Positions 1 through 64,000 of a DNA stretch of 64,000 bases are shown piece by piece. Numbering within the stretch: the first letter of the stretch is position 1; the number at the start of each line of letters is the position of its first letter. The notes under the pieces were generated by a model that worked only from the letters and a program-made list of their open reading frames with translations, made no database searches and was not told the DNA's origin. Both the position numbers and the translations under genes were made by a program. Origin of the DNA: Sphagnum compactum (lineage: Eukaryota); the NCBI GenBank assembly GCA_965153455.1, contig OZ234494.1, positions 2,976,001-3,040,000 on the forward strand, given 5' to 3'.

Positions 1-3000
1 AAAAACATCTGAAGGTAGATGAAAGCATGGGATGACAAAACGAACATACATCTAAGCTCCCACGTTCAGCCCTACATAAGACCTTAAGCATGCTCGATGC
101 GAGTCAAAAGACATGTCAAAGATGATGCTTGAAAAGGAATGGTTGGGTAAGTTTTCTAAAATAGTCTCTTGAAGTCGATATGTTCCCCCCTTTTACAAGT
201 TGTTCGAACAAGGGTAGACATGTTGTTTCAACTAGGGGAGAAGTTCCTGAAACAATTTCAAGTGCGTCTAGAAGGGGAGTGAACCCCAACTGCTCGCCCA
301 AATAGCCTTTAATAAGAATAACATGAATTGAACAAAAATCTAGAAGTAATGATAGGCACTACTACCACCCAACTCCCCAACTTAAAAAGTCACCAATGAA
401 ATGGTCATTATTAAGATGAGGCCTATACCTCTACTAGAAATGGGGAGAGAAACTTGCCAACACACCAAAATGGCCTCTGGACACTCAAGAGAATTTGGGC
501 CTAAAAGCCTCTTGAAAACCTACATGAAGGATGAGTTGAAGGAAGCGAGCTAGTGCAGAAGCTCAAGAGGGGTGGGAAAGCACACGGCAAATAAGGTGTT
601 TTCTTTGTTATAGAATTTCTCTTCTTTGTTTCTAATTCTCTTTTACAAAAATCATCAACGGGTGAATTTTATCCCTAATCTAAAAAAATATGGAAACAAG
701 AACATAAAGATTTTTTTGCTTATTCACAAAGAACAAAATTAATATGAATTCCCACACATAAAATCAAATAGGAAAAAACTTCAAAAATTTCAAAAGTGTA
801 GTGATTCATAAAATCAAAAACTCCAAAAGTTACAAAAATAAAAAGAGATTTTTATTTCATCTTTAAAAATCCTCCTATTTGCACTAAGTCATAGTGTTGT
901 TTCAACTTAAATAATCACTAGCCAATACAAACTCAAATCAAAGTAGGAATTAATGGTCACAAGTTTAAATCAACATGTTTTATCATTAACCGGTTACTTG
1001 TTCACATTACAAATTGATTAACTTAAGGATCTGTTATCCAGTAATAACTAAAATAGTCTCAAAAATGGTATTGCCTCATCAGTTATTAGTTGGTACAACG
1101 GGTTACTATATAAATAATGAAAAATTGGGTTAACAAAAGTCTATGTGCGAAACATCGAAAAAGGATCTCAACAATAACCTAAACATCCCCCAACTTCAAA
1201 ACACATCTACATGGCAAACATCTTCATCCAAAACATCATGCAATAAGGAAAAGGAAAGTGACATAGAACCAAAGGGGACCCCTAAAACCCTATTGTTGTC
1301 AAGAGGGCAATAAAAACCATGAAAAGGTTAAAACCAGTTGGCAAACTAAAAGGGGATTAAGCCATTTATGGGGTTGGACAATTAAACCCACTAAGGCCAA
1401 CTAGGAAGTAAAATGGTCAAAAACGAGGGGAACGAAGGAGGCAAGGTTGAAGATGTGATTGTCATCTATCAACAATGGGAAGAGACACAAAGAAAAAACA
1501 CCAGAAGAGGTTTGCAAGGCATGGAAATGAGCTAGAGCAAAAAGAGGTTTGGTAAACATGTCGCCTTGATGCATTCCCATAGACCAAAGGATAACATGTA
1601 ACTTTCCCTTGAAGGAATGATGATTAAATAACAAATGCAACTACTAAGCATAAAAAAAACGAACAAAAAGAAAGAATATAAATAATTGGCCTCCTGTTGC
1701 ATGAAGTTCCTAGAAACTGGCCTTACGCAAGATGGAGTCAAATGTGTTCACCATGTTCATTTGTAACACCACCCAATCGAGATGTCTAAAGTAGTTCAAA
1801 TACCATGCACCATTGTCTCACACCTACCCCTATATGCCACACCAAACAAATGAGGCAACAAATGAGAAGAGAACACATTTTGGAACTAAAAACACAAGGC
1901 TCTACTAACCAACTGGTAGAGGACCTTGCCCAAAAGTTTGGCCAAAGTCAAAAACCTAACAACACCAAGGATGTGAGCAATGGACCCTAGGAAACAACCC
2001 ATGGCAACATGGGAATTCAGCTAATGAAGCTAAATGAAATTACTAACAAAATCCTTAGGGTTGAATTCATCTTGAAAATGCTCAAAAACCATGCCAAAAA
2101 GTCCCCCTACAGAAAGATGGGACATGCACATGAAAGCTGACCTAGCTAAAAGAATCCAAAGATAATTTTAGGTCTTCATCCGATTGAAAGTCCATCAAAG
2201 AATAGGGGTAGAGGAAATGCAAAATTGAAGGGTGGAGAGCCTATAAAGTTGAAACGGACTTTGAGGAAACAAAAGCCAAGGCTAGGGGGACAAGGGCCCT
2301 CCCCACAAACACATATTTTCCAACACACCTTAAAGCCAAACTCCACCCAAGCCATTGCGCAAGGGGGTGGGGGGCGAAGTAGAAAAAGAATTTGAAAGGA
2401 GCATGGTCATGGAGGGACCTCAATTTAATGATAAAATAACTACAAGCACTTGCACCTAAAGAAAGTGCTCCACTTAAAACTCCTCCCAATCTCCAAACAA
2501 AAATCACTTGAGTCAAGCCCTAATTTTTTTATGCCCATCTACATCACCCTAAGTGGGGAGGATAAGACATCACTAAAGGAAAAGCAGAAATAAATGTCAG
2601 GCAACAATATTGAACAAGTCTTGAACAAGGCAATCCAAGGGTAGATGAAAAGCAATTTGCACTTTTTGTCACAAAAGGAAAAGGATCTATGAATACAAAC
2701 AAGGTTGAAGAAGACCCAAATGGAAGGCGCCAAGGGGGTCCACCTCTAACACCCAAGCCAAAGCCGCAGGGGGGGGCGAAGGGGCAAGATGGGCAAGAAG
2801 AACCCCTAAAAGAAAAAATGTGAAAAGTTTGACAATGTCATTGATGACAAGACATGCCATGTTGTGAAAAAAAAAGGCACCACATTCGGAACAGGGAACA
2901 TCACAATGGGCCCCATTCTTGCTATTAAGGGATGAAGTGGGCCCAACGTAGCAACCAACTAAAACGACCACATCGGAAAGGGGGGGAGAAAAATAAACAA

Positions 3001-3150
3001 AGGTTGAACTTAACACCAGCAAAGGGGGGAAGGAAGGGACCAAGACACCATAAATAAGGGGCAAAACACCAATACGAAAAAAGAAAACCTAGGAAGCAAA
3101 AACTACCCCCACCCAACCAAAAAAAAAACCCCCTAACGGCTCACAAATTC
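1..3150 (-). mobile_element. Degenerate non-LTR retrotransposon (CRE-like, RLE-endonuclease supergroup), copy 1, running off the left edge of the window
   Basis: Minus-strand fragments broken by stops and frameshifts: PHLFGVAYRGRCETMVHGI (~1800-1860), MGMHQGD and FPLLIDDNHIF (ORF 1401-1640, RT domains 4-5), VLGVPFGS (~1265-1290) and LPISSRGIGL (~418-450, thumb). An AT-rich insert at ~600-1130 interrupts it. The 5' boundary is approximate. Confidence 0.65.
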
Positions 3151-6100
3151 AAAACAAGAACTTGGAACCACAATGGGGGCAAGATTGATGGGCCTCTTTG
3201 TCGCACACCCATGGCGTACATTGCTCCTTCTATCACCCCTTGCTTTGTCCTTGTTAATTAAAAAAGAGTTGATCTCATGCAACTTTAAGTTATTTTTTTA
3301 TGATGTCATTGTTGTTGTTGTTTTTTGCATTTTCTATTTTGCCATCCAAACTTCTACATTGGGCTTGTTTCCAACAAACTCCAGGATGTGAACAAGTTGC
3401 AAACGCCAAATCCTCTTGTGATTGATCACCATACATGGTCTATTGCATGTGTGGCAACTCAAGTGCAATGACAAATGTGAATTAGATGATTCTTCTTCTT
3501 CTTCTTTTTCTTCTTCGTTACAATGTTTAAAAGCATGTGTTTTTGCAACTCTTAAAGGTTTCACATAACTGTTGTTGTTGTTGCATGATTATCCAAAGTA
3601 ATTGTTGTTACATTTAGGTAATATAACGACCATGACGGTGGTGGTAACAAGGAATTGGAACGAGGTGGGTTTAATTGATTAGGAGGAAACCGACTCACAA
3701 CAATAAACCATTCAGCCATAACCACACGGTGCATGTTTGGTGGAGACTTCGAGTTCACATCATCCAAAGGAAGAGAAGAATGCATGTGATGTGGCTACCC
3801 CATTGCAACAACAATGAAATCTTATGGACCTTGGTTTGTTCAAAGGTGATGCCTCTATTGTTGTTTTCGCATGAATTGCCAGCACTTTTGTCATATCAAA
3901 ATACACAAGCATGAACAAGTCAGAGCCTTTAGTTGTTTATTTTGTTTGTCATGTTAAGATCCCTCAAACCATGATGAGTCTTGTTGCACTCCTTGTCATT
4001 GGAAAGTCTTCTTGAATTCCCACCCAAAAAATAAAAGACAAAAGACTGTTTTGTTTTATTAAAAAAAATTTGAAGTATGTTGGTTCTTGGTTACAAGGTA
4101 GTCTCGATTCTAAGGTAGGTTAAGGTAATTTCTTGATTAGGTTCCAAAACCAAAATCATCACTAGAAACATTGAAACAAGGTAAATTTTTTATTCCAAAA
4201 AAAGTCCAAGAGGAACACAAAGAAGAGGAGGATGACAACAAGCACAAACCAAAAGAAAAAGATGAAGAAGAGAACAATGGTAATAGCCGTGCACCAAGAA
4301 AATACCACGAAAAGAAAAATGATGACACCAACCACGAACCAAAAAAAAAACACAAAGAGGAAGGTGACAATAGTAATGTGAATCAAGAGAAAAACATGAA
4401 AAGGAGGACGATGGCAATATGTTTAAGCATGAAACCGTAACCAAAATATTTTTCAACCAATTGCTTTAATTTCAATTAATAATTCCATTTAAGAACTGGG
4501 CTTGGGTCTTGTTACCCATTCCCTCACATTCTAGAATCAAGTGGCTAATTTTTCATTTAATTTTCAAATTTTACCCTAACCTTGAATTAACCGATTTAGG
4601 TTCTAAACGAATTTCAAAGTTTGGGTACCCAATCAACTTGGGTACTCGAACAACAATGGAATCCTTCACCATGCCTTGACACTATCTCCCACCTATTTAT
4701 GGGCTTTTGTTGCACTAAAACCCCCAAAAAGACACACACACATAAGTTAGAAAGAAAACCACATACATCCTTAAGAAAAATTTTAAATGAAATACAAAGC
4801 AAACACAAAGGTGCCTTTTGAACCCTAACACCCATATTAAATTTTCATTTTTAATCTTCATACAATCAAAAGGAATAAACATATCAAGTTGGAAAAAGAA
4901 GAAAATGCACAAAAGATTTTCTTGAAACCCTAAATCTTATTTAGTAGCACTAACATTTAAAAGTTCATACAGTCTAAATGCATGCATACATATTATTCCT
5001 TTGAATACCATTCATTTCATAAAATCATATGGATTTATTTTGTTGGCAATTTTGACTTTTTATAGTGCACAATTTATTTTCAATGCCCAATTAGTAAAAA
5101 CCCAAAACTAGGTGGGAGATTATGTTGAGGCCAATCAAAGCTCTTCTCCCCTTCTTTTATTTTATCTTATATGAAAATTATGATTATGTTGGTTATGGCA
5201 TCCAAAAATTTTAGAATAGTAAAATGGCATGTACACAATACTTTGGTAGAAATGCAACGTGTAAATAATGACACATATCTCTAGGTTTGTTCATTTGTAT
5301 AAGGGGTAATTGATTTTGTCAATTCCCAAGTTTGTAACAAAATGCAAATCTAAAGCACATTCCTTAGTTCTTGAGAATAAACAAAGGTGAAAGTTTCATG
5401 ATGCAATTAAGATGAATTCACAAGTGTAAATTCAAGGTGAAATCAACTTGCACAAACCAAGAAAAAAATTGGTTCGTGTAAATTGGAGTCAAAATGATGC
5501 AAAGACAAATCACAAACCATAGACAAACCAAATTCACAAGACACAGTAAGGCTTAAACTTTGAAAAGAGCTACCACTTCTTTTTGTATAAGATATTTTAT
5601 GATTAGTGGCAAGGGTTACATCAAAGTGATAGAGATTTTTAGGAATGTGTGGATAATCTTGAAAATTATTGATTTTGCCCAAATTATAAGTTTCACAATT
5701 TTGTGAGTTGATAATTCCCACATCAAAACTCCAATTGAAGAACTTTAAAAAGAAAAGTTATAACCTTTGAAAAGACCTTTTCAACATTTGATTCATGTTT
5801 CCTTGATTTTCATGATCAAAAGTCAAGTTGTCAATTTAATTTTCAACCTTTTTTTCATTCACAACTCGTAACTCACAACTCCAAATGGAAAATGCAAGCC
5901 CACTTTTGATATTTATGCTTCAAGACCTTCCCAATGGTATATTAGGGGCCCAATTTGCACCAACTTTACTACTTTACATTTTTGTTTCAAAAATTTGAAA
6001 TTTTGTTGAACTTTTACTTCCAAAGTCGAGACTCATTTTCTCACATTTGTGAAAGTGTGCTTGAATTCACACTCTCACAAACCATTTCCAGTTTCATGCC

Positions 6101-7444
6101 TTAAATTTGGTCACATGCCCAAAACTATGGTCGCAAGCCTAAAGCTATGGTTGCAGGCCCAAACCTGTGGTCACAACAAATTTAAAATTGTAAAATTTAT
6201 GCCTCTATCATTATGTGTAGGGTAAAACCAAAAGCCATGGGCGTTATTGCAATCAGACTTCACATAATCATTGATTTTGCTCAAACTAAAAGTCATGACA
6301 CCTTTATTTTAATAAATTGTATGATTGGTAAAGCTTGAGGTCACATGTTTTAATAAGCTTAAATATTTATTTTAATTTATTTCTTTATTTGAATAATTTT
6401 TAAAAAATTGGAACATACCATTTTTGTTTTGTTAGACCCCTTTTAAACAATGGGGAAAAAAATACTTTGGGTAACATGCTCTTCAATTACACTTGAAAAA
6501 ATTGGCATAAGGTTTTACATATATATGGTAATGAACATTTTTAGGTTTGTTTTGGGTTTGAGGGCTTGATTGAAAGTGACAACCCAAAGTGGGAAATGAA
6601 AATAAACAAGAGCCAAACATGTAAGGATAATTTCTGAGGCTTTTCATGGGTCTAAAGGCCCAACCATAGGCCCAACTAAAGGTAATAGCTTGAGGTTGGG
6701 AGTGAAAATTAAAAGAAAAATATAGGGCAAGGAACATTGTTGAGGTTTTTTTTGGGTTTGATGGTTCAATTACAAGCAATAACTTGAGGTTAATAATGAA
6801 AATCGAACAAAGATTGAACAAGGTAAAAAAACATTTTGGAATGTTTTTGAGGGTCTAAGGGTTGAATAGAAGTTTTTTACACAAACCAATATTTTCCTTT
6901 CCTTGCATCAGATTAGATCAAAAAAGATGATACACAATTTTTAAGACCATAATTTTCATGGAATCAATGAGAAGATTTGACATGTAGTTAAGAGACATTT
7001 CCTTGGGGGGCGGGGGGGGGGGGGGGGTTGGCAAGGTGGGGAGGGATTTTTTTATTTATTTATTGGTTCCCAATATGTTATCATCAAGTTCCCAAGGTTT
7101 TCCCAACAACTTTTGAAAATGTTCCCCAATTTCATAATGTGTTCCCATTAGCATTTTTTATCCCATATGTTATGGCCAAAGTTGAATTTTCATGTATATA
7201 AGCTATAAAAGAGAGGCCAAAGGAATCACATCTTGTGTTCACACCTCTTGTGTTCTTACAACCCTACAAAACTTTATTTATAAAGACATTGAAGATTTGG
7301 AAAATGTATGAAATAATAAGAAAAAAAAGAAAGGAGAATTTACAAGACGTTGATTTAGTTCAAACTAAATGTCAAAACCTCTCCATGTCAAAAATTGACC
7401 TCTTATAATAGGTCAGTTGTATTTTTTGATCATATCAAAAATCA

Positions 7445-8972
7445 ACTGCCTACAATAGGTCGGCCATTGTGATGGGAGGTGTGTCTTAAAGGGGTGGAAG
7501 TCAAAAAGTAGTTAAGCCTATGGCAATTGCCCGATTTAAGATGGAGGATGCTTGCACTTTTTTGTAATGTAATTGAAAAATTTTGATGAAAGAAAAGTAA
7601 CCAAGACAAAAAAAAGAAAGGCCTTTTAGCCCTTTCAAGCTTCAAATGGCATTGGCACAATCATGTAAAAACACATTAACTTGTTTGTGTAGACATCCAA
7701 ACACCTCAATTGCTAAAGGGATGAATTGATTAGTGGGGTGTCAGTTACAATAATTCATTTTTTTGCTTGAGTTGCATCAAAGGCAATAATCTTTAAATTG
7801 CACAAAATTAGGGAAGTAAATCTGCTCATGTTGAATTAACAATGATAACATTGGTTAGGGTGCAAATGCCATTTTTGGTGATCATAATGTTGATTTGTTA
7901 ATGAAAGGAATTGAACATGGTTGAAAGAACCACATTTAATTGTCTTCGTCCCACGTGAAAGTTAACATTTCACGCAATGGCACCAAGGGTGTCGTGAATT
8001 GCATCATGGGTTCCCATGCGCTCCTTGCCATGATCACAACATAAAAGGTGGATACCCATAGGGTCAATGGGGTGTGTGCATGTGCATCGAAAGATAACTG
8101 CAATTGAAGGATGGGGTAGTCCAAGTTGGGTTTGAAGTGTTGTGGAAAAAATTGAAGAAGATAATCAAAAGGCTAAAAATATTATTCAAATTATAAACCA
8201 ATCGTCCACCCTTGGGCCAGAACATGATAAAATTCAAACACGATGGGCCTTAAAAATATCTTGTCAAAAAAAATGTTAGAAAATGTATGATGATGTAAAT
8301 GTTTCAAGATGGATCTTGAAGTCGAACCATTTGTTGCTGGATGAGTTATTCAAATGGAGGAAAACATGCCCAAGTTGGAGGCGATAAAAGATCACATGTT
8401 GCTTTGAAGTGCTACTGAAAAGGGAAAATGTTGTTATTGATTAACACTAAGGCCTCAAAAAGCAAGGGACATTGATCAACCATAAACCTAGCAACTATGA
8501 TTAAAACTACAAGGACCTAATTCCCTAAATAGGTTGTTAGGGCAATGGTGGCTATCACACATGAGCCCAATGCCACCAAAAGTTATTGGTAGAAAGGTTT
8601 GTTTACGAGCCAAAGGTCCTTCCAAGCTATTAAAAGATCATGGACCTAATAGATGCCCAAATATTTGAAGGAATGAGAAATCAACAGTAATAATGGATTT
8701 TGTGAAATTAGAGGAAGGAAGTGTGCATCATAAGAGATATGATGGTTATTGCACGAAATAATGAATTAAAATTCTAAAAGTTATTTGAACATCACCCATT
8801 TTAAAGAGAAGATTTACATGTTAAACATCTTCTGACAAGACATCTTTGATGAAGGGTGATGTGAATGATGGGGTGCCCAATGGAACCCCCAATACTTTAA
8901 TTCCTTCTAATGGGGTGGTAAATTGGGATGGGGTGTTGAAATCAAGTGGCAAGCCGAAGGGTGACCATGTTA
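7445..8972 (-). mobile_element. Degenerate CRE-like LINE, copy 2, 3' part (RT end, thumb, CCHC knuckle, RLE endonuclease)
   Basis: Minus strand: GIKVLGVPLG (~8875-8905), LPITFGGIGL (~8563-8592), CTCTHPIDPMGIHLLCC...HDAIHD (~7990-8090), TLTNVIIVNST (~7830-7860) and FIPLAIEVFGCLH (~7687-7725). Many in-frame stops. Confidence 0.75.
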
Positions 8973-8977
8973 CACAT

Positions 8978-9281
8978 TGTTATGGACCGACTACAAACAA
9001 GTGGAGAATTACAAGACAAGACAAGCTTTATTGATCCATCAACTGGTGTTGATCTGCTAAAGGGTTGTTCCCCAGACTATCTCCTTTTATAACCCTGAGC
9101 CATACTAGTCCCAAAATATCCTAGGCCATGATATTGCCAAAAGTATCCCAAAATATCCTAGGCCATGATATTGCCAAAAGTATCCCAAAATATCCTAGGC
9201 CATGATATTGCCAAAAGTATCCCAAAATATCCTAGGACATGACATTGCCAAAAGTATCCCAAAATATCCTAGGCCATGACA
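8978..9281 (-). repeat. 3' LTR (304 bp), containing 4 full and 1 partial copy of a 37-bp tandem unit (9110-9281)
   Basis: Matches 14662-14891 except for two extra 37-bp units. Minus-strand ends are TGTCATGG...CCATAACA. Minus-strand AATAAA at 9027-9032. Confidence 0.95.
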
Positions 9282-9294
9282 TTATCCTCTCCTC
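9282..9294 (-). promoter_or_regulatory. Polypurine tract (GAGGAGAGGATAA)
   Basis: Purine run directly abutting the 3' LTR on the minus strand. Confidence 0.8.
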
Positions 9295-12200
9295 AAGCGA
9301 CATCTTCTAGATGGAGCCGGTTTGTTAGGATATCGTTGGTGAAACCGATTAACTAAGTCTTGGGCATGAACTAGGTTTCCAGCAGGCTCCCAAGTAGCTT
9401 CAGAAGGAGGATAACCTCGCCAAAAGACAAGGTACAGGAGCTTTCCACGAATCTTCTTGGAGTCCAAGACCTCCTGAACTTCAAACTCTTCTTGGCCTTC
9501 AATTTCGACTGGAGCTGGGGGTTCTTGATGACGTTCTGGGATCGGGTTTTCATGATAGGGCTCAAGCAGGGAGACATGGAAAACATTGTGGATTTTGAAC
9601 TGGGGTGGAAGCTCCAACTGGCAAGCCACTAGACCAACCAATTTGGCGATTTTGAAAGGTCCGAGGCGCTTGTAATCCAACTTGGCACATGGGCGAGTGG
9701 TAGCAATGTTCTTTATGAGAAGCCAGACCTTGTCTCCAACCTTGAAGTTTGGATGGTCCTTGCGTCGGCGGTCTGCTTGCTTCTTTTGCCACTCCTGTGT
9801 TAGCTTGAGTTCTGCCATAAGGTTCTGTTGAACCTGTCCAAGCCTCGTGGCCCTTTCTTCAGCCGAGGGGTTTACGGAGTCTCCAGGAATTTCAAGGCTG
9901 AACCTGGGATGAAAACCGTAATTGGCAAAGAATGGACTGATCCCGGTCGATGCATGTGTTGTGTTATTATAAGCAAACTCTGCTTGAGATAGTAGGTCCA
10001 GCCAGTCGTCCTGTTGGTAGTTCACAGTGCAGCGAAGGTATTGCTCGAGTGTCTGGTTTGTCCGTTCGGTTTGTCCATCTGTCTCAGGGTGGAAAGCTGA
10101 AGATAGCCGAATGTCAACTCCAAGAAGCTCGAATAGACGATGCCAGAACTTGGATGCAAACTGAGGACCTCTGTCGGACACAATTTCCTCGGGGAGTCCA
10201 TGCAGTCGGACGATCCCGTCCAGAATTAACTGAGCTGTCTCTTCTGCCGTGATTGACTTGGAACAAGGGGTGAAATGGGCCATTTTGGTGAGTCGATCGA
10301 CCACAACCAGTATTGAATTCTTGGTTCTGACAGTAGGGAGGTCCGTGATGAAGTCCATTGCAATAGATCCCCAAGGTTGGCTAGGAATCGACAGAGGTTG
10401 TAGGAGTCCAAACGGGCGATGCCTGGGAGCCTTGGATCGAGCACATGTATCACAAGACTTGACATACTCCCGTAGCATCTTGTTCATTTTGGGCCACCAG
10501 TAAGTCCTTGACACTAGTTCGTGAGTCCGTGCCATTCCAAAGTGACCTGCCAGGGTGTTGTCGTGGCATTCCCTCAGGATTTTTAGGCGTATAGGTCCTT
10601 CGGGTACATAAATCAGGTTATTTCGAAGGAGAAGTCCGTCTTGCTGCTCAAATTGATCCAAGTCATCACGATTTGGGTTCCTTGGTCGTTCCTGGAGTTC
10701 CTTCTTGATGTTGGTAGCCCAGGTGTCTTCCTCAGTTGCTATCTTGATGTCCCTAACAAGGTATGAGTCTGGGAGGGTGCTGATTGTTGCTGCAACTCGA
10801 AATTGCTTGGGGTTGAGTAAAGTCTGGTTTTGCTGGCCGTAGGCCTCATCCCCCGCTCGAAGTTCATATTTTGAACGACGAGATAGCGCGTCAGCTTTCC
10901 CTTGCTGGGTGCCGGGTTGATACTGAATCTCAAAGTCGAAATCAGCTAGGAAGATAGACCAACGTGCCTGGTGACGATTTAAGGTCCGAGTAGTTGTGAA
11001 ATAAAGGAGATTCTTGTGATCTGTCAGAACTTGGACTCGATGTTGAGCTCCGGCAAGATACGGTCTCCACTGCTCGAATGCCGTGATGATTGCCAGGAGT
11101 TCCTTATCGTAGACCTGGTAGTTGATTTTGGCACTGGTTAACTTCCGTGAATAGAAAGCAACTGGATGCAGCAACCCATCTATTCCAAATTGAGATAGAA
11201 TAGCTCCCAAGGCAAAATCTGAAGCGTCCGTTTCCACAATGAATGGCTTGGCAGGATCGGGATGTATCAGGATGGGTGCAGAGGTGAATGCCATCTTGAG
11301 AGTATCAAAAGCAGCCTGGGCCGTTGGATTCCACGAGAAGGGCTTGTCTTTGCAAGTCAGGGTTATTAACGGTGTTGTGATCTTGGAGTAGCCTTTGATA
11401 AACCGACGATAGAAGTTGGCAAACCCTAGGAAGCGTTGAACGTCCTTGACCGAGGATGGAGTAGCCCAACACTGGATGGTCTCGACCTTTGACTTGTCCA
11501 TGAAAATGCCATCTGGAGAGATCACGTAGCCGAGGAACGCCACTGAAGATTTGTCGAATTCACATTTTTCCAACTTGGCGTATAAGCCATGCTCCCGCAG
11601 CGTCGCAAGCACCAATCGTACATGTTTGTCGTGGGTTTCCTGGTCCTTGGAAAAGATTAAAATGTCATCCAAATAGACCACGACAAATTCGTCCATGTAA
11701 TCCCGGAAGATATCATTCATCAGATGCTGAAAGACTGCGGGTGCATTGGTGAGGCCGAAGGGCATGACCGTGTATTCGAAGTGGCCATAGCGTGTGCGGA
11801 AAGCTGTCTTCCATTCATCACCAGGGCGAATCCTGAGTAAGTTGTAAGCTCCACGGAGGTCAAGCTTGGTGAAGATCTTCCCGGTACGTAGTCGATCTAG
11901 GAGACCTGAAATCAAGGGCAAAGGATATCGATTCTTTTTGGTTATCTTGTTGAGTCCACGATAATCCACACAAAGTCGAAGGGAGCCATCCTTCTTCTTG
12001 ACAAACAAAATTGGGGCACCGGCTGGAGACTTGGAATGCTGAATGAACCCCTTGGCAAGATTTTCAGTAAGGTAATCACGCAGGGCTTGGAGTTCCGGTT
12101 CCGATAGGCCATAGATAGGACCAAAGGGTGGTGAGTGTCCTTCTTCTAGATCAATCGGGCAGTCATATGGACTATGGGCGGGGAGCTGATCAGCATTAAT

Positions 12201-13040
12201 CTTTTCAAAAACATCAACAAAGTCCTTGTACTTCTTGGGAAGTTTGACAGGTGTTGGTTCCGATTGGGGGTTTGTGGTGTTGGCTGGGTTGACATGGATG
12301 GCGAAGACTTGAAGATTCTTAGCAGCCCGATAGAAAGGGACAGCTCTATCAACGAAGATCTGGACAGGGTTGGTTTTCTGGGCAGAATTCTTGACAAGAT
12401 TCTTGACAGGACAAGGTTTCGTTCTGACCAATCGGGGGTTCTTGACTGCAGGATTTGACATAACAGACTTGATAAAACTGGAATTGGTTCCGACCCTCTT
12501 TGGGTTCTCGACCACAGGGTTCTTGGCAGGACTGGACAAAGTGTTTTTCTGAGCGTGGGGTTCTTGAGAGGTGCATCGTTGTGCGCTGAAGGTGAGGGTT
12601 CTAGATCGCCAATCAATGATAGGGTTGTGTGCTTCTAGCCAAGGCAGACCAAGGATGATGGGATGGTGAGGGGTGGAAATGATGTTGAGAACAATCTTCT
12701 CTGTGTGCTTGCCGATACAGAGTTCTAGAGGGGTTGTCTTGTGTGTGATTGCACCAGAAGCAATGGTTCTCCCATCAATAACCTCTACCGGAACAGGGGT
12801 TGACTTCTTGACCACAGGGATGTTGTGTTGGATGACAAATGTTTGGTCGATGAAAGAAGAGGTGGCGCCGGAGTCCACCAAAGCTGACACTTGTGGTATG
12901 TCTTCTGGAATACGAATGATGTCCACATACTGAGTGAAACTGGGACTGGGACCAACAGCGGAACAGGAGCCTTTGCAAAGGTGGTGTTGGGTGAGATCCA
13001 GTCGCACGGCTTCTACTATGACTGGATGTTCTTGTTTTCC
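9282..13040 (-). CDS. pol: Pol polyprotein (aspartic protease, reverse transcriptase, RNase H, integrase, chromodomain), probably expressed by a -1 frameshift from gag
   Basis: Uninterrupted ORF 9282-13136 with [40 protein letters not shown], HHCC motif (CHD..AGH..CDTC), [18 protein letters not shown], GPF, and the chromodomain [34 protein letters not shown]. Confidence 0.95.
   Translation of the reverse strand, partial: [1252 protein letters not shown]
12963..13040 (-). promoter_or_regulatory. Putative -1 programmed ribosomal frameshift signal (G GAA AAC + 6-nt spacer + stem/pseudoknot)
   Basis: pol is in the -1 frame of gag. Heptamer at 13034-13040, 8-bp stem ATCCAGTC/GACTGGAT (13020-13027 with 12996-13003), and a possible second stem between the loop and GGCTCCTGT (12963-12971). 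Confidence 0.65.
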
Positions 13041-13987
13041 AACTCCTGGGGAGTTTCCACAGCTTGTACCTGAAGTTTGACAAGCTTTTGAGGGCATTGA
13101 CGAGCTATATGCCCTGGGTTGCCACAATAAAGACATAGATTGTTTGTCCTTCGGCGAAGTTTCTCGGCTTCTGTCAAAGATTTAAACTTAGCTGTGTCGA
13201 TCTGCATCGGAGCAGGTCCAAAAGAGGCAGGTCGGGCAACTGGTGTTGTTTGGGGAACTAAGGGGAGCGTAATAGGCCGACTGTTCCAAAGCTGGGCGTT
13301 GGAGGTGACTTTCTTTTCCTGGCAACGTTCGAACAGACGATTATCGCATCGAATTGCCTGGGTGATGGCTTCACTGAAGGAAGAAGGGTCTGCGAGTGTC
13401 AACAAAAGATCTTGAACATCATCACGAAGCCCACAGCGAAACTGATCAATCAAGGCAGCTTCTCCCCAATTGACGTCACAGGCAAGCTGCCTGAATTCTG
13501 AAGCGTAGACGATGGCCGAACGTGTCCCTTGCTGGAGGCAACGCAGCTTGTTGGCTGAAGTCCTGACCTTATCACTGTCCCCAAATACTGCTTCAAATTC
13601 CGCCATAAAGGCGTTGAAATCTTGTAGAAGAGGGGATGATGTTTCCAGGATGGGAGCAAACCATGCTGCAGCTGTCCCAGTGAGTAGGGTTCCAACGAAT
13701 CCTACACGAGTGGTGTCATCAAAATAACGACGGGGGTGTAGTTGCATGATCAGGCGTACCTGGCTGACAAAGCCTCGAAATTTGAGGCGCGTTCCATCAA
13801 ACTTTTCTGGCAGACTGATCTTGGGTTCTTGGGCGGCCATTGCAAGAGCAGGAAGTACTGGGGCAGGAGGTGGTGGCTGATTCTGTAGGCGGGTCACCGA
13901 GTCTCTAAGCACGGCATTTTCTTGTTGAAGGTGTTGAAGGGCGGCAAAGATTTGAGTGAGATCGATGTTGGATTCTGAGTTGTCCAT
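13016..13987 (-). CDS. gag: Gag (retrotransposon capsid with CCHC zinc knuckle)
   Basis: ORF from ATG at 13987 (MDNSESN...). Contains PKISLPEKFDG, LQQGTRSAIVYASEFRQLA and CLYCGNPGHIARQC. Confidence 0.93.
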   Translation of the reverse strand: MDNSESNIDLTQIFAALQHLQQENAVLRDSVTRLQNQPPPPAPVLPALAMAAQEPKISLPEKFDGTRLKFRGFVSQVRLIMQLHPRRYFDDTTRVGFVGTLLTGTAAAWFAPILETSSPLLQDFNAFMAEFEAVFGDSDKVRTSANKLRCLQQGTRSAIVYASEFRQLACDVNWGEAALIDQFRCGLRDDVQDLLLTLADPSSFSEAITQAIRCDNRLFERCQEKKVTSNAQLWNSRPITLPLVPQTTPVARPASFGPAPMQIDTAKFKSLTEAEKLRRRTNNLCLYCGNPGHIARQCPQKLVKLQVQAVETPQELENKNIQS

Positions 13988-14025
13988 GGTGGTAGTTCTC
14001 ACACTTTTGCGCTTTCAATCTTCAA

Positions 14026-14523
14026 ACTTGAAACTTCAGATGCTTGGATCTCTCTCAATACAAGTCCAAATGACATGAAATTTCTCTCACACATATATTC
14101 CTATATGATCTATAAGATCACAAAGTTACAGACCCAAAAAAGCTTACACAAAGGAGATATGACCAAAAAACCAGATCTGCACTTGAAACTTCAGATGCTT
14201 GAATCTCTCTCAATACAAGTCCAAATGACATGAAATTTCTCTCACACATATATTCCTATATGATCTATAAGATCACAGAGTTACAGACCCAAAAAAGCTT
14301 ACACAAAGGAGATATGACCAAAAAACCAGATCTGCACTTGAAACTTCAGATGCTTGAATCTCTCTCAATACAAGTCCAAATGACATGAAATTTCTCTCAC
14401 ACATATATTCCTATATGATCTATAAGATCACAAAGTTATAGACCCAGAAAAGCTTACACAAAGGAGATATGACCAAAAAACCAGATCTGCACTTGAAACT
14501 TCAGATGCTTGGATCTCTCTCAA
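14026..14523. repeat. 155-bp tandem repeat, ~3.2 copies, in the retrotransposon 5' UTR
   Basis: Unit beginning ACTTGAAACTTCAGATGCTT starts at 14026, 14181, 14336 and 14491. Copies are near-identical. Confidence 0.95.
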
Positions 14524-14649
14524 AACATATCCTTTTCTTTTGAAACTTTGAGAGTAGAAGCGTCCTATAGTCTTCTATAACCTTTCCAAGTTTCACTCCA
14601 ATATACCTCTAGCTACTTACTGAAACAACAAAACAAACAAACAAGAAGG

Positions 14650-14659
14650 AGCAGATCAA
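14650..14659 (-). promoter_or_regulatory. Primer-binding site, self-priming type (TTGATCTGCT)
   Basis: Starts 2 nt inside the 5' LTR boundary, lacks the TGG of a tRNA PBS, and is perfectly complementary to AGCAGATCAA in the LTR (14733-14742). Confidence 0.75.
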
Positions 14660-14661
14660 AC

Positions 14662-14891
14662 TGTTATGGACCGACTACAAACAAGTGGAGAATTACAAGA
14701 CAAGACAAGCTTTATTGATCCATCAACTGGTGTTGATCTGCTAAAGGGTTGTTCCCCAGACTATCTCCTTTTATAACCCTGAGCCATACTAGTCCCAAAA
14801 TATCCTAGGCCATGATATTGCCAAAAGTATCCCAAAATATCCTAGGACATGACATTGCCAAAAGTATCCCAAAATATCCTAGGCCATGACA
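14662..14891 (-). repeat. 5' LTR (230 bp) with TATA box (14769-14775) and 2 full and 1 partial 37-bp units
   Basis: Direct repeat of 8978-9281. Minus-strand TATAAAA at 14775-14769 and AATAAA at 14716-14711. Confidence 0.95.
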
Positions 14892-14896
14892 CACAT

Positions 14897-16800
14897 GTAC
14901 GAAGTTGGATAAAAAAACCTATCACACGAAATTCAATCTATAAATGTTCATATGCAAATGATACAATTAAAGGGGAACCTACGATGTGAATGTCATTGAC
15001 AATGGATGGAAATAGACAAGAAATGAAATGACTAACTATAGAATGTAAAAATTTAAAGTGGGTTAAAGTGAATAGTGCCCCCCCAAAGGATCACCTTGAC
15101 AAGTTCCCATGGTAGATGGGATGATTATGACATTGCCTTCATGATTATGGTGGTTGTAAAATAGAAAGACTCAAATGCATAAAATGCACAAACAAAGGGG
15201 ATGAATTGTATGATGTTTCCACCTATTACACGAAATTTGTGGAACATGACCCTTTTTTACACTAAATTGAAAGCATTTGCCATATCTAGTTGGAGAATAA
15301 CCTAATCAAAGTGAAGGTCTAGGGTGCACCTAATGTTGTGGATTAATGTTTCGTATCCACCCTTAGTTGCAACACTAAATTGGTGTGGGGAGAAATGTGT
15401 TGCAAAGGCATTGCGAAATTGAAGACATAGAACACGATTTGTGAGTAAATATAATGTTTCCCCCACTATAATGGGATAAACTCCACTTGAAAGCTTGGTC
15501 ATGGTTAAGAGGCAAGCCGTTCTAAGGACTCGTGCAATTTGAGGTGGAACGTGACCTTGTGCAATATGAGAACAAAACTGAAACAATTGAGAGAATCCAC
15601 CATTGAATCTTCTAGGTGAAAATAGTTTTGAAGGTGTTCAAAAACCATCCCAGAAGGACCATTTGTAAACAAATGCAACATGCATTAGAAAGTTAGCTTG
15701 AAGGAATTAGAAGAAAGCTCAAGATTTTGGTCTAGTTCATAGTCTTTTAGGAAAAGTGCGAAGTATCCATTTGATTCAAGGTGTAATGCGGTGAAAGTTG
15801 AAGCGATGTTAAAAGATGTGGGTGCAAAGGATAATGGTGCCAAAACATGAATTGTTTGAAAGTATTCCCTTGCACGTTCAAAAACTAAATTATGGGAAAG
15901 GAATTTTCAAACTATATGATCATGTTGAGGAATATGCATTGAGTTCAGACTTACTATCAAAGCTTGGGCTCGTAAAAAGAACTATTCTTGCAAGTTTTTT
16001 AGTCGCATGTTAGAAAGCACTTGAGTTGAATTCGTGTTTCCCTATGTCCTGTTACCCCACCATGAGGGGCAAAATGAAACGCCATTGGGGTAACAAGAGG
16101 AGCTGATGTTAAACAATCACATCATAAAAATCTTGTGCCAGTTTACCCATTAAAAAATGTAATGCCACTTCTACATCAAGTCGTAAAATGGTAGGGATGT
16201 GGTTGTATAATCAAATATGATAAAAGCCTAAATGAAAGGACCCGAAAACATCCAATGATGAAACCCAAGTCCAAGCTAATGCAGATGGGGTGGGAACAAA
16301 GGAAGGTATGGAGTTAGGATGGTCATTAGGGTTTGGATTAAGTGAATTAGTTGTTTGATAATAATGTTAATGATGAGTTAACCCTCGATTAATAAATTGG
16401 CGCCCACAAATGAGGCAAGAAACTTTAAGTGGAGGTTGCGAACGTGTTCAAGAGATGGGGGTAGTTGGGGGGTCTGATCATGGGCAATAGTAAGGGCTAA
16501 TAGAGTGAAAAGGGGAAAAAGGATTGCTTGTGCATGATCAAGGACTTTAGGAAAGTGTAGGGTTGGGGCCCCACAATCACAATAAGGGTTGGGGGTTGGT
16601 AAGGGGAATTGTTAAATGGTGAATGGTTTGTTAAAATGGGAGGGGAAACTAATGGGTGGTTTGTAGTTTGCATAGGAGATGGGGTGGAAGATAGGTCTAC
16701 GGTGGCACATGGTAAAGCAAATGGGTAATGGGAGCTACAAGCTTCAATTAAACATGATGAACTAGGGGACATGGGACATTTAATGCCCATGAGGAAGGAG
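14897..16800 (-). mobile_element. Degenerate CRE-like LINE, copy 2, 5' part (N-terminal zinc finger and RT domains 0-5)
   Basis: ORF 15302-15586 KLSSGVYPIIVGETL...FSPHQFSVATKGGYETLIHNIR, then LQLDMANAFN, QGDPLGG (~15078-15098) and FPSIVNDIHIVG. CLICGRQF...LTHH lies at ~16370-16417. The frame continues across the Gypsy TSD into 8972. The 5' boundary is approximate. Confidence 0.75.
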
Positions 16801-19377
16801 GCCTACTAAGAGCACATGCCCCACTTTCTAAATACTGCTTACTATTACAAGTCAATCCTAAATCTATAAGGCCAACCACACACGACTAAACAAAGCAAAA
16901 GGAAAAATATTGGAAACCTCTTAGGGAATCATAAATCTTCAAAGCCAACCACAAAATTTTCTTAAAAGGCAATTGTAGTGGATTGGATACCTGGTTCACA
17001 AGGAACCCAATCCACTTTATAAACTATGTACAACAAAGTCTCAAATGGTACTTAACTTTGCAGTGAAAAGTTTGATGTGACTTCACATGTTTATAAGACG
17101 CACTATGACGATCTTGGTTGGCTAATTGGCTAAGTGACTTGATGAGGTATGTATTTTATGTTGCATTGGCCTTTATTCGCCATGTGAAGACCTTCTAATA
17201 TGAAGAGTTGCTACCCTCAATTGTTTTTCCTTATGGTAAGGGTCCCACAATCCACTTATGTCATATTTCAGATATAAGGGAAAAAAAACCGCTTTAAAAA
17301 AACCCCTTACTTTAGCCCTTAGAGGATTGGTTACCTTAGATAGAGTGACCTTTAAGGGAAAACATAATCCACTTCTAGGGCCTTTCTACAAAAAAAATTA
17401 TTATTATTGTTTTTTTCCTTATCTTTGATCTATAAACCCTAAAACATCATTGCTTTCTTCACGATTTTGCTTGCCTGCGCACAATTCCACTAAGCTCACA
17501 CATTGTTTTCTCATGGCTATCAAAGTGAAGAACTTAGCAAAATGTGAAGAACTCATACTGAAGTTTGAAACCAAAACGAAGGTCTAACAAACAAAAAATT
17601 CATTGGCTTCTTCTTTGACAACAAAAGCAAATTTTATTTTGTACTAGAAAAGAAACCAACAAACTAAGAACCCTACTATTGTCATTTCTTCTTCTTACTG
17701 CTCCTAAAGTTTCATCGTTCTTTGCAGAAAACAAGCACCCCTTGGGGACCTCAAAATCAAAATCGCCTTGTTCAGTGCTGCTGCTTCAACATCTTACTAC
17801 TGCCTTTTATGCTTACAGATCTTGCTACCCTTTACTGGGATCTCTTTTTCTCTCTTGTTTTGCCTTAATGGCTTCAAAACAAATTACAAAAGGTGGGCAC
17901 TTGATTGAGGAAGCGAAAGATGTGAAACAAAACAAAATAAACATAATTAAAGTGGGCACCAAAGGAAAGAAGCAAAGCAAACTCCATGTGCAAAAAATCC
18001 GTGCTTTTGTTGTAGAGTACCCAATGTATCATAAACATTTGTAAATAGTCAATCAATATGGCTCTTTAACAATAAAAAAATTAGAAAAGAATTTACACAC
18101 GTTGTTCAACTAATTAATTCCATAATTTATGGTTAGTTTACAAAGAATTTTATTTTTATTTTAATGTTTTCAAATTTTTATTTTTCATGATTTACTAAAA
18201 CTCCATGGCCAGGGAAAAAAACTCTAGACTAAAGGTTATACAGTGCCAATTCAAAAAATATACAATTAAATAGTAGTTTACTGAAGTTTTAAAGAAGAAC
18301 TAATTGTATAAGTTGAAGACATTATCATTTCTTATGTACAAATAAATGAGAAATGTGAATTAATCTTTAATCATTTATTAATGGTAAAGGAGATAGAAGT
18401 TTCGAAAAGGTACTTGAGAAAAAATTGTAAAGATAAAAAGAATGGTAAGGATAAAGTTAATATGATTTTCTAATCCATGTAAAGTCAATAAGAGAAGGGA
18501 GTGAAGAAGTTAAGCTTCCAAGATTCATTTCGAAGGCACACAAGATAATGTCATGTATGGTTTGAAGTCATATAACTTTGCATAAATCCAAAGAACAATT
18601 GTCTACTAGGATGTTGTCATATGAATAATGAAATTAATCAAATTGTAGCCTACACTAATTATGAAGGTTTATCTCAATTTCATATTTTCATAAAAAATTC
18701 ATTTCAAAATTTAATGAATTCTTTAGCAACGAAACTAACCCTAGGGTGTGGTAAAAATGAAAAAAAAAAAAAGTGGGTGCACGGTGAGAGTAAGCCCCAT
18801 TCTGTTAGCCCACCCAATGAAGAGTGGGGCTGGAATGCATAACTGTGCTGTGGCGAGCTGCCCCTCCCTTTGAAAATTAGGGCTCGGCTTACGCTTCTTG
18901 GCCACGAAATTTTCACAGGAAAAGGGGGTCTGCCCTTTCAGGCCGGTACTTTCTACCTTGAAAATCGCCCGGGGACTTTCACACGGCATTCCAGGACGGG
19001 ATTAACTCGCCTGCTTTGCCGAAGCATCCCTTCACCGTGCATCGACTTTTTTAACCACTACCATATATATACACTAATATATCTCTTTGGGCAAATCGTA
19101 TGGTTTAAACATCTGGTGCACAGAATGCCAGTGACTAGCCCATCGTGACAACCAGTTTGTATAAGATGAATCGTATTTTTCAGGTTGAAATTTGGTGAAA
19201 ATTTGGTGATAAAAAATTTACTGGCAATGCTCCCTTGCCCATTTGATGATGCTAGAACAGAATTCTTCAATGGATGCAACAGGTTTGCAACTGGTGCAAT
19301 TGCTGCTGGCTTGCTTGCTTGCTTGCAGAGAGCATTGAGGAGGTGGCTTTCTTTTTAACATGAGCCATTTGGTGATG

Positions 19378-19379
<2 letters not shown>

Positions 19380-19417
<38 letters not shown>
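19380..19417. repeat. (TC)n microsatellite
   Basis: Pure TC dinucleotide run. Confidence 0.9.
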
Positions 19418-19421
<4 letters not shown>

Positions 19422-19714
19422 TCTTGGTCTCTTTCTTCCATTTTGATTTGGTACAAATGCCATGCACACAAGCTGACTACAGTTGCAATTCAGTCAAAAT
19501 TGGGTCTGTATCATCACAATACCATGCATCTTTTCTTTTCTTTTTTGGATCTACATGGGTCAGCAAGTCACTTTAACATGTTGCTTGAGATTTAGCAAGA
19601 AAGAATGAGAGTTCAGATGAGATGAATCACTGCTCCTGGAACCCATCTAGAGAAGCTATGACATTAATCGGGTAAAGCTTTGAGTTGAACTTCAGGGACA
19701 AGTCATCATTGCAG

Positions 19715-20269
19715 GCTGAAAATGTTGCTGTTGAGGGAGGAAAGGAAGATTCGCTGTACAAGCATGACATCCACATCAAACCTGCTGATTGTCACAACCT
19801 TCTTCGCCCAGAAACAGTCGAGTCCTTTTTTCATTCTATACAGAATCACTGAGGATCCCAGGTTTGTGAAGCATCACAGCTCACTACAGTAATGGGTGTA
19901 ACAAGTACAAACTGACAATGGGATGTGAGACAAATGGTGTGCATGGACTTTGTGAGACTCACATTGCTGTATCCTTTTTGCAGGTACCGGGACTGGGGCT
20001 GGAATGTTTTTCAGGCATTTCAAAGGCATACAAAGGTGAATTCAGGAGGCTACACATCCCTTGATGACGTGACTGTCATCCCTGCCCCAAAAAAAGACAA
20101 GATGGAAACATTCTTTCTTGGTGAGACACTAAAGTACCTGTATTTGTTGTTTGGGGACATGACTGTTTTACCTTTAACACAATTTGTCTTCAACACAGAA
20201 GCCCACCCTCTACCTGTAGTTGGAGGTCAACAGTATGGCACATTCATCACTAGGAACCAGGATCATTGA
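19715..20269 (+). pseudogene. Class I alpha-1,2-mannosidase (GH47, MNS3-like), last two exons only (19715-19861, 19984-20269), frameshifted
   Basis: DIHIKPADCHNLLRPETVES then ILYRITEDPR after a +1 T in the T6 run at 19826-19831. GT-AG intron 19862-19983. Then YRDWGWNVFQAF...DKMETFFLGETLKYLYLLF...VFNTEAHPLP. No upstream GH47 exons were recognised. Confidence 0.8.
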
Positions 20270-22792
20270 CAGAAAACAGCTTCAGCTGAGAATTCCTTCT
20301 GTAATTATTTAGTGCTAGCACCTTCATTGTAGTGCTGGATTAGATCAAAAGAGAAAGGAGCATATATTAGTGTATACTTGCTTGTAAGGGGACCCTGCAC
20401 TAGGATTGCCTCTGTAATGCACTGTAGAACAGTTCCACAGATGAGCCCCTTTTGGGGGCACTTTACTGTATCAATCTGTACTAGGATAGTTTGCCCAGCC
20501 AACCTCAATGAATACATGATGCTCGAGTTGAGGTTGCTTTGTGCTTCTTAGTTGAGGATCCAGACTCGCAATGTCAGCACTGTAATGGGGAAGCAATTGT
20601 TGCCTCAAGTTGCGATCTTTGAGGTTTGCTGTTGAGAATATATACTCACCTTAATTCACAGTTATGCAGAAGTGTCTTTGAATTTGCCCAAAATGTGGAT
20701 GCTATGCACTCGCCTACATCTTTGACATTATGAAGGAGAGGAGGATTCTCAATTGGGACTCATATTATTATACAAGACAATCCTGTCTTTGAAACTCTTG
20801 TTGGCTCTGCCTGTAAGGGAGAGAATGCAGAACCATGTAGTTTTCATTCGGTCCCACATGTTGAGGAATTTGCCCCAGGTGTTAGTGTGCAACTGTGATG
20901 AGTGATGAGTTCAGTTTTTGGAAGATTTCCTATTTTGATTGTTGTTGCAGGTTTGAACTTGCCATCAGGGGCAGAGTTGGCAATGCCATGAGCTGCTTGT
21001 TTGCAATATTTTGAATATAATTTTGTGTCCATTTTTAAGAATCTTTTTTTTTTTTTTTTACATTTGTTGTTCAAAGATGTAAGTTCCAAATTATTAAGAG
21101 ACTTGGAGCTTTGGAATTCTAAACAGTAAACGATTATAGTCCACACCATGTTCAATTAGACAACCTTTACAACCTCTTCAATGATTATTTGGAATTAGTG
21201 TGCATTTACAAATACTGTAATAATCCATGTGTTTGCTCTATTTCACATTATTCATGAAATTTGATGGCACTCAATGAAAAAAGAAAAATACCCATTGAAA
21301 ATACCAATTTGGGAATTGTATATGACAACCCACTTGATCATTTTGTTTGTTTAAAAGTACATACATGAAACTAAAAACAAGTGAAAAAAGCTGGACCATG
21401 GTGCTCAAAATCCATCCAAGGAAAGAAAAAGAAAAGAAAAAATTCCATCCAAGAAACACAATACAATAGTGAGACTTGTTTGTGTGTCTGACAAGAACAC
21501 ACAGAAATATCAGCATTGCTTACTGCTTACAAGGTTCTTGGATTCTTTGACTTTTCCCTTCTCATATGGAAAATGGGAAAGGAAAAAACCGCAAATCCAT
21601 TGATGTTTCCATTGTAGGATGGTGGTTTCTTACACTCTTATTACAAGATGGAAAAAGGCTCTTACTTCAAAGCTGCAATCTGTAAATAACTGGGTACACA
21701 ATCACAATCATGGTCTTGTCATGAAGGGTTTTCTGCAGCTGCAAAAACCATGTCTCCCCTTGAGCTCTAGAGTAAGCATGGTATGTGTCCATCAATGTTT
21801 TGTGAGAAGGGAGATTCAAAACTGAGAACATCACATGGTTTGAGGGAAGAGAGCTGAGGAAACAGCTGAGAACAGTGGAATTTCAAGGGTTCAAATCTTC
21901 CTTTCTGTAGAGAATGTAGGAGCCTGCTATGTATTCATTGTTGATCTGATCATACTCTTTGCAATAGATTTGGCTTTGTCCAAACACCACAATCTACAAA
22001 TTTGAACACAATTTCACCCAGCATTCCTTGACAAAGAGTGAAGTGGTGCACAAGTTCAAGCACTCTATCCTTGTGTAAGTTTCTGCAAAAATGAGATAAA
22101 GCAAATTCCAGCACACAAAGAAGCTTGCCAAATACTCCACTTAGAATCAGCATAACAGCCTTTACAAACAAGCTTTTAAATCAAACATACAGAGCAATGA
22201 CATATCATCCTGCACACTAACCAACAAGTCTTACTCAAAAGGAAAATCCTGTATGGAATCCGAAAAAGCAAAGAGAGAAAAAGAATGTTCACACATGATA
22301 ATGTACACAAGCATAATCACTACATGAACTTCACATACTCTGCTTTTTTTTCCTACCCTTCTATGTTTGCCAGATGAAATGTCTATTTCTGCTGTTTCCA
22401 AGACTGGACCTGGAGTTTGTGTTACAAACATGTGAAGGTGACCCGAAGAAAGAGGGGGTGAGTTTGCATGAGAAGTGATATGAAAACCTATAATAGCAAA
22501 TCTTTTGTAAACTTGTAAAGCCACAAGCTAAAAATGCCATCAACTAAGCAGTGGTGATGATGTTAAATCGTGAAAAACTAGCGTAACTGGAAACTGTATC
22601 AGGAGAAAAACAGGATGTACCTTGAAGCAGCTAAGCCTGCTACTCAGATTGAGATATGTGGTGGCTGTGCTCTAACTAATGTAAAATGGTAAAGAGAAGC
22701 AACTACAAGAAACCAAACATTGGAGCTTCTGTTGATCATTCTCTTACCAAGGCCCTATGAGATCTTACTGCTGGCCAATGCTTTTGCTTCAC

Positions 22793-25704
22793 TCATTGTG
22801 GCTGTCTCTCTGCCATTGTTTTTGCCTCTGTTTTTGGTTGGAATGCTTTGAACATGCTCCCAGAGACAACAGACTCTGGTGGATTGGGCATACCAAGAGC
22901 ATTCCACACAGAGCTTTGTGCTGCTTCTTTGGGATCACCTACTCTCAAACTCTTTGGAGCCCAGAGAGCCCCATCAACTCGCCTACCTTCAGGTCGATCT
23001 CTTGGGTGCTTACCTAACACAGGAGTTGTTGTACCAGGCAGTCTACTGACAGGCAACACACTGCCATTTACTGTTGAGGCAGCAGCTGGAGCACCAGCAA
23101 CTGCTGCTGCCCATGGCAGGGGCACAGTCCAACCTCCCCAACCTGGAGGAACAACCCAATGAGACCCAGGCATCCCTGGTAGGAGAGATGCCCATGGAAG
23201 AACTCCAGCTCCAGTCCAAATACCATTGGGAGGTGCGTTCCAGGTTGCCATTCCATTCCCTGATAGTAGCTGTCCAGTTCCAACAACCCCATGGCTTCCA
23301 GCAGGCACTGTCCCACTCCACCCAACATTAAATCCATAAGGCCAAGCCCCATTGTAGAAGCTAAAGGGACCTCCTGTGCCACCAGCAGCCAAAACACCAG
23401 CATCACCCACTGCCATTGGCCTGTACAAACCCCCAACATCAGGTTGGAGAATAGGATGTAAGGGTATGGGGACTGCAGTATTAGCAGCTTCCTGGGTGGT
23501 GGTCGAATCTTGTTCTGGTAGAGAACTGGCACACTCATCAACTTCTTCCTTCTTTTCTACTTCAGATGGTAGCTCACCAGCACCATTTACACCATTTTGT
23601 GATCCATTCATAGCAGTAATTTGGTGGACTTCACCTGCTACTTGAAAGCCTTCCATCATGCTGATCTCACCACCTGCTTCCAAACAAGAGAATGTACTGT
23701 TTAGTCTTCAATGATAGTAATTGGAAAGTCCATTGGAACCAAGGTTTTAGTGTCAAACAACCAACCATTGATAACAGTTTACAGAAAGAAGACAATAGAA
23801 CATCAGATATCAACAAACACCAACTTTGTGACATGCATCCCATTCAAAATGAGACCAATCACATGGTTTAACTATTTGCTCCAAGACTCCAGTGCCTTTT
23901 AAGTAGGACAGGGCACACAAATCAATGTCCCTGCTTGCAAATAAAGGACACCTGATCCAGAGTGCATACTGCTAAGGTGAAGATCAACAATAGCACCATT
24001 CTTAACAAACTATGGTTTTAAAGGGCTAATTCATTTTGCATGACACTGACCTGAGGCATCATGAGCATCTTTGCAGGGATACAGCTGTGGAGGAACTGTC
24101 CCTGATGCATGCCTTGAAAAAACTGCACCATCAGGAGGGCCATGGTCTTGACGGATTGATGTAATTGTACTACTACCAGAACTAGCATCAAGAGCTGGGA
24201 GGGCAGGACATTGGCGAGGGATCTGAGGATGCTTCAAGGGGGAGATTCTTGACCCAGCGCAGGGGAGTAGCTGCTGTACACTCTCCTGGGAATCAGCTTC
24301 AACCGTAGCAACAACTGACCGATCAGCCATTGCGCCATTCCGAGCCTGCAATCCGACATGTTTGTTCTTCCTGCGACCTGCTCCAACAGGAACATTTCTT
24401 AGTGTGCCTCCAGCAGTCCAGTACCTCTGGCAGTTCTTGCAAAAGTGGCGAGGCTGATTTATGTTGTAGTTGTTGTAGTAGCAAAACTTTGTATCCAGGC
24501 TCTCACACCGAGGACAAGGGGCTGGCTTATCTGGCTTCTTTAGATTTTTCCCTTGGGACCCAACTTCTTGACCTCCTTCTTCTGCCTCCTTGTGTTCATT
24601 ACTTCTCCCCTGGCTGTCCTCAGCTGTTGCAACAGCTACTGAATTGGTCCCTGTGGCTGTCACAGTCAAGTCAGTCTCCTGTTTGCCAGACTTCAATGAC
24701 TTCTCGTCCTCTGCTGCCTCTGCAGGTTCATTGCTACCTAAGGAGCTCCCAAGCTCATCCACAGGTCCCGTTCCCATTGCTTTACAATTATCCTCTGTCC
24801 ATTGCACAGTTTCTTCTCCTACCTCCTCTGCATCCCCTTCCTCCTGTGCATGCCTACCTTCCTGCACAAAGCACAATACCAACAGAGTCTTCTTCTTTGA
24901 GAAAAAAATTCCCTCTCTTTTCTCTGATGTTTCAGATATACCAACAGAGTCTTCTTCTTTGAGATAAAATTTCAATCTGTTTTTTCATGATGTTTTTTAG
25001 CTATTCCACAGACATTCTTCTGTGGAGTCCATGACAAGATACTCGGAAAGAGTCTGAAAGAGGAACTCATGTGACGGTAACCTAACCTAGAAACCTTCAA
25101 CAGCAGTTGATACTTTCAGAGGAAGGATCCGGTGATCTTAGACATCGATAATAATAGTTACTGAAGAAATCAGCAAACGATTTGATTTGCTTGAACAAGC
25201 ACAGATCAGCGACGCGGCATGTTGTCGATAGAAGAAGAGGAAGAAGACGACAGCCTTCTGTAAAGACGACATGCGGAAAATGTATACACATGAAGGAAGG
25301 AAGAAGTCCTACACAACGACGACCTTTGTAACTGCCTTTGCTATGTGGCTTCCAAGTGCGTTTACAAAATCAGACTCCTACTGGAAACAAGTCCGGACAT
25401 GTATTCCCTATCGCATTTCGGTAAACAAACAACGGAACTGCGAAGCAGGAAGCCGTAGATAGAGTGAAGAGGAGAGGAGGGAGGAAAACAGGCAACCAAC
25501 CTCAGTGCACGGGGGAGCGCCTTTCTGCAGCGGGCAGTTAGGATCGTCCGTGATCACTTCGCCGGTATCGGCATCGACAACAGCACCGCCTGCAGTTACT
25601 GGAATGGTTCTACCGAAAAGCTTGATGGCGGGGTCTGCAGTCACAGGGGGACTTGCCGCTTGTTCTTCCTCCTCCTTCATCAGCCACTTTCTAAGCTTGG
25701 ACAT
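22793..25704 (-). CDS. Dof zinc-finger transcription factor, CDF (cycling Dof)-like. Exons 25704-25501, 24861-24051, 23673-22793 (~631 aa)
   Basis: Dof domain [51 protein letters not shown]-terminal IKLFG, C-terminal [27 protein letters not shown] and MFKAFQ. Two phase-compatible GT-AG introns give a 1896-nt frame. The start could instead be the ATG at 25680. Confidence 0.9.
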
Positions 25705-26180
25705 GTAAATAGAAGAGTGCTTGTCCGACGACGGCAAGTGACATGCAAATCAAGAATCTGACAAATCCTCGGGAGCTGGCTAGAGATAAGATACATAAGA
25801 GGAAGGAAAAGATGCACGGCAGAATCGGGATCGCTGATCTCAAGTGTGCATGTCCTCAAAATGAATTCCGCAGGGTTGTGGCTGACGACGACGACGACAC
25901 CAGCCAGTTGCCGCCAAAGCAACACAATCAGGAAATTTGCAAACTCGGAAACAAAGAGAAAGCAAAAAGGGGCGGGGGGAATAAAGTTATTCACGGATCT
26001 GCAGCGCAACGAGAGTTAGGAAAGGAAGCAGCAAGCTACTGCAGTGTAGCAGTAAGTGCAGGGAGAAAGTCGGGCGACGACAATTGCAATGCTCTTCTTC
26101 TTCATCTTCTTCTTCTTCTGCCACCATCGCCAAACGCGTGTGCGAAGAAAACAAAAGCGCCCGGGAAAAAACACAGCAGC

Positions 26181-26182
<2 letters not shown>

Positions 26183-26211
<29 letters not shown>
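26183..26211. repeat. (GA)n/(CT)n microsatellite in the Dof 5' region
   Basis: GA run upstream of the Dof start codon. Confidence 0.85.
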
Positions 26212-26327
26212 CAAACGACTGAAACCCTTTTTCCACGGGTGGTGGAAAAGACCAAAATCTTGACACGCACGCAAAGCCAACGACCGCTCGACTTAGCCTG
26301 GACTTCCACCTGCAAATCCAGATCCGA

Positions 26328-26517
26328 CACGTGCAAAAGATCACGTGTTCTCCAGCAATTTTAGCTAATCGAACACCACGGTCAAAATGAAGGAGTGGGT
26401 GGCCGGGGGGGGTCCATCCAGAGGCCAACTCTTTTGGCACCTGGATTGGGGGAAGTCGATTGATCTGTAAATCAGTGGAGTTAGGATATCACTGTACGTC
26501 CTAGATGACGACACGTG
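26328..26517. promoter_or_regulatory. Cluster of three G-boxes (CACGTG) upstream of the Dof gene
   Basis: CACGTG at 26328, 26342 and 26512, and TGACG at 26506. Function is inferred only. Confidence 0.45.
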
Positions 26518-27315
26518 GGTGGCCACAGGTGACCTTTTTGCACGTAAAGTGCAAGCTCAGTGTAGTGTGGGATGTGGAAAACAAAAAGGCAAAAGGAGGG
26601 CCGGCGCACTTTTTGAATTTCCTGTCACGGGAAAAAGTTTCTAGAGAGAGAGATCGTTTTCGCGGGCTGCCCAAAACATTATTTTTCCCCCTTTTATTGG
26701 TTGCCCAAATGCCGGTATTGAATGTCACGGAAAGGCCAGAGAAAGAGCAGAAGAGGGTAAAAGTGTAATGGTAAATAATAGCCTTTTTCCCGGGCTCCTT
26801 ACACTTTTACTCCGGCTTTTTCGTTGGAACCGAAAAGTCACGTTTGAAATTGCATTTAAGGGTAAGAGGAGAAAAGAAGGTAAAAGTATAAAGGTAAATA
26901 GGGTAACTCCTCACAGGTTCTCAGAACCGTACACCCAATTATTTTTTAAACTCAGCCCGGGTTTTTTTTTTTGGGAAATGGAATTTGATGTGCGGCCCGA
27001 GTGACGGAAAGGGCGGTGGAAAGAGAGGGGGGGAAAAAAAAAAAAGGCCCAAAAAGCGGCAATTGGATAAGCAACAAGGCTGACGAAGAAAAAGGGACAC
27101 AAAAAGCAGGTCCCAAGTTCCAACAAGTAAAAGACAGTAATAGTCATGGGGTATTTAGCATCCAAAATAAATCCCAATTTTTGTGGGAACAAAATAGGGA
27201 ACAACAATTTGACAAAACAATTGGAATAGAATTGAAGAGTACTGTGAGAACGAATTGGAAACATGTGGAGAACAAAACCCTTGAACACACAAAATAGGCA
27301 ATCTTCAAGTTCCTA

Positions 27316-27987
27316 TCTTATATATAAATTCACGTAGTCCGTCTGTCCGTGACGGAGCTCGGGTTTCACGCGAACCGGGCGCGGCGCGCGTCGAGGTCCT
27401 GAAACCGAGGTCCTGAGAGAAAAAAAAAGTAATAGCAACAGGAGAAGAGTAGCAGTCCCAACCTGAGAAAAAAAAAAGTAATAGCAACAGGAGAAGAGTA
27501 GCAGTCCCAAGTGAGAAGAACAACAAGAGGAACCAACCAGGAGAAAAGTAATAATAGCAGTATGAGAAAAATCGGGTTTCACGCCGACCGGGCCCGGCGC
27601 GCGCGTCGAGGTCCTGTCCGTCCGTCAAGGTCCTGAAACCCAGATCGGGACCCGCCTCTCCGTCCTCGACCATAACCACCCAAAAACCTGCCTGGCTCCT
27701 CTTTTCCAGGTTTTCGTGAAACCCGGCAGTTCTGTGGTTATGAGGATGAGATATCATGTATTTGTAGTTCCGTCCAATTAGGAGTTCTGGATGGATTGAT
27801 GATGTGGATGAAATATTATGTATTTATATAATTCTATCCATTGAGGGGTTCTGGATGGATTGATGATGTGGATGAAATATCATGTATTTGTAATTCCGTC
27901 CAATTATGGGGTTCTTTGGGGTCTCCTTTGGACTCCCAGTTTTTTCCCAGTGCCGTGTCGTGCCTTGCAGGCACGGGAGTCCACTAG
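27316..27987 (+). mobile_element. Non-autonomous Helitron (672 bp)
   Basis: Inserted between A (27315) and T (27988). 5' end TCTTATATATAAA, 3' end CTAG, GC-rich hairpin CGTGCCT-TGC-AGGCACG at 27959-27975, 8 nt before CTAG. Contains internal short tandem duplications. Confidence 0.85.
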
Positions 27988-28469
27988 TTTTATTTATTTC
28001 ACAAGTGTTGTAAAGAGTTGAGGATGCATAATGCATACCAAAGGAGGAGGATCAAGGGCTAGAATTTTTTTTCAATTTTTTGGTGGGTTCATTCATGGTC
28101 ATATTCTACAATGTTGTTCCAAAAAAAACTAACTCCCAACTTTGTTAGAAAGTAAATTTTCCTGCCTTTTATCCCAAGTAGCTTTCATTTTAGGGGGATC
28201 TCTAACCTTGTTTCAAACCCTTCTCAGTCTAACAACATGTTTTTCAATGCACTACCTGACATTTGTGCAAGCATCACATGACACACAAGCATTCGCAGAT
28301 GGCTAAATCTTCAAGGGATCAAACCCATGGTTCTATCCTCCTGCTCTTCTAATGACTCTAACCTAACAACATGCCCCTCAATGGACATAGGTCTCGATAA
28401 CCAGTCATATACGCAATCCAACTTGTAACTTCACCTATTTCATTGCTTGTCAAATCTTTGTGTTCAGGA

Positions 28470-30330
28470 TGATGCAGCATGGAATCTGACATCAACGAGA
28501 CCATTCATATTCTAGTCACAATTACCTTGCCAAAGTTCTCTGGCAGTCTCTCAGGATCCAACCTAGTTGCTTGGGTTTTCGAAGTTGAGCATTTCACTCA
28601 GTTATACTCTGAGAATCCCAAATACCCTCCTCACAATCATTATCCTCAAGCTCCTAGGCAATCTGTGCATGCATTCAAATGATCTTTCCAAGCATTCATC
28701 TTCAAGCAAATAGAAGTTCAAATGTCACACACTACTTGGATTGAGACCTGCAACAAAAGCTCAAGTGTTCACACATTTCTCAATGGTCACATAGAAGCTT
28801 CCTTATGCATAACTGACCATAACCAGAATCTCCACACCCTGATTGGCTATTGGGTTACAAGTTGCATGCATAACCTTCAACCTCCATTTCATTAGCAACC
28901 TACTAGGTACTCACAGCACAAGGTACCAAGTACCAACATTGGCTCTCTTTGGCCCCATGATTCCATTAACCCTATCAACCTCGGACCTTTGTTTCATCAG
29001 CAACCTACTAGGTACTCACATCACAAGGTACCAAGTACCAATGTCAGCTCTCATTGGCCCCATGATTCCATAACCCTATCACTGCTTGGATGAAAACAGT
29101 TGTCTCAATTCTCATTACCATCAGTTATGCCTGGTGGTCGGAGCCGGTTACATTGTCCATAATTTGCTCCACACCAGCACACCCCATTTTTCATCTTCCT
29201 CATGTTTCTTGCTGATGCATCAGCCTTATTGGTTTGTCTAGAACTGTTATACTGCACATCAATGAACACAACACAATGGATGAGCTCAGTGCTTCATCTA
29301 CAAACAACCTTATCTTTGTGCCATCAAAAGATTCATATTGGGATTCTTTCATGTCATCAGTTACCGACAAACCATGTACCATGAGAAACACATGGAACAG
29401 AAAACATAGGATAAAGGGGAGATGCATCTATGCTCCAGAAGCACCATCTGCAGTCTCTTTCTGCAGTTCCAATGGGATCTCTCATCCATGAGAATAGCCC
29501 ATAACTTCACTGGCATCTTGGTGATTTGTGTAGATTACAGAAAAAACAAATCGAAATGCTGGTGATCATGCCATTTCTCTCTTCCCTGCATCACCAAGTG
29601 ACTCCCAGCTCATTAATGACAATGCACAAGTATAGTTATCATGCTCATTGAAAGTTGTTCTGCAGACATTAGCACTCTCAGCATGGTTTGTGCACATTGC
29701 TGGAAGAAAGTACCTGACTCTCAATTTTGAGTTGTCATTCCTCAGAGATTGTACTCTCAGTGCTATGACCTGTGGACTGGAAATGGGATTAGATTGGCTT
29801 CAGTTACTCCTGATGAAGCATGACATGACAAAATTCCCAACATGTCTAGCATGACCCTGAACGTGATTTGCACCTACTGGAAGCCATTCTATTCTACATA
29901 TCTATGAAGTTGCAGCCAACAACTTGGAAGGTTACACTAGAATGGGTGCAATCATAACCTTACAAGAGTCACTCACGAAGTGTCAGACAATCGCCTTCAT
30001 CATGAATAGCAGTGACAAGCTGCCATGACTAACCAATCACTGGCTTGTACAATCCAATCCATACATGTAATATGGAAATACTATTCAAAAACTTATCTTG
30101 CCAAGTTCTTCAATTGATGACCTTGAATCACCACTGTCCACAGGTCTATGAATGTAACAGAACCAATTTATTTTGCAAGTAATTTCTTTGATACCCCAGT
30201 CATGGCATTGACCTAGTCTAGTGTCCACTATAAATTCATGCACTCCTCAGGCTTCACATTGAAAGATATGTAACTTGTGCTACTGTTTCAATGGCAACTG
30301 CCATGCTAAATTCAGATTGGACACTCACTG
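28470..30330 (+). mobile_element. Possible highly decayed Ty3/Gypsy relic
   Basis: ITLPKFSGSLSGSNLVAWVFEVEHF (gag-like, ORF 28479-28682) and DHAISLFPASP (~29563, resembles a pre-RT motif). Otherwise weak. Confidence 0.3.
28888..29081. repeat. ~106-bp tandem duplication
   Basis: AGCAACCTACTAGGTACTCAC...GGCCCCATGATTCCAT occurs twice. Confidence 0.85.
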
Positions 30331-30689
30331 GTCAAAAGTGCAATATTGTGGATTTCTTCTCCAAAATTTGCACATTAAAAACTCCTGCTGAATACAAAAC
30401 CCTTTAAAATTCCCACTGAATGACATATGAGATGCCCTACCGCAAATGTGCAACATACCAGTGGACTTTAAGGAGTTGAAATAAGTACAAAGGAACTTGT
30501 CAAGGCATTGTGCATTACCATGGTGTCATTCAGTTGAAGTAAAATACATGGATTGAGGATATCTGATGCCTAAAATGGTGTCTAGAGGCATCTAATGTGA
30601 GTCAAGATGATCAGTAAAGATGCAGAAAATGTTGTTAGCAATTCCCTGAAATGGTCCTAGCTCCTTCAGTAAGGACCAAGAAGAAGAAG

Positions 30690-31968
30690 CTATAGTTCCT
30701 TCTCAATGATATCCCGTATGACATCCCCGGGAAGCAATCCTTCAGTGCGTATGGCAAGTTTCTCTGTATCTTTGCTCACGAAAACCATGGTTGGCAGTCC
30801 ACGAATCTGCACAGCAGATAATGACACTTAGTTGTCACTATTTACAACTCTGTTGCACTGTTGTCACACAACACACCTCTTATAATTTGGTCACAGAAAA
30901 GTACAGACAAGGAGTGCAGGAGAGTTAAGAGAACAGAAACAGACCTCCATTTGGGTAGCAAGCTCATGCTCCTCATCTGTATCGATTTTCAAGAACCGAA
31001 CTCTGTCACCATACTCAACAGCTAGCTGCAACAATCCACAAGGACCCACTGTTCATGAATTGATCACTTGATGCATTTCAGCAAGTTCCATTTTCTTCAC
31101 AATCCTGGAAGAAATACAACAATCTGACATTCCAGCTGTGCTACCAGAAGAAGGGTAAATGTTGAACACTTTGGATAAGAAAAACAATGGTATCCTCAAG
31201 GTGGCCTGTCTGCAAAGAGACAACCTTGAGGCCTAGATGCAAGAGTATCTGGTCTGGGACACAACCCTGATAGATTAAGATTTTAGCAGCTGTGAATTTG
31301 AAATTTTAGGGTTAGGGTCAGGGTTTAGGGTTTAGGGTTTAGGATCAACACCGACGCACCATCTCGAGCTCTTGAGCTAGTAGAATGCAAGGGCCACACC
31401 AGGTCGCATAGAAGTCGACCACCACGGGTTGACTCCTTTCCCCAGCAAGAATATCATCTAATTCTCGTGCGGTGACCTTTTGCTGCTCAACATGCCCACA
31501 CGCCAAATACAAACCGTCTTAGTGCACCCGTCTCAAACCCCAATTCTTATCGTATTCTATAAAATCGCCTTTCTTCACCATCCCACCGGCCACAATCGCA
31601 CTAATCTGCACAAGAGAATCCGAGACCAATTAAAAAAACAAAAAAAAATCTGCAAGGGCCACCGAGCTCTGAACCTTTCAGCGGCACTTTAGAGAGAAAG
31701 AACGTACCACGAGAGGAGCATCTTTCGCTACCGTGGAATGAATAAAGCGTTTACTGCAAGCTGATGGTTTAAAGCAGACCGACCTTGTCACTCGCTTGCC
31801 CACAAAACCAGAGCTAAGCATGCCGGCACAATTTCTAGATCGCCACCGTCGCACCACCTCTCTGTTGCTCCTCCTGCTGGATGCCACTGCTACTCTTCCC
31901 GGCAACAAATGTGCCTTGTTCGCCAGCACGCAGGGTGATGCAACCAAGGAAGCACAGGGTGCAGCCAT
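30690..31968 (-). CDS. TRXz: Plastid thioredoxin z (CITRX). Exons 31968-31708, 31482-31360, 31025-30945, 30806-30690 (193 aa)
   Basis: S/R-rich transit-peptide-like exon 1, then VVDFYATWCGPCILLAQELEM-LAVEYGDRVRFLKIDTDEEHELATQME-IRGLPTMVFVSKDTEKLAIRTEGLLP. All three introns are GT-AG and phase 0. Confidence 0.93.
31305..31343 (+). repeat. Interstitial plant telomere-type repeats (TTTAGGG) / telo-boxes in TRXz intron 2
   Basis: TTTAGGG TTAGGG TCAGGG TTTAGGG TTTAGGG TTTAGG. Confidence 0.8.
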
Positions 31969-32067
31969 GGCTTTCAAGCTTTGCCACAGCACGAAAAGCC
32001 CCACAAATCAACACAACAAACAAAACACTCAAAACACAATCTGTATGCAAAAAATTCACAAGTAAGA

Positions 32068-32535
32068 AGGTATGTATAGGCAGGTAGGAAAATAGCCACC
32101 TATTTTCCTACCTACCTACCTACTTTCCTATTTTATTATGGGTTTTCCTCTAGGTAAGAAAATATGTCACATAGGAAAATAGCATATCAAAATAGGTAGG
32201 AAGATAGCCACCTATGTTCCTACCTACCTATCCACATCTTCCTACCTTGCTACCTACCTAATGTGGCTATTTTCCTACCTATCTATCTATTATCCTTTTT
32301 TCTTATGGGTTTTCCTATAGGTAAGAAAATAGGTCACATAGGAAAATAGCATATCAATATAGGTAGGAAGATAGCCACCTATGTTCCTACCTACCTATAC
32401 ACACCCTCCTACCTTGCTACCTACCTAATGTGGCTATTTTCCTACCTACTTACCTATTTTCTTAAGGGTTTTCCTATAAGTAAGAAAATAGGTCACATAG
32501 GAAAATAGCATATCAAAATAGGTACCTATGTTCCT
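32068..32535. repeat. ~160-170-bp tandem array rich in AGGT/ACCT, left segment
   Basis: ATAGGTAGGAAGATAGCCACC recurs at 32192 and 32359, with a partial copy at 32518. Confidence 0.8.
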
Positions 32536-35500
32536 ATCCTTTGGATAACTATAAAGATTTTTTCATTTTCTTTTACAAAGAAGGATATATATTCCAAAAA
32601 ATATTTCAATTTACTATAACAGCTGGTTACACATTTATTTTCTTAAAAATTCCTTTACCAACTATATTTATGTCGATTTTCAAATTTCAAACATGGCGGA
32701 TATGCATATCAAAATTTCAATTCTATTATTACTTAATAAAAAGGAACTTACAATAGTAACCTAGCTTTTCAAAACACAAGCAACATGAACAAATTCAAAC
32801 AAAATCAAACTTGTGGGGGAACCAAAACCTAGTTTTTAAAAACTCTGCCCAAGTGCAGCACAAGCTCCTTGCCCCACCCACACAAAACACAAACCCAACC
32901 CAGTCCCACAAAATTAATCACCATCAACCTCCAATTTTTCAAAAAAATTATGTTCTTCAATTCAATTGCCAAAGACTTTTCTGCTCTCAGTATTGCTTGA
33001 AGTTTGAATTTGGCTTACAATTGGCACGCGAGTCGTTAGGCAAACTGATCACCGCAGTAATAATCTAATCCACATTCTCCACTTGCAAGCGACAACACCT
33101 TAAAGCTATCAACACCCTTACAAGACTAAAAACTCGTTTAGTTTCTATCTATGAACCCATAGATAGAATTCCAAGAATTTGTTTTGCAAGGAAACCCATA
33201 TTTGGAAATTGGCCTTCATGCATCCACCACCAAGCTAATGGATTTGCACATACGGATGAATGAAAAAAAAGCCTCCTTAATAAAGATAATTCCCCAATGA
33301 CTAGCGTTTGAGAAAATTCTTCAATTGAAGCCCCAACCCCAAACATGTTTTTTTCATGTTTTGGTCCTATAACATCAATTGTTGCAATAACAGATGTACC
33401 AACAACAGGGTTTAGTCAATCAAAACATACCATCAAAAGAAGAACAACCACCTCGACATCACATTCAGATGCCAATTGGATTGCATTCTCGCATCCCATT
33501 AAGTTTTCCACTATGCATAATGCCTTGAAACAGGGATCCAACATGATAGCCATCATGTTGTGAGCTTGCCTCGCGTTAAAAGACCTTAGAAACTCCAAAA
33601 AAGGTTTGATTACTTTTACTACTTCTAACTACATATTCCTATGCAGAAGGCAGGTCTCTGCCTCAAACAATCAAATATTTCAGACCCAATAGAAAGCTCC
33701 AACAGTTGAGCTTCCATTTCCATAGTAAGGGTAATGGTTGTTGTCAAGGCATCTAACAACAACTAGTGGCCCCTACTTTGATTCATCACATAAGCAAATA
33801 CAACAAGATTCAAAGTAAAGGTGATTGCCTCAACAATAGCCCACACTTGGGCTTTAGGTACTCTTTGCTATAGAGCAATAGACTTATGCCTACCATAACA
33901 AATAATTATGGCATTCTTCAACTCAAGGGTTTTTTCAAACATGATGACCTTGTTGGCGAATCTTGGTTTCATAGGGGTCTTCAATTTTTTATGTCGCATG
34001 CCGCTTCCAGAAGAAGCCTATTCCCATTCTTGCCTTCCTTTCCAGGACTTTTTAGTCCATGTAATGGTTTTTTATAAACCACTTTGAGTTTTTTTCACAT
34101 TAACATTTCTTAGCCCAACATAATTTTTTTCATCATTTGTTGCATATTGATAAGCCTTGGACATCACATGCCCAAAGCGTGTGCCTTCATAAACCTTAAG
34201 AATCTTTAAGGGCTCATAGTCAATGATGGAATGCAGAACTATTACCATAGTAGAAAGATTTGTGACTTCATTTTTTACGAATGTAATAACTCAGTGTAAT
34301 AGACCAAATCTGTCCAACAAAACTTGTATTTGTACAGCCATTGACTGTCCAATTGTTTCATTCACCTCATACAACCCCATAGTTGTCATGGGCACCCAAT
34401 CATCACTCAAGAAATTGATAACCAAAATAAAAGTATCAACCCCACCATGAGACATCCATAAATCAAAACTAGCAGAAACCACTATTGTTAATGCAAGATT
34501 TGGCAAAACATGATGGTCCATGGTCTTCTTGACCATGGTTGGCAACACTTCCTCCACAAAAAGAAGATTGAAAAAGAAATAATACATGGGGGCTTTGGTG
34601 TAAAACTAACTTCTAAAGTCAAACATTCTCGTAAGTTGACAAACACCTATAACCCTTGCAAATATACAAGACCAAATCCTCCAGAAACCGTTGTTGTTAT
34701 TCGTTAGTTTTTTTGTAAGGGTTTGTGACACCAAAAAATGAAGTAATTGAATAGGCAGATGGAGTTGTTTTTTTTTCCCTGATTGCCAAACATGAGTTAC
34801 AGGTTCTCCCACCTTCTCACTAAGTTGTTGTTTCCTTTGTGCAAATAACCTTGGATGTGTAGTTTGCACATGAGTAGTCATAGGAGTAATACCATTTACC
34901 ATGTTACACTTAATTAAACCTTTGCGGAATGTAGATCTTTGAGCCAAAACATCATTAGATGTTTGCTCATATTTGCAAATTATACACCGCAACATTTGTG
35001 GTTTCATCAAATCCACCAACAAACCATCATTGACAGCAAACAATCCCCAACATGTAAATAAGCAGTTATTAGGTCTTTAAAACACAATTTGTGCTTCAAC
35101 AACAGCAAGTTGTGAAGCATCGACATTTGAGATGTTGGGAGCTTACAAATGCTGAACATTTGCAATGGTTGAAGATGGCACATGAACAAGGGTAGAAGTC
35201 GACATATGAACAAGGGCAGTTTACAGCATATGAAGAAAGGAAATTGATGGAGTATATTCATTAACTCCACCCACATTCTCGACATAATAACATTCCTCTT
35301 CAACCTATCCACAAAACACAAACAATGCACTAACTAAGACAAGAACAATGCCTTAGAAACCCTAAACTTAAAGACAAAAGAATGGAAATTAAATTGGAAG
35401 CTTACCTTTGTTGGCAACTACGCTATTACAAAAGATTATTGAACAACAAAACACGCATCTAATGAATGCCACTTGTAACCAACGAGTGCCAAGGAACTAA

Positions 35501-36865
35501 TGAGCACCAAACAGCTTGAAAGAAACTACTGACCAAAACACAAATAAACAAATTTGTAGTTTATCAACAAGTTGTCATGTTTGTCCAACAAATATGCATA
35601 GAATAAAGGTTTCAGTTTGTCCAACAACTATGCACCAAAACAAAACTTGGGTCTAAGTTCGTCCAACAACTATGCACATAAACAAAACATAGGTCCTAGT
35701 TCATCTAGCAATTAGGCATAGAAACAAAACAAAAAACACAAAACATAGACAATGCATTAATTAAAACAAGAACAATGCCTTAGAAACCCTAAACCTATAA
35801 ACAAAAGAATGGAGATAAAGTTGGGAGCTTACCTTTATTGGCAGCTACAATCTTGCAAAAGATTGTTGAACATCAAAAACACATCTAGTGAACGCCACTT
35901 GCAACCAATGAATGTCAAGGAACTAATGAACACAAAGCAGTACAAAAAATTACTGACCAAAACATAGATGAACAATTCTACAATTTGTTAGCAAGTTTTC
36001 ATGTTCGTCCAATAAGTATGCACAAAACAAAGGTTCCAATTCATCCAAGAACTATGCATAGCAACTTTGCATAGAAACACAACAAAGAACACAAAACATA
36101 GATATTGCATTAACTAAAACAATAACAATGCCCTAGAAACCTTAAACCTAAGGACAAAAAAAAATGGAGATGAAGCTAGAAGCTTACCTTTGTCGGCAAT
36201 CTACCTTTGTTGGTTTTTGTTGACACAAGTCCCAATTCATCCAACAATGATGCACATAAACAACCAAGCTTGTCTAGCAATGATGCACAAAAACAAAAAA
36301 CAACCAAGCTCGTCCAACATCAATGCACAAGCAACTGAACTTAAGCTCTCGCAACTCAAAAGCAACCAACCAACCACCAACCTCTCACTTAACAAGCTCT
36401 CACAATAAGTTCTTTTGACGAGCCATAACCAATGCTACAAGAAAACTTTCGAACAAATAATCTAAACAAACCTGGAAGCGTAAGCTTCCAAAGTGCACAA
36501 AAAATTTCAATGAAACTTGCAAGCTTAAAATCTAGGTTCACGTCAAGTTTTGAGCATCATTGTCAAGTGCAAAAGCAAAGAATCAAAACAAAACATGGCT
36601 GAAATGCGATGGGTTCTTGTTTATAACTGTAACCCGCAAACCCTAAATGAATTAAACCTTAAATTCATATCCTACATTTTTAAAACTCTAATTGACCGAA
36701 TACGATTAATGTATTAAAGGTTTTTGAATTGGATACGGTTACACATCGGAGGTGTACATAACATACATCCGATGGTGGTGTATACTGCTGGATATCTGAA
36801 CTTGAAAAATTCCACATATGGATTCATCTATATCCAGTGAATATTTGGATGCATAATTGGATTTA
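32536..36865 (-). mobile_element. Decayed hAT-superfamily DNA transposon
   Basis: Transposase fragments: BED-like RCIICK...MTTHVQTTHP (34606-35043), SASFDLWMS (catalytic D), IMLDPCFK, and dimerisation domain NPLAWWWMHEGQFPNMGFLAKQILGI (33149-33346). GGATA/TATCC motifs cluster near both ends. TIR and TSD were not resolved. Confidence 0.75.
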
Positions 36866-37110
36866 TAGGGTAGGAAGATAACCACTTATGTTCCTACCTA
36901 CCTATACACACCTTCCTACCTTGCTACCTACCTAACGTGGCTATTTTCCTACCTACCTACTGACCTTTTTTATTATTATTATTGGTTTTCCTATAGGTAA
37001 AAAAATAGGTCACATAGGAAAATAACATATCAAGATAGGTAAGAAAATAGTCACCTATGTTCCTACCTACCTATGCACACCTTCTTACGTTTTTGCTACC
37101 TACCTAAAGG
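36866..37110. repeat. Right segment of the same ~170-bp AGGT/ACCT array
   Basis: Near-identical to 32359-32535 (TATGTTCCTACCTACCTATACACACC...CCTTGCTACCTACCTAA). Confidence 0.8.
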
Positions 37111-39299
37111 GCTTTGTTTTAGGGTATAAGTTACCAAGGTGGAACTTGACAACTATTCCATTGGGTTCATTCACAATTGATTCTAATAAGTTTGGTGTAT
37201 GGTAAAGCCTAAGGGTCCCAAAATAAGGCTTTATTACGAGGCAATAGTGGGACCTTGGCCTTGTATTCATAGATCAAACAATACTTACACCTACTCCTTA
37301 AGAGTGGATGGGATCTTCCATCTATAAAAGACCACCCCAAACCTAGTGTTTTGGCATTGGTGTTTGTGCCCACCCTAACATTTTTTTTTTCATTTTGCAA
37401 ATGGATCAAGGGTTACACATGATCAAGAACATTAAGTACATGTTTTAATTTTCTTTTTTCATTGCCATGTGGTAAAAACTATGGTTGGCTGATTATTACA
37501 AACATGAACATATGTTAGTGATTAACAAAGTAATTATTAAGATTCATAACAATGGTTTTGACCAAAACAAACAAAGACCCAATTTTGGTATACAATCATG
37601 GTTCTCAAAAAACTTGGAAAAAAATTCAAATAGTCAACCACAAAAAATGGTTGGTTCTTTCATGAAACCCACAAGTTTTTAAAGGTTTTTGAAATAACTA
37701 GGATTTATAATTCTTTGATTCTAAATTTTTCAAAGGATATTAGAACTGACAATTCTATTATTTTAAAATGTTTCAAAAATTAAAATCGATGATTCTTTAA
37801 CAATTCAAATAATTGAGATCATTGGTAAAAACTCTAATGCCTACCATCCATCATCAATTAAAAATCAAAGCTATGTTTTTTTTTTTTTTTGTCAACACCA
37901 TGCTTTTGTTAATAACTAATGTAATTTTTTCATCTTCGAGATTTGAGGTGCATCCAACCTATATATCATGTAAGTTTTTTTTCTTTTTTCTTTTTCAAAT
38001 ATTCCATTGTTGCATCTTTGTTTTTATGCATTCTATTTATATTCAAGTTCCTTTTGCAAAACTTTCATGATGTTTTTATGTGTTTGCATTTTTTATTTTT
38101 TTGCATGTGTATATAGGGTTTCATTTTGTAATTTCATTGTGCTTCATTATTGGTGCAACTTTCAATGAATTGTTCTGTTTTGTTTTTATTGCCAATTTGT
38201 TGCATCGGATTTTTTTGGCATTTTTGTTTTTACAAAAGTAATTGTGTTATTTTGTGTTTGATCACTTTTTTATTGCATAACATGTTTACAAGTTTTCATT
38301 TTGTGAGTTCACAACATTTCATCATTTATGCAACATTGAGAGAACTTTTCATTTTAGATTTTGTTCTCAATTTGTTGCATCCTTTGTTTATTACAATTTG
38401 GTTTTGTTGCAATAAACAATGCAAAACTTTGAAGTTGTACAAGTCATAAATATGTTCTTCCCATCAGCATGCTCCAAATTCTATACATTTGTAGTCCAAT
38501 AGTGAAGCTCCTTATATTAATCTTTTATTATGTCACTTGTTGTAAGTACTATTAACTATATCAATTGATATTTAATAAAACAAGAATATCACAAAATAAT
38601 AATTGTTATAGAAATAATAAATCGTGGGTATGCTTGGAATATGACTTTAATATATTTTATGTGTATTTTAGATACATGTTTAATTATCTCAAAAATATAC
38701 ATATACATAAATTTATGTTTGATATATTTTAATATGCTTTAAATTTGAACTATATATGATTTTAATTTTAGTCCTTGTACACATTTTCATGATGCACTTG
38801 TACAATGTCTTAATATGCTTCCAATATCCTTTTGAAAACTTTGAATTGATTTTACTATTTCATAAAGATGTAATAAATTTTGGTCACATTTGCATTTAAT
38901 GGGACATATATGACTTTACTTGATGAAAATAAAATAACAAGTCAATTTTTTTAAAAGATGAAGGAAACAATAGTTGCAAATGACAATTTAGCTGCATGTT
39001 ATTACAAATTTATTGGTTATAAAAGACAAGATTTTTAAAATAATGTTGCCAAACATCATAACCATGCAAAGCTTGATCAATTTGAACCACTCGGAAACGT
39101 GGTGGTTCAAAATCTTGCTAAACCTTAGTTTCTCCCACATTATGGTTGTAGGGTTGTAATCAATAGGACATTACATGGCAATTGCGCATTGGTTTTGCAT
39201 GGTCAATGTGAAAAATGAGGATTGTTGTGGGCCCAAAATGTACTTGAAGAAGGGCCATGATCCTGGGCAAAGTAGTAAAACCTCTATAACCAACCAATA

Positions 39300-39700
39300 T
39301 TGAATGTAAATTACTTTAGTTGCAAGCATTTATTGGTCTAGAAAACACATTTCCAACTTAACAATTTTGTTACCTTTGGAACACCAACTCAAATCTTGTT
39401 TAGGAATTTTGTCATATTTTCCAAACAACTGCAAAATTTCAACTAAATGACTAGCTTCAAGGGCTTGTTTAAGCTTGTGAACAAAGTAATTATGCATAGA
39501 CTTGACATGTGCATTAGTAGGCCAAAAATAATACTCCTCAACATCAACTCTTGGTTTTGTAACCAGGCACTTCCACATCCTTTAGTGTTTATTAGAAAGT
39601 CCAATTTTGGCACTAATAGTTTTTCCTTCCCCTCCACAATAAAACAAATATTGCAAATAACAATATTATCAAAATTCATTAAATTCAAATTATAAGTAAA
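39300..39700 (-). mobile_element. Possible DNA-transposase N-terminal relic (hAT/ZNF862-like)
   Basis: Short fragment ICNICFIVEGKEKLLVPKLDFL in AT-rich surroundings. Family assignment is from recall only. Confidence 0.3.
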
Positions 39701-42489
39701 TTTTATTTGTAAAAATGAAATTTTTGTAGGATGCAAATTTTTCATTTAAATAATAAATTAAAATAATAATAATAAAATTAAAGTATAAGTTTAAAATATT
39801 GTGTATTGAAATATTAGTTAAACTAATATGTTTGTTAATAAGGTTTTCTATTATCTTGTTTTTGAAATTGGTTATAAAACATATAAGAGAACCGAATAGG
39901 TTTTGATGTTTATTTTCAACACGTTTTGTGGGGTAGTTTGTTTATGTCCCTTATCAAAATATTCCAATATATTACAATAATCATATTATTTTATTTCATA
40001 AGCAAACCAAAGAAAAACAATGTCAAAAGAGATTTTGTTTTTTTCATAATTGAAGGAAACAACACAAAAGCATGTCCCAAACCAAAAAAATGTTCAATGT
40101 AAGTACTAATGTTCTGATATACCTTAGTATTCTTTTGTTTTAACAATAATTAAGGAATATTAGATTAAATAAACAACTATTTTATCTTCATAAATTCAAA
40201 TTTTGTGTACTAGTTTATTTAACCATCTATTCTACCTTGTACTACTAGTTTTGCTCAAAACTACAAGTTCACTTATCTACAATCTTTTTTTAGCTAATAA
40301 TGTTCAACACATGCAATGCTAGTTTTTTTTTATAAATTTAAAACATAAGTAATGAAACATAATTATGGTTATTTGGAATTAATGTAATATAATATTCAAT
40401 ATTTGTTGAATATATCTTCAAATTATCTATTTCATCATTATTTTATGTTATATGAAATAATAATAATAGGTATAGTTAATACGAACATCTAATAAATGAT
40501 TATATAATTTCAAAATATATATTTCTCTTAGAACTATTTTATTTACTTCAATATTATTATTGTATTTTATCTTTATTCAATATATATTATATTAAATTAT
40601 AATATTTATAACAAGTTAAATAATCATACAAATAATAATATTTAAATAACAACCTAACTTATATTAGATACCATAGTATTATTAATGTTATTTGTATAAA
40701 TTTTATTTAAAATATTAATTATATTAATAAAAATTTAATTAATACACAACTTTATTATATCTAATGAAATATTAATAAATATAATTTTAAAATAAATAAA
40801 TAAATAAATAAAATTAATAAAAATACTAATAATCAATTATAATGTCATGGAATGAAAATTTTTGTTGAATATTTATTACAAGTAACTAGCATAATTAACT
40901 AAACTTAGGTTACCTAAAATATTAGTTTAAATCTAGGTTTAACTAAGTTAAAATTAGGTTGTAAATCAATTGCAACAAATGGAGTTGCAATTATATTATT
41001 ATAGTTTGCAACTAAGGTAAAGTAATTGACCACCACACACTCAAGTTATTAAAAAGCTTAAATTTGAATACATCCTTTTTTTTGTTTTTCAAACTCAAAA
41101 TGATGTTTTAGAACTTGATTTGGAGTAGCCATGACCACTTAAATTGCTCTTGAAAATAAATAAAAAATGAAAAAAGATACGGGCATTGAGAGTAAGCGAG
41201 GTAAATGTTCAATCATAAGCCTAATTCACACATTCCAATTTAATACATTTGTGTTTTTGGTGGTTCTTCTCTATTGGTTCTTTGCATTTGAAACTTTAAA
41301 AAAGTAATGTAAACCTTAATTTGGTGCACCCATAGCTCTTTAGATCACTCAAATTGCATAAAAAATGAATAAGATATGACATTATAAAATAATGGGTCAT
41401 TTTTGGAAAAAACACATTATTTGATTTTAACATGTCTTAGGCTTCTTCTATGTTGCTCCTTTGCTTCTAGAGCTTAAAGAGATCATGTAAAGCTTACTTT
41501 GACATTCCCATAGCTTTTTACATCATTCAAATCATACAAGAAATGAGAAAGATTTGTAGATTTTTAGTTGTAGGCCTGTGTGTGTTATTAGGCTTGTTTT
41601 CCCATGGTGGAAACTAAATTTTTTGTCCCATATTGTTTGGTTTCCATTTTGATAATCCAAATTATATAACCAAATGCACTAGAATGATGGGGAACGAAAG
41701 TAAACATGAAAATGTAATAACCATTTGGGATGAAAAAATAAAAAAGGTTCAACCTTAAAGGCCAAGTTAAATTAAATAAAGCTTTATTTATATCTTAGGT
41801 ATAGGCCTAACTTAATGCCTATGTTTAGCTTTAGCTTAGGTGTCTAGGTCTATCTTTAATCGAAGCCTAGACTAAGGGACTAGGTTTAGACCTAATCCAT
41901 CGCTAGGCAATTAGGTGGTTGCCTATGATTAGGCACCACATACATCTATAGGCCTAGGTTATGCCAAGTGGCATTAAATTATTAGTCCGCCCCAAACCCT
42001 ATTAAATTACAACATGTCATCCCACCATAGGCCAAATGCATTGACCATCGTAATTGCAACATAATTGACCTCTCGATTTAATATGTATTATGACCAATCA
42101 ATGGTGGAATACATTGGATGTGCCACGTGTCACCACATCATTGGTTAAATTGACATAATTGAAATGTAGTTGAAATTACAACGGAATATTTTGTTGACAT
42201 CATATGCAATCAGCAGATGAAGTTCATTCATTAATTGAAGGAAATTGACAACATTTCACGACTAGGTTGGTAAGATAGTTTGCAACTATAATGGTTAATG
42301 ACGGCTATTGATGTGGTGTTGACACATGGCAAACACTTTTAACTGGAATGTCTGTTGAGAAAAATATTTTTCAATTGCAAAAAATACTTTGCAACTATTT
42401 TTGTCACTTTCAATTATGTTTCATAGTCAAGGTGTAGTTGAACACATAGTTATAAAAGGGGGGGGGGGGGGAGGGTTTCTACTAGTGGA

Positions 42490-42925
42490 ATGACCTAAAA
42501 TAACCAAAAATAAGCTAAGGTATAATAGCCTAGAATATCCAAAAATAGCTTAGAATAGCAAAAAAGACCTATGGTAGATTAACCAATAATAACTTAAAAC
42601 AATCAAAAGTAATTTACAATATAATAGCCAATAATAGCTTACGATAAAATAACTTAAAATAACTTGTGGTAGAATAGCCTAGAATAACTAAGAATAGCTT
42701 ATGGTATAATAGCCTAAATAATAATAAAAACCTATAGTAGAATAACCAATAATAACATAAGGTATAATAATTTAGATTAACTAATTACAACCAAGAATAA
42801 CCTATAATAAAATTATTTTAAATAGCAACTAATAACTTAAAATAACAAAAAAAACTTAAAATTTAATATCCAATAATAGCGTACAATATAATAACCAATA
42901 ATAACCTACGATAAAATAACCAGTC
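42490..42925. repeat. Degenerate AT-rich minisatellite (TAGAATAACC/TAATAGCC-like units)
   Basis: Recurring ~10-20-bp motifs AATAACC, AATAGCC and GGTATAATA. Confidence 0.6.
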
Positions 42926-43634
42926 ATGTGTCTCAAATAAACTAAAAAGAAAATGTTGTGGATGGGTTCTACATGTATTAACAAATGAAGAATAGGGACA
43001 CAAGGTGATGTGAAGATGATGTCAATAACAAGTTTGATTTTTAAAAAGGTTTTTGTAGGTAGTCCAATCAACTCTACAATGAAAATGGCACCATGGATTT
43101 TGGATGAAGTCAATTGCCACATTTGTAAATTTGCACATGGATTTTGGATGAAGTCAATGCCACAACATTTTGTAAATTTGCACGAGATACTATTGGTGTC
43201 AAAGGACCCCAAAAAAATGAAATGATTGTCTTTTATTGGTCAACCATTGACTATTATTGATCGATCCATCGCAATTACACGTGGCATTTATATATTTTCA
43301 TTAGTGTTAAAAGTTTTATCCTTCCTTCATCGATAAAGAGTCTCAATATGGGGCACTATACAACAATGTTGTGAATTCATGACATAAGAAGTTGAGAAGA
43401 AGCATGTACTCTCTCTTTGGGCCTCCTTTCACCCCCCATCCCATCTTTGAGTGAAGTCTGCAAAGTAAGGAAGTTTTATTCAATCTGGGTATGAAATGAC
43501 AAAACTCAGCATTTAATGCACAAAGTTCGAGGTAACTATGGTAGTTGTACAGGTAGGAGCAGTGAAAATATATGCAGCAGCAGTGGAGGCTCTCAGGAAA
43601 AAGGAAAGAGGGGGTCAAAATAGGATGAAACTCA

Positions 43635-43964
43635 GGCCCACTTCACACTAAGGAGTCAGGGCCGAAAAAACTTTGGGGCCAACTTTGAGCTTTTTTGGCC
43701 CCAAGTTACCAATAAATGCTAGAACATTGATCTGAGGATATTAATAAGTGCTGGAACATTGGCCCCAAGGGTTGCAAATTAAAGGGTCCCAAATTCGATA
43801 GTATTCTTTTTCCAGCCTTAGGGCCAATACAAGGCCATAAAATTCAGCATTTAGGGTTTACTTGGGGCAGATTGAAAATATTTTTTTCTATTTCAGCCTT
43901 GACTCCAAGTGTAAAAGCCCTTGGGGCCAATTTCATACTTTTGCACCAATAGGAATGCTTGATT
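43635..43964 (+). mobile_element. Tourist/PIF-Harbinger-like MITE, 3'-truncated copy
   Basis: Homologous to 50118-50476. Begins GGCCCACTTCACACTAAGGAGTCA after TCA and lacks the right TIR. Confidence 0.7.
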
Positions 43965-44685
43965 AAACTACTACTATTCTAGATAGGTACCTTATTGTCG
44001 GTTCTATTTAGTTAGGTGTAGTGGGTAACAACTCAAAGTGCAATTTCATTCTTGTTTTTCAATGAACCATTTTGATTGACGCATCACAAAATTCCTAAGG
44101 ATTTTGCAACATTGCACACTCCCCAAAACATATAAGTAAGTCGGCACTCACTTGCCCCAACCCAAGATAGAATCATTAAAAATACTTCTCCCTTTGGCCG
44201 ACCTTCTATGTAGAAGAGTATGAAAGTTGTTCGGCTTTTTACCCAAAGCTTATTATCCAAGTGTGGTGGTGGTATCGGGAACAACTTGGGGGACCACATT
44301 GGAAAGTTGGGGAACATGTTGGGAACACAATGAGAACTTGGTGAGAACACACTAGAAACCACAAAATCACCTTGGTAAAAATCCCCAAATTTCACTTAAA
44401 TTATTTTATAAATACTACAAATACCCCATGTTGAGACAAAATCAAGGTTTTGGAGTTTAAAAAATCAAACCCTTTTTTTCAGGCTTAATTAATTTGGCCA
44501 CTAAGAGGCCTCACTAAAAAAGGGCGAAGGTAAGAAGGTACCAACATGAGTGCTCCCGTTGACCCACCCACCTAGCCACCCCGAGAGGGAAAAGAAATTG
44601 AATTTTTTGGATGAGAGGAAAGTCTTTTTCTTAAACAAGTTCGTCCCCCATTTTTGCCTTCACTAATCCCCCCCACTCCACAATT

Positions 44686-44900
44686 GTGGGTACCATAATA
44701 TTTTTGAAAACAAATACCCCACTCACTCCGTGATGGTGGGTGCCATAATATTTTTGAAAACAAATACCCCACTCGCTCCGTGATCGTGGTGGGTGCCATA
44801 ATATTTTTGAAAACAAATACCCCACTCACTCCGAGGTTGTGGGTACCATAATATTTTTGAAAACAAATACCCCACTCACTTCGTGATCGTGTGTACCATA
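44686..44900. repeat. ~50-52-bp tandem repeat, ~4 copies
   Basis: GTGGGTRCCATAATATTTTTGAAAACAAATACCCCACTCRCT repeated. Confidence 0.9.
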
Positions 44901-47900
44901 TTTTCACAACAAGACAAATTACCACGGTAGGTCCAAGTTGGGGGGCTCAAAGCCAAATTTAGGCAACGTGTGTCAAACTTGGCATTCGCATGGTAAGTTC
45001 TACTTACTTACCATGCGGTTGACGGTTTGACACCGGCCAAAGGGTTCAATCAATGGAGGCAAGTTCTAGCCTCATCACGCTCAATTTGGGGGGGGGGGGG
45101 AGAACAAAGAACTTTGAATGGAAACAACAAGAGATGTGTGAGGTATGTATCAAGAGTAGTAGAATTTAGCTCAATTGGGGGTTTAGGGTTTATGTGTGAG
45201 GTATGTATCAAGAGTAGTAGAGATTTAGAAGGCAAAAAGGGAGGCCCATCCCACCTTCCCTTTGTGTAAGAATGATGTTAGCATAATGTCATGTTGATTG
45301 ATGTCATTTTGCACACCAAAAGCTAGACTAGATTTCTTATAGTAAAAAGAGAAGAGGATAAACACAAGAAAGAGAGAAGGAGGAGATATATGAAATGTCT
45401 ACTAGACTTTTGTTATTTACGTATCTCACCAAAACACACAAACACATACACACAACACAACTCAATACAAACACATACACACAACACAACTCAATAGTAG
45501 CAACACTTGAAAGGCTCATCAAATGTCAACTATGTGATTCCTTTCAAAGGAAAAAGGATTTCACCCAAACACCCTTTGCACTTCACCCAAATTTCAACTA
45601 GAAATTTCGTGAGGTCAAGGGAATCTACAAGGTGATTTCATCAACAATTTTGGCCTATATTGTAATCTACAAGGGGGCAGCTTCAGCACATGTCATTTTG
45701 AAAATTTAATACTATTTTAATATTCCCAAAGTACCCCCCCCCCCCTCTCATTTTCCTTCACAATTTATTTTTCTTTGAGAAAAAAAAAATTTTGGGGAAA
45801 ATTTTAACATTTCTAAATATGTAATATAATCTATGTGCTGAAGCTACCAAGGCACTATGGTGGTATGTATGTAGAGAGAGTTTTTATTTTCAGGTCATGC
45901 CCTTCATGACCAAAGTTTCATTTGATTATTGCCCTTTAGGTTTGAAAGATTACTAATTTTTTGTCATTAATTATAAGGATTTTACCTTCTTTGAAAGACA
46001 ACAAAGCTTGTCAACAAGTAGGCAAAAGGGGTCCTTTGTGTCATAAGTTATAAGTGGATCATGATTTGCTTGAGTGTTTAGAAAATATTGTTTAAAATAA
46101 ATTTTAATGTAAATTTTAGGGGAAAAATCATATATTGCAATGCTAGAGGGTTCTTAATGAAAATTTGAAATTCCAATCTTGTAGTATGTATTGAGATATA
46201 TTCATACATGTGAATATAATTTGTATTATGGTAGTATTCTATAAACACAAAAATATTGTCTTGCAAAACAAATAACTTCTACATCTATGAAAATGCTATA
46301 ACTATAACTAAATTTGTATGAGGAGCAATTGATGTATTTTGATCAATATAAGTTCAATGCATCTTTTGACCAATTTATTGGCCCATTCATTAACAATGAC
46401 TATCCAAAATGCATCTACTTGGGTTGTGTTAAATCTACTACATTTTCCCACATTAGAAAGCAACTTAAGTTTTTAAGAAATCCCATTCAATCAATTTTTA
46501 AAGTGTTAAAAGGGACATATATGCTATTGCCATATGAAGTTTGTTTGTGAATACAAACATGATAACAATGTGATTTTTTAGTTGGTATGTAAGGTATGTT
46601 TGTGGGTGAAGTATTAGTAAACATCATTGCAAGATTCAAAAACAAGTCCAAAACAAAGTATTTTGTGTCAAAACCCAATAAGGTTATAATCAACATGGAC
46701 AACCCATTATGCCAAAAACCCCAAGATTCTTCTTCTTATATGTAACAAACACTCGTTATATACTAATCTACAAGAGGAATATTATATAAAACTAAACCAC
46801 AACAAGAAAATTTATAATACTAAAAAAAAATGGAAATACACTATCATTTTTGTTGGACATTAAGCAAACCGATAACCATGTGTGATGTAAGGATGATCAC
46901 ATGTTATTGCCATGTAAACACCCACAAACAATTATGTCAAATCAAAGAAATCCCTATTTGGTCACACATATGAATTTTACAAAGTTGTATGGTGACATCT
47001 TTTTTTAGATGCAAGTGTATATCCTTGATCCTTGCTAGTAGCAATTTATCTAGAATTAGCAAAAGCACGATTCAAAAAAAAAAAAATTCCCATAAAAATG
47101 TGGACAACATTAATTAAACTACAAAAGATTGTACAAAGAGAAGCAAATAATATGACAAAATGCTAACAAAATGATCATATAAGTTTTAAAAAAAAACAAT
47201 ACCATCATCCTTGAATGGATATCGCAAATGTTTGTCGACTAAAGAACTTCAGCATTATTTTTGAAAACTTTGGCATAGGCAATATTATTAACGAGATACA
47301 TAATTATAACAAGTATGCAATAGTCCCAATGTGTTTAGACCATGTGGCGTTTAGGTGTTTGGTCTTGTAAACCTAGATCCAATCTCCAATCTAATAGATT
47401 TCAATTACATTAAAATTAGACATTGTGGGTTTTTTTTAACATTTAAAAATAATAATATAATTAATCCTGAATTCCATTTAGGGAGTATGGTAAAATAAAA
47501 AAAAGAAAGAAAAAAGAATATAAGAACCAAAGTAGCATAAAAATGCAATGCCAACGCATTGAAAACAAATTGAAAAACAATATTAGCTACTGGATTTAAG
47601 GTCAACTAGAGGGATGTCTTGACATGTCGTAATTAAAAAAACCCCGCACCATTTCTTTATCAAATTTATTGTTTTTTGTTTGGGTTAAGGTTCAACTTAC
47701 CTTATCTCAATGTGCATGTTGTCTTTCCTAACATGTTTGGTGTCCTTCTTGATGCCCTTGTTGTCCCTCCTATTGATCCTTGTTATCCTTCCCAACACCC
47801 ATGATTGTCCCCTCTTGCTCCCCATCATCCATCGCTAGTGCCAATTGTTTTCCCTTGTTAGTCCCCATTGTCCTTCTTGAGGTGCCATCACCTTTCATCA

Positions 47901-49197
47901 TCCTTAATCATTCATCAATCACAACCCCCAAAAAAATTCATTTCACCTTGGCACCCCTTGTTGCCTTCCATCATCCCCATCATCCCTCATTGTTATAACA
48001 ACATCTTTCATCATCTCATCGTCATCCCTTGTCATTCCCCTATCATCCCTAACATGCCTAAATATAACATTGAGTCGAGGTTTGTTTTCTATTATTTGGC
48101 TTTATACACATTGAGGCCATGGTGTTGCATGCATAACAATCCATTCAAAAGTCCTTAATGAAAAATTGGTTATGAATTTTGTATAGAATGATTTCACATA
48201 AAAAAATTATTATTTCATGTTACATTACATACTAAGTCATTATAAATAATTTGGAATGAAATTTTATATGAACCTTTCAATATTATACCATTCTAGTTAG
48301 GCTACCAATCCATATTTTTTTGACTTCACAAGTCCACTATTAAAAGTGGGTGCATTTTTGTCAAAAAGTAATTTATAAATATAATTCATAAACAAGTTGT
48401 TAATCAAAAACCAAATCCCCATGTTTGACAAAATGAAGATTATGTGTTTTACTAAAAGAGATTCAAACAAGATGGATATTGCAAAAACAAAAGAAACATC
48501 ACAACAATGAACCACACTCATTTGTTCATATACTCATAGATGGCACGTGTCCCTTATTATCATACCTATGAGCAATGTTCAACCATTTTTTTTTGGTCAA
48601 ATATTTATTTGTTTTAAAATTGAAGTTAGACAATTTCAAAATTTCAACGCATGAAGTACATCTATGCAAAGTATATTTTTCATTGTGTATTTGTAATAAT
48701 AACCCAATGGTTGGCATTTTAAATAAATAGTTTTTCACAAGATGGGAGTTCAATTTTCAACAATTTTGACAAATAGAAATACTTTTTTTTTTCTTTTTTT
48801 TCAACTAGATGTTTCTCGAATTATTTTTGTCAAAATCCATCATAATACTAATTTGTTCTAATGCTAATGTCAACTCTCTAAATTATTCATTTCATTTAAA
48901 TATATTTTTAACGGTCCCGAAATTTAAAAAAAAACCATAAGTCTACTTAAAGCGTCGGAGCTTGGCACAAAACCCAAGGACTCCATCATCCGACAAAAAC
49001 CCTCCACTTTCACTAGACACAAATAAAAAACCCTCCCCCCCTGAATGTGAACAATCCATCATCCATCATCCAACATTGAAGATACCCATGTTTGTTTGTT
49101 GTAAATTAATCATCCAAAAAGCTCAAGGACTATCGCATTGGATCCAACTTTTGGATGTTTTACATTATTAAAACCAATTTCACATTAGCTGAACCGG

Positions 49198-49322
49198 TTT
49201 TTTTCAGTGAAAGTGTTTACACTGTTTAAATTGGAATGGACTTTTTTGGTGTTTAGAGTTTGGTCTAAACCAAAAAAAAGTCCGTTCCAATTTAAACAAG
49301 TGTAAACACTTTCACCAAAAAA
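49198..49322. repeat. Long near-perfect inverted repeat (hairpin, ~55-60-bp arms, 6-nt loop)
   Basis: GTGAAAGTGTTTACAC...TTTAAATTGGAATGGAC...GTTTAGA / TCTAAAC...GTCCGTTCCAATTTAAA...GTGTAAACACTTTCAC. Confidence 0.9.
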
Positions 49323-49324
49323 GT

Positions 49325-49557
49325 CTACCTATCTACCTACCTACCTACCCACTCAGCCACCCACCCTAAGAAATTGAAAAAAAAACCCCACACATTGGTG
49401 GGGGGACATTACCTACCTACCTATCTACCTACCTGCCTACCCATTTAGCCACCCACCCTAAGAAATTGAAAAAAAAACCCCACACATCGGTGGGGGGACA
49501 TTACCTACCTACCTATCTACCTACCTATCTACCCACTCAGCCACCCACCCCAAGAAA
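49325..49557. repeat. ~90-bp tandem repeat (CTAC-rich), ~2.5 copies
   Basis: CTACCTAC...AGCCACCCACCCTAAGAAATTGAAAAAAAAACCCCACACAT..GTGGGGGGACATTA repeated. Confidence 0.85.
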
Positions 49558-50028
49558 ACCATTAGAAAGCCATAGAAGATCTCCCAGGCAAATTACCTTG
49601 GAAGGGTCATCAAGGAACTATTTTAGGAAAGAAAGCTCTTAGTTACATTGACTTTGAGTGTGATGTCATATACATGTACATATACAAAATTTATACAATA
49701 TAAATATTATCTCACAAAGCCAATGTCTCAAGAAACAAAATGGGCTTCAATTGGTTGATGCCATGTGTATTTTATACACATAAAAAAATATACTATATTA
49801 TACTATACGCACATGTGAAGATGTAGTAATATCTCGTATGGGATGGTCAGTTTCAGTGGGCTAGTGCTGAAATTCAACTATAAAGTAAGGCAATTTCTCA
49901 ATTTATATTAAATTTAAAATAAAATTAAAATTTAAAAAAAAAAAAAACAAAGGTGTTCCCACACATGGGGTTCTCAAATATTCGGACTCGAGTTTTCTAT
50001 GTATTTTTCTTGCCATTATTTTTGCATC

Positions 50029-50118
50029 GTTATACCTATTTCATAAGATATCCTTAAGGTTATACCTATTTCATAAGATATCTTTAAGGTTATACCTATT
50101 TCATAAGATATCTTTAAG
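50029..50118. repeat. 30-bp tandem repeat, 3 copies
   Basis: GTTATACCTATTTCATAAGATATCYTTAAG x3. Confidence 0.95.
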
Positions 50119-50476
50119 GCCTGCTTTACACTCGGAGTCATTCAGGGTGGAAAAAACTTGGGGCCAACTTTGAGCATTTTGGGGATTGTTGTTTGGCGTC
50201 AAGTTACTAATGAAATGCTAGAGCATTGGCCCCAAGGGTTGCAAATTGTCTCAAATTTTGATGGTATTCTTTTTTCAGCCTTGGGGCCAATACAACAAGG
50301 GCCATAAAGTTCAGCATTTGTTACTAACTTGGGGGCAGATTGAAAAGAGTTTTTCTATTTCAGCCTTGACTCCTCGTGTATAAAAAGCCCTTGGGGGCTG
50401 ATTTCAACTTTTGCACCAATAGGAATGCTTGATTTGAGTTGAACATTTGGCCTTGACTCCTTGTGTAAAGTGAGCC
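50118..50476 (+). mobile_element. Tourist/PIF-Harbinger-like MITE (359 bp)
   Basis: Imperfect 23-bp TIRs GGCCTGCTTTACACTCGGAGTCA / TGACTCCTTGTGTAAAGTGAGCC, with TAA target duplication at 50115-50117 and 50477-50479. Confidence 0.8.
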
Positions 50477-50640
50477 TAAGACGACTACCTATTTTCAAAA
50501 GTAGAAGAAGTACGATCCTAAAATTTTGGACTATATTTGGCTTCCAGAACTTTTAGTTTTTAGTAGTTTCAAATGATTCCTTTTTTTTCTTCTCCTATGA
50601 ATTTCATACCGGCTGGCATTCAGCAACATGGATCAGTTTT

Positions 50641-51095
50641 CACATTTTCATTGCTCCAATTTGAAACTTTTTAGAATATGAATCATCTATACAGATTTAC
50701 AAATTTTCATACAATTCATTAAAAATTCTTATGAAATTTCTGAGAATTCTCATCACATTTTCATTGCTCCAATTTGAAACTTTTTTGAAGATTAATCATC
50801 TACACAGATTTACAAATTTTTATGCAATTCATCAAAATTCTCATGAAATTTTTGAGAATTCTCGTCACATTTTCATTGCTCCAATTTGAAACTTTTTTGA
50901 AGATTAATCATCTATACAACTTTTTACAATTTTTTATACAACTCATCAAAATTCTCATGAAATTTTCTGAGAATTCTCGTCACATTTTCATTGCTCCAAT
51001 TTGAAACTTTTTAGAATATTAATCATCTATACAGATTTACAGTTTTTTATACAATTCATCAAAATTCTCATGAAAATTCTGAGAATTCTCGTCAT
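50641..51095. repeat. ~113-bp tandem repeat, 4 copies
   Basis: CACATTTTCATTGCTCCAATTTGAAAC starts at about 50641, 50754, 50867 and 50981. Confidence 0.92.
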
Positions 51096-51410
51096 TCATT
51101 CATTCATTTGGCTCAGCTTCTAAAATTAATTTCTGCCTTATCTAACTAAAAGGTAGGGTACCCACCCCTCCTTTTGACTTTTAACCATTGTGAGACCCCC
51201 CCCCCCCTTTGTTTTTTCCCCACCCCACTTTAGAAGATATTATAGACAAGCTCTATTTTGAACCACACAAAAATTGTAGAATAGGGTTTTAGTCAAAGAC
51301 CCTACTTGAGCCCTATTTTTGGCTACTTTAGGTCAACATTTGGTAAGTAGGGTTTGAAAAAGAGTGGGAAAAAACCCTACTTTAAACCCTAACTCTGTTT
51401 TTTCTCTCTC

Positions 51411-51446
51411 TATATAACATCACTATAACATCACTATAACATCACA

Positions 51447-51479
<33 letters not shown>
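51411..51479 (+). promoter_or_regulatory. Putative ERF core promoter: TATATAA, tandem CATCACTATAA units and (CA)n
   Basis: TATA-like motif followed by 11-bp repeats and a CA microsatellite, ~0.5 kb upstream of the ATG. Confidence 0.35.
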
Positions 51480-51481
<2 letters not shown>

Positions 51482-51990
51482 GGATCCTCACTCCCCCCTA
51501 CATTCTGAATTGATTGAGTGAAACACTATGGAAGCATTTCAAGTGTGGCCTTACTTGCATACAATTAAAGCTCTTACAAGTCAACCCATTTTGCTCAAAT
51601 TTTTTTTTCTTTAGTCTCCCAGCACCATATCATCATCATCATCAGCATCATCACTTTCACATTTGTTTTGTGCATTCATATTCCAAATCAAAGTTTTGTT
51701 GCTGGAATGCACACTTTTTTTTTTGGATGTGTAAGTGATCATGTATGGAGTCTTAAGAACCTAGATTAGATCAAAACTGCCCTCTGGATTTTGTTTTATT
51801 TATGACCATTTGTTTTTTCGTTGCTGATTGATTGCCTTGATGATGGTGATGATGATGATGGAGAGGAGCTTAATTTTGTTGTCAAATTAAGCTAGAGGGG
51901 TTTTGTTTGTGCTTTTACTCTGTTGTTGTTGTTGTTGTTGTTGTGAATGAGAGTTTTTTAGTTTTGTGCTTTTGCTTGTGGTGGGTCACA

Positions 51991-52766
51991 ATGGGAAGTG
52001 TATTGTCACAGGAAGAGATAACAACAAACATCAGTACAAAAATCATGGATAGGAGAGCAATGGTGGCAGCGGCGGCGGCGGCGGCGGCGGCAGCAGCAGC
52101 AGAGGAGCAGGAGGAGAAATGGTTGAATAGTGAAACAATAGCAATCATGTTGCTTTTGAACTGGGCAGCCATGGCAGTGGATGACTTAGATGAGAATGAG
52201 AAATGGATCAGCTTGGTCAGCTCCATTGATGAGCCACAGCTTGATGTGCTTCTGCAGATGCCTTGGACACCAGAAGTCCTGGACCATTTCTTCCAATGGT
52301 TTGTCAACCACAAGCTGTTAAATGGAAATATTGATACATGTAGTAGCATTTATCATCCAATTCCTGAAATTTCGGTGGGGAGCTCTCAGATCCTGGCAGT
52401 TGATCATGCTGCTGAGAGTCCACCACCAATTCCAGGAATGGGTTGGAGCTCTCAGATCCTGGCAGTTGATTGTGCTGCTGGGAGTCCACCACCAATTCTG
52501 GGATTGGGTAGGAGCTCTCAGATCCCAGTTACACTTGATCCTGAGTCTAGTGCACCACCATCCCTAGTGGAGAGCTCTCAGATCCCAGAACTTCATCCTG
52601 AGTCTAGTGCACCCACACCACCACCACCACCACCAGGCTTGACAAATTTGGTTCAACATGAGAATGTTGTTGCAGGTGGAGATCAAGAGTCGTGGCCTTA
52701 CCAGAGTTTTTTCAATGTGGCTAGTGTTGGGTATGAAGATCATGATCAGTCTTCACATCTGCTACA

Positions 52767-52802
<36 letters not shown>

Positions 52803-54207
52803 TTGTGGAGGAGGAGGAGGAGGAGTCGAACAATCAAGGATGCTTGCTGATGAGCAGGTTTCGACTGCACATCAGAGCTTCTGGCTCCATGACCCATCAT
52901 CTGCCAATGTTGATAGTGGAGCTGCTGATGACATGTTCCTGTCTAATCTGCTGAAGGAAGCTCTGGGTGATCAAGACTTGCTGCAAGAAGAGCCCACACC
53001 AAATTTGCTGCCATGGATGATTGTTGATGACAAGGAGGTGCCATTGAAAGGGAAACAACAATGCAGTACTACTGCTGCTCGCAAGACAGGAGTTGTTGGT
53101 GCAGGAGCTCCTCTGAAGCAGCAGCAGGTGGCAGCATATAGTTCACAACCAGCGGGGCAGCAACAGCAACAGCCTGGGCACTACAGAGGGGTGAGACCCA
53201 GGCCATGGGGCAAATTTGCAGCTGAGATTCGTGACTCAACAAGGCAGGGTGGGCGTCAGTGGCTGGGGACTTTTGATACTGCACTGGAGGCAGCACTAGC
53301 TTATGACAATGCTGCTCTCAGATTGCGTGGCTCTCGTGCCCTCTTGAACTTCCCTGTCAGAGCTGCAGCAATAGTGAATGAGTTGCTAGCTCCACCAGAA
53401 GCACTTGCTGATGATTGTCTTCCTGATGTTGATCCCAAGCCTCCTGCTGCTGGTGCTGCCCAAGAGCAGGATCCACCCCAGCTGGGATCAGCCTCAGCTC
53501 CCAGCAGCAGCTCAAACAAGCTCTTTCACGGCAAGAGAAAACCTCCAGCTAGATCAGATCTTCATGGTCATGAGCTCCAGGATCCATCACCAGACCCTGA
53601 TCACGTACAGAAGAAGTGCAAGCAAGCTCAAGTTCATGCAGTACCAGATCAGCAGGCATCTGTAAGACAAGTCCAGGGGAGCAACAAATCCAAAGTCTCA
53701 GAGCAAATTCAGCCCAGCCAATCAAAGTCAGGAACAACAACTATCGAGTCGAATACTGATCAGGACAGGCTGCTGCAGATGCAGCAAAAATTTCAGAACC
53801 GAAAACCCGGAATGGTAATTCAGAAACGCGATTCACAAGCTGAGGGAATCAAGAAAGTGAAGGAGTTGCAGATCAGATGCAAGAATTTTGCCTCTGAAAG
53901 CTCTCAATTACCTCATCGCCAAAATTTGAGTAGTAGTACTACATCTCAAGAAGATGACAGTGTTGTTGCGGATCATCATCCTCAGCAGCAGCTGCAACAG
54001 CCCTTGAAATCCAAGCTCCTCAGCCAGGATCAAGAGCAGCTGCATCATGCATCAAGCTCAAAGCCAGCTGCAGGCATGGTGATAAATCCATGGAACTGGT
54101 ATCCCTGGAATTGTTCACCAAGGTCCCCACTTTGGAATTGGTCCCCAAGGTCCCCACTTTGCCCATCACCCCCACTGTCAAGCCCACTATCACACTACTT
54201 GTTCTAG
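51991..54207 (+). CDS. AP2/ERF transcription factor (single AP2 domain, ERF subfamily), intronless, ~738 aa
   Basis: AP2 domain [59 protein letters not shown] at 53179-53355, with the ERF-type A and D residues. First ATG at 51991. Confidence 0.88.
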
Positions 54208-55133
54208 ATCGAGTTCCAAGTTGGGGTTCATTGCCCCACTTCTGTCGGGCCTCCAATTTCTGCTTGAGCAAGCTATTCTTTTATTATTTACTGAAATTCT
54301 TCAGCAATGACACAAACATGAATAGATAGATAGATACAAGCAATTTCCCAAGTTAACAGGATAGAATCAGACTGGGATATAGATCTAGTGGACAATTGAC
54401 AAGAGCAAGCAAGCATGGTCTGATACTTGGGTTTTGTGTTTGAAGCCTGGTTTGGAGTAAGAAGCTTAGAAAGTATGCAGTATTTTAAGACTGCTCCCTT
54501 TGCAATCATGCAATTTTTGTGCAACTGCAGTACCCTCTGCAATGATTTTACATTGTGGGGATTGCTTGCTTTGCCATTATTCTTTTTTGCAACTGCACTA
54601 TCCCCTGCAGTGATTTTGCATTGTGGGAATTGCTTGCTTTGCAATTAATTTTTCAGGAATGGTAGTAGTCTCAGCCCATTCCAATTCCTTTACTTCCAGA
54701 TTGAATATTGACACCTAGCTAGCTAACTGCAATTGCTCTTGCCATTGTTTTAGCTTCTTCAAGAGAGAGCCTGAAAATAAAAAGACTGTTGGATCATGTG
54801 GAATGCAATTTGTGTCAAATTCTCAGTTTTTGGCTTTCACTATTAAAACACAGCTGGGAGAAAGCTCAAACCAACTTCTTCCCAGAGTGCACTGGATGGA
54901 AACAGAGGTGACACTTAAGGATCACATCAATTGTAAGCTTTCCTGTGTTTTTCCTTCTGTGTCTACCTATTGCCTTCTTCTTCTCATGGTTTGTTTCCTG
55001 GAAATTGTTGACCTGATATCTTCAGAAGCAAATCGAAAGATTGGACACATTCTATGCAAGACATGGTACCTCAACATTGTGGCTTCTATGTGATCAATCT
55101 ACATGATTTGAAAGCAAAGTTCTTTCTGCAGTC

Positions 55134-55615
55134 CCTGCAGATCACAGAGAGAAACCATGGCAGGAGTTCTTTTTGAATCCTTCACAATGGTGGGATCACA
55201 GATCAGAGAAGGTAACTGGACATCAAACCTGTCAGAGTTCACATGTCAGTGGAGCCATAGCAGCTGTTGTTGGTGTCAATCTTGTTGCCCTCCCTCTCTT
55301 GGTTCCTACTTGGTCCAAACTTGGCAGAAATTTTTTTGAGGTCCTTTGCACTGGTGGGATGATTGTAGTAGGCTGGAGAAGGTAGGTAAATGCAATATGT
55401 TGATGGAAACGATCATTGCAGCTTTCTCTGTTTCTTATGATGCCATCTATCCCTGGGATGTGGGAAATACATGACTGATCAGCTTGATCTGGATATCTGG
55501 TTGTAGACAAATGAAAGGTACAACCCGTATTTCAAACATAAGAAGACACAAAAATCACTTTGGCTTGGGGACTGATGAAACTTGCCATGGTTGGCAGCAG
55601 AGATGGCTGCAATGG
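55134..55615 (+). pseudogene. OSB-type PDF ssDNA-binding motif, split by an intron (exon to 55211, intron 55212-55506, exon from 55507), with stops
   Basis: Spliced translation PADHREKPWQEFFLNPSQWWDHRSEK|TNERYNPYFKHKKTQKSLWLGD**NLPWLAAEMAAMA matches the W..FF.NP..WWD.R..K...PDFKHK.T..ALWL....PW pattern. The intron is GT-AG and phase 0. Confidence 0.75.
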
Positions 55616-56294
55616 CACTAGCATTTAGGCATTAGCAGTTTAAGTGGAGACCAACTCTGGTAAGATTGTACGTTGCTGCTACAACGACTGCAAGGATTTT
55701 TAAGTATGTTGTACAATATTAGGTCGCTTGTGGAATTGCCAAGTATATTTTGTCTCAATTCTCTACTGTTGGATGAAGAGATAGTGTGCTATCCTTAGTT
55801 TACTTCGCAGACCACAAGAGGAGTGGTTTTGTGTTTTTCACTGCTCTCTATGTAGGCCTCCCTATGCAGATTTTGAAGTCCAGGTTGGGGACAACCAATT
55901 TTTCCCACCTTTGCTAAGGAGGAAACAATTGGAGTGGCATAATCTTGTAAACAAACCAAGTCTGCAATCCACTATGTGATAATACCTCTTGTTGCTTGCA
56001 TTGGTGAATTGTCATGTCAGGATTGAGAAAATAGTGGCTCTGACATGTTTCTTGAAGATCCTTGGTGAATGACAAGGAAGTGAATAGGAGATAGTAACTG
56101 TGAGATACCTGGTAAAGACACCTTGCTCAATTGAAGCTTTGGTGAGCTCCCATCATTGTTTTGGCAAACTTATATGTCTGGAACTGTCAGGTTTAAGTGT
56201 CAGGTCAGTTATGGCTCAGCACATTTTCTTCAAGCGGGTGTGTGGCAAGTGAGGTAGGATGGGGGGACCACAATTGCCTACAGATGTGAGACTG

Positions 56295-57990
56295 CTGGTT
56301 TAGGAGCACTTGAAGAAGATGGCAGGCTTGTTCATGAACAGCTCATTCAAACTGAGTGCGACTCTGATGTTGTTGTGGGGAATAGCTTGGTTGATATGTA
56401 TGCAAAATGTGGGAGCTGTGATGATGCTTTGAAGGTGTTCAACAATATGCCGTCTCAAGATATGGTCACTTGAAACACCTTGACAATGGGAGATGAAATG
56501 GGCAAGGGCAGAAGGCACTGGAATTATTTCAGAAAATGCAACAGGAAGGTGTGCAGCCAGAGACTCTGTGGCGGTGCTGAATGCATGTGCTATTGCAGGT
56601 GCCCTTGAGAGTGTTCACGATAAGATCATTGAAAGTGGTTGCGAGTTTGATGTCTTTGTGGGGAGTAGCTTGGTTGACATTTATGCAAAGTGTGGGAGCA
56701 TGGAGGATGCTTGGAGAATGTTCAACAGGATGCCATCTTGGAATGTAGTCACCTTTACTGCTATGATATCGGGACATGTGAAATGTGGCCAAGGGCAGAA
56801 GGCCCTGGAACTATTTTGACAAATGCAAGAGGAGAATGTGCAACCAAACTCTGTTACTTTAATGGGGTTGCTAAATACATGTGCCAGCATGGTCGCACTT
56901 GAAGAGGGCTTCAAGTGGTGTGCTCATGAGCAGATCATTCACAGGGGCTTGGAGTCAGATGTTTTTGTGGGGGAGTAGTTTGGTTGACATGCATGCACAG
57001 TGTGGGAGCATGGAGGATGCTTGGAGTGAGTATTCTAGCGGTGGCTCTGCAATGTCAAACACATTGCACAAGGACAGGGGTCAAGCATCCTCAAATCATG
57101 GTCTAGCATCGTCGTAAAGGCAATTGAACAATTCCTTTTGTCAACAAGCACGAAATGACAAAAATGTCATTAATACAGAGGTGTAGATCTGAACCTTCAT
57201 TCTTCTCTCACTAAAGACTAGCCTTCTAGCTGCTTCAAACACTTGGGGAGAGAAAGATAGCTCTTCGTCTCCTTGTGTCCCTGGGCTCTTCCTGTGGCCA
57301 TTCTGCCAGACAGCAATAGATCAATGTATGGTTTGTAAGGCTTCCAATGAGCTATCTGTCAGAAGTGAGGAGGATGCTTGGAAAGTCTTCAACAAGATGC
57401 AATCTCATGATGTCGTCTTTTGGATCACCGTGGTATTGGGACATGTGAAATGCAGGCAAGGGCAGAAGGCACCGGAAATATTTTGACAAATGCAACAAGA
57501 AGAAGGTCTGCAGCTGCCAGACTATGTTGTTTTATGCGGGGGTGCTATAAATGCATGTTGCTAGTGTAGTTGCACTTGAAGGAGGGCAGGAGTGTGTATG
57601 AGTAGATCATTCAAATTGGTTGCAAGTTTGATGTTCCAATATCACGGTGATCCAAAAGACGACATCATGAGATTGCATCTTGTTGAAGACTTTCCAAGCA
57701 TCAATGCAGGCAAGGGCAGAAGGCACCGGAAATATTTTGACAAATGCAACAAGAAGAAGAAGGTCTCTGCAGCTGCCAGACTATGTTGTTTTATGCGGGG
57801 GTGCTATAAATGCATGTTGCTAGTGTAGTTGCACTTGAAGGAGGGCAGGAGTGTGTATGAGTAGATCATTCAAATTGGTTGCAAGTTTGATGTTCTGTCG
57901 GGAAGAGAGCTTGGGCCATGACATGTAATGCAAAAATGTGGGAGCATGCAGGATGCTTGGAGAGAGAGAGAGTGTTCAACAAGATTGTCA
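56295..57990 (+). pseudogene. PLS-class pentatricopeptide repeat pseudogene
   Basis: Repeated motifs such as VFVGSSLVDIYAKCGSMEDAWRMFNRMPSWNVVTFTAMISGHVKCGQGQKALELF*QMQEENVQPNSVT, with multiple stops, frameshifts, insertions and duplications. Confidence 0.9.
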
Positions 57991-60900
57991 GTTGTAGAAC
58001 ATGAACTAAAACCCTAATTCCTAGTGTTTGTTGTCTTACATGATATTTTTGCCAGGAACAGTCTTTTGTGCACAATCACTACTACAAAATGTACAAAATG
58101 TGGGTGCAGTTCACTAGTCCCCGTTCACTAGACTAATGAATTTACTGCTTCTTCACTGGTCCTTGTTCACTACAACCAGTGGATTCACTCAAAATCCAAT
58201 GAAATCACTTGGCGTACATGGACACCTTTTGTTGTAGTGAATGAACATGTTTTTCCCTTTTGACAACCATATCAACAATTCTGGCGATAAATTTTGGGTG
58301 ATAAATTGAGGTGAAAGTTTTGGTGTATAAAATTTTGGTGAACTTGGTGATTTTTGGTGATTTTTGTGGATGATACATAAGTCTATGTGGTTTTATGTGC
58401 CAATGGTAATTTTTGAATTTGTGGACAAGATGTTGAGGATTAATTGAACCCAATCTTATTGAATGTTTTTTGGTCATATTTCAGCTCAAAATCCCAAAAC
58501 CATAAACTCGTATATATTTCCATTTAAATATTACATGATCATCTCCCTCTATTTAAAATTCCTTGACACCAATCAGAAGTTTTCCATCCATTATGATAAA
58601 TAAACCTTTGCAAGTCTTGTAACTAAAATACTTGTTTGGCATATTGGCCCTCGTGTACTTTTTTACACTGGATTCACACCAAGGTGGTGGTAAAAGGGAG
58701 TAACCTAAAGGAATAAAAAACTAACCCTAATGCTATCCCATTCACACAAAAGGGGGGTTACCTATATATATGGCAAATGACATGCCCATTGGGGTTAAGT
58801 GGGGGATGATGAGTGTGTTGGGGGGTATCTTTTTAACCCCAGGAATAAATATCTTCATTTTTTTCTAGATTTTGGGATCAAGTTAGGGTGAAATTTAGGA
58901 GGTTAGTTTGATTTCAAAGGGTTAAGTTAAAAAATGCACACTTTGGTGATAATTTGCCAAACTATGAAAGCCATTTAGGATTGATTTGATGTGGTCAGCT
59001 TCAGCCTGACCTCTAGTGTGACTTTATGAAGTGGTGGTACTAAGGAATTGAATGAGAAGAGAAAGGAATTCTTTTGAAAAGATTTACAAGGAGATTTGTT
59101 AGAGTTATCGGGTAAAGTCACCCTCTCTTCACCGTCTTTGGGCCTGCTTTCACCCCCTATCCATAATATCCGTAAAATAATAAGGAAATTTTATTAAATC
59201 TCAGCACTTACGAAATGCTAAAAAACTCTGCATTTAAAAAGGTTTGAGAGTAGTAGTGATAGTAGTTGTACAGGTAGGAGTAGTGGAAAATATTATGTAG
59301 CAGCAGTGGGGGTGCTCTGGAAAAAGGAAAGACAGGATGAAACTCAGTTTGCCACCAAAACCAAAATAGGTGGAAAAACTAGTTTGAGTACCAGTTATTT
59401 TGCTTTGTGAACTTTTTCATTCCCAGTTACACGTTTGATTCCCTATTGTGCCACCAAAACTGGTCGTTCTCACCCCCTAATCACACGACTTTATGGGATA
59501 ATTCTAATATCCAAATGCAGTTTAGTGAATGTAAGTATAACTATTTAAATGACTGCAAAGACATAGCATGCCCACTTTAAGGGAGTAGGCATAGCATCCC
59601 TCCTAGGAGGGATATCCATGGATATTAGGTGCCTTCCACATACAGTAAAGGAAATTTAGGGGAGTGCTTTTTAGGTTAGGAGGGGGTCTAATGTGGTTGT
59701 TTTTTGACCCACTCCTTCCTTGGCCTAGATGGTCTCCATGTGATATAGGTGAACTACTTACTACAAGTCTAAATGTTGTACATGTTTTTAAGCTTTTACT
59801 TGGTCTTTTTCATAACACAGGTGGACACACTTATTATTCTAATTAAATAGAGTAATAATGTTTACATTATTGAGAAAATGAGGAAAAAGATTCAATACTA
59901 AGAGCAACTCTTGAAGCAATGAATGCATTGTATTTGAGGCACTACTTAGTTTGTGATAATATCGATATTTATCACATCCAAATTTAGTATTAAAATTTGT
60001 GTGTTCCTTCCCAACCCACAAAGAGTAAACGTCGGGATAACATCAATCTATGAAGGAAAGATTGTTTGTTTTTGTTTTGTTTTGTAGTTATGAGATCCAT
60101 GGAACTGGGATGGGATGCTTCAGGTCTTCTTGTTCTTGGTGTCTTTGGAAAGCTCTTGACGAAGAGGGGGTGCATGCATGGACTTAGTTCCATGACGTTT
60201 GGACTTGCCATGGCAAAAGTTCTTGCATATTGAATGATTTTTTTTCATTGAAAATTGAATTAAATCGTAGCTGAAGTTTTTGGGGGAATCGGAATGTGCC
60301 TTTGGTGTTGTCGGAAAGATCTTGATGAGCATGATTTTATGGAAATTATTTGGTGAAGAAAGCCCATGCCAGTTTACTCATGTTCTAAGAGAGCTTAAAA
60401 TTGTGTGAAAAGCTTGGGTCAAATAGACACGCCAAGCTTGACTAAGTTTAAAGGTCTGGGGAGGGAGTGTTTATTGTAGGCTTGGTCACAAAGTGGTATC
60501 ATATAGGTAGCTACGTAAAGTCCCCTTTTTCTAGTGGGAAAAAAAAAATTGGTAGAAAGGGTGCTTGCTTGACACATGCACAAAAGTCATTGCCAATAAT
60601 TTGCCTAGAGACTTTTTTTTTGATTATGAGAGAGTGCATTTTGCACGGCCCCGGGATGGATGTAGGGCAAATGTGTAACTCTTTTGGATTATTGTGGCCC
60701 CAGTGAACAAGCACCCCACCAGCGTTACCATCCACTGGATGCCCGTTATTACTCTCACTTGTGGATGAACCTTAACTGAGTTAGTCTTTGGTTTCACCTT
60801 GGTAACCATGTCTGTAGGAAAATAGGTCTTGTACATAGGTAGATAGGTAGGAAAATAGGTAACTACTAAGTAAGTAAGTAAGTAGATGGTTTAAACATAG

Positions 60901-61405
60901 GTAAGGGCTGTTTATTAGTACCTACCTATGAGCAACCTGCTTGTGGGTGATGAAACCCTGGTTAACCCTTGTGGGTTAGGTAGGTTTAAACCCAAAAAAA
61001 AAAGGCAACCTGAGATAATCACCATGGTTCCCTAGGGAACTGGAACTCAACAGAAAATTGTTTCTAGACCACTTACCATTCATCCTTCATTGGTGCTGGT
61101 TCAGTGTGGCCCATACTTCATGATTGTTGTGAAGTTTGATGACATTTTATGGGTACTCACTCACTCACTCCCTCACTCCCTCACTCACTCACTCACTCCT
61201 TTCCTTGCTTTGTGTGACACTCATTTGCGGGAGCTAGGTTGCCTAACCATCATGCATGCAAAGTGGGTCATACTTATTCGAGCTCCACGTAGCTACTACG
61301 CACTACCAGTGATGATCAACTATTTTATTTTATTTTATTTTTCTTTTATGTTTTCTTCATATGGTTTTTAATAATGGAAAATTTTTAATTCACACCTTTT
61401 TTGGT

Positions 61406-61572
61406 TAAATTCACACCCTTCGCGCGTCCGATTTTATGCAGATTAAATTTTTAAGAGTATGTTCCTTTATCAGTTCAATTACTTCTGCGGGCAAAGTTCT
61501 CGAGTTGGGCCCTGATTGACCACAGACCCCCACACTTGCGTCCTTCCACGTTCAAGAAAGGGTGTGAATTTA
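61406..61572. mobile_element. Small element bounded by perfect 15-bp inverted repeats (MITE-like)
   Basis: TAAATTCACACCCTT at 61406-61420 and AAGGGTGTGAATTTA at 61558-61572. Confidence 0.4.
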
Positions 61573-64000
61573 TAATTCATCATTATTTATGTCAATGTCA
61601 AATTTAATTTAAAATAATATGTATATACATTTCATGAACATGAAAACACACACATATTTTTAATTTTTTAATTGTTTTTCATATCCATGTTGGTGGTGGA
61701 TAGGGGAAAAAAGATGAGATAGTTATAAAATAAAGATAATTATTAAAACAAGGTGAGAGAATAGTTATTAAGAAAGTTAATAGGAAAAAAAAGTAGTTAT
61801 TTTTTAAAAAAAAAAGAAATAGTTGAACTTGAAATGAGATAATTATTTTTGAAATTGTCTTTGGAATGGTCCAAAAAAACCCCCCCATATATCAGTTCCA
61901 AACAGATTTTAAAATTATTTGTATTATTTTCGAAATTTGGCAAATATTCAGAAAAACGAGAATATTGTGACAGAAAAAAATATTCCCTCCCTTTTTTGTT
62001 TTTTAAAATTTTCTCATTTTGAAGAAAAAAACACGATTCTAGTTCCGGTTCCACTTTGGAGAATCCGTCTCCATTCTTCGGATCCGGTTCTTTTGCAGTC
62101 GGAACTGGAACGGACCGTTGTGGCAAAGCGGGCGGAGAGCGTCCTCCGCACGAGAGAGGAGAAGCACTGAAGAGGGCGACGCCGAAGAGATCTCCTTCCC
62201 GGCAAAGGACACGCCCAGGATGACGGCGGTTGCAGGTCCTTGTGGAACTCAGCAGCAAGGACGGGATCACAGATCTCTCTCTCGCTGGTTGGCAAGCAGA
62301 GAGAAAGGGAGGGAAGAACGGGGGTGAAAGAACGGCAGGTTTTGTGAAACAAAATCTGAAGCTTTTTGGTTAGGTTTCCAACCAACCTTTTGAAAGCTCC
62401 TTTGGCTGACTGGCTTGTAAAGCAAAGGGTAAATTTTTGTTGGGGTTTTGTCGCTTACCCGCAACGAACGGAGAGCAACATGCAGGGAAGAAGAAGGAGA
62501 AGAAGAAGAAGAAGAAGAAAATGCTAGGGATTGTTGAGACGATGATGTTGTGATGCGAGGAAACTTTTTTTAGTTGGTAGTAGCTGTTGGGAATGATCAA
62601 GAGTCGTGCTGCTGGATTTGATCTGGTGGCAAATCAAATTCATGAGGCCATGGAATCGAAGCAGGTTTTGCCGGGGCGGGCAGGGGACGCGGGAGTCGAT
62701 GACATTCAACTTTTCTGTAAGACACATTTCTGAGGGTTTCTTTCTTCACAAATTGGGGAGGAAAAAAAGAAAATAAAATGCAAGAGATGTGCGTCTAGGG
62801 TTTGATGTTGTTTTTTAAGACACATTTGTTCTTGTGCTCTAGACTTTCTTCTTCTTCTTCTTCTTCTTCTTCGGATGTGAGATCTGTATGTATGTATGTG
62901 TATCTGATGTATGCACACGTGTGCGTTCCGGAGGTTTTGAAATGAAAATCTTGAATAGAATTTTTTGGTGTGTGTGCTTTGATAACGAGGTGTCAGTGTG
63001 TTCCTGTTGTTGGCAGCAGTGGAGAGATACCTATGACATCATTGATATCAAGGCCAACTGAAATCTGATTCTTGTTTTGTGGAAGAGGAAGCAATTGAGC
63101 ACCTCACCAGAGGAATTGAAAGGGAGGTTCTGATGAGATAGTCAAGGACAATCACGCGATAGCAATTGAGTGTTTCTAAAGTACTTGTGGTGCCATATTG
63201 GAGTCACTTTTGAGAACTGTGACGATGTGTAATTTGGCTGCTATTCCATCCCTGGCCACAACACACATGTGACAGTCACTGGCATGATTGCTCTGCAGAG
63301 GACCTTAGTGTTGGGAGAGATAGAAGGGCTAGGGACAGAAAATGGTGTAGGTGGATTCTAGGGCATGTGAGATCCTCCATAGTATTCTTCTTCCTGATTG
63401 GTAGGTCTCAGGCATCCAGACTATGGATTGATGCAGCAGCAGGCTTGCTAAGAGATGTCTGAGAGAGAAGTGGAATGAAGGGTTTCTTTGCAGCGGCAGA
63501 ACTGGCCACATATCTGTAGCTTCAGACAAGACGGTTGCCAAGTGCGCAAGACAATCAATAAGCACGGAAGCTTTGCAGAGTCCAGACATCGTTTGTCTGA
63601 GTTCAATCAAACTCTAAATAGCTTTCTTGCTTGCTTTCATAGCGGATGATGGACCATCTTCCTCAGCATTGTGTTGAGATTATTGTGGAAAAGGTTGCAC
63701 AGTCAGAGGATGTGATTGATGCAGCCGTCTCTCTTGCCCGCCTTTCATGTGCATCCAAGAGCCTTCATGATGCAGCTATGGATGCGGGAGGTTGGAGGGC
63801 ATCTGTTCAGCTGCACTTTGGGGTTAACTTCTCCACGAGTAAAAGGGCAGCTGTCATGTTCAAACAATGGTACAGCTTTGCCAGAGAAGAGCTTGCTATC
63901 ATTGAGTCAAAGAATCAGGAGCTGAATGACCAGAATCTGACAGCCCTTGATGAACTCAGAAGAGAAAAACTGCTTTCAATTCACCTTCGGGTGAAAAATG

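Follow-up and report, generated by a model that had tools for sequence, protein, structure and literature searches.

The 64-kb stretch of DNA analysed here (the window) carries on its minus strand a recent Tf1/sushi-group chromovirus, most likely a Tcn1-clade member, that with a probability of about 0.9 primes its minus-strand DNA with its own RNA. The self-priming mechanism is already known from Tf1 and has been predicted for the Tcn1 clade, and it is unsurprising to a specialist. In the accessible parts of the literature, it is experimental for yeast Tf1, while for plants it is predicted from complementarity only. The added value of the family described here lies in a compensatory change within the pairing and in integrated strand-switch copies, both of which make the prediction for plants firmer.

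The element is a Ty3/gypsy chromovirus, which is illustrated by its TG...CA LTRs, its target duplication, the order of protease, RT, RNase H, and integrase, and a C-terminal chromodomain (Table 1). In the chromodomain, F, W, and Y occupy three positions that presumably correspond to the aromatic cage of HP1. The two LTRs differ by no substitution, the sole difference being two extra 37-bp U3 repeats in the 3′ LTR, and the insertion is therefore recent. The unequal number of these repeats within a single element (14793-14891 and 9183-9281) is an observation in its own right, as is the variation of the 155-bp leader repeats (14026-14532), of which about two to five are found per copy across the family. 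The gag and pol frames overlap by 166 nt, with pol in the -1 frame, and the G GAA AAC at 13034-13040 (minus strand), near the gag end within this overlap, is presumably a candidate -1 frameshift site.

Table 1. Features of the element in window coordinates.
Feature	Position	Strand	Remarks
Target-site duplication, left copy ATGTG	14892..14896	-	same 5 bases at 8977-8973
5′ LTR, 230 bp, TG...CA	14662..14891	-	equals 3′ LTR minus two 37-bp repeats
37-bp tandem repeats in U3	14793..14891	-	2.7 copies in 5′ LTR, 4.7 in 3′ LTR
TATA box TATAAAA	14769..14775	-	
Predicted self-primer AGCAGATCAA, putative RNA 5′ end	14733..14742	-	
Small hairpin overlapping the primer	14722..14737	-	formable in main subfamily; without conservation
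R arm GTTGATGGA of R-U5 stem	14719..14727	-	
AATAAA, candidate polyadenylation signal (used in 3′ LTR)	14711..14716	-	putative function
U5 arm TCCATAAC of R-U5 stem	14663..14670	-	
2-nt gap GT separating LTR from PBS, tip of unprocessed cDNA	14660..14661	-	end-to-end junction LTR-GT-AA-LTR (n = 1, G000)
Primer-binding site (PBS) TTGATCTGCT	14650..14659	-	
155-bp tandem repeats, T-rich 5′ leader	14026..14532	-	copy number varies among family members
gag, 323 aa from first Met; Retrotrans_gag, zinc knuckle	13016..13987	-	
pol, stop-to-stop open; protease, RT, RNase H, integrase, chromodomain	9282..13181	-	
Polypurine tract (PPT)	9285..9294	-	
3′ LTR, 304 bp, TG...CA	8978..9281	-	
Target-site duplication, right copy ATGTG	8973..8977	-	

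A quick tree was built from 56 RT-RNase H rows and holds no Tf1, sushi, Tcn1, or moss references. In it, the element falls into a 22-row clade (support 96), the nearest and sole named row of which comes from the fungus Cunninghamella at 67% identity. The enclosing 50-row clade (SH-aLRT 100) takes in fungal, vertebrate, and protist rows, and outside of it stand three Asteraceae chromoviruses (45-46% identical in RT-RNase H) and two Closterium rows. The element is thus placed in the Tf1/sushi group and most likely in the plant Tcn1 clade; because the tree contains neither Tcn1 nor moss references, the Tcn1 label is drawn from the tree position together with the size, the target duplication, the arrangement of the genes, and the chromodomain.

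Elsewhere in the window, a host gene with a 738-aa AP2-domain ORF lies at 51991-54207 (plus strand), and a Dof zinc-finger ORF at 24031-24777 (minus strand) with a possible further exon at 22793-23659 (minus strand). Repeated 70-nt units at 56477-57895 putatively resemble PPR-coding sequence when judged by eye; the same region harbors an exact direct repeat of 130 nt and, at 57373-57702, an inverted repeat of 87 nt. The stretches 32100-32592, 36869-37129, 44636-44941, 49325-49600, and 50621-51104 consist of tandem arrays with units of 167, 50, 92, and 113 bp, and CTAC runs abound in two of them.

The 5′ LTR ends on the minus strand with ...CCATAACA at 14662 and is followed by GT (14661-14660) and by TTGATCTGCT (14659-14650), while TGG was not found among the first bases 3′ of the LTR. 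A perfect 10-nt complement of this PBS, AGCAGATCAA, begins at 14742, 33 nt downstream of the first T of TATAAAA at 14775. Both features had been described in the original prediction, namely GT followed by a PBS that is not a TGG-type tRNA site (14661-14650) and the complement at this distance from the TATA box, and both descriptions are exact. As controls for chance, 63,342 minus-strand positions of the window were used, with the two LTR regions excluded. A perfect complement of at least 10 nt anywhere in the 230-nt LTR occurs for 26 of them, and one within the 30 nt that begin 25 nt behind the TATA box occurs for a single position. The primer/PBS match is additionally the sole perfect inverted repeat of at least 8 nt within the first 300 nt of the element.

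Compensatory change between primer and PBS, a check named in the original prediction, is found between subfamilies but not inside the main one. The sister subfamily, represented in genome G000 and in metagenome contigs, carries AGCAGACCAA / TTGGTCTGCT, in which a U-A pair has become C-G through changes in both partners. Within the main subfamily only one-sided changes occur and none is compensatory, its copies being too similar and young. Among 53 distinct copies in G000, 41 form all ten pairs, four keep every pair with one G-U, and eight break at least one pair. The identical G-to-A change in the PBS is carried by six of these eight; the base sits in a CTG context, and decay of methylated cytosine after insertion is a plausible source. 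Two copies combine a main-subfamily LTR with a single letter of the sister subfamily, L228 (G000:C8:5333053) with the G in the PBS only, which leaves a G-U pair, and L226 with the C in the primer only; recombination between the subfamilies is a possible origin.

The layout recurs in distant relatives. Of 26 metagenome loci with LTR pairs, 22 have a CA end at the repeat boundary (L080, L084, L088, and L097 were excluded for missing it), and 21 of these 22 show a complement of 7-11 nt after a 2-nt gap; they represent about five families, 15 rows belonging to one. Viral contigs supply three distant loci. Of 38 loci that were scanned, the ones that lacked either DNA upstream of gag or a credible candidate did not enter the swap control. 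In the 19 families of this control, the PBS matches its own LTR over 7-12 nt, and cross pairs reach at least 8 nt in 2 of 342 combinations. The LTR end of 13 of the 19 rows was chosen through the complement search, which renders these "own" values partly circular, and the TATA spacing is therefore the independent part of those rows. A TATA-like motif lies 31-36 nt upstream of the primer in 11 families and 39-42 nt upstream in three, and is missing in five.

Judging from the TATA distance alone, transcription probably starts at or just before 14742. A stranded poly(A) run contributes 541 reads on 13900-15100, mostly in the sense direction, and runs labelled "moss metagenome" contain near-identical sequence, so that the host, a plant by its AP2 and Dof domains, is probably a moss. 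No pile of read starts was found in one raw-read run and three contig sets, in which reads from the 5′ and 3′ LTR are indistinguishable; most RNA runs cover only a small share of the 64-kb stretch. Given a family that is both young and transcribed, it should be possible to read the RNA start and the ends of the cDNA directly from tissue.

In a modelled RNA that begins at 14742, all ten primer:PBS pairs form with a pairing probability of 0.75-1.0 per pair, and the same fold contains a second stem, in which GUUGAUGGA of R pairs with UCCAUAAC from the end of the LTR. This R-U5 stem outscores swapped partners in five of six close rows and in one of four distant rows. The hairpin ATCAAC-ACCA-GTTGAT, which had been proposed as a competitor of the primer, is indeed present at 14737-14722, overlaps the primer, and amounts to -5.3 kcal/mol in the window copy, but it did not hold up as a conserved competitor. 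The sister subfamily has lost pairs of it (-2.6 kcal/mol), seven other relatives have a different fold or none in its place, and no fold-back junctions were found at it; a role as conserved switch was therefore rejected. The primer:PBS fold is favored by 6.4 kcal/mol over the fold in which the hairpin is forced (-23.9 versus -17.5 kcal/mol). The 3′ arm of the hairpin is better read as one half of the stem with the LTR end, and the hairpin itself would be able to form in the 3′ R, which is not followed by a PBS.

Integrated copies that switch strands at the primer/PBS match look like fossils of a reverse transcription that uses this pairing. The first case, L060, reads U3, primer, and then the start of the minus strand. 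Pattern searches in G000 yielded ten such sites in nine elements (for example, C2:20802116-20808238), beside at least 98 exact normal LTR-gap-PBS-leader junctions. Two types can be differentiated. In five copies (L152, L153, L154, L155, and L230), LTR, GT, and PBS are followed by an inverted U3 and then by a jump to the leader or pol. In the other four (L156, L157, L158, and L226), U3 and primer are followed by an inverted piece of U5 and a jump; L158 and L226 are the weakest cases, as their inverted piece measures merely 6-10 nt. They are most simply explained by a plus strand that, having copied the primer, terminates within the PBS and folds back onto R, since the beginning of R on that strand is complementary to the plus-strand end. 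A longer primer, be it the 3′ R or plus-strand DNA, would give identical letters, and the junctions thus speak for an RT that uses the pairing and not for the site of an RNase H cut.

The same copies could have arisen after insertion, by host repair at the 10-bp inverted repeat, or could be chimeras of the assembly, an unlikely explanation that nonetheless deserves weight and that concerns this evidence only. A switch anywhere within the ten shared bases would yield the identical junction, but the structure of L152 points to a rearrangement before integration: the same tail stands behind each of the two LTRs, the right end consists of the inverted U3 and abuts the target duplication, and one private variant is common to all four U3 arms. 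An inverted LTR end also adjoins the target duplication in L153. Perfect 5-bp duplications flank eight of the nine copies and four of five bases agree in the ninth, and the arms of the copies differ at 1-5 positions, unlike those of read chimeras. On the side of repair or chimeras, the junctions are absent from four runs of other samples, and no inverted repeats at LTRs were found in 82 metagenome or viral loci. The small hairpin and a second GATCAA yielded no junctions of this kind, which is a weak control, as these matches share only 6 bases.

With the junctions read as products of reverse transcription, it appears somewhat more probable than not that self-priming leaves a signature in the genome, in that snap-back products integrate and make up several percent of the family (9 beside 98). 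If this is general, such junctions would provide in vivo evidence of plant self-priming, they could be mined in any assembly and would separate self-primed from tRNA-primed families, and they would represent a built-in error cost of self-priming. A literature search that stopped short of the primary Tf1 papers turned up no description of fold-back junctions located at a self-primer, and the junctions may be new.

Further accidents at the 5′ end are seen in four copies. R-U5 is replaced by a piece of gag between short shared words in L047 (about 170-390), R is joined to gag-like sequence in L062 (about 4640 on), the primer is joined to the leader in L042, and the PBS is deleted directly 3′ of CA-GT in L061 (about 3295). 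Separately, L035 and L036 (G000:C1:16.95 Mb) are nearly identical, lie on opposite strands at a distance of about 5 kb, have a stop in gag of each, and are possibly an inverted duplication.

One end-to-end LTR junction, CA-GT-AA-TG, was found (L151, G000:C12:9637604-9637627, inside the complex copy L153), which retains both unprocessed dinucleotides. It carries no primer, and no end-to-end junction with a retained primer was found in addition. The cDNA in L151 ended right after the gap, as expected upon removal of the primer. Tf1 keeps its primer on the cDNA.

Taken together, the proposed reaction would start with transcription from at or just before 14742. Subsequently, the first ten bases of the RNA would pair with the PBS, a structure that is closed by the R-U5 end stem and for which complementarity and covariation argue. 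The RNase H of the element may then cut behind base 10 or 11, by analogy with Tf1, and free a 3′ end, which RT would extend over the 2-nt gap into U5, in agreement with the CA-GT tip of the one end-to-end junction. The plus strand that is initiated at the PPT would copy the primer and hence end in the PBS. Its end, complementary to the start of R, would sometimes snap back, copy U3 backwards, and jump internally, and these products, to which the structures of the strand-switch copies correspond, would still integrate. Self-priming as inferred in the original prediction is supported by the chance tests, by the compensatory change that separates the subfamilies, by a layout that distant relatives share, and by the strand-switch junctions.

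It is very unlikely that the pairing is structural, with a role in packaging, translation control, or strand transfer, and that another RNA, the 3′ R, or a second genome in trans serves as the primer. Covariation demonstrates pairing and not priming, and the junctions carry U3 ahead of the primer, with which a 3′ R copy or a plus-strand DNA primer would agree. However, in 21 of the 22 loci the match stops precisely 2 nt away from the LTR, at the point required of a primer end, the cDNA tip CA-GT is in line with this end, and priming by the RNA's 11 initial bases with cleavage by RNase H is reviewed as shown for Tf1 (PMC7175516).

Priming by a host tRNA or tRNA fragment, with the LTR match as a secondary feature, is hardly to be expected. 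The comparison of the PBS with host tRNAs, also foreseen in the original prediction, revealed none that fits among 67 distinct tRNA genes (ARAGORN, 26 anticodon labels), an incomplete set that was called in 30 loci and 26 further stretches, following a tRNA search with 63 matches listed, and in which some genes stem from small contigs and are maybe organellar. No 3′ end in this set pairs over more than 2 nt with the PBS, and the best internal Watson-Crick match is 7 nt, although matches of 10 nt close to the PBS arise for three tRNAs once G-U pairs are allowed. According to the accessible part of PMC6317226, copia elements of mosses include cases of half-tRNA priming, and a tRNA-Met PBS is assigned to 5% of Tcn1 elements, which speaks for a tRNA. 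Against it stand the missing TGG and a PBS that differs in nearly every family and tracks its own LTR, which a fixed set of tRNAs would not yield. Chance complementarity, for which only the shortness of the 10-base match would speak, is negligible given its rarity at the control positions and the repetition of the layout in unrelated sequences, and is refuted by the covariation.

Among known systems of the Tf1/sushi group, Tf1 and Tf2 from Schizosaccharomyces pombe, Tj1, Tosmo1-3, and Tcry1 share with the window element a PBS that is complementary to the presumed RNA start and the lack of a tRNA site; they also have in common with it a chromodomain integrase and a flanking stem that involves the LTR. 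In Tf1, the PBS is paired with the initial 11 bases, and the RNase H cut falls between base 11 and base 12 (PMC7175516, in its accessible part), with which the earlier statement on priming of Tf1 by its own mRNA start agrees. Self-priming has also been described for Tj1 (PMC4600332), and in Tf2 the choice of the start site decides whether a primer is made (PMC5341516). The primer of the window element measures 10 nt instead of 11, and its gag and pol overlap in two frames, which differs from the Tf1/sushi group. Cleavage of the primer by RNase H is shown for Tf1 only; the window element encodes an RNase H domain. Of the three duplexes of the Tf1 "pretzel" (bioRxiv 10.1101/2022.12.06.519325), two are clear in the window element (central and R-U5), and the third is weak (-3.6 kcal/mol in its family). 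The distant relatives L096 and L097, with 11-nt primers, loops of more than 200 nt, and a third duplex of -13 to -15 kcal/mol, come nearer to the full pretzel than the window family.

Among plants, the TAR lineage of Ty1/copia (Houba, Osr-1) is likewise predicted to self-prime (89%, PMC6317226) but belongs to another superfamily than the element with its gypsy domain order and chromodomain. The seed-plant chromoviruses Tekay, Reina, Galadriel, and CRM share the domain order, but use tRNA-Met sites (PMC6317226). The Tcn1 clade is known from non-seed plants including moss and club moss, with PpatensLTR and SM-Tcn1 as members (Novikova 2010, PMC2864245; Neumann 2019, PMC6317226); for SM-Tcn1 from Selaginella, the accessible part of the 2010 paper gives no sign of self-priming or tRNA priming. 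In the 2019 survey, 83% of 1,500 Tcn1 elements are predicted to self-prime and most are described as lacking tRNA sites. The original prediction had regarded the element as a tRNA-independent exception among plants; the self-priming stands, but it is not unusual in its lineage, for which it was predicted in 2019 (PMC6317226). The rule of that survey, a complement of at least 10 bp located 0-5 bp after the LTR, describes the window element as well (10 nt, 2-nt gap). With the clade, the element shares its size (5.9 kb; 5.5-9.4 kb in the clade), the 5-bp target duplication, and a gag that overlaps pol (PMC6317226), as well as a chromodomain with an aromatic cage, a T-rich leader, and likely a non-seed host (PMC6317226, PMC2864245). 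Sphagnum is not mentioned in the main text of the survey, and its element lists may include the window family. As far as the accessible part of the survey goes, its Tcn1 predictions are drawn from complementarity alone, without covariation or strand-switch copies, both of which are present in the window family.

Follow-up and report, generated by a model that had tools for sequence, protein, structure and literature searches.

We identify positions 54874-57990 of the forward strand of the window, a 64,000-nt stretch of Sphagnum compactum contig OZ234494.1, as very probably a pseudogene of a large, expressed land-plant family of PLS-class PPR proteins, many of them with E motifs and a DYW deaminase at the C-terminus and each with an OSB-type PDF motif that follows a presequence-like N-terminus and precedes the first PPR; this high confidence is placed jointly in the identity of the pseudogene and in the family as so described. 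The features of the locus are collected in Table 1, where L001 denotes an intact genomic paralogue.

Table 1. Features of the PDF-PPR pseudogene, in window coordinates
Feature	Position	Strand	Basis
Exon 1 relic (3' end of presequence exon)	54874..54932	+	reads ...TEVTLKDHIN + T; blastn against L001
Intron 1 (GT...AG)	54933..55131	+	within contiguous DNA alignment to L001; splice signals read
Exon 2, mini-exon (first half of PDF motif)	55132..55211	+	tblastn; L001 mini-exon
Intron 2 (GT-AG, phase 0), dividing the PDF motif	55212..55506	+	spliced paralogue reads; gene models; acceptor
Decayed tandem copy of exon 2, within intron 2	55317..55384	+	repeat search; tblastn
5' part of exon 3 (PDF motif, second half)	55507..55617	+	translation; tblastn; phmmer
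Stretch without significant family likeness	55618..56293	+	gap in the blastn alignment to L001 between 55621 and 56293
PLS-PPR relic, ~2.5 P-L-S units	56294..57039	+	Pfam; tblastn; blastn
Non-PPR sequence breaking the array	57040..57363	+	no tblastn match; no blastn match to L001-L006
Rearranged PPR debris	57364..57990	+	repeat search; tblastn (both strands matched)

An initial annotation of this DNA had joined 55134-55211 to 55507 through a phase-0 GT-AG intron to give an OSB-type PDF motif, and this proposal was borne out by tblastn, phmmer and the spliced reads of paralogues, with one correction: the exon begins at 55132, after an AG at 55130-31, and 55134 stands as the position of the first full codon. 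By these homology searches the two exons, 55132-55211 and 55507-55617, are confirmed as encoding the motif. The product of exon 2 is PADHREKPWQEFFLNPSQWWDHRSEK, ending in ...KPWQEFFLNPSQWWDHRSEK (the first half of the motif), and its last nucleotide, 55211, is followed by GT at 55212-13. When the window was searched with intact PPR proteins by tblastn, residues 63-83 of the Sphagnum fallax protein P0076 matched 55149-55211 with 90% identity (E 3e-8) and the neighbouring residues of the same protein picked up again at 55507/55510; the homologous mini-exon of L001 lies at 5458-5540. A homologue search among longer proteins with the 42 aa of the first-half exon gave no match, as none of the candidates had three 5-residue words in common with it. 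The acceptor AG of intron 2 is at 55505-06, and the acceptor sequence GGTTGTAG, followed by ACA, is identical in L001, L002, L004, L005 and L006. Spliced reads of expressed paralogues carry the exact junction from 55211 to exon 3 (nine reads in X22, together with contigs in X15 and X16). Intron 2 also holds a duplicate of exon 2 that reads WQKFF, a stop and GPLHWWDDCSRLEK, then GTAGGT, with 73% identity to 55153-55196; a more decayed copy of this duplicate is present in intron 2 of L001 and L002 and in the fragment P0137. Upstream, the exon 1 relic is closed by a donor GTAAGC at 54933, and L001 has the same donor, likewise preceded by T, at 5247/5248; beyond the relic, to ~54786, there is weak homology only (z 3.5).

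The second half of the motif, whose first nucleotide is 55507, reads TNERYNPYFKHKKTQKSLWLGD, two in-frame TGA codons (55573-55578) and NLPWLAAEMAAMA, with N-P-Y-F in place of P-D-F (Asp to Tyr and one extra codon); the Asp concerned, D90, is invariant in 40/40 family members. An exhaustive phmmer search of 1.84 billion representatives with this half, its stops written as X, found 24 matches at E <= 1e-3, among them nine long proteins with 2-5 PDF motifs and proteins named OSB3 by their sources, and it is by the matches to OSB3-named proteins that the segment is recognised as the OSB PDF motif of ~50 residues with a conserved Pro-Asp-Phe. Three long matches (P0123, P0133 and P0143) were set aside; they are without the hallmark residues and are probably repeat-driven or spurious.

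The initial annotation had also placed PLS-PPR repeats ~0.7 kb downstream and considered the whole a dead copy, and both statements stand. Homology to the repeats begins at 56294, 0.68 kb from the PDF exons on the same strand, and continues to 57039 with 62-74% identity by tblastn, spread over three different frames with in-frame stops; by blastn the relic is 79% identical to L001 6096-6839. The ORFs of the window have matches to the Pfam families PPR and PPR_2 (E 2e-14 for 56484-56819) and show the tandem P, L and S motifs of the PLS class. Between PDF and PPR the window has 671 nt against 154 nt in L001, i.e., ~520 nt extra, and 55618-56145 is unique within the window; terminal repeats and a target-site duplication were looked for around this segment and none were found. 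A faint trace of the first PPR can be read at 56146-56184 (APIIVLANLYVWN; tblastn E ~1), and in a comparison at the DNA level 56146-56292 does not significantly resemble the first PPR of L001. The debris at the 3' end contains an inverted duplication (57373-57459/57616-57702) and an exact 130-nt direct repeat (57507-57636/57766-57895), and its best alignment (57364-57963) has six stops. In tblastn searches with intact PPR proteins homology stopped at ~57990 and no E or DYW part was found 3' of the debris; the window copy has neither the C-terminal E/DYW part nor the open reading frame of a PPR-E/DYW editing factor. Because the Asp is lost, two TGA codons and ~520 nt of extra sequence interrupt the gene, frameshifts and rearrangements affect the PPR repeats, and the E/DYW part is absent, the window copy is, on its sequence, a dead pseudogene that makes no protein. 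Taken on its own, the locus is an ordinary decayed copy.

PolyA RNA reads include spliced paralogue transcripts with a canonical P-D-F. At the sites that tell the copies apart, all X22 reads carry the paralogue letter and not that of the window (21/21 at 55176, 32/32 at 55591, and 11/11 each at 55552, 55555, 55564 and 55568); the RNA reads on the window exons derive from expressed paralogues. At 55385, in intron 2, 13/13 reads show G>A, and because some reads cover the intron at this position, this locus or a near-copy is transcribed unspliced. That the locus is still used, whether it encodes a short PDF-only peptide, gives rise to a regulatory RNA or belongs to the 3' region of the upstream AP2/ERF transcript, would accord with the reads over intron 2 and with two unspliced RNA contigs of related organisms, one extending from the AP2 ORF to 55112 (X18 record 15), the other covering 55017-55394 (X15 record 6). 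However, contigs in RNA libraries are no proof of transcription, the X22 reads invariably have the paralogue letter at the sites listed above, and the invariant Asp is gone with two stops after it, so that we consider continued use very unlikely. Metatranscriptome contigs joining PDF exons to PPR repeats have sides of 21-29 nt and were not taken as evidence.

That the motif and the repeats belong together is seen from L001, which consists of a presequence exon, a PDF mini-exon, an intron and a single long exon holding the second half of the PDF motif, the PPR array and the E motif. The third exon of L001 and L002 has a 769-aa open frame; that of L001 terminates early in the DYW region. Window positions 54874-55621 align to L001 5189-5941 (74.7% over 772 nt by blastn), contiguously across both introns, and the alignment returns in the PPR array at 56293-57026. 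Because this alignment takes in both introns and the PPR array, PDF and PPR are here parts of one former gene, with presequence, PDF and PPR in a single gene and the phase-0 intron after ...SEK, as in the rest of the family. That a piece of some standalone OSB gene lies by chance beside an unrelated PPR pseudogene, as might be imagined from the rearranged region and from the ~0.68 kb without family likeness that separates the two parts, is barely credible, since their order, strand and both introns fit the single gene L001, the first-half exon is 90% identical to the PPR protein P0076, and the only element upstream of the motif is the family's presequence exon, the SSB/OB-like part being absent as the initial annotation had observed. 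The PDF exons align with the 5' end of a PDF-PPR gene and not, as that annotation had envisaged as the contrary outcome, with a standalone OSB gene. We also considered whether PDF-PPR gene models might be mis-joined neighbours; the single open exon of L001 argues against this, as do ORFs that begin, unspliced, within the second half of the PDF motif.

The chimeric PDF-PPR family that had been postulated from this one relic proved to be well populated with intact proteins. An N-terminal PDF motif was detected with a PDF HMM in 63 of 120 PPR homologues (the best matches listed), 39 of them with the full motif and 24 with a match starting at or after the exon boundary; in 23 of these 24 the gene model begins at the intron 2 exon boundary. 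Among the other 57 listed homologues 26 begin in the tail of the motif, leaving 31/120 with neither motif nor tail, most of which begin inside the PPR array and are hence uninformative rather than contrary. The named sources among the 120 matches listed are seven Sphagnum species, Calypogeia fissa and Diphasiastrum complanatum, and both Ginkgo matches are without the motif; when the PDF region of P0087, a Diphasiastrum protein, served as query, the search returned only P0087 itself and one paralogue. In 40 full-motif proteins Pfam recognised PPR in 40/40, the E motif in 28/40 and DYW in 17/40. Each member has one PDF motif at its N-terminus (two in P0069), and the gene layout of the family is a presequence exon, an 80-nt mini-exon, a phase-0 intron and a long exon with the second half of the motif, the PPR array and the E/DYW part. 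In databases these proteins are named only 'PPR', 'DYW domain-containing' or 'hypothetical', and the PDF motif has no Pfam model. The literature searched, which did not extend to Zaegel et al. 2006, reportedly the paper defining the PDF motif, contained no description of the architecture.

To our knowledge, the PDF motif has so far been regarded as the hallmark of the OSB genome-stability proteins and described only in these organellar proteins. OSB and PDF-PPR proteins have the same motif of ~50-60 residues, W..FF..P.QWWD.R..K....PDFKHK....LW.....P.WV, and in a motif tree the PPR-linked motifs cluster beside those of OSB proteins (SH-aLRT 86), with one non-PPR row inside. The two differ in arrangement: OSB proteins have one to five PDF motifs at the C-terminus, whereas PDF-PPR proteins have one (two in the case noted above) at the N-terminus, followed by a PLS-PPR array with E/DYW. 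They differ further in that an SSB-like OB-fold domain is N-terminal to PDF in OSB proteins and missing from PDF-PPR proteins. Weak SSB Pfam matches in 4/10 scanned phmmer-match proteins are in line with the homology of the motif to OSB. In the PDF-PPR proteins SSB was neither among the 13 Pfam families of P0076 nor among the 25 commonest families across the 40 members (27 rarer ones are not shown), and for the sequences ahead of PDF in four OSB3-type proteins phmmer found no match at E <= 10 among 121 PPR proteins. With the PLS-class PPR-E/DYW editing factors, e.g., Physcomitrium PPR56, the family has in common the P-L-S array, the E motif and the DYW deaminase; unlike them, it carries a conserved PDF module in addition, placed after the presequence and ahead of the first PPR. 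Other PPR proteins with an added nucleic-acid domain are maize PPR4 (N-terminal RRM), the PPR-SMR proteins and OTP51 (LAGLIDADG), and in the passages covered of the architecture overview that names them (PMC9459714) the added domains are RRM, SMR and NYN and the keyword 'PDF' does not occur. Like PDF-PPR proteins, these combine a sequence-specific PPR tract with a second nucleic-acid-related module; however, they are P-type proteins with other domains, whereas PDF-PPR proteins are of the PLS/DYW editing type with an OSB-type motif. By presumed exon shuffling, PDF-PPR proteins connect two organellar nucleic-acid-binding families that are specific to plants. PPR-DYW proteins combine site recognition and catalysis in plant organellar RNA editing and are being made into programmable RNA editors, and a PDF module on what are apparently most of the closest listed Sphagnum PLS-PPRs, as well as in a liverwort and a lycophyte, would be an unrecognised accessory domain of such editing-type factors.

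Thirteen PDF residues are invariant in 40 sequences, P89, D90 and F91 each in 40/40, and the aromatic or basic ones among them are W66, F70, W76, R80, F91, K94, W101 and W110. The top residue has a mean frequency of 0.79 across the PDF columns and 0.76 across those of the PPR array, compared with 0.48 for the presequence, the latter having, by composition only, few acidic and many Ser/Thr/Arg/Lys residues. The PDF part is predicted to be confidently folded (pLDDT 86-96 at residues 81-145 of P0139, and 63-87 in full-length P0076), as a small helix-strand-strand-helix unit with the first PPR helix directly after it, the motif abutting the first PPR. Searches with the PDF model assigned no fold: the best Foldseek row was a WW domain (E 3.4, probability 0.06), the best Z in VIA-align against 48,161 chains was 2.7, and in neither was there a solved analogue pointing to nucleic-acid binding. 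In the PDB, searched by sequence, P0136 had no match and P0139 just two rows at the level of chance (E 0.07 and 0.6), the ESM Atlas had no usable match to the PDF part of P0076, and a complex prediction with two copies of the PDF part scored 0.00 ('no answer').

By analogy with the OSB proteins, we tentatively favour, at a little short of even chances, an accessory role of the motif in intact members, in which it would bind single-stranded nucleic acid without regard to sequence. It would then lie where the PPR tract has its N-terminal end, which faces the 5' side of the bound RNA, and from this position it could add RNA affinity or keep the factor on nucleoid ssDNA. A rather doubtful alternative, suggested by the predicted helix-strand-strand-helix unit right before the first PPR helix and by the lack of a match to a nucleic-acid-binding fold in the searches above, is that PDF would here bind no nucleic acid and would instead serve for protein contact, capping or sorting at the N-terminus of the PPR solenoid; the invariant aromatic and basic residues, common to OSB motifs that reportedly bind ssDNA, speak against it. 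A more specific version of nucleic-acid binding is that PDF might, as the initial annotation had suggested, tether editing factors to nucleoid ssDNA, at transcription bubbles or R-loops, and editing might thus be co-transcriptional. This draws on the strong conservation of the motif in PPR proteins and on the report, in the part of a review available to us, that the PDF motif of OSB1 is sufficient for ssDNA binding (PMC6963530), but a motif abutting the first PPR can equally be read as an extended RNA-binding surface, and we regard the tether as unlikely. Similarly improbable, as a single joint proposition, is that most PLS/DYW PPRs of mosses, leafy liverworts and lycophytes carry an OSB-derived PDF motif that was gained once, early in the history of land plants, by exon shuffling and anchors them to ssDNA or nascent RNA at organellar transcription complexes, coupling editing to transcription. 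Moss DYW factors cloned without their N-terminus still edit in E. coli, according to the passages covered of PMC10482289, and if those factors carry the PDF motif, it would be dispensable for catalysis. Conversely, the PDF motif might be a general single-strand binder, of RNA too, in which case the view of the OSB proteins themselves would change.

Two pieces of a PDF motif lie on the forward strand of the window, with a GT directly after the first and an AG directly before the second (see the table), and this pair occurs only once in the 64 kb. No Pfam model matches either piece. The junction, from 55211 to 55507, is the one that the initial annotation had proposed for a split motif. Seven loci (L001–L007) were identified in metagenome contigs by using the Sphagnum fragment P0139 as query, and two of them (L001 and L002) contain a gene with the layout presequence, PDF motif and PPR array; its exon 3 includes the second half of the motif, the PPR array, E motifs and the start of a DYW domain. 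By blastn, window 54874-55621 matched L001 5189-5941 (74.7% over 772 nt) in one unbroken alignment that covers the last part of exon 1, both introns with the mini-exon between them, and the second PDF half; window 56293-57026 matched L001 6096-6839 (79%). The donor T|GTAAGC (window 54932/54933) and the acceptor GGTTGTAG|ACA are also shared by the window and L001. A decayed tandem copy of the mini-exon within intron 2 is common to the window, L001 (about 5640-5710), L002 and the fragment P0137. Because both parts align to L001, with shared splice sites and a shared exon duplicate, the PDF exons and the PPR relic evidently derive from one PDF-PPR gene, and their adjacency is not the coincidence that the initial annotation had allowed for. 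The duplicate may be left over from an ancestor that had two PDF motifs, like the two-PDF Diphasiastrum protein P0069. The PDF and PPR parts are 671 nt apart in the window versus 154 nt in L001; the extra stretch (~520 nt) has no second copy in the window, no terminal repeats, no target duplication and no match among L001–L007. In L001 the otherwise open exon 3 ends early in the DYW region (...AGYVPYAA, from 8139 onward) and DYW-like text resumes in a different frame at 8179-8391, which could reflect a frameshift, one more intron or truncation of the DYW domain.

Features of the window and of the L001/L002 gene
Feature	Coordinates	Strand	Remarks
Window: Ty3/gypsy retrotransposon with chromodomain	9282-14014	-	1299-codon open frame (protease, RT, RNase H, integrase); gag frame 13016-14014
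Window: Dof zinc-finger open frame	24031-24984	-	Pfam E 3e-33
Window: AP2/ERF gene	51874-54207, to about 55112	+	777-codon open frame; AP2 domain, Pfam E 4e-11
Window: 68-nt unit, twice in tandem	54515-54650		85% identical; between AP2 ORF and pseudogene
Window: first PDF piece	55132-55211	+	encodes ...PADHREKPWQEFFLNPSQWWDHRSEK; GT at 55212
Window: decayed duplicate of first PDF piece	55317-55384		inside intron; 73% identity to 55153-55196; reads WQKFF, a stop, GPLHWWDDCSRLEK, then GTAGGT
Window: second PDF piece	from 55507	+	AG at 55505-06; reads TNERYNPYFKHKKTQKSLWLGD, two TGA codons (55573-78), NLPWLAAEMAAMA
Window: extra stretch	55618-56145
Window: PLS-type PPR repeats	from 56294	+	same strand as PDF exons; Pfam and tblastn
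Window: ~260-nt element	59102-59360		downstream of relic
L001/L002 gene: exon 1, presequence	5001-5247		donor T|GTAAGC
L001/L002 gene: exon 2	5458-5540		...EKLWREFFMDPSQWWDHRSEK
L001/L002 gene: intron between exons 2 and 3			289 nt
L001/L002 gene: exon 3	5830-8139		single open frame, 769 residues

The window copy is a pseudogene, a relic without function, as the initial annotation had suspected, because the invariant Asp is lost, stops and frame changes are present, the array is interrupted and no E or DYW part is found at the end of the PPR relic. Where a transcribed paralogue reads TAC CCA GAT TTC, the window reads TAC AAC CCG TAT TTC, substituting the Asp and gaining one codon, and Leu occupies the nearly invariant Val position after P.W. 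The PPR part (56294-57039) contains three frame changes and stops, an unrelated segment of 324 nt splits the array, and the array's 3' end is duplicated and inverted debris containing six stops. In L004, L005 and L006 exon 3 is open for just 445, 169 and 54 residues, respectively; decayed copies are therefore common in the family.

An exhaustive phmmer search of 1.84 billion cluster representatives with the second PDF half (stops as X; E <= 1e-3) identified 24 matches, 12 of them short Sphagnum-like gene fragments and 12 long proteins. Nine of the long proteins contain two to five motifs of the type W..WWDNR..K....PDFKHK..G..LW; the other three (P0123, P0133 and P0143) were set aside, their hallmark residues being missing. 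Among the matches was a Sanguina protein with five PDF motifs, and a weak Pfam SSB match lay N-terminal to the motifs in four of the ten long matches scanned. Since these relatives carry such motifs, some with an SSB match, the window motif is to be read, from its homologs, as the OSB-type PDF motif that passages of two reviews describe as about 50 residues with a conserved Pro-Asp-Phe and, in OSB1, as sufficient for ssDNA binding (PMC6963530, PMC13393729). The OSB-type protein P0131 (1063 aa, Striga hermonthica; a weak SSB match and three PDF motifs) is labelled by its source 'Interactor of constitutive active ROPs 2'; the gene model is probably either fused or misnamed.

A search of 5.8 billion proteins for longer homologs of one relic PPR ORF (56484-56819) gave 637 matches at E <= 1e-3, and we analysed the best 120 of these. 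The majority were from Sphagnum species; the liverwort Calypogeia fissa and the lycophyte Diphasiastrum complanatum contributed five each, and Ginkgo two, both of which are without a PDF motif. A local PDF-motif HMM matched 63 of these best 120 of 637, always near the N-terminus, with the full motif in 39. The remaining 24 matches begin at HMM position 19-41, all but one of them (23) within 13 residues of the N-terminus, and are gene models starting at or after the exon boundary. Among the 57 proteins with no HMM match, 26 have the motif tail (...MAPGTVQ...F.WN) within 80 residues of the start, and most of the other 31 of the 120 start inside the PPR array. The full-motif set (n = 40: the 39 plus P0147) had Pfam matches to PPR repeats in every protein, to the E motif in 28 and to the DYW deaminase domain in 17, so that the chimeric family postulated earlier does exist in intact form; the PDF region is covered by no Pfam family in these 40, and no SSB/OB part was found in PDF-PPR proteins. 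Thirteen positions are invariant in the 40-protein alignment (E63, W66, F70, W76, D78, R80, P89, D90, F91, K94, W101, P108 and W110, numbered by P0076 of Sphagnum fallax), and the PDF columns are conserved as well as the PPR array and far above the presequence (mean top-residue frequency 0.79, 0.76 and 0.48, respectively). The first PPR motif starts about ten residues past the PDF motif, and the 25-110 residues ahead of the PDF motif, with few acidic and many Ser/Thr/Arg/Lys residues, are by composition compatible with a putative organellar presequence.

Expression was seen in the polyA RNA run X22 (species label shared with the best DNA match; 599 reads placed, 468 fitting in part only). At the diagnostic PDF-exon sites all reads had a non-window letter (21/21 at 55176, 32/32 at 55591, and 11/11 at each of 55552, 55555, 55564 and 55568), and these variants bring back residues of the family consensus (N>D, K>E, S>A, L>V, G>V, L>V). 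Splicing of 55211 to exon 3 is seen in nine X22 reads and in contigs from two metatranscriptomes, where 19 substituted letters give TDERYPD, and 15 more X22 reads carry on at 55212 into ...ANPRYPDFKH. Expression thus involves at least two paralogues, spliced exactly at the junction first proposed and with a canonical P-D-F. No spliced transcript of the window copy was seen in the X22 reads and RNA contigs; unspliced coverage of the window locus or a near-copy consisted of 13/13 reads with G>A at 55385 and a 374-nt contig over 55017-55394, and a 3.2-kb RNA contig ran from the upstream AP2/ERF ORF through to 55112. Unspliced RNA contigs from related organisms extend ~900 nt beyond the AP2/ERF stop, across the exon 1 relic and intron 1 of the pseudogene.

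An AlphaFold2 model of P0076 from the 40-sequence alignment (mean pLDDT 80; PDF region 63-87) predicts a helix at 56-71, short strands at 76-78 and 91-93 and a helix at 110-117, leading directly into PPR helices from 127; the short protein P0139 has the same predicted elements (pLDDT 86-96 over residues 81-145). Sequence and fold searches of solved structures identified none convincingly resembling the PDF model. In a weakly resolved motif tree (60 motifs, 64 columns) the PPR-linked motifs of moss, liverwort and lycophyte form one group (SH-aLRT 86, one non-PPR row included), separate from OSB3-type and algal motifs, which is compatible with a single old PDF-PPR fusion without proving it.

Domain order, conservation, expression and homology to a reportedly ssDNA-binding motif are documented at the level of the family. 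PPR tracts lie parallel to the RNA they bind, with N-terminal repeats toward the 5' side, and the PDF motif could accordingly add single-strand binding at the 5' edge of the PPR footprint. Nucleic-acid binding by the motif, with RNA and nucleoid DNA taken together, has in our estimate somewhat under an even chance. We consider it unlikely that the motif is instead a protein-contact or capping element with a role other than nucleic-acid binding. The tethering to nucleoid DNA suggested by the initial annotation, which forms part of the nucleic-acid estimate, seems a little more doubtful still.

Our searches of open-access full text found no description of a PDF motif in PPR or DYW/RNA-editing proteins. 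One review covers both the PDF motif and PPR, the latter only for mitochondrial RNA polymerases; by term search, a 2026 survey of 182 OSB genes does not mention PPR (PMC13393729), and in an overview of moss PPR proteins 'PDF' is absent and 'OSB' appears only in an unrelated sense (PMC9459714). The window locus is ordinary, and the PDF-PPR family it revealed is, as far as searched, an undescribed domain architecture. The ~260-nt element downstream of the relic is 73-77% identical to L001 4251-4508, L003 386-634 and L004 4333-4592; these counterparts lie about 0.5 kb upstream of intact PDF-PPR genes, and the element may represent a repeat or conserved flanking sequence.
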